From the NCBI GenBank assembly GCA_026770705.1, contig JANJGN010000009.1, positions 140,802,001-140,866,000 of the forward strand: a stretch of 64,000 nt of DNA, read 5' to 3'. The position numbers and the translations under genes are program-made. Source of the stretch: Isurus oxyrinchus. Its lineage: Eukaryota. The notes under the pieces were generated by a model, which was not told the DNA's origin, searched no databases, and saw only the letters and a program-made list of their open reading frames with translations. How positions within the stretch are numbered: the stretch's first letter is position 1; each line of letters starts with the position of its first letter. Positions 1 through 64,000 of this stretch are shown one piece after another.

Positions 1-229
1 GCCCAATGATTCATAAGTGTTCCAGCCAGCTAGACATCATTCCCTTTTATTATAATTTTTCACTACATTTCTTAGCTTGCGATGATCTAAAATTGAAAAT
101 GCATGAACTTCTGAGTGTCAACAGGCTTCTCAATTCTGGGGGTATCACAACGCAATCCTTTCTTGACCCGAATACTTTCCAGCAAGAATTTTGGTTAGTG
201 AACAGGAACAGGAACTTCTCCATAACTTA

Positions 230-944
230 GGCTAGGATTTCCCGGTCGGCAAGCGGGGGGCAGGGCCTGCTCGTCAATGCGTAAAAAGACGTGGGATGAC
301 ATCAGGCAGAACTCCGGACGTCACCCCGCCCCATTTCAATTTTCAGGTCGGCAGGGGCTCAGCCGAGTCAGCTGTGCGCTGTCGACCTGTCAATGGCCAA
401 CTGAGGCCATTGACAAAGTAATTAAAGTACTTAATGGACCTGCCCGTATAACCTTAAGGTTGGCGGGCAGGTCAGGAGCCTTGGCGGGCATTGGAAAAAG
501 CATGAAACCTCATCCACATGCGGGACGAGGTTTCATGTAGGTTTTAAAATTTTTAATAAAAGTGTCAATGAAAGTGATGGACATGTCCCAACTCATGTGA
601 CAGTGTCACATGAGGGGACACGTCAGGGGAATTTTTTTTTTTCTATTGCTAACATTTTTAATTTTGGTGTCAATCTCCCTGAGGCAGCACTTAATCTCAG
701 GGAGGTGAGTGAGCTCTTCCGTGCGCATGTGTGAAAGAGCGCACTCTCAGCTTAGGGATTCCATCCCCCCACCTGCACAGGGGGGCGCACAGCGCTTCCT
801 TGCGGATGTCACGCTGGGCGGGTCTTAATTGGCCCGTCCACGTAAAATGGCGGCGCGCCCCGAATCGGGGGTGCCGATCGGAGGCGTGCCTCCATGCGCC
901 CGCTCATAAACTCCCCCCCCCACTACGGGTGGAAAATTCTGCCC
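230..944 (+). mobile_element. Non-autonomous Harbinger-like MITE, copy 1 (~715 bp)
   Basis: Imperfect TIRs GGCTAGGATTTCCC ... GGAAAATTCTGCCC. Central hairpin CTCATGTGAC-AGT-GTCACATGAG. Homologous to 7216-7901 (inverted) and 51973-52661. CpG-rich relative to its flanks. Confidence 0.8.
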
Positions 945-1359
945 ATCGGCTGAATGCAGTGTTCCCAATACTGCCCAAATAAGATCAGCTAGTACAGAAC
1001 AGCGGATGAATCTGGAGCCTTGCTAGTTTGAATAACTCATACTGATTCTGATGATGTATTTATCTACTGAGCCCTTGAGGAGGAAGCAGATGTGCGAGCT
1101 TCTTTGGCTTATGGCAGCAAAGTTAGGTAAAGAAAAAAGATTCACAGGACAGTGGAAAGAATGTGTTTATAATTTTACTACAAATAACGAAGTGAGGAAA
1201 ACAACCTGCATGGCGCTTTGCAACAGTGCCAACTGCAATGTATATTCACCCCACTTAACAACAATACAAAAGGGATTACAAATCTGATGATAGGTCTGCT
1301 AGGAAATCCATTGATCTGTGTCCCTGTGTGTCCCGGTGGGGTACAGCATGTTCCAATGC

Positions 1360-2286
1360 TGTTACAGCGGTTCCTGCACAGGAACAAGGGTGGGACCTGC
1401 TGGGGGTGTTTTGATTGGTTCCCCAGATCAGTTCAAGGGTCAGTTAACAGCAGTTCAAGGGTCAGTCAATTTTAGTCAGTCATTTAGTTAGGGGCAAATG
1501 AAGAAGGTGACGAGCTCCATGCAGCTAATGTGCTGCTGTTAGCCCTAGGAGCCATTTGGTAACTCTGTGCAGTTGGGGCTCAGATGAAGTCACCGTAGCC
1601 ATTTGCTTGTTCCATACTACTGAAAGAGTTCAGTTTATAGGAAGCTTTGGGAGCCATTGATAGCTCAGTGCACCCAATAGTTGGGGCTCAAGAAATCCTA
1701 TGTTACTGACTGTGTTCAGAAGCAGGGGGGTGAAGAGTCTCCTGGCAGAAGAGGTGTTGTGGTGAGCTGACTCCAGGCAGTTAGGGCTGGGGAGAAGTCC
1801 TGAGGAGCAAACCCTGGAAGAGAGCAGTCGAAAAGGCAGTGTGAATCAGTGATTTTTGGAGGTAATTTGGGAGCTAGGTCTTGGAAATTCCTCATATGGG
1901 AGACAGAGTTTTAAAGAGATTGTGTAACTCACAGTGAATACTAACATCTGGGTGGGTTCTTGAGAAATTTATGGACTCTTTCTTGGTTGCATCTGTCATT
2001 TACTCTGTAGTGTGGTATGTCCAACCAGAGTTTGTCTGTTAATTCATATGTACCTCATGTTAATCCTGAATGTTAGAGTATAAGATATATGTATATATTG
2101 TGAATTGTTTTACTTTTCTAACTTTGTATTGTAAAGTTTGCGTTTGTTCAAATCCCATGGAATCTTGTGGTTTAATTCCAAAAGCAGTTGTCTTTAATCT
2201 CAACCTTTAACAACTTTAACCAAAACATTACTAGTCCTTAACTAGACCTCCACCCACGTCCCAGGGTCTGGCCAAGGATCGTAACA
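1360..2286. mobile_element. Probable solo LTR
   Basis: Begins TGTTAC and ends GTAACA (TG...CA with 6-bp terminal inverted repeat). No coding content. No convincing TSD. Confidence 0.4.
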
Positions 2287-2306
2287 GGTCACAGACGTGA
2301 AACAAT

Positions 2307-3043
2307 GGGGTGAATTTTCCTGTGGACATTAGAACCCCAAGGTCGAGCTGTAAAGTGAATCCTGAGCCCATACTTGCTGGCAGTAGAATTGGCTCGGGAA
2401 TTTTACCACTGGCAATCTCCTAATTTGCCATCTGTGGGGCCGCTGTCCAATTAAGGATGATGGGTGGGCTGCTGATGCTGCTGGCCTAATCAGAGTTGCG
2501 GCAGCTCTGGAGCATCAGCAGTGCCATCAGGAGAGGTGGGTGCTGCTGAGGCAGGTTGGGAGACTTGGAGGCACCTCAAAGTGGAGATGCCTTAGTAAAG
2601 GGGATTATAAATTTAAATTCAGGATGCCAAGGGGGAAGACCCTGCAAACACAGAGCAAACCTATCTGAAGGCTGCCTTTACATCCTGTGCCCCCTTCTGT
2701 GGAGCAGGGAGCCTCAGGCTCTGATGCACCCCCATCTCACCCCCGGGCTGCCGTAAGGAGATGGCCTCCCTGAAGCTGAAGGTCTCCCATGAGTTGGGGC
2801 AGCCTTCCTCCAAATCAGCAAAATGCTTCTGCCCCCTGCACTGTAAAATGACCCTTAATAAGGCCTTTAATTATGCAAATCTGCTACCTGCCTCCTTGAA
2901 ATGGACAGGCAATCCTCCTAGCAGCTTTCCATTTGGAAAATTCCTTGGCAGCAGGACTGCATTGGGGAACTATCCTGTCACAGCTCCCCGCTATTTTATC
3001 GGCCTCATTGCCTCCATTCCCCTACCCGGATAACTCTTTGCCC
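2307..3043. mobile_element. Degenerate Harbinger-like MITE (related family)
   Basis: Starts GGGGTGAATTTTCC and ends ...TTTGCCC. Shares internal CAATTAAGG and AAGGCCTTTAATT motifs with the other MITEs. Confidence 0.5.
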
Positions 3044-3152
3044 GTTAATTCTGTTTCTCTCTCCACAGATGCTGCCAGACTGGCTATGCATTCCTAGAAT
3101 TTTCTGCTTTTATTTCAGATATCCATCAGCTGCAGTATTTTGCTTTTGTTTT
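3044..3152 (+). mobile_element. Penelope-like terminal (pLTR tail) fragment
   Basis: GTTAATTCTGTTTCTCTCTCCACAGATGCTGCCAGAC...TTTTGCTTTTG matches the termini of the PLE copies at 16130-16200 and 39390-39488. Confidence 0.75.
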
Positions 3153-4675
3153 GGAATAAAGCCTTGCCCTGCAGGCTTCAATAAGTTGCAGCTGAGTAGC
3201 AAAACAATGGCTAAAAATATCACAACAGCACTCATTCATAATCTTAATTGTAATTTTAACGGGGAAATATGCTCGAGTGCCTATGCAGACCAAGATCTCT
3301 CAGCGCTTCTAGAGCTGTCTTCTCCCAGCAGGCAGGATTACTTCACCTGGTACTAATTTCCCCTAGGTTGCTATGGAAATAATAAAAGGATGATCAATAC
3401 AAAGCATTAACTCCTTCATTAGTGACAGCATTGATGTGCCTGCTTCAAAATTCACCTTTCTCCATTGTTGCAGGTAGACCTGGAGATAATTGGAAGATAT
3501 TTCACTTGTGATGATTGGTTGAGGCAGTTTTTTGAAAACACCATCTTTCATAGAAGTGAAACAATACAGGGAGTTCCCCAGCACTGGTGAGATGTTCTGC
3601 TTCATCTGTTAGTACCGCTGCCATAGCTTGCCTTATGTATACACCATTTGAATGTGTGTGGGAGTCAGGACCCAGTGCGGTCTTCAGATGAAGAATGGTT
3701 AAAGTATTGGAGATAAGTGAACCTGGGCACCCAAACGATATTCAGTCCCCATTTTAAATATGTTCTGTCCTTATACCTTGAGTTTCTATGATAGTTAGCA
3801 GTTAAAATCAAAGATTTTGGTGATTTGGGAAGCAGCAAAATTTAAATGGTGAAGCGTATGAGTTTCTTTGTGAGCAGAAGACCTGGGAACCCTCATTTGG
3901 AGGGTGCAATTACAGCATAACAAGTTTATGTTGTCAGCTTCCATTAGTAGTGTGACTGGAAATAGTGACACCACTATTCTTGAGCAGAATGGAGATGATT
4001 AGATAATTACCCCATCAATCAAGCCTGGAGCCCACATTGCTGTAAGTCATCTGGATTGATTTTGCATGCAGAATTTGTATGTAATTATATTGACACTGCA
4101 TTTTGCTGAAGAAATGCCCGATCTTCCATCAGGAGATGTTGCATGGCTTCTGCTCGCTGTAGTTCATAGAGACTCTTCTAGACTTTGCAAACTGTTCACT
4201 GTAGGCCGCTGTTTAACAGACTCCATTTGGTGAGTAAATAGATTTTGATAACTATAAAATAGACTGTTCGCTTAGAGTCTCAACGCAAGTCATTGGCTGA
4301 CACAGTGCAGCTCACTGGCTAGTACAGCAGTATCAATAGGCACCATTTTTAATGTGGGATTTGAGAGTTTATAACTTACTACAGGAGTAAAGTTTGTAAA
4401 CTGAAAATGTGGCTGGAGATAAAAATTTTAGTACGTTAATAGATATTTTTGTTTTCATAATTCTCCCCACCCCTGCCATCTCTCCTGAAAACTCTAACCC
4501 TTGCTGTAGTACACTTTTGTAGTGCTTCATCCAGAATCAGACAGCAATTGGTAGCATGCTATTTGAGTACGGATGGCATCACAACTGAATCTAGTTTTTA
4601 CCCAATGTCTATATGTGTATACATTTGAGCTGGAGTTAACTGATAGCAAACAGAAATAGACAGATTTTTAACTTA

Positions 4676-4829
4676 ACTGAGATAGATAGATTTTTAATCA
4701 GTAAGTAAATCAAGGGTTTTGGGGAAAAGGCAGGAAAGTAGAGTTGAGGATTATCAGATCAACCATGATTAATTGAATAGCGGAGCAGACTTGATGGGCC
4801 GAATAGCCCACGTCTGCTCCTACGTCTTA
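4676..4829 (+). mobile_element. CR1 LINE 3' tail fragment
   Basis: GATAGATTTTTAATC...GATGGGCCGAATAGCC...CTGCTCCTACGTCTT is the same tail as 13851-14010 (inverted) and 55150-55310. Confidence 0.75.
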
Positions 4830-6089
4830 GGTCGAACAAGTGCAAGAACATTCAGTAATTTCTTTCCCCCCCCAACAATTGTAACTCTCTTAATCCTTTG
4901 CTGTCTGAAATAAGTTATCTCAGCACAGTCTCATCTTTGCCTACTGGGAGCACTAAATTTTCATTTTCACTAATTTGATTATGTGTTAATAATAATAATA
5001 TTTCACACACATGTACTGTGAAGATAGTCATGAAAAAAAATCATTGTTCTTGACATTCTTCTTTAGTTCTCGGCCCAAAGGCAGGGCAGACCCACAGTGC
5101 TGCAACTTCCACTATATGTAGGGCAAGGAGAAAGGTCCTGAGTCCAACTCAGTCAGAACATGGATCAAACCCAATGCTGTTGGCACCAATCTCATCCAAT
5201 TGAGCCAACCGGCTGCCCAAGGAGTCTGAGTTGCTGTGGCAACATGCACTATTGCATGCATATCGTAGCCTGGTGCTATGAATAGTGATGGTAGAGGCTC
5301 CAATTTTCTTTCCATCACATGGCTGACCAGGAATCTCTCCTGCTCTTACCACTTGCTATTGGCGTATGTTGGAAGCATTTACAGGTTGATACACAACCGC
5401 ATTATGAATGCAACTTCCCTGGTCATCAAGGGGTCTTGAGCTCAGAGCTTCTGGCTCAGAGGGTGGGACGCTGCCAGCTGTGCCACAAGATCTCCATGTG
5501 TTTGACATAATTTGAACAAAAACATTACTGCCATTCACTTCCACACCATTGACACAGTTTCTTCAGGGTTTCCGCAGATCTTCTGCCAAAGTTACAGTTG
5601 TTGATAGGGAGAACCTGCTGAATTAAAAATATTACCAATACATCCAATATTGACCATGGTCCATCCCTAAAGCCAAGTAGCAGATTATTAATGCACCCTC
5701 CAGGTGATACAACCATCTCTATCCATCAGGGGATATTGAACTGGGCACCATGAAGCATAGGCCACTGTCAAATATTTAGTTAGTTTAGTTGATACTGTAC
5801 CATAGAGTCATATATAGCCATGGTCCTTACACAAACTCATGTTAGCAATGCCATGAGCCTAACTATTGGCATTCCAGGCTCTTGCAAATAACACATATCA
5901 ATTAGTGTTATTCATTTTGAGCATTCAAAATTACTTCTAGGACTATAGCCTCCACATGGCCTGTTGGAGTTAATAATAGGCTTTTTGTCAAATGGTTCTG
6001 TTCTGCAGCTGAATACTTTCAACAGAGATTTCATGGGTTACATAAAATTCCTACAAACTATATTATTTTTCTCAAACCACATCACTGAC

Positions 6090-6265
6090 TGTCCTTAGTC
6101 TCAGTTGATAGCAGCCTTCATTCTGGGTCAGCAGGTTGTGACTTTGAGTTCCATTCCAGAGTTTGAATGTATAATTTAGGCTGACATTCCAGTATAGTAC
6201 TCAGCGAGTGTTTGGATGGTCAGATTGCCATCGTTCAGATCAAATGTTAAATTCATATCCTGGCA
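6090..6265 (+). mobile_element. Decayed tRNA-headed SINE (Deu-domain/SacSINE-like head)
   Basis: Degenerate A/B-box-like head followed by GGCTGACATTCCAGTATAGTACTCAGCGAGTG. Related inverted copy near 35560-35705. Family assignment from recall. Confidence 0.45.
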
Positions 6266-7215
6266 ACTATTGTGACTTTGAGTACTGGTGTAGAATGGAT
6301 ATCAGTGAATCAGCAGCTTTCTTTAACATTTCTCTCAAATTTTATTTCTATTGACTTCAGTGTCAATAAAAAATTGGGTGAGATGTAAAATGGGCTGCTG
6401 ATTCACTATTTCCCATTTTATACAATTGTGCAAAGCCAAAATTATCCAAATCATGCCACACATTTGCAGGCCTGGTAGACACTAAATATTCCATGGTATG
6501 ATCTGTAGAAGAACAAGCATTTCCCCTGAGGGGGAATTTTATCTTGCTTGGATTGGTGAAAATGGGTTGGTAATGGGGTTAAAATCAAGCTCCCCATTCC
6601 GCCTCTGCCACCGTTTTAACTTGGTCCTTCTCCTGAATGACCCAATGACCACCTGAATCAGGTGAGAGCCTCTTTCATTGATGAAAAATGGGATCCCATG
6701 ATGTATAAGTGACTTTTTAAGGGTGACTGGGGTGAGAGGAAGAAGCCTCAAAAACTTAAGCCGAAAATTATTTTGGTGCGGCTGGGAGGAGCAAGGGTGC
6801 TCTTCCAGGATCCACAAGAATAATGTGGGCTGCAGCCAGCTCAGGCTGCCCCCCACCACACCAAACCCCATCACCTCCCAATACCATTCCCGGCCCCAAT
6901 CCCACCCCACAGACCTACTTTTCTGCCAGCTGGATTAGTGTCTGGGCCAACTAATATGCCATTGGTCAGTTGCCCTATAGTTTAAATTGCTCCTTTGATG
7001 CAATGGCCAGCTCTTTTCATTCAGCCAAGACCACCAAACAAAATAAAAACCAAATTAACATGTCATTGACATCGAGCCTGTTTCTGGACACGGCCTATGT
7101 AATGGTCACTGCGCACCAAAGAAAAATTCCATGTTTAACATGTTTTAAAACATTTTGCCAACACTTGGTGTAATTTAAATACAAGCAATGTTATTTGTCA
7201 TCCAGTGATGCCATG

Positions 7216-7901
7216 GGGAGAATTTTCTCCTCATCGGGGGGGGTGGGGTTATGCAGGGGCGGGCAGGGGTGGGCGCAAGCGGGTCTGCGCCGCCATTTTA
7301 CGTGGGTGGGTCAATTAAGGCCCACCCAGCGTGACGTGCACCCGGAAGCGCTAAGCACTCCTGTGCAGGTGGGGGGTAGGGGGTTCCCTGAGTTGGGGCC
7401 TGCACTCTTGCTCGCATGTATGCGAAAGAGTGCAGAAATCTCCCTGAGGCACCTCTATTAGCTTAAGTTTTAAAAATCTAAATAAAGAAAAAAAAAAATT
7501 TTAAGACATGTCCCCTCATGTGACCGTGTCACATGAGCTGGGACATGTCAATGAATTTTTATAAAAATTTTTATTCAATTTATAAACCCTTCATGAAATC
7601 TCATCCCGCCCGTGGATGAGGTTCCATGAAAAATGCAAAGGCCGTCTGGGCTCTTCACCTGCCCACCAATCTTAAGGTTGGACGGGCAGCTCAGTTTATT
7701 AGTTTAATTAGTTTTTAAATGGCCTTAATAGGACATTGACAGTTCAGCGGGCGCACAGCCAAGCCGGCTGTGTGCCCACCGTACTGAAAATCTAAATGAC
7801 GCGTGGTGACATCGGGACACATGCCCGACATCACCCCACATCATTTTACGCCTCGGCGAGCAGATCTCGCCCCCAACTCGCCGAGCCGAAAATTCTGTCC
7901 C
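7216..7901 (-). mobile_element. Harbinger-like MITE, copy 2 (inverted)
   Basis: GGGAGAATTTTC ... GAAAATTCTGTCCC flanked by ATG/ATG (3-bp TSD). Same central ACATGTCCCCTCATGTGAC...GTCACATGAG hairpin as copy 1. Confidence 0.8.
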
Positions 7902-10739
7902 ATGTTTTAGTGTGGTATGAAGTAAATTCCATCTGATTGATTACCTACACCCAAACTAAGAGGGGTAACTTGGAAATCAATGTCACACCCTTCTAGCCAC
8001 AATTGTTTTTTTTTAAGACAGGATCAAGTTACCTCCCAAACATTTCAATTTAAGTGTTCTGAAAGAAAATAGAGAAGAGAAAGAAATTAAAATTGAGAGC
8101 AGTGTTAAACAAATAAAGGCTTTAGTTTTGGGATATGAAAAAGCATACTAAAATGCCATGTATGCTAAAGTAAAAGAAATGTGGCATTTAAAAAATGCTG
8201 AGATTATTATGAGTTAAGAATTGTGCTTTGATTCTATATAGCTCATAATTTAGTTTCAATATTGGGTGTTTAGGGAACCTAATTTTCAATAAATGGTTTG
8301 AAAATAGCTAAGCAAATGCCACTCAAATCAATAAACACTGAAGGACATTTTTTTTCACTTACAAATATTTGCTGCATAAATCATGGCTAATATATCAAGT
8401 AAATGCTTCAAAAGGTTTGGATGGCAGTGTCAATGTCTGAATTAATGCTGTACGCTCACCCTGTCATATATTGTGGCAGCATACTGAAACACTACTGTCA
8501 AGGCTTTCATGGTCTTCAAGGGCTAAGCTATAAATAAGTCAAAACATGCGAACTTTGTTATATTTAACCACTGGGTGCAGGAAATCTACTGCAGGGCTGT
8601 AAAGATTCAAATCCCAAGTCAGAGGTTTCACACAGTGACTGCAGCTGACAGGCGACAGTGGAAAGAAAAGGACTCGGGAGGCATTTGTGTTACCTCATGT
8701 CAACCTGCACAGTGAGATTGTGAGACAGCTGCAGGCTAGTATTAATGAGAGTGACAAGAGTAACGCATTGACCAGCACTTGAGTCAATGGTTTAACTGAG
8801 GTTATGGAAACCCTTGGGAGCGTGTCAGATGGCAGTTCGGTGCAATTCACTCACGTATTTATTTGGCTTCAATTATTTCAGGTTGTTTATCTTGCTCATC
8901 ATGCAGCAATGATAAAGATGGGGAAAATACACAAGGAGCATGTCCTGATTCAATTCGGATTTAAGTGCAGCTTCGTGACCTAGTCATCAGGCATCCGCGT
9001 GAGCTGCTTTTACAGTCAGCTCTTTATTCAGTCATAAATCCATCACTGATTTCAAATTCTCCAGTTGACCAGAGAAATTTTGCACTTGATTAAATATAGA
9101 GCAGGTCAGGCCAAACTGATACAGGACTTGCTTTTGAAGATCCTATTTAAAGAGCAGAGAATACCATTGTTTTGAGGTATCACTTATGCTGGCGCCTGCA
9201 CTGCACACCTCCACAATTAGTCCTTCAAACTTGGCATAAGTTAAACAGAATGGATGTACCTGAAGGGCTGTCATGTGCCATAGCAAACAGAAATTATTGT
9301 AGGATAGAATGAACCATCACTACCTTCAAGAGAAAAGGCTTCAGGCTGCTCAAATGATCAAATGTGTGACTGCAACCCACAGAGACCATTTTCAGTCACA
9401 AGAGACAGAATTTAATGAAGACTCCAGGAGTGGGAAACGAGACGGGCAGGGTGAGTTAATTACATGGGAGCCAAAATTTCAATGGTGGTTCAAGTCAGTG
9501 GCAGTGGAGGCTCAGGCCTCACTTCATCCTGTAGCTGGTTGCTACTTGTAGCACGTTTGCATCCCGTGAATACTAACTATCTGAAAACTTTGCAAAATTA
9601 AGTCCTACCCTCAAAATTAAGTCAGTGGTGCATAGGAAACTCGTGACACCTGGTTTATATTCATTTAAGGTGGCGTGCACTAGTCGCTTTGTGTAGAAGT
9701 CTATGAGGTGAGTGGTTGTCTTTGCTAAACTCAGCGACACACGGGAGGGGAGCAAGAGAATGGCAGCTTGGATGGAGGGTCAGGACCGGCAAGGGCGGGT
9801 CAGGGATGAAGGGGTGGTGGGTATATAGGTTCAGGCAGGTGTATGGAGAGCTTCGGAAGCTGGTGGTGTTAGGCTGTGGAAGTCTGTGTCTTGGCTGTGG
9901 TCAGGAGGTGAGTGGGGACAGTCAGTGAATGAAGATAAACAAAATGAGGGGCCCCAAGGGTGGAGTCAGCACTGTCCAAAGTTGGGCCCTGCGGGTCAAA
10001 CGCAGGATGCTGGCTGGCAGAGGAAATGTTCACAGTCATAGGGGGAGGTTGATTTGTTAGGTGGGGCAGGTCCAGTCTGAGGTAGGGCTATTCGAAGGTT
10101 TCGTAGAGCAAGTCACAAGTTCTAACAGATGCTCAAAAGGATGATGTGTGGCAGGTGTAAAATCTGAGGAGGAAGTCCTATGGGGATGAAGGTAGGCTTG
10201 GAGAGGGGTAGAAGTGTCACGTCCACTTCCAAAATTACAGGGTCCAGGGTGATAGGGGGAGGTTCAAAGGCTACAGTGGAAAGGTGCACAGTGATGTTGG
10301 AAGGGTCAAGGGTGAGGGGGACAAAGTGAAAGGTGACAGGGGAGGGTGGATGGTCACTGGTTTCAATATGAGGGTCACTTGCACAATGTTACTGGCCATG
10401 TCTTAAAAATCTACTTGTAGCTGCCAGGAATCCAAGTGAGAGGAGGCCAGCATGGTGTTTTGAGAGGGGACAATGGGAGGAGTAGAAAATCTCACTGTTT
10501 AGCAGCTTTTTGGATCAAACCCATGGACACACAGGCTGTTATATCACTGTCTGCCTTTTTCACACAGTTCACTTGGTGGAATATCTATGCATCTCATACA
10601 CCCAATATCCCTACAATCTCTAGAGCAGGAGGAGAGGATGTGACAAAGGAGTGCTCTAGCCGATCAACAGCTGTCAGCAACAGGCAATATCCACCTGGTC
10701 TGTGACCACAGACAAAGGATGATACCGGTCTGTGCTTAT

Positions 10740-11260
10740 TTCCCAGGGAGCTCCCAAGACTCATATCTTGCACAATTCACAGTTTCCCTAACTTTGAGAC
10801 CCCGGCCCAGATTAATGGCTGGATTCTGAGTGACAAGGGCTATCCCCTCTGGACCTGGCTTATGATACCTGAGAGGCATTCCCGCAGCACAGCAGAAGAG
10901 CATTACAACACAGCCCATATCTCTACCAAAGCCATCACCAAACAGGCCACTGTTTGTGCTCCTGTTGCCTTAAGAAGTCCAGAGGGGCTCTGCAGTATGT
11001 ACCACAAGTGGTTTCATGGATAGTCACAGAATATTGTGCACTGCACAATGTGGCAATGCAATGTGGTGAATTCTTGCATCAGGACAACAGAGAGCAGCAA
11101 AACTCCTCCTTGGCTGAGGATGAATGGGATAAGCCTGAAGAAAAGGACATGAATGTATATGAGCCTCTACTAGATACCAGGGCCTTAGAGGGATATGCCA
11201 TGGATAATCTCACATTGCTCAGGATTGAGTCCTATTGCCAAAAGAGGTTTACCTGCTCAG
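10740..11260 (+). pseudogene. Harbinger DDE transposase C-terminal remnant
   Basis: DKGYP and GALQY...CALHN motifs followed by an acidic tail; frameshifted. Confidence 0.7.
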
Positions 11261-11276
11261 GATGTCTACCAACCCC

Positions 11277-12042
11277 AAAACAAAAGCAGAAATACTTGGA
11301 AAAACTCAGCAGGTCTGGCAGCATCGGCTGAGAAGAACAAAGTTGACGTTTCCAGTCCTCATGACCCTTCAACAGAACTAAGTAAAAATAGGAGAGGGGT
11401 GAAATATAAGCTGGTTTAAGGTGGTGGGGTGGGGGGAGAAGTGGGGAGTGGTGGTTGTAGGGACAAGCACGCAGTGATAGGAGCAGATAACCAAAAGATG
11501 TCACAGACAAAAGAACAAAGAGGTGTTGAAGGTGGTGATATTATCTAAAAGAATGTGCTATTTAAGAAGAATGGATAGCAGGACACACGAGGTACAGATA
11601 GCTGTAGTTGCGGGGGGTGGGGGGGGTGCGGTGTGGTGGGGTGAAATAAGACTAAAAGGGCATAAAAGGTAAAGATTTAAAAATAATGGAAATAGGTGGG
11701 AAAAGAAAAATCTATATAAATTATTGGAAAAAACAAAAGGGAAGGGGAAGAAATGGAAAGGGGGTGGGGATGGAGGAGGGAGTTCAAGTTGTTGAACTCA
11801 ATATTCAGTCCAGAAGGCTGTAAAGTGCCTAGTCGGAAGATGAGGTGCTGTTCCTCCAGTTTGCGTTGAGCTTCACTGGAACAATGCAGCAAGCCAAGGA
11901 CAGACATGTGGGCAAGAGAGCAGGGTGGAGTGTTAAAATGGCAAGCGACAGGGAGGTCTGGGTCATTCTTGCGGACAGACTGAAGGTGTTCTGCAAAGCA
12001 GTCGCCCAGTTTGCGTTTGGTTTCTCCAATGTAGAGGAAACC
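11277..12042 (-). mobile_element. 5'-truncated Penelope-like element
   Basis: Encodes the GIY-YIG C-terminus (RKLEEQHLIFRLGTLQPSGLNIEFNN). Flanked by perfect 14-bp TSD TGTCTACCAACCCC (11263-11276 / 12043-12056). Confidence 0.9.
11341..11379 (-). ncRNA. Minimal type I hammerhead ribozyme motif (variant core)
   Basis: Minus strand AGTT-CTGTTGA-AGGGTCATGAGGACTG-GAAAC-GTC-AACT: stem I AGTT/AACT, GUC triplet, loopless palindromic stem III; core reads CUGUUGA rather than CUGAUGA. Confidence 0.55.
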
Positions 12043-13066
12043 TGTCTACCAACCCCTGCCAGCCTCCATAACACACCTTCCCCTGCCACCCCGCCCCTGG
12101 AGATACCTCTGAACCTGTGTCCTCTACCATCAAGAATAGGAAGAGGAGTGGACTTCCATTACACGCTGTCACTACTGAAGACTGTTATCAAGGACATCTG
12201 ATTTACCAAACAGGCTGTCATGACCGAGATCTCAGAACCTGCTCCATTGTTACAGTTCCTTGACTTCACATAAAGCAGTTCAATTGTACCTTTGGAACAT
12301 AATCTTAGACAATCTCCTTGACATTGCAAATAAGGGAGCGTCTGCAAAGCCCTCACGTTCTCTATGTCTCACAGTCTGGTGAACATAAAGATTGATCACA
12401 AACATACAACAACATAATCTCCCACACAGTAAAGGAAATGTTAAACATTCTCCTGCAGCCTTCAATGAGTGCCAACCATGAGGCATTCCAGTATAGTTAG
12501 GTCTCTGACTAAACAAGTCACAAAAAAGATTATGATGCACATACAAGTAAAGTGAAAACAATATACTGTGCAATATCTACAAGGGTCAAAGTAATTTTGT
12601 AAAAACACCTTTGCATTCTCATAATTTTTTAAGCTTCCTTTTCCTACCACTACATCATGGTGTGACCCTGACATCAGCAGCTGAGGTGGAGGCAGGCTGC
12701 TGAGTGTGATGTGCTGTTGCATGTGATGACTTTGGTGGGCGTCCTCTGGAGGTCCAGGGTCTTGAGGGCTCCAGGTCACTGTAGGTGCCCTGCATGGGTG
12801 CAGGGGTAACTTCCTCAGCCATGCCTACTGGAGGCAATGAGATGAATAGTAGAGGGGATGAGGAGAGACCGCTCATCCTGGGAGTGGCCTGAGAAGAATA
12901 CCCTGGGGTAGTTGGCACATGCTGCCCCTACAACTGGGTGTGCAATGGTCCCGTTTCCTCGTCCCCCTCTCACCTAGCCACTGCTGGATGGAGTCTAAGG
13001 CAGTCACCAACCTCTCCATGGACGAAGCAATGTGCTCACATGCCTGAGACTTGGCAGAAATCATGG

Positions 13067-13166
13067 AACAAAAACAAAAATTCCTGGAAAAACTCAGCAG
13101 GTCAGACAGCATCCGCGGAGAGGAATACAGTTAACATTTCGAGTCCGAATGACTCTTCATCAGAAC
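13067..13166 (-). mobile_element. 100-bp solo PLE terminus (hammerhead motif plus tail)
   Basis: Contains only the ribozyme motif and downstream tail. Flanked by TCATGG (13061-13066) / TCGTGG (13167-13172). Confidence 0.75.
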
Positions 13167-13167
13167 T
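13129..13167 (-). ncRNA. Minimal type I hammerhead ribozyme motif
   Basis: Minus strand AGTT-CTGATGA-A-GAGTC-ATTCG-GACTC-GAAA-TGTT-AACT: canonical CUGAUGA and GAAA core, 5-bp stem II, 4-bp stem I. Confidence 0.7.
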
Positions 13168-13850
13168 CGTGGCATGCATGGACTTCTCCATAGTCCGTGT
13201 AAAGCTGTGCACCTCCGCTATATGTCCCCCTAACCCCTGCTGCATTTCCAGCAGGCTTGGTGTGACTGTACCAGAGGTCCGTTATTGGTATGGGGGTCGG
13301 TGGTTGTCTGTTCACCAGCAGTCCTCCCAGCATCTGGGGCCTTGGCTGTCACAGTCTTCCTCAGCTGTAGGGATGTGTCTGGGCTGTGCCATAAGAATGT
13401 GGCCCTAATTCTAAATACAACTCCTCTGCGAACTGAGGGAATGTACCTGCGCTGCTGGAAGATGTGGGAGATGTAGTGATGGTACATCCTCTGGGTCACA
13501 CGTGGCTGAGGCCTGGTGTCTGGATTCCTGTAAGGGAGAACAAAAAGAAACATATTAAGGTTCCACAGAGTCTGTGAACACAGCACAATTCCTTGCATGA
13601 TGCCGAGCGTCCATCTGGCAGCACCAGGTTTGATACATTCTTACTCTGATGCCTTGCCATTCCAGCAGTGCTGTGAGCTATGACTAGGCCGCCCTGTTCT
13701 CCTGCAATCTGGAAGGCTTCTTCCACAGCATGGGTGAGGATCTTGAGATAGGTAAACCTCCCACCAGTCTTCATCCTTTCCTTCAGGTTATGGGTCTAGT
13801 GTACGTAGGAGAAAGTGGACCTTTAGTGACTTGACAAATGTTAACTGACC

Positions 13851-14203
13851 CATAAGACCATAAGACGTAGGAGCAGAAGTAGGCCATTCAACCCATCGAG
13901 TCTGCACTGTCATTCAGTGAGATCATGGCTGATCTGATAATCCTCAATTCCACCTACTTGCCTTTTCCCCATAGCCCTTCATTCCCTAACTGATTAAAAA
14001 CTGTCATTTCAGCCTTGAAAATACTTAACAACCCAACCTCCACAGCCCTCTGTGGTAAAGAGTTCCACAGATTCACTACCCTCTGAGAGAAGAAATTTCT
14101 CCTCATCTCTGTCTTATATGGGCACCTCCTTACTCTGAGATTATGCCCTCTGGTCCTAGACTCTCCCAGAAGGGGAAACAACCTCTCTGCATCTACCCTG
14201 TCA
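13851..14203 (-). mobile_element. CR1 LINE 3' fragment
   Basis: ORF2 C-terminus RTRGHNLRV...RRNFFSQRVVNLWNSLP plus CATAAGA-repeat tail. Confidence 0.9.
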
Positions 14204-14996
14204 GGATCCCAAGGTAGAACAGGATGGAGGGGGCTGAGGGGGTGAAAGGGTGCACAGAACAAATAGGTCAAACCTCTGACAAAAAGGAGGTGGACAATAA
14301 AGTTGCTGCCTTGATGCAGAGCCTCCCTACTTGTTCAGGTGGCTCTTTTGGTGCCTGCCGGGCCTGCTCTCGCCATATAATTGTGCATGTTTCATGTGCC
14401 CACGGCCGGCCCTTTAAAATATTCATATGAATCACGTGGGCACCAACTCCCGACGTGAAAGAGGATGCGGTGCCCACTTCTGGTTGCGCTGATGGGAATG
14501 GTACACCACAGATCAAATTCCGCTCAAGGAATTTACACATCTCCATTCCACGGATTTATCATCTGGATCACTAGATGGAGTACTACACAAAAAGAAATCT
14601 TGTGATGTTTATGGTGGGGTCCTGCCTGACCACACCTGGCTTTCCTTGTGGTGTGATCACAGAATGATAATGGCCACATTTGGGGGACATCTGTAGCTTA
14701 ACCTATCCTCGGTTAAAAGAGAAAGTGATGCCACCTGCAATTGGAGGGAATAGAGCAACATTGTAAATAACAAATTCCATTCTGGGATAATAATCTCCTG
14801 GACAACCAGTTTCAGGACTGTCACACCCAAACTGAGAGCAATTTAGTAATTTTGAGATCCTGAGGTAGAGTGATTTAACTTTGGAATAGTGATGTTACAA
14901 CTTATCTGTCACTTATACGGATCACATATTCATATGATATAAGAAAACATGGGCCACCACGTAGAGCAAACAAATGCACAACTTAGCTAAGGGCCA

Positions 14997-16200
14997 AAAA
15001 AACCGGACCCATGTCCCACACCTCTGCCCTCACACCTTCCTCTCCCTCCCAGAACCATGATAGGGTCCCCCTTGTCCTCACTTTTCACCCCACCAGCCTC
15101 CGCATTCAAAGGATCATCCTTCGCCATTTCCGCCAACTCCAGCATGATGCCACCACCGAACACATCTTCCCTTCACCCCCTGTCGGCATTCTGTGGGGAC
15201 CGTTCCCTCCGGGACATCCTGGTCCACTCCTCCGTTACCTCCAATGCCTCAACCCCCTCTCACGGCACATTCCCATGCAATCACAGAAGGTGCAGCACCT
15301 GCCCTTTTACTTCCCCCCTCCTCACCGTCCAAGGGCCTAAACACTCCTTTCAAATGAAGCAGCACTTCACTTGCACTTCCCTCAATTTGTTCTACTGCAT
15401 TTGCTGCTCCCAATGCGGTCTCCTCTACATTGGAGAGACCAAACACAGACTGGGTGACCGCTTTGCGGAACACCTTCGGTCTGTCCGCAAGCATGACCCA
15501 GATCTTCCTGTCGCTTGCCATTTCAACTCACCACCCTGCTCTCATGCCCACATGTCCATCCTTGGCCTGCTGCAATGTTCCAGTGAAGCTCAACGCAAAC
15601 TGGAGGAACAGCACCTCATCTTCCGACTAGGCACTTTACAGTCTTCTAGACTTAATATTGAGTTCAACAATTTCAGATCATGAACTCTCTCCTCCACCCT
15701 CACCCCTTTTTGATCCCCCTTCTTCAAATATTTATTTTAAAATTTTTATATATATATTTTTCCCACCTACTTCTATTATTTTAAAATTTATTTCTATTCA
15801 TTGTTTTATCCCTACTTTTTAGCCTATTTCGATCTTTTATCCCACACCGTCCCCTCCCCCCACCCCACCTCCACTAGAGCCATCTGTCACTTGCTCATCC
15901 TGCTTTCTACTCTTTATGTCACCATTAGCACCTCCTTTAGCCAGTACCACCACCATCAACACCCCTTTGTCCTTTTGTTTATGACATCTTTTGCAATCTC
16001 TCCTTTGCCTCCACCTATCACTGGCCTTCTATCCAGCTCACCTGTCCCACCCCCCCCCCCTTAATCAGTATACATTTCACCACATTTTTACTTCCCTTTA
16101 GTTCTGAAGTAGAGTCATACGGACTCAAAACATTAACTTTGTATTTCTCTCCATAGATGCTGTCAGATCTGCTGAGTTTTTCCAGCAATTTTCATTTTTG
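14997..16200 (+). mobile_element. 5'-truncated Penelope-like element
   Basis: GIY-YIG-coding region followed by pLTR with decayed hammerhead (16100-16138). Perfect 14-bp TSD TTAGCTAAGGGCCA (14983-14996 / 16201-16214). Confidence 0.92.
15011..15683 (+). pseudogene. PLE RT C-terminus/GIY-YIG endonuclease fragment
   Basis: RVPLVLTFHP linker, frameshift, then C-x3-C-x2-C and CSQCGLLYIGETKHRLGDRFAEH...VACHFN...LGTLQSSRLN. Confidence 0.9.
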
Positions 16201-16249
16201 TTAGCTAAGGGCCATTTTACTGCAAGGCTTTGTCTTGGGCTCCCCAAAC

Positions 16250-16365
16250 AGTGTTTCCTACATTACAAAAGTAATTATGCTTGAAAAGTAATCCATTATT
16301 TCTAAAGTGCTTTGGGGAATCCAGTGATCATGAAAGGTGCTACATAAATGCAGGTTCTTATTTTC
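16250..16365 (+). mobile_element. SINE/L2-type 3' tail remnant
   Basis: AAAGTGCTTTGGG...GAAAGGTGCTACATAAATGCAGGTTCTT resembles the tails at 50215-50275 and 41225-41290 (inverted). Confidence 0.5.
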
Positions 16366-17324
16366 TTTTTAAAAAGAAAAGAGAAAGATCAAATTATCAA
16401 AATAAAATAACAACCCACAGTAGAACACAACATAATTGTGGATCTTGATCTTATTATTACTTGAATTTGCACTCTAATTTCAGATTAAGCGCTGGCATTG
16501 AGATTATCAACAGATATGCCTGAAATAACTTTTAAAAATGCTAGAAAACATCTCAAGTAGATTAGTCCCAATTTATTGATCGTTTTGATACATGATTGGC
16601 CGTAAAAAGGTGTTTGCTTAATCCTTTTTTGGAATTTGGTTAAGATTAGCATATTTTTAATCAGAGACAGCTCCTTAATAATTCCAAAATAGGCTGTGTA
16701 AGCACTCCTTGGCCAGGTCTGACACAGCCATTGATTGCAGTGCTGGAGGTCCCCTGACATGCAAAGTATGCGCGTGCTTACATCTGGTTCATACCAGGTG
16801 CTGGCGTCAATTGTAGGAGGGAGAAAAACACTTCCATAATGACAGTTAAATAGTATTGCTGGTGCATGCTGAGCTGGACTCAGTGCCTTACATCTGTCTT
16901 GGCTGCCAATCGAGCTGTGTTAGCAGGAACTGCCTCATATATTCTCTTTTGTGGTTTCTCTTAAATATAGTTCCAAAAGGAAGAAAGGGAAGAATGTAGA
17001 AAGAAAATAATTAACAGGCTTTTCCTGACTTAACTGTGAGAATTATAGGGTGGAATCGTCCTAGGTTTGCCCTTAGTGCAGTAGCGGGTGGGTAAAACGA
17101 TGCTTTACCCGCTGGCCGCGATGGTGGCTTTTCACCCAGTATCGTCCCAAACCCACCGCATTAATTATGTATTCCCGAGAAACATGCTGTTTCCATGGCG
17201 GGTGGGCTCTTATTCATCTACCATACCATCACCTCGCTGCTTCAGCACGTCAGGTGCCATATTTAAAGTCCAGCCACATGCACAAATCTCAGTGGTTCCA
17301 GCCCATGACTGCTGCAAAGAAGAC

Positions 17325-19260
17325 ATGGCCCTGAAAGGCAAACAGACAGCAGACCCCAGGCTCAATGATGCGTCCCTCGAGTGCCTTTTGGACACAGTGG
17401 AGGCTCACCGTGATGTCCCCTACCCCCTCTCTGGCCACAGGCTGGGCAGCAACATTACTAATCTTGCTTGGGGGGTGGTGGCAGTGGTGGTCAGTGCCAA
17501 TGCCCTGCAAAAGAAGACAACGACCCAGTGCCGCAAGAGGATGAATGATCTCCTCCGTTCTGGCAGGGTAAGTCACTCTTCTCATCACTCTCAACTCACA
17601 CACTCACAAACCCAATCATACATTCACAGGGCCTGAACTCACTGCTGATTCAAGGGACATCATCATTCACTCTCTCACACTTACCTTCATTGTCCTCATC
17701 CTGTCCATGGGACTACTCACCACCCACAAATGCCAGGCATACTTATCATCTGGCCTGACAGGCATCCTGTTTACACTTTCTCCATCTCTATTCATGCAGA
17801 GCAAGCTGGCATACAACAAGAGGGAGAGATTGCAGACCAGTGGAGGGATGCCTGAAATCAAGGTTCTCATGGGCTTTGAAAACAGGGCCATTCAGCTGGC
17901 CAGCCAGGATCTGGCCCGGTCCTGTGCTGACGATGAGATCAGCAGTGCTCATCCAAGTGAGGATCCAGCAGTGCAACATCCATCAGACAACAATGCCATG
18001 TGTGATGTGTCCTCTTTCACAGGCCCCTACCATGCACCAATTATCTTCCCACACTTCTGCAGGCACATCTGGGAAACAGCTGATGGAGTCCATGACCCAG
18101 GGACTCCAGTCAAGCCTTGAAGAAACCTCTGAAGATGAATCTGGTGGCACCCTCCCTGAAGTCCCATCACAGCGCTCACCCACGCCCTCCACCAGCGCAG
18201 AGACACACACCTCGGTGGGACCCAGCTTTACAGTAGCCTCGGGATCACAATCTGGTGAGAACATTGCACTGTCTAATCCACAACAGGCGGTGGCAGGGAC
18301 TTCCCAGGTCCCCGGCACTGGGAGGACTGCTGGAGGCGAGAAATTTGCTGTGTCTGAGTCAAATGATGCACCTCTGGCCTCGGTCATGTCACGGTTACTG
18401 GAAATGCAAAGGTAAGTTCAGGAACATCAGGAAGGAATGTCAGCTGCACTCCTCAGATTGCACGGCACGAGGGAGGTGTTCCCATCTGCCTTCAGGCTGA
18501 GGTGATAGAGCCGGTATGCCAACGCACCAAGGTCAACACTGGTAGGATGGCGACGGCCATGGAGACTTTGGTCCAGAATTTTGCTCCTGCTGCGCGGGCT
18601 CAATTCCATCACTGACGCCATAGTTGACCTCAAACAGTGTGCATGTGAGAGGGGTATGGGGCAGCTCAATCTCACTCCAGCTACCATTCTCCTGAAGGAG
18701 TCAGCCAAGGGCAATTGAGTGCCCATAGGGAGGAGGATCAGCAATGTGAGGATCTATGGTGTCTCCTCAATGCATGTTGTCATCATCCTCCACAAATCTA
18801 GCAGCTTTGAGGGCCTTCCGAGAACTCCTGCCTCGTCTGGCCAATGCGAGGGACTCAACCCTGTCATTGTCACCTTCGAGGACCTGCTCATCCTCATCCC
18901 CGTGGGTCTCCTCTTCATCGGAGACCTCCAGATCCTCCATCTCCTCCTCAGCCAGCTCCTCTCCCCGTTGCAGCGCCAGGTTGTAAAGGGTGCAGCAGAT
19001 GATGCCCTCCCTGGCGTCATCCATCCAGGTGACTCCAGGACTGTCCGACCCATCCGAATACCCTCTTCCTGTGACCTCAGCAGCTCCAGCTCCACAGGCC
19101 AAAGAGGGTGCCACTGCCACACAGCAGGACCCCAAAAGCAGGCCAGGCCCTCCAGATCTTGGTCCTCCAGATCTTGGCCCTCCAGAGGACGCCCGCCAAG
19201 GTCATCACAGACAGGGCATAGCAGTCAGTAGGCTGCCTCCGGGGAGCGCCAAGACATAGC
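17325..19260 (+). pseudogene. Harbinger Myb/SANT-like DNA-binding protein gene, spliced (exons 17325-17567, 17800-17956, 18063 onward), disrupted after 18415
   Basis: Exon 1 PRLNDASLECLLDTV...W...QCRKRMNDL with GTAAGT donor at 17568. Exon 2 SKLAYNKRERLQTSGG. GT-AG introns with consistent phases (0, then 1). Ser/Thr/acidic exon 3 has a stop at 18413-18415 and a later insertion. Confidence 0.85.
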
Positions 19261-20003
19261 GGCAGGGTTATGAATATTAAGAACGTGTTGTTGCAAAACC
19301 TGGACATGTGTGTTAATCACTTGTATATACTGTTCACTATTGTCGATAAGCTTCCAAGAATGTCCACCTGCCTATGGCTCCTTGTTCTGAAGAGCAGTAT
19401 TCATGTCAGTCAGATATGAAATCTTTCTGTACAAGATAAAGGTGTCTCAGTCCAGGGTCTCTTCCTGTGCTTTGTGGAGCCTTCAGACCAAAGCGATGGT
19501 CCACTCTCACACTCCCTGGACACACTAATGATGTCTGCACATCGATGGTGCTCGTCACTGCTGCCAAAATGTCTTTGGCAGATGTCACGGTGTTCTGTCA
19601 TGCTCCCTGTGCGCTCTCAGCGCCTTTAAGGTTGGGCTGAGCCCTATCTCTTCAGCACCTGTGACCAGTGACGCTGTGCTTTTGAAGGGAACAAGTGCTG
19701 AAGGTGGACAAAGGATCAGATGCTTTTAAAGTTTCATGGCTACATCTCTATGATATGATCCTGATCACAGAGCACAAGTGAGCTGCCCTGGTCCAGACAG
19801 GAGTAAACATTCTCAGAGGCTATGTGAAGATCTATGGAGTGTCCTCACTGCATGTTGTCATCATCCTCCTGCAATCGAGGGACTATTAGGGTCTCCACTG
19901 CATCTCCATGACAGGAGCGTTATCACAGAGGCCATGTGCACTGCTATAAGCCAGACTGGAGTCAAATGTTCAAAGATGCAATGTGAGGATCTATGGTGTC
20001 TCC

Positions 20004-21350
20004 TCAATGCATGTTGTCATCATCCTCCACAAATCTAGCAGCTTTGAGGGCCTTCCGAGCACTCCTGCCTCGTCTGGCTAATGCGAAGGACTCAACCCTG
20101 TCATTGTTGCCTTCGAGGACCTCCTCACCCTCATCCCCGTAGGCATCCTCCTCATTGGAGGAGACCTCCAGATCCTCCATCTCCTCCGCAGCCAGCTCCT
20201 CTCCCCATTGCAGCGCCGGGTTGTAAAAGGCGCAGCAGATGACAACGATGTGTGACACCCTCTGTGGGCTATATTGCAGGGCTCCACCAGACCGGTCCAG
20301 GCACTGGAATCTCATTTTGAACATCCCAAAGGTCTGCTCCACCAAGTTGCGACTTATAACATGAGCTTCATTATATCTTCACTCTGCTGCAGTCTGAGGC
20401 TGCCGCATGGCCTCTGCAGGTAGCCCTTGTCCCTGAGGAGCCATCCCTGCAGCTTCTGTGGGCCCTGGAAGATTTCAGGGAGCCATGACCAAATGAGAAT
20501 GTAGGAGTCATGCACACTCCCTGGAAACTGTGTGCAGACCTGCAAGGTGTGTTTGTGGTGGTCGTACACCAGCTGCACATTTAGTGAATGGAATCCCTTG
20601 TGGTTGACAAAGTTGGCCGCATGTTGCGATGGAGATCTGAGCCTCCAGGATGTCATCTTCCTGATTTGGACCAGTCTCCCCCATGATTCAAGCTAACAGT
20701 GTGGATTCAAGCAGTGTGGATTAGGAGAATGCCTGCAGCTGAACTGAGAGCACAACATGAGTGAACATGAGTGCAGTCGATGGAATACTGCACCCTGCAC
20801 CTGTGGGAAACCTGAGATCTGGGGAAATCCAATCGCTCTTGCAACCTGGCTGTCCTGGTCCTGGGTGAAATGTACAAAATTGTGTGCCCTTGCAAAGATG
20901 GCACCTATGACCTCATGGATGCTTTTGTGGGTGGAGGTGTGTGATATCCCACAGAGATCACTTAGAAATTTAGTGCTGCGGTCACTTTCATGGCCACTGG
21001 CAGTGGATGCCCTCCATGTCCCCATGACGCTAAATCCTGTAGTAGTTGACAGATGTGAGTGACCAGTTCCCTAGACATGTGCAGTTTTCGGTGACCTGGT
21101 TCTCGGTCATCTGTAGGAATGAAAGGCGGTGTCTATAGACCCCGGCTGTCACTAAGCGCCAGCCTGTGATAGCTCGCTGTGGCTCTTCGGTGGCATGTGC
21201 GGGAGCCCCACCCCTTCTTTGAGAGGGTGCAGCTTCTCCCTCTCTGCAGCCAGGCACCTTAGTCTCTCTCTTCTCTTTCATCTTCGCTCTCTGCAAGTCA
21301 TGAGGCATACAACTAGTACACCAGGTTCCATGCTCCTGATGTACTCCTGC
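20004..21350 (-). pseudogene. Harbinger (HARBI1-like) DDE transposase, frameshifted
   Basis: Motifs across frames: DLCGISH, GFPQVQGA-IDCTHV, NHKGFHSLNVQLV, FPGSVHDS, WLLRDKGY, VEQTFGMFKMRFQCLDRSGGALQYSP...CCAFYN. ~120-bp foreign insert near 20645-20765. Confidence 0.92.
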
Positions 21351-22549
21351 TACGGGATGAAAGAGGTTTAGCATGGCTGTACTAAGAATCTCTCTTGATT
21401 AAGTCTGAAGGCCCCTTAACGCGTCCTGGAGAGTGCTGCACACCACTTGGATGGCCAGAGATTTGTGCACTGCATGGCTGCCTGAAACCCCACCCACCTT
21501 CCTCCGCCCCATTCCACCTGACCTGCGTTGCTTGAGTGGGCAGACGAGCTAGACGCCTGACTCCTGTCATATCAATGTGCTGCACCTGAACTGTCTCAGT
21601 CACAGAGGAATGGTCACTTTATACAAAGTATCCCTAATGCATGGCCGCTTCCCTCATCCACCCTCTCCCCCCGCCCTCGGACGTGCTTGTGCGCTACCTT
21701 CAACCACAGGGCCGGCCCCTGCACCCCTCAACACACCTCAACAGCAGGGCAGCACTTGCCTCTCCCTGCAGCCCCACCCCTGCCAACGCACTTCAACCTT
21801 GAAATCCAATAGGTAAGTGCTCCACAACCTTACTGTGTACTCACCTCTGAGTTCCCCTAAAAGTGCAGCCTGCCACGTGCATGCCTTTTAAATGCTGCTG
21901 TAAAAAACATTTACAAGGTGGGCGGACAATTCATCAAGGGCGGAGGGGGCGATTCCAGCAGGCTGGGCTTATAATGATATGCAGATGCAGTACAATGAGA
22001 TTCCCAAAGTCTGATGGCGAGAAACGTGGCCCACCATTGGCAGGCAGTTTGGAAAATCTCAAACTGGTTTCATGACATAGTGAAACCGATTTTTGGCCTT
22101 CTCCACTGGCCATATCGTCCACTCACAGCCACCGAACACGCCCGACGCCAGTGGGCATGGACGATTCCACCCATAGTTTTGGAATCCTTGATGTGGATAT
22201 TAATCTGCAAAAGTGAACTCGCAAAATTCAGTTTGGTTATATTGGCTGTACATAATAGGGATTTCTGTAATTTCTCAATGGAAATCAGAAACAAAGTTAA
22301 AGAACAGATTTTATCTATTTTCTGTAGGATGATGAAAATTAGTGATGAGCCTCATTGCTCAGGAGATATTCTTTGGTGCCCTAAATTATAATGCAATCTA
22401 TCAGGCTAATTCAATGTTAATTCCTTTAATGTTTCTGCTCCTTGTTGTAGGTCTGCTACTAGAAAAACAGTAGTCCTATATATACAGAACAGAGCCAGAT
22501 GGAAAGGTCAGCCATGCTCTCATTCTGCAATAGCAGACACATTTTGTTC

Positions 22550-22918
22550 TTTTTCATTTGTTCATGGGATGTGGGCGTCGCTGACTAGACCAGCACTTAT
22601 TGCCCATCCCTAATTGCTCTTGTTCAGAGAGCATTTTTTTTAAGAGCCAACCACATTACTGTGGGCTGGAGTCACATGTAGCCCAGAGCAAGTACGAGCA
22701 GCAGATTTCCTTCCCTAAAGGGACATTAGTGAACCAGATGGGTTTTTACAACAATCAGCAATGTTTTGTGGTCAGCATTAGACTTTCAATTCCAGATTTT
22801 TATTGAATTTAAATTTCACCATCTGCTGTGGTGGGATTCGAACCCTGGTCCTGAGAGAATTACTCTGGGTCTTTGAAATACCAGTCCAGTGACAATGCCA
22901 CTATGCCACCTCTGCCCC
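22550..22918 (-). mobile_element. tRNA-derived SINE with LINE-derived 3' tail
   Basis: Minus-strand A box TGGCATAGTGG and B box GGTTCGAATCCC. The 3' ~70 bp match the tail of the LINEs at 43055 and 62755. Confidence 0.8.
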
Positions 22919-23381
22919 AAACTGTATTAACCTGAACTGTGGAAACCTATTTTTTTTCTTAATGCTTCCAGATTGGTTAATTTCAGAAAATTGTTGAGAG
23001 CTGATTACTAATTAATATGCTGGTTTCATTATTAAATTTCAATTTTCGTCTACAAGGTTGGTATTCATTTCCATGTAAAACTCGCTAAGGGTGGATCAGG
23101 AGAGATTGAATTACCGATGTTAAATAACAGCTCCATGGCTACTACTGGTATTCATACTTGATAAGTGGATAAGAGATCTAATTAAAGTGCAGCTAGATTC
23201 TGGTTGTTTTTTCCGTTCACGGAGATAACTGTCCCAATACCACGTTGAGCCTGAAAATCAGGATTAGTTCGAGAGCCAGACAATTCTAGAACTTGAATGT
23301 GTTTCAAGATAGAATCAACTTTCTAACAGTTTAAGTTGTGAGATTCCCTATCTCAATCTATTCTATTTGGATCTATTTCTG

Positions 23382-23522
23382 GATGAGCACTTGGCACGTC
23401 ATAACATTCAAGGCTATGGGCCAAGTGCTGGTAAATCGGATTAGGTAGATAGGTCAGGTGTTTATCACGTGTCGGTGCAGGCTCGATAGGCCGAAGGCCC
23501 ACTTCTGCACTGTGATTCTGCG
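23382..23522 (+). mobile_element. CR1 LINE 3' tail fragment
   Basis: CAAGGCTATGGGCCAAGTGCTGG...CTCGATAGGCCGAAGGCCC matches the tail of the CR1 at 26002-26160 (inverted). Confidence 0.7.
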
Positions 23523-23545
23523 TTGAGAGTTTGCCAATCAGGTAA

Positions 23546-24629
23546 TAAAAACAGAAAATGCTGAAAAAACTCAGCAGGTCTGGCAGCATCTGTGGAGGAA
23601 AAAATAGAGTTAACGTTTTGAGACCATATGACTTTTCTTCAGAGCTAAAGAATAGATATATGATGAATTTTATACTGTTTAAGGGGGGGCAGAGCAGGTG
23701 GAACAAGATAGAAAGTCAGGGATAGGTGACAGCTAAGGAGAGATTGGAGGATGTCATGGACACAAGACAAAGAGAGTGTTATTGGTAGTGGTAAAGAGTA
23801 AAGAAGGTGCTAATACTGGCATAAAGGTAAGATAGCAGGAGGTGATAATAGAAAAATGAGGATCAACGCTCTGTGAAATCAAAACATAGAAACAAGTGAC
23901 TGATGGCCCAGGGAGGGGGGGAGGGGGAGTTGGAGAAAAAGGATAAAAAATGAACAAATAAATAAAAGAATAAAATGAAGTTAAATGAATGAATAAATAA
24001 AAATGAATGAATAAATAAATAATTGAATTAAAAAAGGGGTCAGGATGGAGGAGAGAGTTCATGGTCTGAAGTTGTTGAACTCAATGTTAAGTCTGGAAGA
24101 CTGTAAAGTACCTAATCGGAAGATGAAGTGTTGTTCCTCCAGTTTGCGTTGGACTTGACAGGAACATTGCAGCAGGCCAAGGACAGACATGTGGGTAAGA
24201 GAGCAAGATGGTGAGTTGAAATGGCAAGTGACAAGAAGGTCTGGGTCATGCTTGCGGATGGACCGAAAATGTTCCATAAAGCGGTCACCAAGACTGCCTT
24301 TAGCCTCCCCAATATAGAGGAGACTGCATTGGTAGCAGCGAATACAGTAGGCCAAATTGAAAGAGTTGCAAGTGAAGCGCTGATTCACCTGGAAGGTGTT
24401 TGGGCCCATGAACAGTGAGAAGGGAGGAGGTAAAGGGGCAGGTGTTGCATTTCCTGCGATTGCATGGGAAGGTGCCGTGGGAAGGGGGTGAGGTGTTGGG
24501 AGTGATGGAGGAATGGGTTAGGGTGTCACAGAGGGAATGGTTCTTACGGAATGCTGATGGTGGTAGGGCTTTGAGGGGAAGATATGTTTGGTGATGGAAT
24601 CATGCTGGTGTTGGCAGAAATGGTAGAAG
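23546..24629 (-). mobile_element. 5'-truncated Penelope-like element
   Basis: ORF 24059-24409 has GIY-YIG (LLYIGEAKGSLGDRFMEH). pLTR with decayed hammerhead near 23606-23646. Possible short TSD AGGTAA. Confidence 0.88.
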
Positions 24630-25239
24630 AGGTAAAATTGTAACTGCCACACTGATCTCTTGGTAAAGCTCAAATTATGGGGTAAACAAAGCATTTTGCA
24701 GAATGAAAGTCATTGACCAGCCAAATTTTTGTGAATGGTGGATAATCCAAATCAATGTGCTGCAGGATAGATATATGGCATGTGTTGCTAACTTAGTTTA
24801 TTACAGTCCTGCATATATGGAAGTGATTATTCATACTAACATTTAAATATGAAAATCTTACACAGTGATTTAAAAAAAAGTGCATGCCTTCTGTTGCATT
24901 ATTTTTGTATGCGCCTTAATTAAATAATGATACGTTTATAATATTATATACAACACAATGCTCACTTTTGTATTCTGATGTGACATTATTTGATCAATGT
25001 TTATTATTGCATCCTTTAGCTCAACTGTGGTGAGAACTCTGCCTTTGCTATCTATTATACACATGCAACCATATGCCTTCTCACTACCAGTTAGCTGCTG
25101 CTGCTGTCTATTATGAGAAGGAAATAAGTCAGCGGGTATGGTGCAATGTGTTTGGGTGATGAACCTGATATAGTCAAATACCACGTGCAAGCTTTGAGAT
25201 GAGTGTGCAGCTTGCAGTGTTGCTAGCTGTATGAGAGTG

Positions 25240-25922
25240 AGCTGACGCATATGAACGTGAGATTTGAGTAATGGTTGATATGGATTGTTAGTAGATGAAG
25301 GGGTGTGTGGTAGATGGAGCAGTGTGTGAGGCTAATTGTGCAGTTAGAAGATAGAGCATTTGAAGATTCATTCACTGACCTTGATCACTCGTCATTGAAC
25401 TTCTTGCAAAATTGCATCAGAGTCCTTGGTGGCAGACTAATGGCATTGACCGCCACTGCTGCCGCCTGCTTCACAGTAGTTGTCTGGAGGACTGGGTCCC
25501 TTAGGGAAGAAAACATCTTTCCACCAATCTAGCTTCTGCACCAGTGACTCCAGTGCAGTATTCAAAAACTTGGGGACATATTTTCCGGCTTGTTGCACCA
25601 TTCCTTCTCCTTCCTGAAGGTGTTGCAATCTTGTCCAAGCAGTTTCAACCCCTGCTGCCACCAGAATACACCTCACCTTCAAGAGGTGCGGTTTGCCTTT
25701 AAATAATGCAGGTCAGCTTTAAGTTGTGTTAGATTCACACAAACCTGGGCCCCCTGCTGAGGTGTGCAGCCACTCAGTAGCACTTGCAGTACTGGGCTGC
25801 ATGCCACCATCATGGAAAGGAACAGGCAGCCCCAGGCAGTCTGCTTCTGCCAGATCGGGCGCCGGATAATCGCGCACCATGATCCCTGTGCCCGATTCCG
25901 ATAGTTATTCAATCTTGCCCCC
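25240..25922 (-). mobile_element. Harbinger-derived relic carrying a Myb/SANT exon-1 remnant
   Basis: Minus strand VPKFLNTALESLVQ...PRTLMQFCKKFND followed by a GTCAGT donor-like site. TIR-like end TCAATCTTGCCCCC. Confidence 0.6.
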
Positions 25923-26001
25923 ACTGCTTCCTGATTGCATGATTCAGATGGAAAAAGCTTTGCATACATATTACAAGGGCATGGCAAATATTTGTCACAG
26001 T

Positions 26002-29000
26002 TAGAGTCATAAAGTCCTAGAGGTCCACAGCACTGGAAAAGGCCCTTCGGCTCATCGAGTCTGTACCGGTCAAACAAGTACCTGACTATTCTAATCCCAT
26101 TTTCCAGCACTAGACCCATAGCCTTGTATTCCATGTCATCACAAGTGCACATCCAAATACTTCTTAAATGTTAAAAGGGTTTCTGCCTCTACCACCCTTT
26201 CAGGCAGTGAGTTCCAGATTCCTACCACCCTCTGGTGAAAAAATTCTTCCTCACATCCCTTCTAAACCTCCTGCCCCTTACCTTAAATCTATGCCCCCTG
26301 GTTATTGATCCCTCCACCAAGGGGGAAAGTTCCTTCCTGTCTACCCTATCTATGCCCCTCATAATTTTATGCATTCCAGGGAAAATAACCCCAGTCTATC
26401 CAACCTCTCCTCATAACTAAAACTCTCCAGCCCAGGCAACATCATGGTAAATCTCCTCTGCATTCTTCTGGTGCAATCACATCCTTCCTATAATGCGCAT
26501 TCCAGAACTGCACGCAATACTCTAGCTGTGGCCTAACCAGCGATTTATACAATTCCAGCATAATCTCCCTGCTCTTATATTCTATGCCTTGGCTAATAAA
26601 GGCAAGTATCCCATATGCCTTCTTAACAACCTTTCATCTACCTGTCTCGCTACCTTATGGGACCAGTGGACATGCACACCAAGGTCCCTCTAATCCTCAG
26701 TACTTCCCAGGGTCCTACCATTCATTGTGTATTGCTGTGCCTTGTTTGTCCTGCTCAAGTGCATCACCTCACACTTATCCAGATTAAATTCCATTTGCCA
26801 CTGATCAGTCCATCTGACCAGCCCATCTATATCCTCCTGTAATCTAAGGCTATCCTCCTCACTATTTGCCACCTGAATAAATTTTTATGTCATCCACGAA
26901 CTTACTGATCAACCCTCCTACATTCACGTCTAAATCGTTTATATATACTACAAACAGCAAAGGACCCAACACCGATCCCTGTGGAACCCCACTGGACACA
27001 GGCGTATTAGTCACAAAAACACCCCTCAATCTTCACCCTCTGCTTCCTGCCACTCAGCATATTCTGGATCCAGTTTGCCAAATTGCCTTGGATCCCATGG
27101 GCTCTTATCTTCATTATCAGTCTCCCATGCGGGACCTTATCAAAAGCCTTGCTGAATTCCAAGTAGACTTCGTCATATGCATTGCCCTCATCTACATACC
27201 TGGTCACCTCTTCGAAAAATTCAATTAAATTGGTCAGACATGACCTCCCCTTAACAAAACCATGCTGACTGTCCTTGATTAATCCCTGCCCCTCCAAGAG
27301 TAAATTAATACTGTCCCTCAGAATTGCTTTCAATAGTTTCCCCATCACTGAGGTTAGACTGACTGGCCTGTAGTTCCCTGATTTATCCTTTTTCCAGTCT
27401 TCGGGCACCTCTCCTGTGGCCAGAGATGTATTGAAAATTATTGCCAGCGCCCCTGCTATCTCCTCTCTTGCCTCATTCAACAGCCTGGGATACATTTCAC
27501 CTGGGCCTGGAGATTTATCTACTTTTAAACCTGCCAGACCACTTAGAACCTCCTCCCTTTCTATGCTAATTTCTTTAATTATATCACAGCCCTTCAGCCT
27601 GATTTCCATACCCACATCGTCCCTCTCACTTGTGTCATCCACGAACTTACTAATCAACCCTCCTACATTCATGTCTAAATCGTTTATATATACTACAAAC
27701 AGCAAAGAACCCAACACCGAACCCTGTGGAAACCCACTGGACACAGGCATATTAGTCACAAAAACACCCCTCGATCTTCACCCTCTGCTTCCTGCCACTC
27801 AGAAAATTCTGGATCCAATTTGCCAAATTGCCAACACAAAGTATTCATTTAGAACCCTACCTCTGTCTTCCGGTTCCACACACAAATTACCACTATGGTC
27901 CTTAATGGGTCCTACTCTTTCCCTAGTTATCCTGTTACTCTTAATGTACTTGTAAAATAGCTTTGGATTTTCCTCAATTTTACCTGCCAATGTTTCTTTA
28001 TGCCCCTACACATTCTATACTCCTCTAGGGCTTCTGCTGTTTTGAGCCCTCGGTATCTGCCATAATCTTCCCCTTTTCTCTTTATCCACTCCTGTATATC
28101 CCCTGACATCCAGGGTTCCCTGGATTTGTTGGTCCCATCCTTTGTCTTTACTGGAATATGTTGGCCCTGTACTCTCCCTATTTCCTCCTTGAATGAGTCC
28201 CACTGCTCTGACACAGATTTACCTAAAAGTTGCTGCTCCCAGTCTACTCTGGCCAAATCACATCTGATCTTATTAAAATCGGCCTTTCACCAATTTAGAA
28301 CTCTGATTTCTGGACCATCCTTGTCATTTTCCATAACAACCTTGAATCTAACGGAGTTATGATCACTATCTGCAAAATGTTCCCCCTCTGATACCTCTAG
28401 CACTTGCCCGGCTTCATTCCATAAAATTAAGTCCAGGACTGCTCTCTCTCTTGTAGGACTTTCTATGCACTGGCTTAAAACCCCTCCTGGATGCATTTTA
28501 AGAATTCCGCTCCCTCTAAACCTATCACACTATGACTAACCCAGTTAATGTTGGGGAAGTTGAAATCTCCCACTGTTACTACCCTATTATTTTTACACTC
28601 TCTGAAATTTGCCTACACATCTGCTCTTCTATTTCTCTCTGACTGTTTGGGGGCCTATAGTACACTCCCAGCAATGTGATTGCTCCCTTTTTGTTCTTCA
28701 GTTCAATCTATATGGCTTCATTTGAGGAGCCTTCTAAGATGTCATCCCTCCTTACTGCTGTAATTGATTCCTTGATCAATATTGCGATACCCCCTCCTCT
28801 TTTACCTCCTTCCCTGTCTCACCTCAAGACCATATATCCTGGAATATTCATCTGCCAATCCTGCCCCTCTCTTAACCATGTCTCTGTGACAGCAATGACA
28901 TTATACTTCCAGGTGTTAATTTGTGTCCTCAACTCATCTGCCTTATTCGTCAGACTCCTTACATTAAAAATACCATCCAACATTGCCAAACTCCCTTGTG

Positions 29001-30310
29001 CCTTAACTGGCCTATAATTTCAATGCCTTCCAGACTCATTTGCTCTCTCTTCGAATTTTGGTTGTGCATCTCCCCTACTGAACTTCCTGTCAGGATCCCA
29101 TCCTCCTGCCAAGTTACTTTAAACCCTCCCCAACAGCAAAAGCAAATCTCCCCGTGAGGATGTTGGTCCCATTCCGGCTCAGGTACAACCCTTCCACCTT
29201 GTACAGGTCCCAACGCCCCCAGAAATGGTCCCAATGCCCCAGAAACCTAAAGCCCTCCCTCCTGTACCATCTCTCCAGCCACACATTCATCTGGACTAAC
29301 CTCCTATTTCTATACTTACTAGCACATGGCACCGGAAGTAATCCAGAGATTACTACCTTTGAGGTCCTGTTTTTTAATCTGCTTCCTAGCTCCCTAAATT
29401 TTGCTTGCAGGACTTCATCCCTCTTTCTCCCTATGTCGTTGGTCCCAATATGTACCACGATCTCTGTCTATATACCATCCCCCTTTAGAATGCCGTTCAG
29501 TGACATCCTTGACCCTGGCACCAGGGAGGCAATATACCATCCTGGAACCATGTCTACAACCGCAGAAGTGCCTGTCTGTTTCCTTTACTATTGAGTCTCC
29601 TACCAGTATTGCTCTTCCCTTCTTTTTCCTTCCCCCCTGTGCAGCTGAACCACTCACAGCGCCATGACCGTGGCTGCATTCCCCAGAGGAACCGTCGCTC
29701 TCACCGTTTTCCAACACAGAAAAATGGTTCTCGTGCAAGATGCACCCTAGGGATTTCCTGACTACCTGCCTGACATCTTTCTTCTGACTGATGGTCACCC
29801 ATTCCCTCTCTGTCTGCACTTCCGTAAGCTGTGAGGTGACCACGTCTAAAAACGTGGTATCCACGAAGCTCTCAGCCTCACAGATGCACCTCAGTGCCTC
29901 CAGCTGTTACTGCACCTCCAAAACTCGGAGCTCAAGTAGCTGCAGCTGGTGGCACTTCCTGCATATACGGTCGGTCAGAGCACAAGGAGCATCTAGGACT
30001 TCCCTAATGTTGCAGGCAGTACATAACACAGGACTGAGCTGCCCTGCCATGCTTCTAGTTGCAAAAAAACAAACATTTACTTTAAGTTAAATACTGTAAA
30101 AAAACGTTAAACTATTTATGTAATTTAAATAAAAACTAGAACTCTTACCTTTCCTTAGCTTAATCTATTTTAAACTGGAGAAAAACACTCACCCACTACT
30201 CACCAATCAGCTCTCAGCTATGTGCTGACGTCACTTTTTGAAGCTTCCCCCCACTCACACTGGTTCTGATCTCTCCACCGGTCTCTCGCACTGCCTTGTG
30301 ATGTCATTTT
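26002..30310 (-). mobile_element. Near full-length decayed CR1 LINE
   Basis: ORF1 (ATG near 30050; Cys/His N-terminus and SGNH esterase), APE endonuclease remnants (PTRERAVLDLI, SDHNSVRF), RT (NYRPVSLTS, SQHGFVKGRSCLTNL, FSKAFDKVPH, PQGSVLG), 3' tail. Confidence 0.93.
29114..30050 (-). pseudogene. CR1 ORF1 with SGNH/GDSL esterase-like domain
   Basis: ILVGDSIV, CLPGARVKDV, VHIGTNDI, VVISGLLPVP, GLYLSRNG blocks; frameshifted. Confidence 0.85.
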
Positions 30311-31596
30311 TGTTATTTTCAACAAGAATTGACTGCAGGACACTCTTCCCAGACTGCTTCACCGTGATGCTGCTGAGCGCAGGACACTCTTCCCAGTACT
30401 CTTCCCAGTTCCAAAAGAGCATATAGTGATTAAAGTGCACATCAATTTTTAATTGATTCAGAATCACACTAATTCTGGAGTGCAATATGACAAAAGAATT
30501 ATTCCTTCAGAATTCAAAATCCTTGGAGAAAATGCTCATTGTACAATATAATAATAGAGCTGGGGAATGCTCTTTTGGCTTGAGATCCATATCACTAGCA
30601 CACTGATAAGCTCAAGTTTGAAATCTCAACAGTAAAGCACAATTGATCAACACCATTTTGCTCTCCCCTAATATCAATCCATTTTAATGCCCTTGTCATT
30701 TTGGAGCCCTTGACATCTTGTGAATCTTGCCTTTTGGAGAAATCCAAGTGGTCTGTGAGCAGCACTGCCTTTATACCATTGTCAGCAGCCATTGTTCCAC
30801 CTGCTCACCATCTAAGTTGACATTTGTTGACAAGGTAATGGGTGAATAAGACAAATCAGGAAAGGATTAACTATGTGCTTTTCTTAGTTTTGGGTTGAAG
30901 ATTCATTATAAATATTCAATGGCTGGTTAGTAGTGAATAAGGCCAAATAGGGCAATGCTCATCAAAATGCATTTGTTAACATTGGATTGCCTGACTAAAG
31001 GCTGACTTTCAAGACTTAACAACTAGGTAAATAGGTGAATATGACAAAATGAGGAATATGCTCATCAGAATGCGTTTCTTCACTTTTTCTTGCCTTATTA
31101 AACATTCCTTATTAGCTCATAGATTGCACAAATTATGAGATTTTTCATGAATATATTCCAATATTCAAACCAAGCTTTGACATTTAATGGCTGAAATTAA
31201 AAATTTCAGGAGAGAAATTTTACTTCATTGCTTTCCTCAATGAGACCCAATTTTGGTGACCAAGGTCTTAAACCACCAGGGCACCTGAAAATTATCTGAC
31301 CTTAGCTGTCCTAAAATTGGGTTGCATGTTTTTAAGGCATCCATAGCAATGACCTAAACCTGTTTTAGGACTGAGTAAGAAACCGTTAGTCAGACTAGCA
31401 GACCAAGCACTGGGCCTGATCTACTCAGCTTCACTATAGGTGTAGACCTAGAATTGTTATATAACCGAAGGGAATTGATGTTTTAAAACTCGTGGAGACA
31501 GGAGGTGTAGGAGTGCTTCTCCTGGTCCGTGGCACTCTTGCCAGATGTGATCAGTCCTTCCTCTGCGTCCCAGCACTCACCATAGCTACTGACAGG

Positions 31597-31674
31597 AACA
31601 AAAATAGCTAGAAAAACTCAGCAGGTCTGACAGCATCTCCGGAGAGGAATATAGTTAACGTTTCGAGTCCGTAT
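31597..31674 (-). mobile_element. Short solo PLE terminus with half of the hammerhead motif
   Basis: AAAAACTCAGCAGGTCTGACAGCATC...GTTAACGTTTCGAGTCCGTAT, flanked by ACAGGA repeats. Confidence 0.7.
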
Positions 31675-34600
31675 CTACAGGATTGGCTGCCTGGAATTCA
31701 TTCATAGGCATCAGTAACCTGTGGAGATGCAACAGGCACTGTTGGCCCACCTAAAGTAACCTGTCTGCTCAATCATGGTCCAGCCTTTGGCCTCTGTTTG
31801 GCTCACGTAATGACTGCATTGCTGTTTTTGTGCATGCAGCTGGGTCCTGACGAATTTTGACCCCTTTGACTTTAAATATCTTTCTGTGTGGATGCTACAG
31901 GTAAAAAAAATCAAAAACACCTTTGCAAAAGAACATTTTAAGCATACAAATATTGTTGCACTGACTCTTAAGGTAAACTTTACCTGAAAATTATACCTGT
32001 AGGTTACGAGCATAAAGACTGTACCCGCAAAAAATTGTTTATTTGTACACAGGCTCACTCGCATTCAGCTATTCTCTGATGTGCACTAACTTGGTCACCT
32101 AGCAACATGTAACAGTTACAGCCTCAGGCATTATTATTCTCACAGAACCCAACCCATTTAGACTTTGCATTAATGTACATTTTGGAGTTCAAACTAAAAC
32201 CCCTCTTCCTATCCGATTGTTCTGTCTGCTGCTTCATCTTCTAGGATTTAACCCTGATGCAACTGCTGTTACAATTCAGGGTTTTCTATCTTTAAGCAAA
32301 AACTACACCAAAACATTATATGCACATGTTATGATAAGACAAGGAAGGGTTGAATGTCTCCCCTCATTTCCCACTCCTTATTCGACTGCAACAGGATTTT
32401 GTTAAAATGGATCAGTTGACAATTCAACTGTTTATGCTCTGTGGCCATAAGAGACAGGATCAGCATATTTTCTTGAGGTTATCTTTAAAAAAGGACAGTT
32501 TTTATTGTACTTAACCTGGTCTAAGTAAAATAATAAAAGCTGACTTGCACACACACTCACTTTCTAAGTTCACACACAAATAGATTAGAATGGGGAGGAT
32601 AGATTAAGTCATTTAGAATTGTATAAAATCAAAGGGGTTTATAGCTCCTGAAGATTAATAATTTGGCTAGCTTTAGGCTGAAATGGTGGTCTTGCTGCTT
32701 TCAGTGTCAAGGTGGATTAAAAATGTGGACAATTTATCGGTTCTTCGGGAGACAGCAGTACTGGGTTGAATTCTTTTTAAAAGCTAGTTGCAGCCTATGG
32801 ATGGTTAAACTCAGCAGACAAGGTTCAAAACAGGAGAGGGATTTTGCCCAGCTCAGTAGCGGAAGCAGGTGCTTAAAACACAAAGGGATGGCTTATCACA
32901 TGTCCATCTCTCGCCAACAGTGCAGTGACCCAATATGGTCATGGCTAGTATATTCAAGTTATCTTGATTAGATCATGGCTGGTCCCCTCTCTTAGCCAGG
33001 GCTTCATTGTCCAAGTAATTATGTCTAATTATTTGTTTCCACCCAATTGAGTATCCAGACTGTCTGGATGCTTTGTTAATTGAATAAATGTATGCCGTTC
33101 ATCTATTTCAAGGCAATTGTTCCTGGTGCAGCTTTTCAGACAGGCTGTCTCCATTTCAATGGTTTTGGAGTATAGGTGGCACAACGTAATAAATGAGCAG
33201 CCAATTTTGACTGTGATCCCGAGTCACTGGAATGTTGTTTTAGTCTTTTTTTTAAAATCAGTTTGCGGTTTTGAGCCAATAAATTCAAAGAATTATCTTT
33301 GATATAAAGTGCATATAAATGGCTTCACAAAAGTGCACACAAACACAAATGTTTATATTCATGTAAAACTGTGCCCCCAGGAACTTGCACAGCTTGAACA
33401 GCTTCACTCAGTCAAGCCATTGGGAATATACAGGAGAACTGGGAAAGCTCCATTCAGCCTGCTGTCCCATATCCTGTGCAATAATCAGGACAATTGTGTT
33501 CCTTCCGCCTCCTCCTTTTACCCGCTTTCTTTCTACTTTAACTGGGATAGCTGCACTCAGCTCTTTACCCAAATGCACCATTTTGTAGCCAGGACAGCTC
33601 TGATCACCCAAATGAAGGGAGACTGGGGCAGGATGGCCAATTATTTAATGCTTAGCATGCCTGGGGAATCTACTTTGTTCCCTCCCTTCTCTTATTTCAT
33701 TGGCTGCTTGCTGGGGTACTTGCTGACTGTCAGTTGACTGCAATAGTGGCCAACTGGACATAACATCAACTGTAGCATCACAGGTGAGTTCTCAGCCTAT
33801 AACCATACACATGCACTTCCAGCAAGGGTCAGTGATCAGAAACAGAAACTCTGGGTCCTTGCACAAGGGCCAGTTGAGGCATTGTTACTACTGCCCAGCT
33901 GAAATCTGCTAACTCAGTATAAGCTGGGAATTGGACCAGAGATTTTTCTAATGTGCTTCACACCTCCTCACTGGATGAAATATTGGGCTCTGAACCATTG
34001 GGCAGGCATGCAGCGTCCCATTTAAAGATAAACCTAACCAGGTATTTTGTTGGAATTAAGGTGCAGGGAAATGAATGATCCAAATGATGATGATGACACT
34101 CAGTAAATTTGACCTAGATATCTATTCTGCAAGTAATAGACTGGCAACTGTAATGATTCCTTCTGACATTCTTAGGTGTCAGAAATGCTGCTCAATGTAA
34201 AGGTGAAATAAAGTATAGGCCATAGCTTTTGTGGAGTGGCAATCATGGTCAGATTGTCATTCCGCTTCTATTTACTTATACTAAAATGCAGCCACACCTT
34301 TCTCGCCCGAATTCCTGACTTGGGCTGATTGAGAAAGGTGCAGTGCAGCGGGGTTCCCAAGGCCTTCTGCCGAGTGCAGATGAGTGAGGAGAAACAAGGA
34401 CAACTACCCCATCCCCCAGTGCCCCTCCCCCCACCCCCGCCATTTTTATGGCACTAGCTGCTGTAAAGCAGGGAGGTTTAAAGGTCCAGCCATTTTGAGA
34501 AGCTGGGGAGAAGGTATGTGTGTAAGGTAAGTGAGCAGAATTGGGGGTGGGTCTTCAATCAGTGGGGCAGGGGGGGTGTTGGTTGGTCAGTTGTGGGGCA

Positions 34601-34689
34601 GGTCGGGTGATCAGTAAGGGGTGGTGTTGATGATGGGATGGTCTGTGAGGGTAGTCAGGGCGGTGGGGGTGTAGTCCGAGAGGGTGTGA

Positions 34690-35330
34690 GTGAGGAGGTG
34701 AGTTACTCCCACAAATTTCCCAGCCTCCGACATGCTCTTGCAGACAGAATTGTATGGGAGGTCCAGTTCAACTCCTGCTCAATGGTAACTCCTAGGTTGT
34801 TGATGGTGGGAATCTCAGTGATGGTAATGTCATTGAGTGTCAGGGGAGATGGTTAGATTTTTGTTGGAGATGATCATTGTCCACCACGTTTGTGGTGCAA
34901 ATGTTACTCGCCACTTGTCAGCCCAAGTCTGAATGTTATCCAGTTCTTGCTGCATTTGGACCTGGAGTTCTTGGTATCTGAGAAGTCACAAATGGTACTA
35001 ACCACTATGCAATCATTGGCAAATGTTCTACTTCTGACATTATAATGGAAGGAAAGCCATTGAAGCAGCTGAAGATGATTGGGCTAGGACACTACACTGA
35101 GGAAATCCTGCAGTGATGTTTTGGGGCTGCAGTGATTAGATTCTGACAACCAAAACCATCTTCCTTTGTGCTGGAGTGGACTGATAATTATGTGGTAATT
35201 TGCTAGATTGGATTTGCCCTCCTTTTTGTGGATAGGAAACACTTGAGAAATTTTCCACATTGTCAGGTAGGTGCAATGTTGTAGCTGAACTGAAACAACT
35301 TGGGTATGGTAGGGCTTGGACATTGAGCTG
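34690..35330 (-). mobile_element. Decayed fragment of the second CR1-group LINE family
   Basis: Colinear with 43590-44530, with internal deletions (e.g. GTCCAGTTCAA, GCAGCTGAAGATG, WKISQVFPIHKK). Confidence 0.75.
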
Positions 35331-35559
35331 CAGAGGGACCGTGGCACAGCATCTACATAAAGTAATTGGCCAGGAGGGGACAGTGAAAATCATTCTGTTT
35401 TCAGTCTCCCAGATTTTCCACTTGATTACCTTTGGGCAGACACTTCAGAGTTTTCACTTTTTTGGCTGTTGACCTGTGGTTATTCACCTTTTGTCAGGAG
35501 AATAACTTGCCTGTTCTTCCTTGAATATCATCATTGCCAATTCAAGTGTACTTAAAAGG

Positions 35560-35710
35560 TTCAGTCAGAATCTTAATGTAACAATTCATCCAAAAGATAG
35601 TATTTCTAACAATGTAACACTCCTTTATTAATTGTCAGCCTTGATTTTGTGTGTTCAAGTCTCTGGAGGGCAGCTTGAACCCAAGACCTCTGACTCAAGC
35701 GAGATTGGCA
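35560..35710 (-). mobile_element. Decayed SINE head
   Basis: Inverted counterpart of 6090-6265 (GTCAGCC, CTTGAACCCA, CTCTGACTC). Confidence 0.4.
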
Positions 35711-37659
35711 TCAAGGCTGGATACTATGTACAAAGTCTGTATTAATAACTGTTGAAATGTGTAAGCATTTTGTTTACTTCCCTTAATTTTCTTTGTGTGG
35801 TGATTGCTGGGTGCATTCTCCCATGATCATGCACTGGTGTACTTTTATGAGTCAACGAAAGTCTCAAATATTTAATATTTGGTATAATTTTTCAGAGTCT
35901 GAAGACTGGAATTTCATTAAAATGATGCATTAACATGATATTGGTAGCTACGTTGTTAAAAACATGACTACAAATTATGTCATAGAAGGTAATGCCACAT
36001 GTGTGAAGTCAAGTTGAATCATTCCACTGTGTATTGAAAATATCAACAAAGATCAAATAATTTCCAAGTCCATGGAGCGACATTTTTATTGTTAATATTA
36101 ATGTTATAAATAGTTTCTGATGCGTATTCTATCAATTACAATTGATTAGCCTCTTGAGCATCTACAATCCCTTTCCAATTCTACCATTTAATGAACACTT
36201 GGAGACCTGTGACAGCTCCACATCTTATCTCACTTGCAGTAAGACAATTTGTTTGTCATTTGGCAGCTTCCAAAGATACTTCAGCCTTAATCTTGAACAA
36301 ACTTGCATGCGGAAAATCATATCCTACTATTCTCTATCACAGTGCATTCATTTACCAAGCATTACACGACTGGATCACCTCAAAAGATGGTCTTTAATGT
36401 AAACATTCTGTTCCAGCCTCAGTTGACTATGTAAAGAACAGAACTGGGTCCATGGGTAATTTTTTTTGCAGCTGTCAAACTTCATTATCCACAAATATAG
36501 CATTTTCTTAATGAAATAGGTGTTCGCAAAATTATACCCTCTTACATATGTGTGAGATATTCAGCTTTGAACTTTGTTTCTACCACACCTCAAACAATTT
36601 TCTGAATTAGATTAATGCTAATCTGATTAACTGGCTATTATTGAGCAAAAGTGATTGCTAGTTGTACAACTGAAGTTTGTGGATGAGACTTTGCACAGAT
36701 TCAGACACCCGCATCTACCACTCAGGAATTCTACTATGACAGCACCCTCTCATTATCATTTTCCAGTTAAATGTAAGGATTATAAGAACAAAATGAGGGC
36801 TGAGCCTAATTGTTTGTACACCCTGGTCCATCTCCCCAGGCATGCAGAGCTCTCCAAATATTAATTAGCAGAGGGCAAGAACATTCAATTGTCACAACTA
36901 TCTAAGGAGTTGCTAAATGTGCTGAGCTTAAAATGAGAGAGGAATCCTGTTCCCCTCCTGCTCCATGAAATTAACTTAGTTCTTCTATAAACATGAACTT
37001 TCTCACTTACATGTCTGTCAGGAATGCACAACTAACCCTGTTAATAAATCCTGTAGAAGGAAGATAATTAAAACAAAACAGAAAAAACATATCTACCCCA
37101 TATTCTTATTCCTTCTATTATCCCCTTGTCTAACAGTACCAGTACTGTATAGATGCAGTGATCAGGCATGATTCTCTGTAACGGATACATTACCCACTCC
37201 AAAGAAGTACCAAATCTGTTTGTTTCTGGTATCTGAATACACACTTGTTACAAAACTCAGATTTTCAGCAGATTGACATTTTGTCCTTCTAAATTTCCTC
37301 TAAACTTGTTGCTGTCTATTTTTTTAATTTCACAATGTGGACAACTGCACTTGCTGCCTATTCCAAGTATTGATCGGACAACTGAATGGCTTGCAAGGCC
37401 AAGTCAGAGCACATTAAGGCTTATTAAGGCACCTGGCCTTCTGGAAACTGGAATTTTCCAGTTAGCCAGTAGGCTCCTCAGTGCAGCTGAAAAATGACCT
37501 GAAATTGAACTGGACTAGCTATTAATCACATTTTGGCTTAATGTTTATAAGTTTCCTTTAAGTTTTGTCTTTTGTTTGTGCAGTTTCCCTTTAAGGGGCT
37601 GCCTTTTACTCTGTCCCTGATTTTGTTAATTTAGTTTATTTGATTTGTAGCAAAAGAGT

Positions 37660-37980
37660 TACAAGAGCAGGTCAGAGGCTTGGAATCCTGTGATGGGTAA
37701 CTCACCTCCTGACTCCCCAAAGCCTGTCCACCATCTCCAAGGCACAAGTCAAGAGTGTGATGGAATACCGTCCACTTGCCTGGAGTGTAGCTCCAACAAT
37801 ACTCAAGAAGCTTGACACCATTCAGGACAAAGTAGACCACCGACAAACAGTGGCAGCAGTGTGTGCCATCTACAATGTGCTCTGCAGGAATTCACCAAGC
37901 CTCCTTAGATGGCACCTTCCAAACCCATGACTTCTACCATCTAAAAGGACAAGGGCAGCAGACAGATGGGGACATCGCAG
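37660..37980 (+). mobile_element. LINE 3' fragment (second CR1-group family)
   Basis: Reverse complement of 43300-43650 (GAGCAGGTCAGAGGCTTGGAATC...AAGAAGCTTGACACCA). Confidence 0.8.
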
Positions 37981-38309
37981 GAATAATTTTTTTTTAAATT
38001 AAGAATCAGCACCATGGAATCATATGAAGGCCAGGCCAGGTAGTGGTACAAGGTCTTTGACAAACTGGCAGCTTTCATGACCCTTTTCTGGCCCACAAGT
38101 TACCAGATTTATTGATTTTAATTTCATAACTTGCCGCAGTGGGTTTGAACTCTTGGGGCAGGATTTTCAAGGCCTCATGCTGTGGGACTGGAGGTGGTTG
38201 CCTGGAATTTCCCAGTGCCTACCAGCACGCTGTTTGCTGGCACCCTCCTGCCTGAGCCACTTTTGAGAAGGCCATGCTGGGGATGGAACAGCTAGCAGTA
38301 GGTAGCCAC

Positions 38310-38592
38310 TTTTTAAAAATTAATTTATGGGGTGTGGGCATCGCTGGCTAGGCAAGCATTTATTACCCATCCCTAGGTGCCCTTCAGAAGGTGGTGGTGA
38401 GCTGCTTTCTTGAACTGCTGCAGTCCATGTGGTGTAGGTACACCCACAGCGCTGTTAGGGAGGGAGTTCCAGGATTTTGACCCAGCAATAGTGAAGGAAC
38501 GGTGGTATATTTTCAAGTCAGGGTGATGAATGTCTTGGAGGAGTACTTCCAGGTGATGGTATTCCCAGGTGTCTGCTGCCCTTGTCCTTCCA
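38310..38592 (-). mobile_element. LINE 3' tail (second CR1-group family)
   Basis: Matches 43055-43335 and 62755-63025. Confidence 0.8.
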
Positions 38593-39259
38593 CTTGATGA
38601 AATTAAGAGGCTTATTAAGCTGATGTGTCATCACTGTAAGGACTCCCATTGGTCCTCCAGGCTCAGGAACCAGTCTTCTATCCTGAATTGGATGGCAGGC
38701 CCAACCTCTGGTTGTTCATTGGCCAGTCCTCCAAAAATTGTCAGTGGGTGACTATTACCAACACAGTCTAGGATCAGAAGCAACATCTGGTCCTGATGCC
38801 AAATAAAAAATCCAACCTTTGATTCCTTGTCCATTACTGTACGCGGGATAAATAAAAAGTTTCAGTCTTTTAAGAATATAATGGGAAGCCAATATGAAAA
38901 GTTGGATGTGTCTTAAGGTGAGTGGGAGGTAAGCAAGTTTATATTCTAGATAATATCTTAATAGATATCATTTATCCAGCTGCATAAACTGTCCGTGAGT
39001 GACCAACATAAAGCTTTTAGTGAAGGCTATTATTGGCCTTTGTCAGTAATACTACATTTTAATGCATACCATTTTTTCAAGATATTTGGACTATCCAAAG
39101 TATTACTACTGTTTAAGAGAACCCTAACTTTCCTATAAGAAGTAGTACGAAAGAGTTTTCAGGTAATAGTGGCGGGTGGATACTTGAGTAGCAAAATCTA
39201 AAATACTCTGTTAGGATAATCAGAATATATTCTCAAGAGCATATGAAGGTGATTTATCA

Positions 39260-39488
39260 TAAATAAAAACAGAAAATGCTGGAAAAACTCAGCAGGTCTG
39301 GCAGCATCTGTGAGAGAGAAGCTGAGTTAACGTATGGCTCTTCCTCAGAGCTCTGCAGAGGAGTCATTTGGGCTCGAAACGCTAACGCTATTTCTCTCGC
39401 CACAGATGCTGCCAGACTTGCTGAGTTTCACTAGCATTTACTGTTTTTATTTCAGATTTCCAGCATCTGCAATATTTTGCTTTGATTT
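39260..39488. mobile_element. Palindromic head-to-head pair of PLE termini with hammerhead motifs
   Basis: Inverted arms centred on CAGAGCTCTG (39346-39355). 14-bp TSD AAGGTGATTTATCA (39246-39259) / AAGGTCATTTATCA (39489-39502), one mismatch. Confidence 0.85.
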
Positions 39489-41221
39489 AAGGTCATTTAT
39501 CAACTGTGTCATATTGATTATAAAATCACATACCTCTCCTATCAAAAATAGTCCTGGGAGATTTTGAAATTGCTGTACAGAGTCCTATTAGATGTCAAAA
39601 GACACAAAAATACAATAGAATTCAGTTTCTCTATAGGACCCTGTCAAATTTCTGTAGGGATATTACAAGAACATTACCACATCTTAAAGGATTATTCAAA
39701 TAGGATATCCTTGAGATATTTTAAGATCTATGCTATTCTTGGAATTGGGTGGTGTATTAGGAAAGAACACAATCCTTTTCATCTGTGAACTAGATTTGAA
39801 TCCAAGCCAGCCTGATGGGATGAAAGATTCCTCTCTCTGCTGTCTGGAAAGGTCCTAAGCCAATTAAGTTTGGGAAGACTTTAACCATTTCTAAATGGAT
39901 ACAAGTTAACAATATAAATGTGCCAACATTTAAAAAGTAATTTCATTTGGAGGAACCATAAAGACAAATGAAGCGGTGCAGTAGCAAACACTTTCTTGAG
40001 ACTGGGGATAAAGCATAGTTCTGAGGAGGAACAGAAGTAATTTTACCCCAAATTGTAATTTATCTCAGGAATGCATGACAGCTACACGTTAGAGTAAGCA
40101 GTACTTACACTATTCCCAAAAAAGGTATCATGCTTGAAGGTCGTTGAAACACTGAAAAAAAGCTACTTGAAATTTTTTTGAAATATGCCTATGATTATTA
40201 AGGGAATCTGAATTTATCTTAATATGATTCTAGTTCAAGCCTTTTCCCTTGAACTGGACAAGTTACATGCAGAGAATATAGAGTATGAAACTCTCGGTTG
40301 TTGTTTAATATGCAACCACACTCATTAAATCAACATGCAGTGAAGAAGGTAGTCGCCTGGGACTTAAATTAATTATTTAGCATTGTAATAGTGTATCCAA
40401 CAAGAGGTGAAGTAACATGAAATAGGCATCTCTGTACAATCCTGGAACTGCAGAACAAGGATGCAGTTTAAATAGATTACAATTAAATGTTTTTAGTTTA
40501 TAAATAGCTTGTGTTCCAACATTTTACACTTTAAAATATTCATGTTTGCAGGAAATCGTATGTTCAATAAATCTTAGTGAATCTGAACAGAAATATACTG
40601 TAAAGCAAAGCATTTTCATAGAGATAACTACGGATTGTACAAGATTTAACACTGAAATACATTGTCATGCCATTTTGGTAAAATTTTCATACTAATTATT
40701 ATTACTCATTAAATATACATTTCAATACTTTTTCTTAAAGAGGTCAAATGAGAACAGGCTGCTTCATATAACAACAGGATGTTGAAATTCAACATTCCCT
40801 TTAGCAGAGCGATGCTAATGTAAATCCTGACCTGTCCATCTTCCACATCAAAGGATTATGTTTTTTGGCACATGACAGCATGCCATTTTATAATCAACAA
40901 AGCAGTCTGCAAATTTATGGGCAAAGAATTCTATTCATTACTGCACTATTATAAAATATTGATGCTAAATATTTATGATGTTCTGGTATGTGTAGCAAGT
41001 CAGTTTAAAATTCCCTTCCTATGGCATACATAGACAATATTTCAAAATGGTAATGCAATATTATAGCTCACAAGGGACAAAGCTAACAGCAAGTTATAGG
41101 CTCTTTCATACAAGACCTGGTGTTAGAATCCAGGCTCAGTATTTGACCACATGATATCTGATTCAGCACTGACTTTTATACCAATTTTATATTTTTACCA
41201 ATAATCTTTATACCAATAGCA

Positions 41222-41700
41222 GAAATTAAGAAATTGCATTTATGTGGTGTCTTTAATGAGGAAGAGAGTCCCAAAGGCACTTTACAGTGGAACAAAGAAA
41301 CAGATCCTGAGTTTTAGTGGAAAATTAAGAAGGAGGTCACTATGGTTGATGAGCTAAATTTTTAGAAGGCTGAGGGGAAAGGGTTGAGTTGTCTGAAGTC
41401 TCCATCACCGCTGACAGATTAGAAGGAAGGGGGTGAATGCATAAAAGCATACAGTCAGAGGAAATTGTAAAAGGGTGAGGTGGAGGAGGCTGAAGGGGTT
41501 GAGTGAGGAAAGGCCAAAGAGTGTTTTATAAATGAGGAGATGAATGTTAAATTTGATGTATTAGAGAATGTTGAGTTGGGGTAGATCAGTAAGGATGAGG
41601 GTGATGGACAAGTAGGACTTTGTCGAGAATAGAATGCAAATGGCTGAGTTCTGGGCAAGTGAGTTACGAACAGAGGTGGCCGGTGTTGTATAGGTGGAAG
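41222..41700 (-). mobile_element. Decayed L2-like LINE 3' end
   Basis: AAGAAATTGCATTTATGTGGTGTCTTTAATGAG tail and purine-rich body, complementary in style to 49800-50280. Confidence 0.5.
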
Positions 41701-41739
41701 TAATTGGTTTTGGCAATTCGAAAGATAGTGACTGCAAAA

Positions 41740-44700
41740 TTCAGCTCCCTAGTGCCTTTTTGCTTTCAAAATGGCATCCATGGCTTGCACACATTTCCGG
41801 TGTTAGCAGTGCAGGCGCCATGTAGACAAGGGCATTAGTACGTGTACAGGGAGCAACCACCAGAAGTATGCAGGCTAGGTAGATGGTGACTTCAATCAAT
41901 ATGTAGTTGATCTGATGCTAGCAGTGTCATTTTGGAGCTCAGTGCTGCAACTAATACCCTCTCTTAAATATGCACAGCTGGACATGTGCTCAACAGTAGG
42001 CAGGATCCCTTCACCTCCAACCTCCACCATACTTTTAATACAAGGCGTGCTGCCACTCCATGTTATCGAACAGACCTTTAAAACGCTTAAACAGTTGGAA
42101 TGCTCTGGAGAAGCCCTACAGTACTAAGCAGAGTGCATGCCAAGATTCATGGTGGTCTGCTGCATGCTTGCCATCATGACAGCATATCTCTTACTACCAA
42201 CTATATGGCCACCATCTGAGGAGGAGGAGGAGGAGCTCAGCACAGTCTTTTTCTGGCTGGGTTCTCTATGGCTCGTTAATTTGACAGTGATACCAGTAAG
42301 CACAACTCCAGTTCCCCATACACTTGCAATCCCATACCTTACCATCTCCCTGTTACTGATCATTGTAGCAATTTTGGCATCAATGCAAAAACAAATGGCA
42401 CCACAAAGTTAACAGATCAAACTGAATTTTTAAAAAACTCAAACCATCCCATATTGCAAACAAAGAAAAACTAATCACCTTTGTGCATTCGCTTGGTGCC
42501 TAATTTCTGTGTGCCGTTGCTTGTCCTATGCTTCTATGCAGTGCTACCCCAACGGCTTTGGAGGTTGACTGTTAGTGGACAAAAATCCCGATGGCCTTGG
42601 AGGCCACACTTAAGCAATCTGGCCCGAGAACTGCACCGCCTTGACGTTGGCGGCAGCTGTCTGGACTGGCTTTCTGACAGGCAACAGTGAGGTCACTGGT
42701 GGAATGGCATTGACGGGGGGACAAATGTCGTTATCCTGAAAAAGGACAGCAAGTTCCACAGGGCCTCCTGCCACTATGCCGGGATGGAACATCAGCAATC
42801 CTCGTAATTTGTTTGAGGACAGAATGCCACACTGGCTGCGATACCCTGCAGGCCCCTTTTGAACACTGATCAGCACTGGTCAGAGCTTGCCTGCCAACTA
42901 GTTCAGCTTGCATGACCTCATTCTGAGCTTCCACTGCAGCACCTGGACACTGGGTGTCCTTTGCCTGTACTGTAATGAAAGCTGAGAAATTGGTCATCAG
43001 ACACTGCATCACGGTTGGGTCTGCAAGTGTGTTAATGGAGTTGGCCACTTCAAATTTTTTATTCATTCAGGGGATGAAAGTGGTCATCTCTGGCTAGACC
43101 AGCAATTATTGCCGGTCCCTAGTTGCCCTTGAGAAGGTGGTGGGGAGCTGCCTTCTTGAACTGCTGCAGTCCACGTGGTGTAGATACACCCACAGTGCTG
43201 TTGGGAAGTGAGTTCCAGGATTTTGACCCAGTGACAGTGATGGAACGGCGATATATTTCCAAGTCAGGATGGTGAGTGACTTGGAGGGGCACTTCCAGGT
43301 GGTGGTGTTCCCATCTATCTGCTGCCCTTGTCCTTCTAGATGGTAGTGGTCATGAGTTTGGAAAGTGTTGTCTCAGGAGCCTTGGTGAATTCCTGCTGTG
43401 CATCTTGGCAGATGTGTGTCTGTGGTGGAGGGAGTGAATATGTGAGGAAGGGGTGCCAATCAAGTGGGCAGCTTTGTCCTGGATGGTGTCAAGCTTCTTG
43501 AGTGCTGTGGGTGCTGCAGTCATCCGGGCAAGTGGAGAGTATTCTGTCACACCCCTGATTTGTGCCTTGTAGATGGTGGACAGGCTTTGGGAAGTCAAGA
43601 GGTGCATTAATCGTCACACAATTCCTAGCCTCTGACCTGCTTTTGTAGCCACAGTATTTATATGGCTAGTCCAGTTCAGTTTCTGGTCAATGGTAACCCC
43701 CAGGATGTTGATAGTGGGGGATTCAGTGATGGTAATGCCATTGAACATCAAGGGGTGATGGTTGGATTCTCTCTTGTTGGAGATGGTTATTGCCTGGTAC
43801 TTGTGTGGCGTGAATGTTACTTGTCACTTGTCAGCCCAAGCCCGTATATTGTCCAGGTTTTGCTGCATTTGGACATGGACTGCTTCAGTATCAGAGGACT
43901 CGCGAATGGTGCTGAACATTGTGCGATCATCAGCAAACATCTCCGCTCCTCACCTTATGATGGAAGGAAGGTAGGTCATTGATGAAGCAGCTGAAGATGG
44001 TTGGTCCGGGGACACTACCCTGAGGAACTCCTGCAGTGACGTCCTGGAGCTGACGTGACTGACCTCCAAAAACCACAAGCATCTTCCTTTGTGCTAGGTA
44101 TACCTCCAACCAGTGGAGAGCTTTCCCCCGATTCCCATTGACTTCAGTTTTGCTAGGGCTCCTTGATGCCACACTCGGTCAAATGTGGCCTTGATGTCAA
44201 GGGCAGTCACTCTCACCTCACCTCGGGAGTTCAACTCTTTTACCCATGTTTGAACCAAGACTGTGATGAGGTCAGGAGCTGAGTGGCCCTGGCGGAACCC
44301 AAACTGGGTGTCAGTGAGCAGGTTATTGCTAAGCAAGTGAAGCTTGATAGCACTGTTGATGATCCCTTCCATTAATTTACTGATGATGGAGAGTAGACTG
44401 ATGGGGCTGTAATTGGCCGGGTGGATTTGTCCTGTTTTTTGTGTACAGGATATATCTGAGCAATTTTCCACATAGCCGGTTAGATGCCAGTGTTGTAGCT
44501 GTACTGGAACAGTTTGGCTAGGAGTGCAGCAAGTTCTGGAGCACAAGTGTTTAGTACAATTGCCGAATGTTGTCAGGGCCCATAGCCTTTGCAATATCCA
44601 GTGCCTTAGCAGTTTCTTGATATCATGTGGAGTGAATTGAATTGGCTGAAGACTGGCATCTATGATGCTGGGGACCTCCGGATGGCTCATCCACTTGGCA

Positions 44701-45410
44701 CTTCTGGCTGAAGATTGTAGCAAATGCTGTAGCCTTATCCTTTGCACTGATGTGCTGGGCTCCTCCATCATTGAGGATGGGGATATTTGTGGAGCCTCCT
44801 CCTCCAGTGAGTTGTTTAATTGTCCACCACCATTCATAACTGAATGTGGCAGGACTGCAGAGCTTAGGTCTGATCCATTGGTTGTGGGATCGCTTCACGT
44901 TGTCTATCACTTGTGCTTATGTGTTTGGCACACAAGTAGTCCTGTGTTATAGCTTCACAGGGTTGGCACCTTATTTTTAGGTATTCCTGTTGCTGCTCCT
45001 GGCAATCCCTCCTGCACTCTTCATTGAACCAGGGTTGATACCCTGGCTTGATGGTAATGTTAGAGTGGGGGATATGATGGGCCATAGTGATACAGATTGG
45101 CCGATGGCCCACAGCACCTCATGGATGCCCAGACTTAAGTTGCTATTTCTGTTTGAAATCTATCCCATTTAGCACGGTGGGAGTGCCACACAACACAATG
45201 GAGGGTATCCTCAATGTGAAGGCAGGACTTTGTCTCCACAACGTCTGTGCAGTGATCATACCTACCGGTACTGTCATGGACAGATGCATCTGCAGCAGGC
45301 ACTTTGGTGAGGATAAATTACCAGGCAGGAGAAATTTTGCAACAGGCATTAGTTAACCAAGCATTGTGATTCCCATGCCCATTTTCAGGGCTTATACAAT
45401 TCTGCGGCCA
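41740..45410. mobile_element. Internally deleted Harbinger relic hosting a LINE insertion (boundaries approximate)
   Basis: Plus-strand transposase tail GEALQY*AECMPRFMVVCCML plus acidic run (~42105-42240). Region 42450-43050 resembles the Myb-gene 3' portion at 12590-12900. Confidence 0.5.
43055..45320 (-). mobile_element. 5'-truncated CR1-group LINE (second family)
   Basis: RT motifs PANYSPISLLSIISK, QFGFRQGHSAPDL, ALDIKATFDRVWHQG, AGVPQGSVPGP; upstream PWFNEECR; poly-A/ATGA tail. Confidence 0.92.
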
Positions 45411-46422
45411 TTGAGTTTAAACTTCCACTGTTGGTCAAGTAGAACATGGAGGTTGTGCAAATCCTGGGTCAATGTGAGTGAAAATCGATGATATGGATGG
45501 AGTTAATGCTGAAGGAACAGAGTTTATGATGGTAGCTGAAAGAGTAAGCTGTGACTTTTCCACAATCTGATGCCAGACATGTAATAGGGAATTAGTGACA
45601 GGCAGGACAGAACAGCCCTGACAGAATAGAAGGAGTTATTGGGTGAAGGGAAATAATGGGTCGATCTGCTGTCATCAATCTACACATGAAAGAAAGAACA
45701 ACAAAGAACAACATGTATGATGTAGGAAACTTGGAGAGATTCCAGGCATGACTGTGGTTTTCGGTGAGAGAGAAAACAATTACTGTAGAAAGATGGCTTT
45801 TTGGGACATGTAGACAAGCAAGGGGCAACCCAGAACTGGAAGATTCTTCCATGCTCAATCTCCCCCCTTTTCCTCTGATGTGAATAGATTACCGTATGTT
45901 GGGGTGTGGCTCCAGTGGCTTGACAACTATTGGCAACTTCAGCATCACACCAGTGGTCTGTCTTTGTATGTGAGTTTGGAGAATAATTATCACGTGGGGC
46001 ACTGTGGTGTGCCACAGCTGAATTGGCTTATTTTCACTAAAAATCCACACACTAAATGCTTTTTAGCAAAAGTCGCAGGATAATAATCAGGATTTAAAAC
46101 CATTGATTGATAATCTCCACCCTAAGTAAAAGCTACTCAATTGCAATAGTGGTTCTGAGGACCAGGATCAAATCTGAACCTTTGTTGATCTCCATGATCC
46201 CCTGAGATGTCAAAGGAACTACAAAGTGGTTACAGCTTCCTGTTTGCAAGAATGGCATTGCCATATACAGACTGACTTCAAAGTGCGGTAAGGGCCTGCA
46301 AGTTTACTTATAGTGACAGAATCATATGAAGTAGGAACGTATTACATTCAGTTCTTTCTCTGTGCTCATCTTGCTAACTTCACTTGGGGCTAGGAGGGTG
46401 CAATCAGGCTTGGTGATGATCT

Positions 46423-48500
46423 GAGCAAAAAGCAAAATACTGCGGATGCTGGAAATCCGAAACAAAAAACAGAAAATGCTGGAAAAACTCAGCAGATCTG
46501 TCAGCATCTGTGGGGAGAGAAAGAGTTGACATTTTGAATCTGTATGACCCTTCTTCAGAGCTAAAGAGAAGGAGAAATGTTATGAAATTTATACTGTTTA
46601 AGGGGGGGTGGAGCAGCTAAAGCTGGATAGAGGGCCAGTGATAGGTGGGGGCAAAAGAGAGATTGACAAAGATGCCATGGACAAAAAGGGGAGTGTTCAT
46701 GGGCTAAAAAAGGTGCTGATGTGGTAAAGGTATGAAAGCAGAATATGATAATAGCAGAGCAAGGATAAGCACTCTGAAAAGAACAACATGGAACAAGTAA
46801 CAGATGGCCCTTGTGGGGGTGGGGTGGGGTGGGGTGGAGGGAGGGGGCAGTGGATAGAAGGATTGAAAATGGGATAAAAAGGGGGTTAAAAAGTGATAAA
46901 ACAATGAATAAATAAATAGAAATAAAAATAAATAAAAATAAGTAGATAAAAAATAAAAATTAATTTTGAAAAAGGGGATAAAAAAGGAATGAAGTTAGAG
47001 GAGAGTTATGGTCTGAATTTGTTGAACTCAGTGTTAAGTGCGGAAGGCTGTAAAGTGCCTAGTCGGAAGATTAGCTTTACTGGAACATTGCAGCAGGCCA
47101 AGGACAGACATGTGGGCATGAGAGCAGGATGGTGCGTTGAAATGGCAAGTGATGGGAAGGCCTGGGTCATGCTTGTGGACAAACTGAAGGTGTTCCGCAA
47201 AGTGGTCACCCAGTCTGCGTTTGGTCTCCCCAATGTAGGAGACACCGCACTGGGAGCAGCAAATATAGTAGATCAAATTGAAGGAGGTGCAAGTGAAGCG
47301 CTGCTTCACCTGATGGGAATGTTTGGACCCTTGGAAGGTGAGAAGGGAGGAGGTAAATGGGCAGATGTTGCACCTTCTGCAATTGCTTGGGAAGTTGCCG
47401 TGGGAAGGGGATGAGGTGTTGGGGGTGATGGAGGAATGGAGCAGGGTGTCCTGCAGGGAATGGTCCTTATGGAATGCTGAGAGTGGGGGTGAGGGAAGAT
47501 GTGTTTGGTGGTGGCATCATGCTGGAGTTGGCAGAAATAGCAGAGGATGATCCTTTGAATGCAGAGGCTAGTGGGGTAAAAAGTGAGGACAAGGGGGACT
47601 CTATTCATGATCCTGGGAGGGAGAGGAAGGTGTGAGGGCAGAGGCATAGTGAATGGGTCGGACTTGGTTGAGGGTCCTGTCAACCACAGCGGGTGGGAAA
47701 CCTTGGTTAAGGGAGAAGAGAGTCATGTCAGAAGTGTTGTTTTGGAAAGTGTATTCATCGGAACAGATGCGATGGAGGTGAAGAAACTGAGAGAATGGGA
47801 TGGAGTCCTTATAGGAAGCAAGGTGTGAGGAGCTATAGTCGAGGTATCTGTGGGAGTCGGTGGGCTTATAATGAATATTGGTGGACAGTCTATCACCAGA
47901 AATGGAGACAGAGAGGTCAAGAAATGGAAGGCAAGTGTCAGAGATGGACCATGTGAAGGTGATAGAGGGGTGGAAATTGGAAGCAAAATGAATTCAATTT
48001 TTCCAGGTCCAGACGAAAGCATGAAGCGGCACTTTTTATTTTATTTTTTCAAATTTTTATTCATTTATTCATTGTTTTATTCCCTTTTTATCCCCCTTTT
48101 TATCCCATTTTCAATCCTTCTTTCCCCACCACTGCCCCATCCCCCACCCCACCTCCCTCAAGGGCCATCCATTACTTGTTCATGTTGTTCTTTTCAGAGT
48201 GCTTACCCTTGTTCAGCTATTATCACATCCTGCTTTCTTACCTTTGCCTCTATCAGCACCTTTTTTAGCCCTTACTCCCTTTGTCCTTTCGTCCATGACA
48301 TCTTTGTCAATTCCTCCTTTGTCCCCACCTATCACTGGCCTTCTATCCAGCTTCAACTGCTCCACCCCTCTTAAACAGTATAAATTTCATCACATTTCTA
48401 CTTCCCTTTAGCTCTGAAGAAGAGTCATACGGGCTCAAAATCTTAACTCTGTTTCTCTCTCCACAGACCTGCTGAGTTTTTCCTGCATTTTCTGTTTTTG
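46423..48500 (-). mobile_element. Penelope-like element with inverted pLTRs
   Basis: Minus-strand GIY-YIG (CSQCGVSYIGETKRRLGDHFAEH) and RT C-terminus to ~48030, then an inverted copy of the ~470-bp terminus. 13-bp TSD TTGGTGATGATCT (46410-46422) / TTGGTGGTGATCT (48501-48513). Confidence 0.92.
48410..48448 (+). ncRNA. Decayed hammerhead ribozyme motif in PLE terminus
   Basis: AGCT-CTGAAGA-A-GAGTC-ATACG-GGCTC-AAAA-TCTT-AACT; GAAA has become AAAA, consistent with CpG decay. Confidence 0.45.
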
Positions 48501-49809
48501 TTGGTGGTGATCTACATGGGGTCAAATAGCCAAATTATCAGCAAGTTTTTGAAGGGAAAGCCGACTTCTGTGCGGAAAAGCACCCAGACAAGGAGTAGAC
48601 ATGTACCTTTAGGGGAATGGAGGAATGGAAAAAATTGGCAACGGTAAAAACATTACAGCAATATGCACTGTTCCAGAGTCAGACCCATCATGAAAGTGAA
48701 CCCAAAGGGTGAGCTTATTTCATGCCAGGATCAATTCAGAATCCAGGGTTGACACAAATTATGCTTGTCAGCTGTACACTAGGTTACAGTAGATGTTGGA
48801 TCATTTCAACTTCCTCCGGCAACATAAGTGATCTCATTTATACCATCTTCTTGACAATAATTGTTCAAACAAAAATGAACAATTCAGAAGGAGATTGATA
48901 TGGCAACTATACTATTTAGGCCATTACTTAAAGAGAATGTACAGGGATCTGAGCTTGAGGTACTTATTTACTTAATCCACTTAGTATTTATAGCAGAATC
49001 TGATTGTCTCTGCCTTTGCCTGCCTTGTCCATTTAAATCTATCAGACTGTGATGATTATAGAACACTTAATGTGGAGTAATTAATGTACCTTTCCTTTAA
49101 GAGGAATTTTCCTCTATTATTAAAAAAGTTCACTTAATCAAAACCATTGCACAGACAAAACCCAGTTTTACCTTAGTCGACCCCTCCATCGCCGCTACTG
49201 CTTGTTTGACATCCAGTCCTGGATGAGGCAGAATTTCCTCCAATTAAACACCGAGGAGGCTGAAACTAACGTCTTTAGCTCCTGTCACAAACTTTGTTCA
49301 CTAACCTCTGACTCCATTCCCCTCCCTAGGCACTTAGATTGAGCAAGACAATTTGCAACCTTGTCATCATATAAGACCAGAGCTTAGCTTCTGACCCAAT
49401 TTCCTCCTGATCACAAAGACATCCTATTCTACCTTGCCCATATGTTCCACGGGCTGCAGTCCCTGCACTCCCCACCAACTGCCCCTCCACCCGTCCCCCA
49501 CCCTTCCAACACAAAGGTGGCCTGGCTGCAAAGGACATTTTTTTGTTTCAAACTTTAAAAAGTTGGAGAGAGGACACATCCATTTAGAAGAAACCTCTCT
49601 CTTTCACTTGTCCTGCTGTTGCTTTCAAGTTGGAAGGTTTTTGATTGTCCCTCAAGCTTTGAGAGCCCAGCAGCCATCCTTAAATGATCAGCAAGCCGGC
49701 TCCCTGACCATTAATTGGCTGCTCCAGGGAAAATCACATTGGGTATTGGCTTCTGACCCCCCATTTGCACCTGACAGCAGGGTTTTGAAGCTCGCAAGGA
49801 ATGTCTTAC

Positions 49810-50280
49810 CTTTCACCCATCTCCACTGCTGCATCAACCTGTTTACAGCTGAAACCCTCATATATGCCTCCAGACATAACTGCTCCAATGCTCCCCCATC
49901 TTTCATCCTTTATAAAACTGAAGTCATCCAAACCTCTGCGACCTTACTCTTACTCATATCAAAACTGGTTCATCCATTTCGCCTGTGCTTGCTGACCTAC
50001 TTTGGATTCCAATCCATCAATAGCTCAACTTTAAAATTCTCACCCTCGCAGTCAAATTCCTCCACAACCTAAAATTACCTTACTGAACCTTTCCGTCTCT
50101 CCACTTCCCCATCTCCTTTAAGATGTTCCTTACAACTTCTGGAGTCAATCTTTGGGTTACCTGTACAAATATCTCCTTAGGTTCTGTGCACACTTTTGTT
50201 TTTGATGACGTTTCTTTGAAGTACCTTGGGACATCTTGCGTCATTAAAGTTGCGGTATAAATGCAATTTGTTCTTGTAAT
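49810..50280 (+). mobile_element. Decayed L2-like LINE 3' end
   Basis: TAETLIYASRHNCSN-like ORF2 C-terminal remnant and ...TATAAATGCAATTTGTTCTTG tail. Confidence 0.55.
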
Positions 50281-50689
50281 AAATATTCAATTAGTATCCA
50301 TTCAATACATTTTCAAAAAATGCATTTATTTCCTAGCACAGAGTAAGGGGACGCATGGAGAGGAGGCTAGGGCAGTGAAAGACGTAGACAAAGTGTGTAG
50401 CTGGGAATTTGGTTCAGGTGGGAATTTGGTGCACAGGGGGAAAGGAGTGTTCCTTTTCTTTGCAACCCCCTGTAGTTGTTGACCTTTCTTCCTTTGTCTC
50501 CAAGCTGGTTGAATGCAACTTTCTATAACTTTATTTATGTAAGTTATTAACTAATGGACTAATTAAATAAAGTTGGACAGAATGGCAGGGCTGGTGGTGT
50601 GCTGTGGCTGCACCATGTGGGAATCTGGAATGCACTGCAATCCTGCACAACCATATCTGCACTTAAGTATTCGTAGCTTAGTCAACATT

Positions 50690-50868
50690 GTTTTTTTTTA
50701 AGTTCTTTCACAGGATGTGGGCATTGCTGGCCAGGCCAGCATTTATTGCTTTTCCCTGATTGTCCTTGAGTAGGTGGTGGCGAGCTGTCTTCTTGAACTA
50801 CTTCAGGCCATGTGTTGTAGGAACACCCACAGTGCTGTAAGGAAGGGATTCCCAGGATTTTGACCCAG
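50690..50868 (-). mobile_element. LINE 3' tail nested in CR1 ORF1
   Basis: Poly-T then GGATGTGGGCATTGCTGGCCAGGCCAGCATTTATTGC...GGATTTTGACCCAG; matches the 62755 tail. Confidence 0.85.
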
Positions 50869-51972
50869 AGTTGCTAAGCTGGAGTCTGAGTTGTGGACAT
50901 TGCAGGGAGGGGGAGAGTTATCTGGACACTTTGTTCCTGGGGACAGTCACATCCCTTATATTAGACAGAGCCTTGGAGTTCATCAATGGTTAGGGACAAG
51001 AGGGTGTGACTACGAGTCAGGCAGATATGGGGAATCAACATGTAGTGATGGAGGAGCCTCATCACCTTACTTTGCCCAACAGGTACGAGGAGCTTGCTAC
51101 CTGTGTGGATGGGAAGGACTGCAAGGTGGATGAGCGGACAGGCCATGGCACCATTATGAAGGATACCATTCAGGTGGGGGGAGCGAAGAGGAAGGTGGAA
51201 GTTATAGAAGGAAATTTAGTCAGGGGCTTGTTACCATTCTCTGTAGCTGCAACCGGAAGCTCTGAATGTTGTGTTGCCTGCTTGGTTGCCAGGGTTAAGG
51301 ACATCTCCTCGTGGCTGGTGGGGAACTTGAAGTGACAGGGGGAGGATCCAGTTGTTGTGGTCCACATGGAACCAACAACATAGGTAGAACAAGGAATGAT
51401 GTTGTAGAGAATTTGAGGAATTAGGGTCCAAATTAAAAAGCAGAACATCAAAGGTAATCATTTCTTGATTGTTGCCTGAGCCATGTGCCAAGAAGGGGTT
51501 TTGATTTGTGGGGCACTGGCATCAGTACTCAGGGAAGAATGAAATATTCTTTTGGGATGGGCTCCGCTTGAATCAGGCTGGGACAAATGTCCTGGCCAAT
51601 TGTATAATGCAGGCTGTGGACAGGGCTTTAAACTAGGCAGGGGGAGTGAGGAGAGTTCAGGTGAAGAGAGATTTGGAAATCAAAAGAGGGAGGTTGGGGC
51701 ATCAGAACTATATAGCAATGTGGGCAAAGACAAGCAGAATGGGACAGGAAGGATTTTTTAACAAAAACTGTACATTGGCAAATAAGGTCATTGCCAGGAA
51801 TAGAAGTAAAAAAAAATGAAAGGTTCTTTATCTTTATATTGCAAAGCAACTGCCATAAGATAGATGAACTAGCAGCACATATAGAGATAACTGATTTAGA
51901 ACTAATTGCCATTATGTGGATATGGTTACAAGGTGATCAAGGTTAGGAAATATATATTCCAGGGTACACAAA

Positions 51973-52661
51973 GGGCTGAATTTTTAGCTCAGTGGGCGGG
52001 AGTGTACCCGACCTGACCGAGTGTAAAATGATGCACGAAGATGTCGGGCGAGCATCTCGACGTCGCCGCGCACTCACATGTTATTTGCGTCGGAGTTGGC
52101 AGCGCACCCGCCGACAATTAAAAGGCCTGTTAAGGCCATTAAAGAGGTAATTAAAATAAATTTTTCACTGCCAGTCCAACCTTACAGTTGGTGGGCAGGC
52201 GAAAAGTTCAAGAGGCCTTTGCAATTTTTTGGAAACCTCATCCACGAGTGGGATGAGGTTTCCAACATCAAATAAAAACAAAATAAAAATTTTAAGATTT
52301 ATTTAGTAACATGTCCCTGCTCTTATGACAGAGTCACATGAGGGGACATGTTTTATAACATTTTAAGATCTTAATTTTTTATTTTGAAAAATGCTCATCT
52401 CCCTGAGGCAGATCTGTGCCTCAGGGAGATTTACAAGCATGCACCTGCATGCATGCATGCACGAAGCTCGTGCTCGCCCTCCTGCCCCCCACCCCACATA
52501 GGCAGCTCTGAGTGCCGCTGCTCGTGTTTCACACTGAGCAGGCTTTAATTGGCCCGCCAGTGTGAAATCGCGGTGCAGTCCCCATCACGGGCAGCAGTGG
52601 GCTTCCTGACTGCCCCTGCCTGCCCCCACTGAGCTCACCTGAATAGGGCAAAATTCTGCCC
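51973..52661 (+). mobile_element. Harbinger-like MITE, copy 3, nested in CR1 ORF2
   Basis: GGGCTGAATTTT ... AAAATTCTGCCC. Removing it restores the CR1 sequence GGGTACAC-AAT-ATTTCAG (3-bp duplication AAA/AAT). Confidence 0.85.
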
Positions 52662-55600
52662 AATATTTCAGAAATACAGACAGAATGGCAAAGGGTGATA
52701 GTAAAGGATGACATAAGGACATTAGTAAGAAAGGATCTGGCCTCAGATCAACATAAAGTCGAATCAGTATGGGTGTAAATCAGTCATAGCAAGATCAGAA
52801 AAGAGTGGTGGGAATAGTTCATAGGCCCCCTAACAGTAGTTAAACTGTTGTGCAGAGCATTAAACAAGAAATCATTGGAGCTTGTAACAAAGGAATGTAA
52901 TAACTGTGGAGGGCTTTAATCTTCATATAAATTGGGACAACCAAGTGGCAAGAGTGATCTAGAAGATGAGTTTGTAGAATGTTTTTGTAACAGTTTCTTG
53001 GAGCAATATATTGTAGAACTAATTAGGGATAAAGCTATCTTAGACCTAGTATTGTGTAATGAAGCAGAGTTAATATGTAATACAGTAAAAGATCCACTGG
53101 GAATAGTGACCATAACACCATTGAATTCCATGTTAAGTTTGAAAGTGACATATTCTAATCACAACCAGGAATCTTAAACTTTAACAAAGTCAATTACATA
53201 GGTGTGAGGAGTAAATAGGCTCAAGTTAATTGCGTAAATAGCCTAAAAGGTATGGAGGTAAATGAACAGTGGGAAATGTTTACGGAAACAATTCAAAATG
53301 TTCAACAAAAATACGTTCCATTGGAAAACAAAAACTCAGCAAAGAAAACTTATCTGTGACTCACTCAGCAAGTTAAAGATATTATTAGGTTAAAAGAAGA
53401 GGCTTACAATGTTGTAAAAATAACAGTAGCAAGTCTGAGGATAGGGAGTATTTTAAAAACCAGCAGAAGGCTACCAAAAAGTTGATAAAAAAGGGAAAAA
53501 GATAGAATGAGAGTACACTGTCCAGAAATATAAAAACAGACTGTAAGAGTTTTTGTAAGTATATGGAAAGGAAGAGATTAGCTAAAGTAAACATTGGTCC
53601 CTTAGAAACAGAGACAGGAGAAATTATCATGGGCAGTGAGGAAATAGCAGAGGCATTGAACAAACATTTTGTGTCTGTCTTCACAGTAGAAGGCACAAGT
53701 TTCCTACCAGAAATAGACAGTAACCTAGGGACTAAAGAGAGTGAAGAAATTAATATCAGTGGAGAAGTATTAGAGAAACTTAAGGGACTAAAATCCAACA
53801 AATCCCTGGGACCTGGTGGCCTACACCCTTGGGTTCTAAAAGAGATAGCTACAGAAATAGTGGATGCACTCGTTATGATTTTTCCAAAATTCCTTAGATT
53901 CAAGAATGGTTTCCCATTGGAAAGGAAGGAGAGAGAAAACATTGAACTGCAGGCTAGTTAACCTAACATCAATTGTTTGGAAAATGCTGGAATCTATTAC
54001 TAAGGAAGTTTTAACAATGTACGTAGAAAAGCATAGTATGATTAAAACAAGTCAACATGGTTTTCCAATAGGGAAATCCTGCTTCACAAATTTATTAGAG
54101 TTCTTTGAGGATGTGACTAGTAGGTAGATAAAGGGGAAACCAGTAGATGTAGTATACCTATATACCTGTATTTCCAAAAGGCATTCAGTAAGGTTTCGCA
54201 CAAAAGGTTAATAGGCAAGATAGGACTCATGGAATTGGGGGTAATATTTTAACATGGATAGAGGATTAGTTAATGGATAGAAAGCAGAGAGTGGGCATCG
54301 ATGGGGCTTTTTCAAGTTGGCAGGTAGTGAATAATGGAATGCCACATGGATCAGAGCGGGTGCCTCAGCCATTTACAATCTATACTCATTAAGTAGATGA
54401 AGAGACAGAGAGTAATGTATCAAAGTTTGAAATAATACAAAGCTATGTGAGAAGGTAACCTGTAGGGAGGACACAGAGAGGCTGCAAAGAAATATAGATG
54501 GGTTAAGAGAGTGGGCAACAAGATGGCAGATGAAGTATAATGTCTGAAAGTATGAAGTTATTCACTCTGGTCATGAGAATAGGAAAACAGAATATTTTTG
54601 AAAGGCGCGAAACTTGGAAGTATTGATGTTCAAAGAGACTTGGGGGTTCTCATACAAGGAATACCGGAAGTTAGTATGCAGGTAGGCAAATGCTGGCCTT
54701 TATTGCAAGGGTATTGGAGTACAAGAATAAAGCCTAGAAACAATTGTACAGCGTTTTGGCAAGACCATGTCTGGAATACTGTATCAGAAAGAAAGAGTAT
54801 ACTTGCATTGGAGGTGGTACAGTGAAGATTCACTAAATTAGTCCCTGGGATGAGGGGGTTGTCCTATAATGAGAGACTAAGTAAATTGGTCTTATATTCT
54901 CTGGACTTTAGAAGAATGAGAGGTGATCTCTTTGAAACCCACAAAATTTTGAAGGGGCTTGATAAGGTAGACACTGAGAAAGTGTTTCTGCTGGTCGAGG
55001 AATCTAAAACATGGGGGCACAGTCTCAGGTAAGGGGCCGATCATTTAGGACTGAAATGAGGATAAATTACTTCATCCAAAAGATTGTGAATCTTGGAATT
55101 CTCCACTCCAGAGGGTTGTGGATGGTCTATCGTTACATACATTTAAGGCTGGGTTGGACAGATTTTTGCTCTTTCATAAATTAAGGGATATGGGGAGTGG
55201 GCGGGAAAATAAAGTTGAAGCTCACGATCAGCCATGATCGTAGTGAATGACAAAACAGGCTCGATGGGCCATATGGTCTACTCCTGCTCCTACTTCTTGT
55301 GTCTTGTGTTCATTGTCTGTCTACCTGTCTTCTGGATTACGGATTGTAATATCCTTGTCAAGCTATATTAATCTCTCAATCAGATATAACTGTGAAGAAA
55401 TAGGTTAGTTTAATTTCCTTTTAATTTGATAAAAAAATAATCTTAAGATAGGATAAGTTATAGAAAACAAGCAAGCTGTTAGAGCTGCTATTATGATGTC
55501 AAATGCCTATGAAGGACAATTATTCTTCTCCAGGTAGCATCCTTGATTATTTGAGGGTTGCTGAACCACAGTTTATTCTGTGATTTTACTACAGGGCATG

Positions 55601-55859
55601 ATGAGGGGACAGGCCCTACGTCAACCTTAGCCAAACAGGGATTGAAGCACATGCTGTTGGGGTTACTGTGAATCACAGGTCAGGCTATGGCCAACTGAGC
55701 TAACTGCCACCACCCCCAGGACTATTATAGCTTTGAAATTCGCTCAATATTTTACTCTTAGTATCAGTCATTCTAATAGTAGTTAAATTATTTTAAGTGA
55801 AATGTTTGCAACTTAATTTTATTTTCAATTTCAGTCCAAAGATTTTTTTTTGTAAAAAT

Positions 55860-56409
55860 ATATTTTTGGTTTTAACTGGAAGATTTTACCATACTTGAGG
55901 TTGAGGAGTGGCTGTTCCATAATCTTGAAGACGATGACAGCCTCCCAATGGACTCTGGTCTGCCCTCCATTTTTGGGCACACCATGGCCCATGGAGTTCC
56001 AGCCCGATGGCAATGGCTGGCCCCGCAGCAATGTTGCCACCAGTGCTTAACAACCTACTCTCCCTCCCCCTGATCATCGGAGCCTGCCTGCCTGTCCCTA
56101 ACATTACCTAAACACACATAACCCTCTTCCAGTGCCCCTGACCATTCAGGCACCCTCTCCCTATAATTGTGGCCTCAGCCATGGCCACTACTAACAGTGG
56201 TGTTGTTGAGCTGCGAGCCCTCTGATTGGGAAGGGAACTCTTGGAGGGGGGGCCAATGTCACTAATTGAATGGCAGCCCAATTGGCGACCATTTAATTGA
56301 CCAGCGCTGGGCTTATACCTCCCTGGGTCCTGCTGCCAGCCGAAGCAGGTTCAGCTCACACATTCAACCCTGGTGGTGGGATTTCTTTCATTGCAGTAAA
56401 ATCCAGCCC
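55860..56409. mobile_element. Degenerate MITE relic
   Basis: Ends TAAAATCCAGCCC (TIR-like). Internal CTCTGATTGG and TTTAATTG motifs shared with 2307-3043. Confidence 0.4.
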
Positions 56410-57143
56410 AATGTTCTGGCTATTATGTTACATGTATGCAGTTTTTCAGATACTGCTGGATCCACCATAGCATAAAAAGGGCCAAATTCAACACCAGCTG
56501 TAATGCTTCTGTTATTTCCAATTACTGTAATATATGCACACTATCCTACTGAGCTACTTCAGAAATAAGTGAGCAAACACAGAGTAATGTAAAGAAGTAA
56601 GAAGAATTATTAGTAAAAACTAGAAGGGTATTTATTGCTTGCAGTGTTGGGCAGATATTGGGGATTTCAGATGGAATCCTCCTTTCAGTTCAAAATTAGA
56701 ATGTTGGTTCAATTGCGTCAAGCCAAGCATAATTGTGTTGTAAATCTGAATGGAATTTAACAGAACAGGACATCAGATACAGCCCCGCACATTTGTGGGA
56801 CCTTGGGATACTCCAGAGAACACATTAGTCAATAAATCTCTATTTATAAAGCAATCCATTTTTTTTCTATACTAGGCTGAACATCTCACAGATTTCCTGT
56901 GGGGAAAGAAGCTGTTTCAGGAATTATTCATGGTGTATTCAGCTATCAGGGTTCAGCCTCAGGGCTAGTGTTTGGTATACTGTACCAATGGTGCTTGGAA
57001 ATAATTATTTGAGTAGGTTAAATTAAGTTTCTACCTTTAGGCTGTTTCCAAACCTTGATCACTGACTAACCTTTTATTAGAAGCCATACCTTGTTGGTCC
57101 ATAACATTCACAAATTTGGTGCAACAAACATAATCTAGATTAT

Positions 57144-57197
57144 TATCATCAGTCAGGACTAATGGTCAGAAATATCATCAGTCAGCACTAATAGTCA
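57144..57197. repeat. Local tandem duplication, 29-bp period, 2 copies
   Basis: TATCATCAGTCAGGACTAATGGTCA / TATCATCAGTCAGCACTAATAGTCA. Confidence 0.8.
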
Positions 57198-57639
57198 TTT
57201 GGCGACATTGTCTGGACTGTACTAGGCATTGTCAACTTAAATGACCCAACCTGTGAGTGGGCTATTGGGCGCACATGGAAAGTGAAATGATGATTCTGAA
57301 ATTATAAATGTGAAGCATGTCAGTAAATTACTTCAAGCACAAAATGGTTTTCCACATTTTGTGCGTGGAGCCCCACTAAGTATCGATACAATTCCAAAGA
57401 GTGCTGCAACATTTGCATCCTCCTGGAGATTCCTTGTCCTAACTTCCAAAAGATGCCACCTACCTAAAAGAAAACAATTCTAATGTTGGGATGGTTCTGG
57501 GAAACTAGCACACCAACAAGTGCCATGAAATTTGGCGCCTGTCCACTTCTGTGCTTGCCCTCCTCAGGGCTGAAACATTCAGCTCGGGGTTGCAACAAAG
57601 CTTCACTAGATTGATTTCTTAGATGAAAAAACTGTTCTG

Positions 57640-57818
57640 AGGAGGCATTGACCAGAATGGGTCTACATTCTCTGGAGATTAGAAGAATGAGGGATGATCC
57701 CAATGAAACTTAAAATTTGTCAAAAGTGTAATGGATGTAAAAGTTCAGCTTAGACCTTAATGAATGATGAAATAGGCTCGAAGGACTATATGACCTAATC
57801 CTGTTTCTATTTATGTTC
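57640..57818 (+). mobile_element. Decayed CR1 3' fragment
   Basis: TCTCTGGAGATTAGAAGAATGAGGGATGATC and AGGCTCGAAGGAC...CCTGTTTCTAT; similar to 54895-55295. Confidence 0.6.
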
Positions 57819-58851
57819 CCCTTCCCCCTCTTCCCAAGAATCCCAGTTTGAAAATATTTGCTATATAAACCTTAATTTGTGTTTTGAGATTAGTATTTAA
57901 GACAGATGTTATGATGTCACAATCGTATTGCACTTTGGAGATTCCATCGGACTTGGAGTCACCACATATATGACCCTAAAATAAAAATATGTCTGGGCCA
58001 ATTCACATATATTTGATTGAAGCTAGTATTAATGACACTCAACAATAACTTATTCTGTTAAGGTGCAATATAAATAAAAAAACATCCCAAGACACTTCAC
58101 AGGAGCATTATAAATCAAAGTATGACACCAAGCTAACAGGTCAGATGACCAAAGCAAAATCACCCTACATATTGGCTTTCATATGAACGTGTGAAAGTAT
58201 AACATTCGCCTCTCTTACCATTGTAAAAAGAAATGTTGAGATTCTAATTCCAGCTATGTATGGATAAGTGGTGTAATTTATATTTAGGCCATTCTAGTTG
58301 GCTCACCTCCCAGAGGCCCCAGACAAATATAAGGTCCCAGCCAAGGGCCTCGTACAGATATGGGGCTCTTGGTAAAACTCACTAGAACACAAAAACTGCA
58401 TATAAATGCTGGATCATTATATTCTACAATATAAAAATGCTGTCAGGAGGAGGTGAATTAAAGTTGGCAGATTCATTACAATATAACATTGACACTTACT
58501 GTTGCTGTTTATATTTGTGTTACGATGATCAGGGAGGAATTGCAGAGACTGTGGAATGTTATTTGTGCCCAGGGTCCCAAGAATTCTGAATGTGAACATA
58601 ACACCTCCACCCAACTGCAATCAGCAATCTTTAAAGCTTTTTGCTAGTATGGCTAAACACCAATATCAAACTGAGCACTTAGCTATTAAGACATTAGATG
58701 GCTCATTAATTTCTGATCTATATTTTTGGATGTCACATTGTTTACAGATGCAAACCGAGGCTGAATTTGCTTTTAAATTTAACACCTGTTGCAAATTGTA
58801 TATTAGGAGGAATTGACAGTATTTACAAATTTAATGCAATAAAAGTTCCCA

Positions 58852-58907
58852 TTAACTTAGAATTAAAAGTAATTTATTTTAACTTAGAATTAGCAGTAAT
58901 TTATTTT
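58852..58907. repeat. Local tandem duplication, ~27-bp period, 2 copies
   Basis: TAACTTAGAATTAAAAGTAATTTATTT / TAACTTAGAATTAGCAGTAATTTATTT. Confidence 0.8.
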
Positions 58908-60160
58908 GATCTTCTGAGCCATATACTTAGCTTCTGGAGATAACTTAAGTACTAAGCTTTAAAAATTTAAATGGGATAATTGCTTGGAGGTATTGTACTT
59001 AACTTTTCAAATTACATCCTTAGCTTTGTGAATTGACCTTTGTGCAGGTACATCTCATGTGCCAATGACGATGGTAAATGCTATGTGTTACATACTTTGT
59101 AATTCCAGTCACTTTCCTGCAGCTCCAATTGATTATGGCAGCTAGCATGAGACACTAGAGTCAGTGGTAATACAATGTACAGGTTTTAATGTAAATAAAA
59201 CCATATCCTGAGCAAGTATACTTTAACCCTGCAGGATTTCTTAAACTGAATGCATAGCAGAATACTTCACCAGTAGTAGTTTTGAAACTGTGTCAGATTA
59301 GCAGTTGATTGTTTTTGCAGATTTCAAACTAAAATGTTGCAGCAACTGGTTAAGTTTTGACAAATCTTAGCTGAGCTATTTGATCAGATGGTGTGCAGAA
59401 GTGAGAGCCTCCACCTTGGGTAGATGATAAAACTGACATCGACCTGCTTGTCAATTTGAATCATACCTCCTGCCAGTTGACTACAGAATACCGTTTGATA
59501 GCATTGTGCAGACCTGCACAGAAAAGGATTCATGGTGACAAGGGAACATATAAATCAGTGCTGCCATCACGTCATGATCATTTTATTGGGACGAAACTAT
59601 GTTTGGGCTTTAAATAGAACAGAAACAACTGAACATTAAAGGGAAGAGTGGAGATATTCAAATGCAAATGGTCTTCACAGGAAAATTCAAATTCCCATTG
59701 TCATTCCAAATGAATGTGATGGCATGTACTGTAACCGTCTGTATTACAATCTGCCATTGAGTGATGCATGACCTTGAAGCATTTTAGTAAAGTTCTGAAT
59801 TTGTCCTCTGGGATAGTACAGTAGTGGCACCTTCATGTTTAACTTTGAGTTTTCTCACAGCTTTTGTTTTATACTATGTACTATCATGTGACCTGAATGG
59901 GATATCTGTATAGTGGCAGCTTTTGCCAAAGCAAAGGGTGGCCAACTAGCAAGGATAACTGAAGGGCAATCCAGTTTAAAAATGCTCTCTGTGTTAACTT
60001 CCTCTCATTGACTAGGTATTTCATGACCAGACAGAACTGTCAGCTTGGCAACTTGGAGGAACAACTGCAATTGAGACTTAGACAAAGCCTCCTGGTTTGT
60101 CGCAAAGCATTGGTCTCTCATCAGGCTGTCCAGTATTGCCTCTTCAACAAATAATGTGGC

Positions 60161-60395
60161 TGTAGTAATTATAGTTCTGATAAACACAGGACTGTAGATT
60201 TAAGAATAATTCAGTGTTGTAAGATCACATGATCTGTGTAAACCAATGGGTTAGCAGCATAGGGAACCACAAGGAGAGAATTCTTCTTTAGTTATGGAGC
60301 TCGATGCACATATGTAGCTGCTGCTGCTGTTGTCTTGAAAATAAAGTTCAATGTTTCTACCAAGAAGAGTTGCCTGGAAAATCAACTCTATAACA
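60161..60395 (+). repeat. 5' LTR (235 bp)
   Basis: TGTAGTAATTATAG...CTATAACA, contains CCAAT and AATAAA; direct repeat of 62384-62612. Confidence 0.93.
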
Positions 60396-60397
60396 AG

Positions 60398-60411
60398 TTG
60401 ATGACAAGGAT
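60398..60411 (+). other. Degenerate primer-binding site (tRNA-Ser-like)
   Basis: TTGATGACAAGGAT resembles TGGCGACGAGGAT, the complement of the tRNA-Ser(GCU) 3' end, with CpG-type changes. Confidence 0.5.
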
Positions 60412-60493
60412 AAATCAGATCCAGTGCTGTCCCTTGCCTAGCGATTGTGTGTATCTAAGATAATTAGAAAGAAAGGAAGGTGTACTCATCTGA

Positions 60494-60690
60494 GATGCCG
60501 CAGTTTGACAGAATCGATCCCTTTGAGCCAGCCACAGACGACTGGTCTCAATATATAGAATATATATCTTGAGCTCTACTTTCAAGCCAATGAAATCACG
60601 GAAAAGAGGAGAGCGATTCATTTATCATTGTGAAAACAAACATACTCCTAACGATTGGCAATTTAAAAAGGTGGAGTGTTATTTTGTCAC
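60494..60690 (+). pseudogene. Deleted, frameshifted gag N-terminus
   Basis: MPQFDRIDPFEPATDDWSQYIE...YFQANEITEKRRAI. One lost T at ~60682 splits the C-x2-C-x4-H-x4-C knuckle (CYFCHKCGHILKDC). Confidence 0.75.
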
Positions 60691-61806
60691 AAATGTGGAC
60701 ACATATTGAAAGATTGCAATGTGAGATTAAAACAGGCTTCCAGGCAACAAATGAAGTCCAATGAAGTATATAGTGTGGAAGAGCCAGAAACAACCAATTC
60801 TGACATTTATTCCTTCTTCAGCATGAAAGTTGGGAAGACAGAGCCAATTTCAATCACATTGCAAGTGAATGGTAAACCCTTAAAAATGGAAGTAAACACT
60901 GCAGTAGGAGAACACACTTTCAGATATTTAAATAAAGGTGATCAACAATTAAATTTGGAACAAACCTCTGCCAAGTTGAAAATGTACATCAGCAAAGAAA
61001 TCCAGGTAAAAGGTATCACCAGAGTACCTGTTTATTATAGACATCAAATATCACAACTACCAGTGATGGTACTAGAAGGCAGAGGACTAAGACTTCTAGG
61101 CCAAAATTGGTTGAAGGAAATTAATCTTGATTGGCCAGTGAGATTTCAAAAGGAAGCTGGAAGAGTTCCTAAGTTGGAAAAGGAACAAGGCGAGGTACTT
61201 CAGAAAGAGCCTGGAGAGCCCAATGATTGCAACTGGATGAAAAAGGAGTGCGTAGCCATTCAGCAACCTGAAGAAATGCAAACTGTCTTAAACAATGACT
61301 TGGAAGAACAGCAGGAGAAACTCAAAGAGACTCTGCTGAATGACAGAATTCAAAATGAAGTGAGTGAGTTTCACAAAGAAAAAGTAAACATGTTGAAAGA
61401 CCTTCACACACTACAAGGATCCCTCAGGTCAAATTTTGTGCCTCTGGAAAATTACGAAGAGAAGCAGGATGAATTTAATGTCACACTGAGCAAACTGAAG
61501 AACGAGTTGGCAGAGAAGACGCAGCAATGTTCAAGATTCCAAGAGGAAGTCAAAAGGTACAAGAAGGAGACAGAAGAGCTGAAGAATCAGCTGGACGAAG
61601 TTAAGGAGACTTTGAAAGCAAAAGTCAAAGAACTTTCCAAAATGCAAATAGATAATGAAATCCTGGGTAGTTCAACTACTGAACTAAGACAAGTTGAAAT
61701 TTCATCTGAGAAAATTCTGGCTGGCAGTGAAGTAAAAAAAAAGGCCGAGACTAAATTCTGTGGTAGAGAAAAAAAGACACAAAGGAAGAGGATGCAGAAT
61801 TATTGA
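60676..61806 (+). CDS. Chimeric ORF (376 codons; first ATG 60751): knuckle remnant, degenerate retropepsin, UACA/ANKRD24-like coiled coil
   Basis: Longest ORF in the window. PISITLQVNGKPLKMEVNTA...LLGQNWL protease with DTG altered to NTA, followed in frame by ~190 aa of E/K/Q/L-rich heptads. Expression unknown. Confidence 0.6.
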   Translation: MLFCHKCGHILKDCNVRLKQASRQQMKSNEVYSVEEPETTNSDIYSFFSMKVGKTEPISITLQVNGKPLKMEVNTAVGEHTFRYLNKGDQQLNLEQTSAKLKMYISKEIQVKGITRVPVYYRHQISQLPVMVLEGRGLRLLGQNWLKEINLDWPVRFQKEAGRVPKLEKEQGEVLQKEPGEPNDCNWMKKECVAIQQPEEMQTVLNNDLEEQQEKLKETLLNDRIQNEVSEFHKEKVNMLKDLHTLQGSLRSNFVPLENYEEKQDEFNVTLSKLKNELAEKTQQCSRFQEEVKRYKKETEELKNQLDEVKETLKAKVKELSKMQIDNEILGSSTTELRQVEISSEKILAGSEVKKKAETKFCGREKKTQRKRMQNY

Positions 61807-62320
61807 TGAGGTGCCATTTTTGAACAAGACTAAGCCTGATACTTCCCAATTTGATGGGGAAGGTGGAGAAAAGTCAAGGGAACCAAAAAGTGAATCATGA
61901 TTTGCATAGCTGTGAGCAACAATGTACTGTTGGAGAAGCGACGTAAGTAAAGAATTTCAATGAAGGACTGAAGTGGTTACCAGGCAAAGTAAGTTCGTGA
62001 CCGTACCATTGTCGTACCACATGGAAGTAGAGGTCACCTGTAAGCACGTGGCTTATTTAAGAAGAAGGGAGATACCCCAACAAAATGATGTTCCACCTGC
62101 AAGCATTGCTGAACCTCTGGTTCCTGTTGAAGTTGCTCAACCAAGGATAGACATACCTAATCTCTTTGTTGGAGTGCACGACACTGAACTGCTTGTTCCT
62201 AATAGGGTACCTGATGTTAATGCAGCCCCAGAGAATGCGGTTCCTGCAAAAGAACCTGAAGTCATGAAGCTGCGATGGTCCACATGGATCAGGAGACCAC
62301 CTGAAAGTCTGAACTTGTAA
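61794..62320 (+). pseudogene. Integrase C-terminal remnant
   Basis: AELLMRCHF*TRLSLILPNLMGKVEKSQGNQKVNHD, then PLSY...KHVAYLR and LRWSTWIRRPPESL, typical Gypsy/Mag pol ending. Confidence 0.75.
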
Positions 62321-62370
62321 TTTCATGACCTGTGTAAAAATTGTAATATCACAAAATATACAGAAAAGAT

Positions 62371-62383
62371 AAAGGGGGAGGAA
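62371..62383 (+). other. Polypurine tract
   Basis: AAAGGGGGAGGAA directly upstream of the 3' LTR. Confidence 0.9.
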
Positions 62384-62612
62384 TGTAGTAATTATAGTCC
62401 TGATAAATGTAGGACTGAGGCTTTAAGAATAAGTCTGTGTTGTAAGATCTCACAGTCTGTGTAAACCAATGGGTTAGCAGCATGGGGAACCTCTAGGAGA
62501 GAGTTCTTCTTTAGTTATGGAGTTTAAGCATATGTAGTTGCTGCTGCTGTCTTGTAAATAAAATTCAGTGTTTCCACCAAGAAAAGTTGCATGGAAAATC
62601 AACTCTATAACA
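62384..62612 (+). repeat. 3' LTR (229 bp)
   Basis: Direct repeat of 60161-60395; by hand count about 28 substitutions and two small indels. Confidence 0.93.
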
Positions 62613-62752
62613 GTGTTTTTGTGTTAAACTGAAGTAAAATCTCTATACTCATCTATCCTTCTCATCAGCTAAACCTGACTTTGTGACTCAATTAAAACAG
62701 AAAGACTCAGTAAGATAAAAAGGGACAGAGCAGCCATATTCAAATACAAACC

Positions 62753-63985
62753 TTTTTTTTTAATTCATTCATGGGATGTGGGCTTCACTGGCTGGGCCAG
62801 CATTTATTGCCCATCCCTAGTTGCCCTTGAGAAGGTGGTGGTGAGCTGCCTTCTTGCTGCAGTCCATGTAGTGTAGGTATGCCCACAGTGCTGTTAGAAA
62901 GGGAGTTCCAGGATTTTAAGCTAGCAACAGTGAAGGAATGGTGATATATTTCCAAGTCAGGTTGGTGAGTGACTTGGAGGGGAGCTTCCAGGTGGTGGTG
63001 TTCCCATCTATCTGCTGCCCTTGTTCTTCTCAATAGTAGTGGTCAGGGGTTTGGAAGGTGCTGTCTCAGATACACACTACTATTACTACTTTGCGTTGGT
63101 AGTGGAGGGAGTGAATGTTTGTGGATGTAGTGTCAATCAAGGGGGCTGCTTTGAACTGGACGGTGTCAAGCTTCTTGGGTGTTGTGGGAGCTGCACTCAT
63201 CCAGGCCAGTGGAGAGTATTCCATCACTCCTGACTTGTGCCTTGTAGATGACGGACAGGCTTTGGGAGTCAAGAGGTGGGTTACTTGTTGCAAGATTCCT
63301 AGCCTCTGACCTGCTCTTGTAGCCACAGTATTTATATGGCTAGTCCAGTTTAGTTTCTGGTCAATGGTAACCCACAGGATGTTGATACTGGGGGATTCAG
63401 TGATGGTAATGCCATTGAATGTCAAAGGGCGATTGTTAGATTCTTTCTTGTTGGAGATGGTCATTGCCTGACACATGTTTGGCACAAATGTTACTTGCCA
63501 CTTGTCAGCCCAAGCCTGCAAATTGTCCAGGTTTTGCTGCATTTGGGCAAGGGAGTGCTTCAGTATCTGAGTCATCATGAATGGTGCTGAACGTCATGCA
63601 ATCAACAGGGAACATCCCCGCTTCTTGTCTTATGATGGAAGGAAGGTGATTGATGAAGCAGCTGAAGATGGTTGGGCCGAGGACATTACCCTGAGGAACT
63701 CCTGCAGTGATGTCCTGGAGCTGAGGTGACTGACCTCCAACAACCACAACCATCTTCCTTTGTGCCAGGTATGACTCCAACCAGCAGACAGTTTTCCCCC
63801 TGATTCCCATTGACTCCAGTTTTGCTAGGATTCCTTGATGCCACACTCTATCAAATGCTGCCTTGATGTTAAGGGCAGTCACTCTCATCTCACCTCGGGA
63901 GTTCAGCTCTTTTGTCCATGTTTGAACCAAGGCTGTAATGAGGTCAGGAGCTGAGTAGCCCTGGTGGAACCCAAATTGGGCAAGT
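62753..63985 (-). mobile_element. 5'-truncated CR1-group LINE (second family)
   Basis: QFGFHQGYSAPDL, ALNIKAAFDRVWHQG, AGVPQGNVLGP, LDNLQAWADKWQVTF; colinear with 43055-44305. Confidence 0.92.
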
Positions 63986-64000
63986 GCCACTTGTTAGCAC

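Follow-up and report, generated by a model that had tools for sequence, protein, structure and literature searches.

A Gypsy-type LTR element of Isurus oxyrinchus carries a fragment of host UACA in place of its pol core, a cargo likely acquired second-hand

A decayed Gypsy-type LTR element at positions 60161–62612 of the window (the whole 64,000-nucleotide stretch of Isurus oxyrinchus DNA analysed here; assembly GCA_026770705.1, contig JANJGN010000009.1, positions 140,802,001–140,866,000 of the forward strand) carries a coiled-coil fragment of the host gene UACA where the reverse transcriptase (RT), RNase H and integrase core would lie. The element bears the Ty3/Gypsy hallmarks of paired TG...CA LTRs, a primer-binding-site-like stretch, a polypurine tract and a target duplication, and is a non-autonomous Ty3/Gypsy-type LTR retrotransposon derivative that may belong to the Mag clade. 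The explanation that we judge best, and hold to be probable, is that the UACA fragment is second-hand, near-neutral cargo of this element and was copied by the enzymes of a partner; the cargo was likely taken from another LTR family by RT template switching. The observation on which the initial annotation of this DNA had been built is confirmed, and its interpretation, an in-frame capture of a host mRNA fragment by this element itself, is partly supported.

The two LTRs of the element are 87.7% identical (Table 1). A stop-free frame of 379 aa (60667–61806) connects a zinc knuckle, a degenerate protease and the coiled coil, consistent with the in-frame fusion proposed at the outset, and the motifs named in that proposal lie at 61171, 61249 and 61435. 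The fused ORF stops at 61804–61809, by which point the integrase tail has resumed in another frame, again as had been read. The segment comprising the gag end and protease is 79–87% identical to RT-bearing partner copies. The window copy lacks about 550 nt of gag, found in other copies, behind its gag 5' remnant; in sister copies, gag-like Pfam matches were obtained below the cut-off. The left junction between backbone and UACA lies near 61231–61237, and the start of the UACA segment, placed at 61219 in the initial annotation, has to be moved to 61237; 61125 to ~61231 aligns weakly to the protease-RT linker of the partner.

Table 1. Features of the LTR element, in window coordinates
Feature	Position	Strand	Remark
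Left target-site copy	60156..60160	+	3/5 bases identical to right copy, 62613-62617
5' LTR, TG...CA	60161..60395	+	
Primer-binding-site-like stretch, unlike that in families B/C	60399..60411	+	
gag 5' remnant, broken frame	60495..60619	+	
gag end (zinc knuckle) and aspartic protease, degenerate active-site motif	60621..61124	+	
Diverged remnant of protease-RT linker	61125..61236	+	weak alignment to partner linker
UACA piece 1 (host exon L013 3004-3356), sense, in protease frame	61237..61586	+	
UACA piece 2 (host exon L013 3798-3905)	61578..61689	+	joined via 9-nt repeat
~100 nt directly behind UACA, common to families B/C	61690..61792	+	
Integrase C-terminal tail, out of frame with fused ORF	61793..62320	+	
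Polypurine tract	62371..62383	+	same tract in 20 copies
3' LTR, TG...CA	62384..62612	+	

Other repeats share the window with the element. LINE-type RT frame fragments and associated repeats occupy 62750–64000, 43050–44900, 53400–54100 and 26900–27950, the fragment at 62750 being extremely abundant in the contigs. Repeated frames at 14991–15683, 24059–24517 and 47034–47516 resemble Penelope-type endonuclease ends, and the frames at 10873–11331 and 17085–20160 resemble a Harbinger-type transposase and its Myb-like partner; the latter region includes two direct-repeat copies of 183 nt, at positions 18741 and 19978.

A protein search with the coiled coil gave five matches among 1498 candidates, every one named shark UACA, the best with an E-value of 3.6e-40 and 60% identity. 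The large UACA exon of the same genome (G000:C25:4881192-4883918) is AG/GT-bounded, has neighbouring exons and is 98.8% identical to Carcharodon protein P0002. At the DNA level, window 61237–61586 matches this exon at 272 of 353 nt (77%) and 61578–61685 at 76 of 108 nt (70%). The assignment to host UACA, originally made by alignment to human UACA, is therefore borne out by nucleotide-level matches to an exon of the element's own genome, and an artefact of low-complexity coiled-coil matching was rejected on the strength of both the UACA protein matches and the DNA match. The UACA part of the window lies wholly in this one exon and, being confined to it, cannot reveal an mRNA origin. It contributes ~150 of the ~190 coiled-coil codons, in two pieces joined at a 9-nt repeat over a deletion of 450 nt. 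The cargo as a whole, lying in frame behind gag-protease, measures about 560 nt and derives mostly from this exon. Of the ~190 codons first described as captured, these ~150 stand as UACA; the last ~100 nt are not UACA and are common to families B and C (below), and a comparison with UACA, TPR and the third host exon described below gave no source for them. The first, 5' 850 nt of the host exon are single-copy in the genome, whose 40 non-host matches to the 3' part of the exon stop at L013 3905–3909 in 39 cases, the remaining one being a short piece; this common end point, together with the single-copy 5' region, argues for one capture.

The shared integrase tail was used as a probe. Of its 40 matches, 30 were examined as loci: 15 carry UACA, 13 carry an integrase core and none carries both. 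An RT match was found in 12 of the 30, one of which, L220, also has 108 nt of the insert. When fetched wider, all 13 integrase-core loci carry RT-like DNA, and these RT-type loci match the 3' LTR, protease and tail of the window element at ~72–87% (13/13). The match between partner and window stops at ~61124, is weak up to ~61231 and restarts at 61793, spanning a gap of ~2.25 kb in the partners (median) versus 0.67 kb in the window element, in agreement with the initial claim that the RT/RNase H/integrase core had been replaced. The UACA segment is absent from the RT-bearing members of the family and hence is no regular component of the autonomous elements. The partners have the order PR-RT-RH-IN; in sister-family copies, RT, RNase H and the integrase zinc finger reach the Pfam cut-off and rve falls below it. 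None of 414 candidates matched in a protein search with the protease part, and none of 30 generic integrase loci matched the backbone of the window element.

The family of the window element, family A, is dispersed. All 40 scored insert matches are near full length at ≥85%, the UACA match starts at L013 2999–3036 in 40 of 40 copies, and the second UACA piece is seen in 38. UACA continues the protease frame in 28 of the 38 copies scored, and 26 of these 28 have an identical distance between the two; in 23 of 38 the tail of the integrase is displaced by +1. Target duplications of 5 bp agree at ≥4 of 5 positions in 17 of 26 copies scored, nine perfectly (control, 0/26), and dispersed copies with target duplications of their own represent further retroposition as a non-autonomous element. 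Family A is old, as its median LTR identity of 85.9% (20 of 40 copies) indicates. First-look candidate counts of 4591, 6068, 993 and 2348, together with contig depth, suggest many copies and are not to be read as copy numbers. Two basking-shark gene models labelled "uncharacterized" match the insert, one of A type, with the deletion junction and flank as in the window at 67% identity, and the other of B/C type. Six A copies (L087, L091, L100, L104, L105 and L111) have ~120 nt extra before the usual right junction, which in five of the six matches partner integrase, a second right-junction variant; two A copies end like basking-shark P0006. One A copy, L085 (G000:C25:4965272), is separated from the UACA exon of the host by ~81 kb, a proximity that is likely due to chance.

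Longer pieces of the same UACA segment reside on two other LTR backbones, B and C. Across 50 B/C loci the segment spans L013 2359–3909 with recurring deletions; L078 was left out as a duplicate of L077, giving 49 copies (32 B and 17 C), and the possible duplicates L162/L166 and L242/L243 were retained. Probing with the A backbone by blastn matched none of the 50 B/C elements, barring a separate neighbouring element in L033. The LTRs differ from those of A, as do the bases that follow the 5' LTR (primer site; 20 A, 14 B and 8 C copies compared). The 450-nt deletion of the window element and the ~100 nt that follow its UACA recur in some B/C copies, with the counterpart of UACA piece 2 running to L013 3909; the piece in the window is nested in this longer capture. 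Median LTR identities are 79.5% in B (14/32) and 81.9% in C (8/17).

The cargo of family B includes two further host genes. A B-family frame scores above the Pfam cut-off for Nucleoprot-TPR, and B copies match nine separate host TPR exons, in order. At least one spliced TPR junction is present in 27 of 49 B/C copies, unspliced TPR controls were found in none of the 49, and TPR junctions were found in none of 40 A copies. The spliced TPR piece therefore demonstrates an RNA route for the donor family. Between UACA and TPR, 38 of the 49 copies have 63–270 nt of a third host exon (G000:C19:47785257-47786987; L257:2757-4487, minus strand), a 576-codon open coiled coil that has no element DNA around it and has upstream coiled-coil exons in L262–L263. 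Pfam and PDB searches gave no name for this exon, which may belong to ninein, and a protein search with the B linker matched none of 74 candidates. An internal repeat of the L257 exon also matches the element piece. The third exon and TPR overlap by 8 nt in the alignments. The chimeric B frame comprises the gag N-terminus, UACA, the third-gene exon and spliced TPR, and this multi-gene chimera is limited to family B; the window element has UACA and the ~100 further nt.

At the commonest spacing, a single frame extends from UACA across the third exon to TPR, and the modal state is in frame at six steps along this path (31/38, 18/23, 10/16, 11/18, 5/8 and 10/12); a single long-range test of the UACA-TPR frame gave counts of 6/5/4. 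UACA continues the gag frame in 15 of the 27 B/C copies that were scored. The ~150 nt preceding UACA 2359 and the ~90 nt following 3909 in B/C are likewise coiled-coil-like and in frame; they may represent further host donors, and comparison of the ~150 nt with UACA, TPR and the third exon gave no source. In a B subfamily (L023, L024, L029 and L031), UACA 3831–3909 lies upstream of 2425–3430..3771, an order that suggests tandem duplication followed by deletion, and in family C (L034, L035, L138 and L139) a 39–45-nt tandem repeat has expanded between gag and UACA.

The same insert is found on a sister backbone, A2, which is ~71% identical to that of A and was sampled in 20 of 40 matches fetched. 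A2 carries the RNase H end and integrase behind a stop, and of 25 loci with A2 integrase DNA, 13 have UACA and 12 have RT-type sequence instead. Protease runs into UACA in frame in 17 of 19 A2 copies. Each non-autonomous family is about as close to its own RT-bearing partner as its copies are to one another, which suggests that the cassette switched backbone again, into A2. A UACA tree was built from a shared region of 338 nt (337 columns) and 46 rows (10 of 40 A, 10 of 20 A2, 17 of 32 B, 8 of 17 C and the host) and rooted by the host row only. It separates B and the host from C, A and A2 at 99/96 and unites A with A2 at 100/99, the A2 UACA sitting on a long branch beside A. From the host root, the nested deletions and the LTR ages, we infer an order of hand-overs that would run from the host to B, then to C, to window family A and finally to A2.

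Read as a mechanism, family B would have gathered host pieces by template switching onto co-packaged mRNAs, and microhomology deletions would then have shortened the cargo. B/C RNA co-packaged with partner RNA would have passed on the 3' part, and the cassette would have moved again to A2. The enzymes of the partner likely copied the cargo element, co-packaging and trans-mobilisation being presumed steps. The frames may have stayed open mostly since A-rich coiled-coil codons recombine in frame, with mild selection against stops at most.

Whether the cargo encodes a working protein decides between the near-neutral reading, which we favour, and its main rival, in which a Gag(-protease)-coiled-coil fusion co-assembles with helper particles and favours the packaging of the RNA that encodes it, so that open frames and coiled-coil donors were selected. 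A polarised test came out neutral: changes on the element lineage number 69 nonsynonymous to 29 synonymous, with 27.2 synonymous expected (P = 0.37). Among these 98 changes no stop was fixed versus 3.5 expected (P = 0.023), rare changes in B have a similar stop deficit (P = 0.044), and at every codon fewer than half of the copies have a stop. Relative to the host, no difference was seen between shared and rare changes (P = 0.34, 0.49 and 1.0), in a test from which the CpG filter took out almost nothing. Fixed UACA differences between A and A2, in element codon context, number 38 nonsynonymous to 28 synonymous with 18.8 synonymous expected (P = 0.009, or 0.023 when a second copy served as reference), an excess that speaks for the working protein. 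Gag and protease compared between A and A2 have omega-like values of 0.12–0.24. The out-of-frame integrase tail has a similar synonymous excess (0.22), so that the backbone signal likely accrued in autonomous ancestors, and its reading as a need of the non-autonomous element was rejected.

In-frame architecture is the other argument for the working protein: the three donors are all coiled-coil, in sense and in one frame, UACA is joined in frame to protease in A and A2 and to gag in B/C in the proportions given above, and the modal frame persists at the six steps to TPR. All six shared deletions (282, 102, 450, 126, 117 and 96 nt) are likewise in frame. However, exact repeats are in frame in 72–100% of cases within a gene and in 56–70% between genes, and the six deletions were rejected as proof of selection on the former figure. 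Coiled-coil exons share 57–66 8-mers per million position pairs, versus 24–33 with pol, a density about 2–2.5 times as high, and 62–70% of those shared among coiled-coil exons are in frame, making in-frame joins the default outcome between such exons. The cargo has also been cut repeatedly, from >1.5 kb to ~0.45 kb. These mixed results favour selection on the cargo protein that is absent or weak, and we regard the working fusion as unlikely. Equally doubtful is the fuller account in which host coiled-coil fragments replaced pol, the Gag fusions were selected as parasite proteins and the cassette hopped between helper families. Speculatively, the identity of the donors could reflect the sites at which particles encountered mRNA; NIN mRNA in human cells is found at centrosomes (PMC7921559), a setting for which TPR and UACA are not mentioned.

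A DNA-level route, in which ectopic recombination, gene conversion or break repair moved the cargo between integrated copies, is quite improbable. The genome is dense in these elements, neighbouring copies occur (L033), and the left backbone/UACA junction, at which the alignments reveal no clear microhomology, counts against the template-switch account. On the other hand, the spliced TPR piece requires an RNA template, no blastn similarity between the A and B/C backbones exists to guide recombination, and the products have paired LTRs and 5-bp target duplications of their own. Capture by the window family straight from host mRNA, independent of B/C, which was the initial proposal and accords with the sense orientation and the in-frame join behind protease, is largely refuted and most improbable of all, because the piece is nested in the B/C capture, shares its 450-nt deletion, 3' end point and ~100-nt non-UACA flank, and groups with C, away from the host.

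Taken as second-hand cargo, these elements form a dated fossil series of vertebrate gene capture, from three host genes through shared deletions to what appear to be two backbone hand-overs, in many copies. Sequence data can thereby be used to test if a non-autonomous element gains from the coding cargo that it has captured, and if sequence make-up or the location of mRNAs biases what is captured. The series also carries a warning for annotation, in that the "uncharacterized" basking-shark gene models are copies of these elements, and probes for UACA, TPR and the third gene will cross-map in lamniform genomes.

Among known systems, Mag-type Ty3/Gypsy elements resemble the window element in their short LTRs and 5-bp target duplication and resemble its partner in having one gag-pol frame with the order PR-RT-RH-IN; the window family differs in lacking RT, RNase H and the integrase core. 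Replication-defective transducing retroviruses carry a Gag-host fusion in place of pol and need a helper. The shark element is like them in its Gag-host fusion replacing pol and its dependence on a helper, whereas no env or infectious stage was seen and there is no sign that the host-derived protein gave a benefit. Retroviral capture of mRNA is also mentioned by Tan et al. 2016 (PMC5131818), who describe LTR-mediated retroposition, with chimeras of several genes and renewed mobilisation of the products, in fly, mosquito, zebrafish, chicken and mammals, in a main text in which the word shark does not occur. The mechanism is therefore known, from that work and from maize Bs1, and the "undescribed system" of the initial annotation was an overstatement. 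The literature searched described neither the scale seen here nor a set of three in-frame coiled-coil donors, a hand-over between families or a UACA capture in a shark retrotransposon, and genome-paper supplements or repeat libraries may hold the families unnamed. Bs1 is like family B in having three host-gene fragments and one hybrid frame within an LTR element (PMC13317346, PMC5131818), but it is a plant element with unrelated enzyme donors and, in these accounts, is reported as a new chimeric gene; the donors of the shark families are all coiled-coil proteins, and the copies examined are all old and diverged. A further likeness is to the retrocopies of Tan et al. as described there (PMC5131818), in which partial host mRNA stands in place of the internal ORFs between LTRs, multi-gene chimeras and a sense and in-frame bias occur, and the products serve as non-autonomous elements in later cycles. 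Those retrocopies are described as a handful of young ones per species, whereas in the shark a chimera appears to have given rise to several many-copy families older than the basking-shark split, and its cargo to have crossed into backbones with other LTRs and another primer site.
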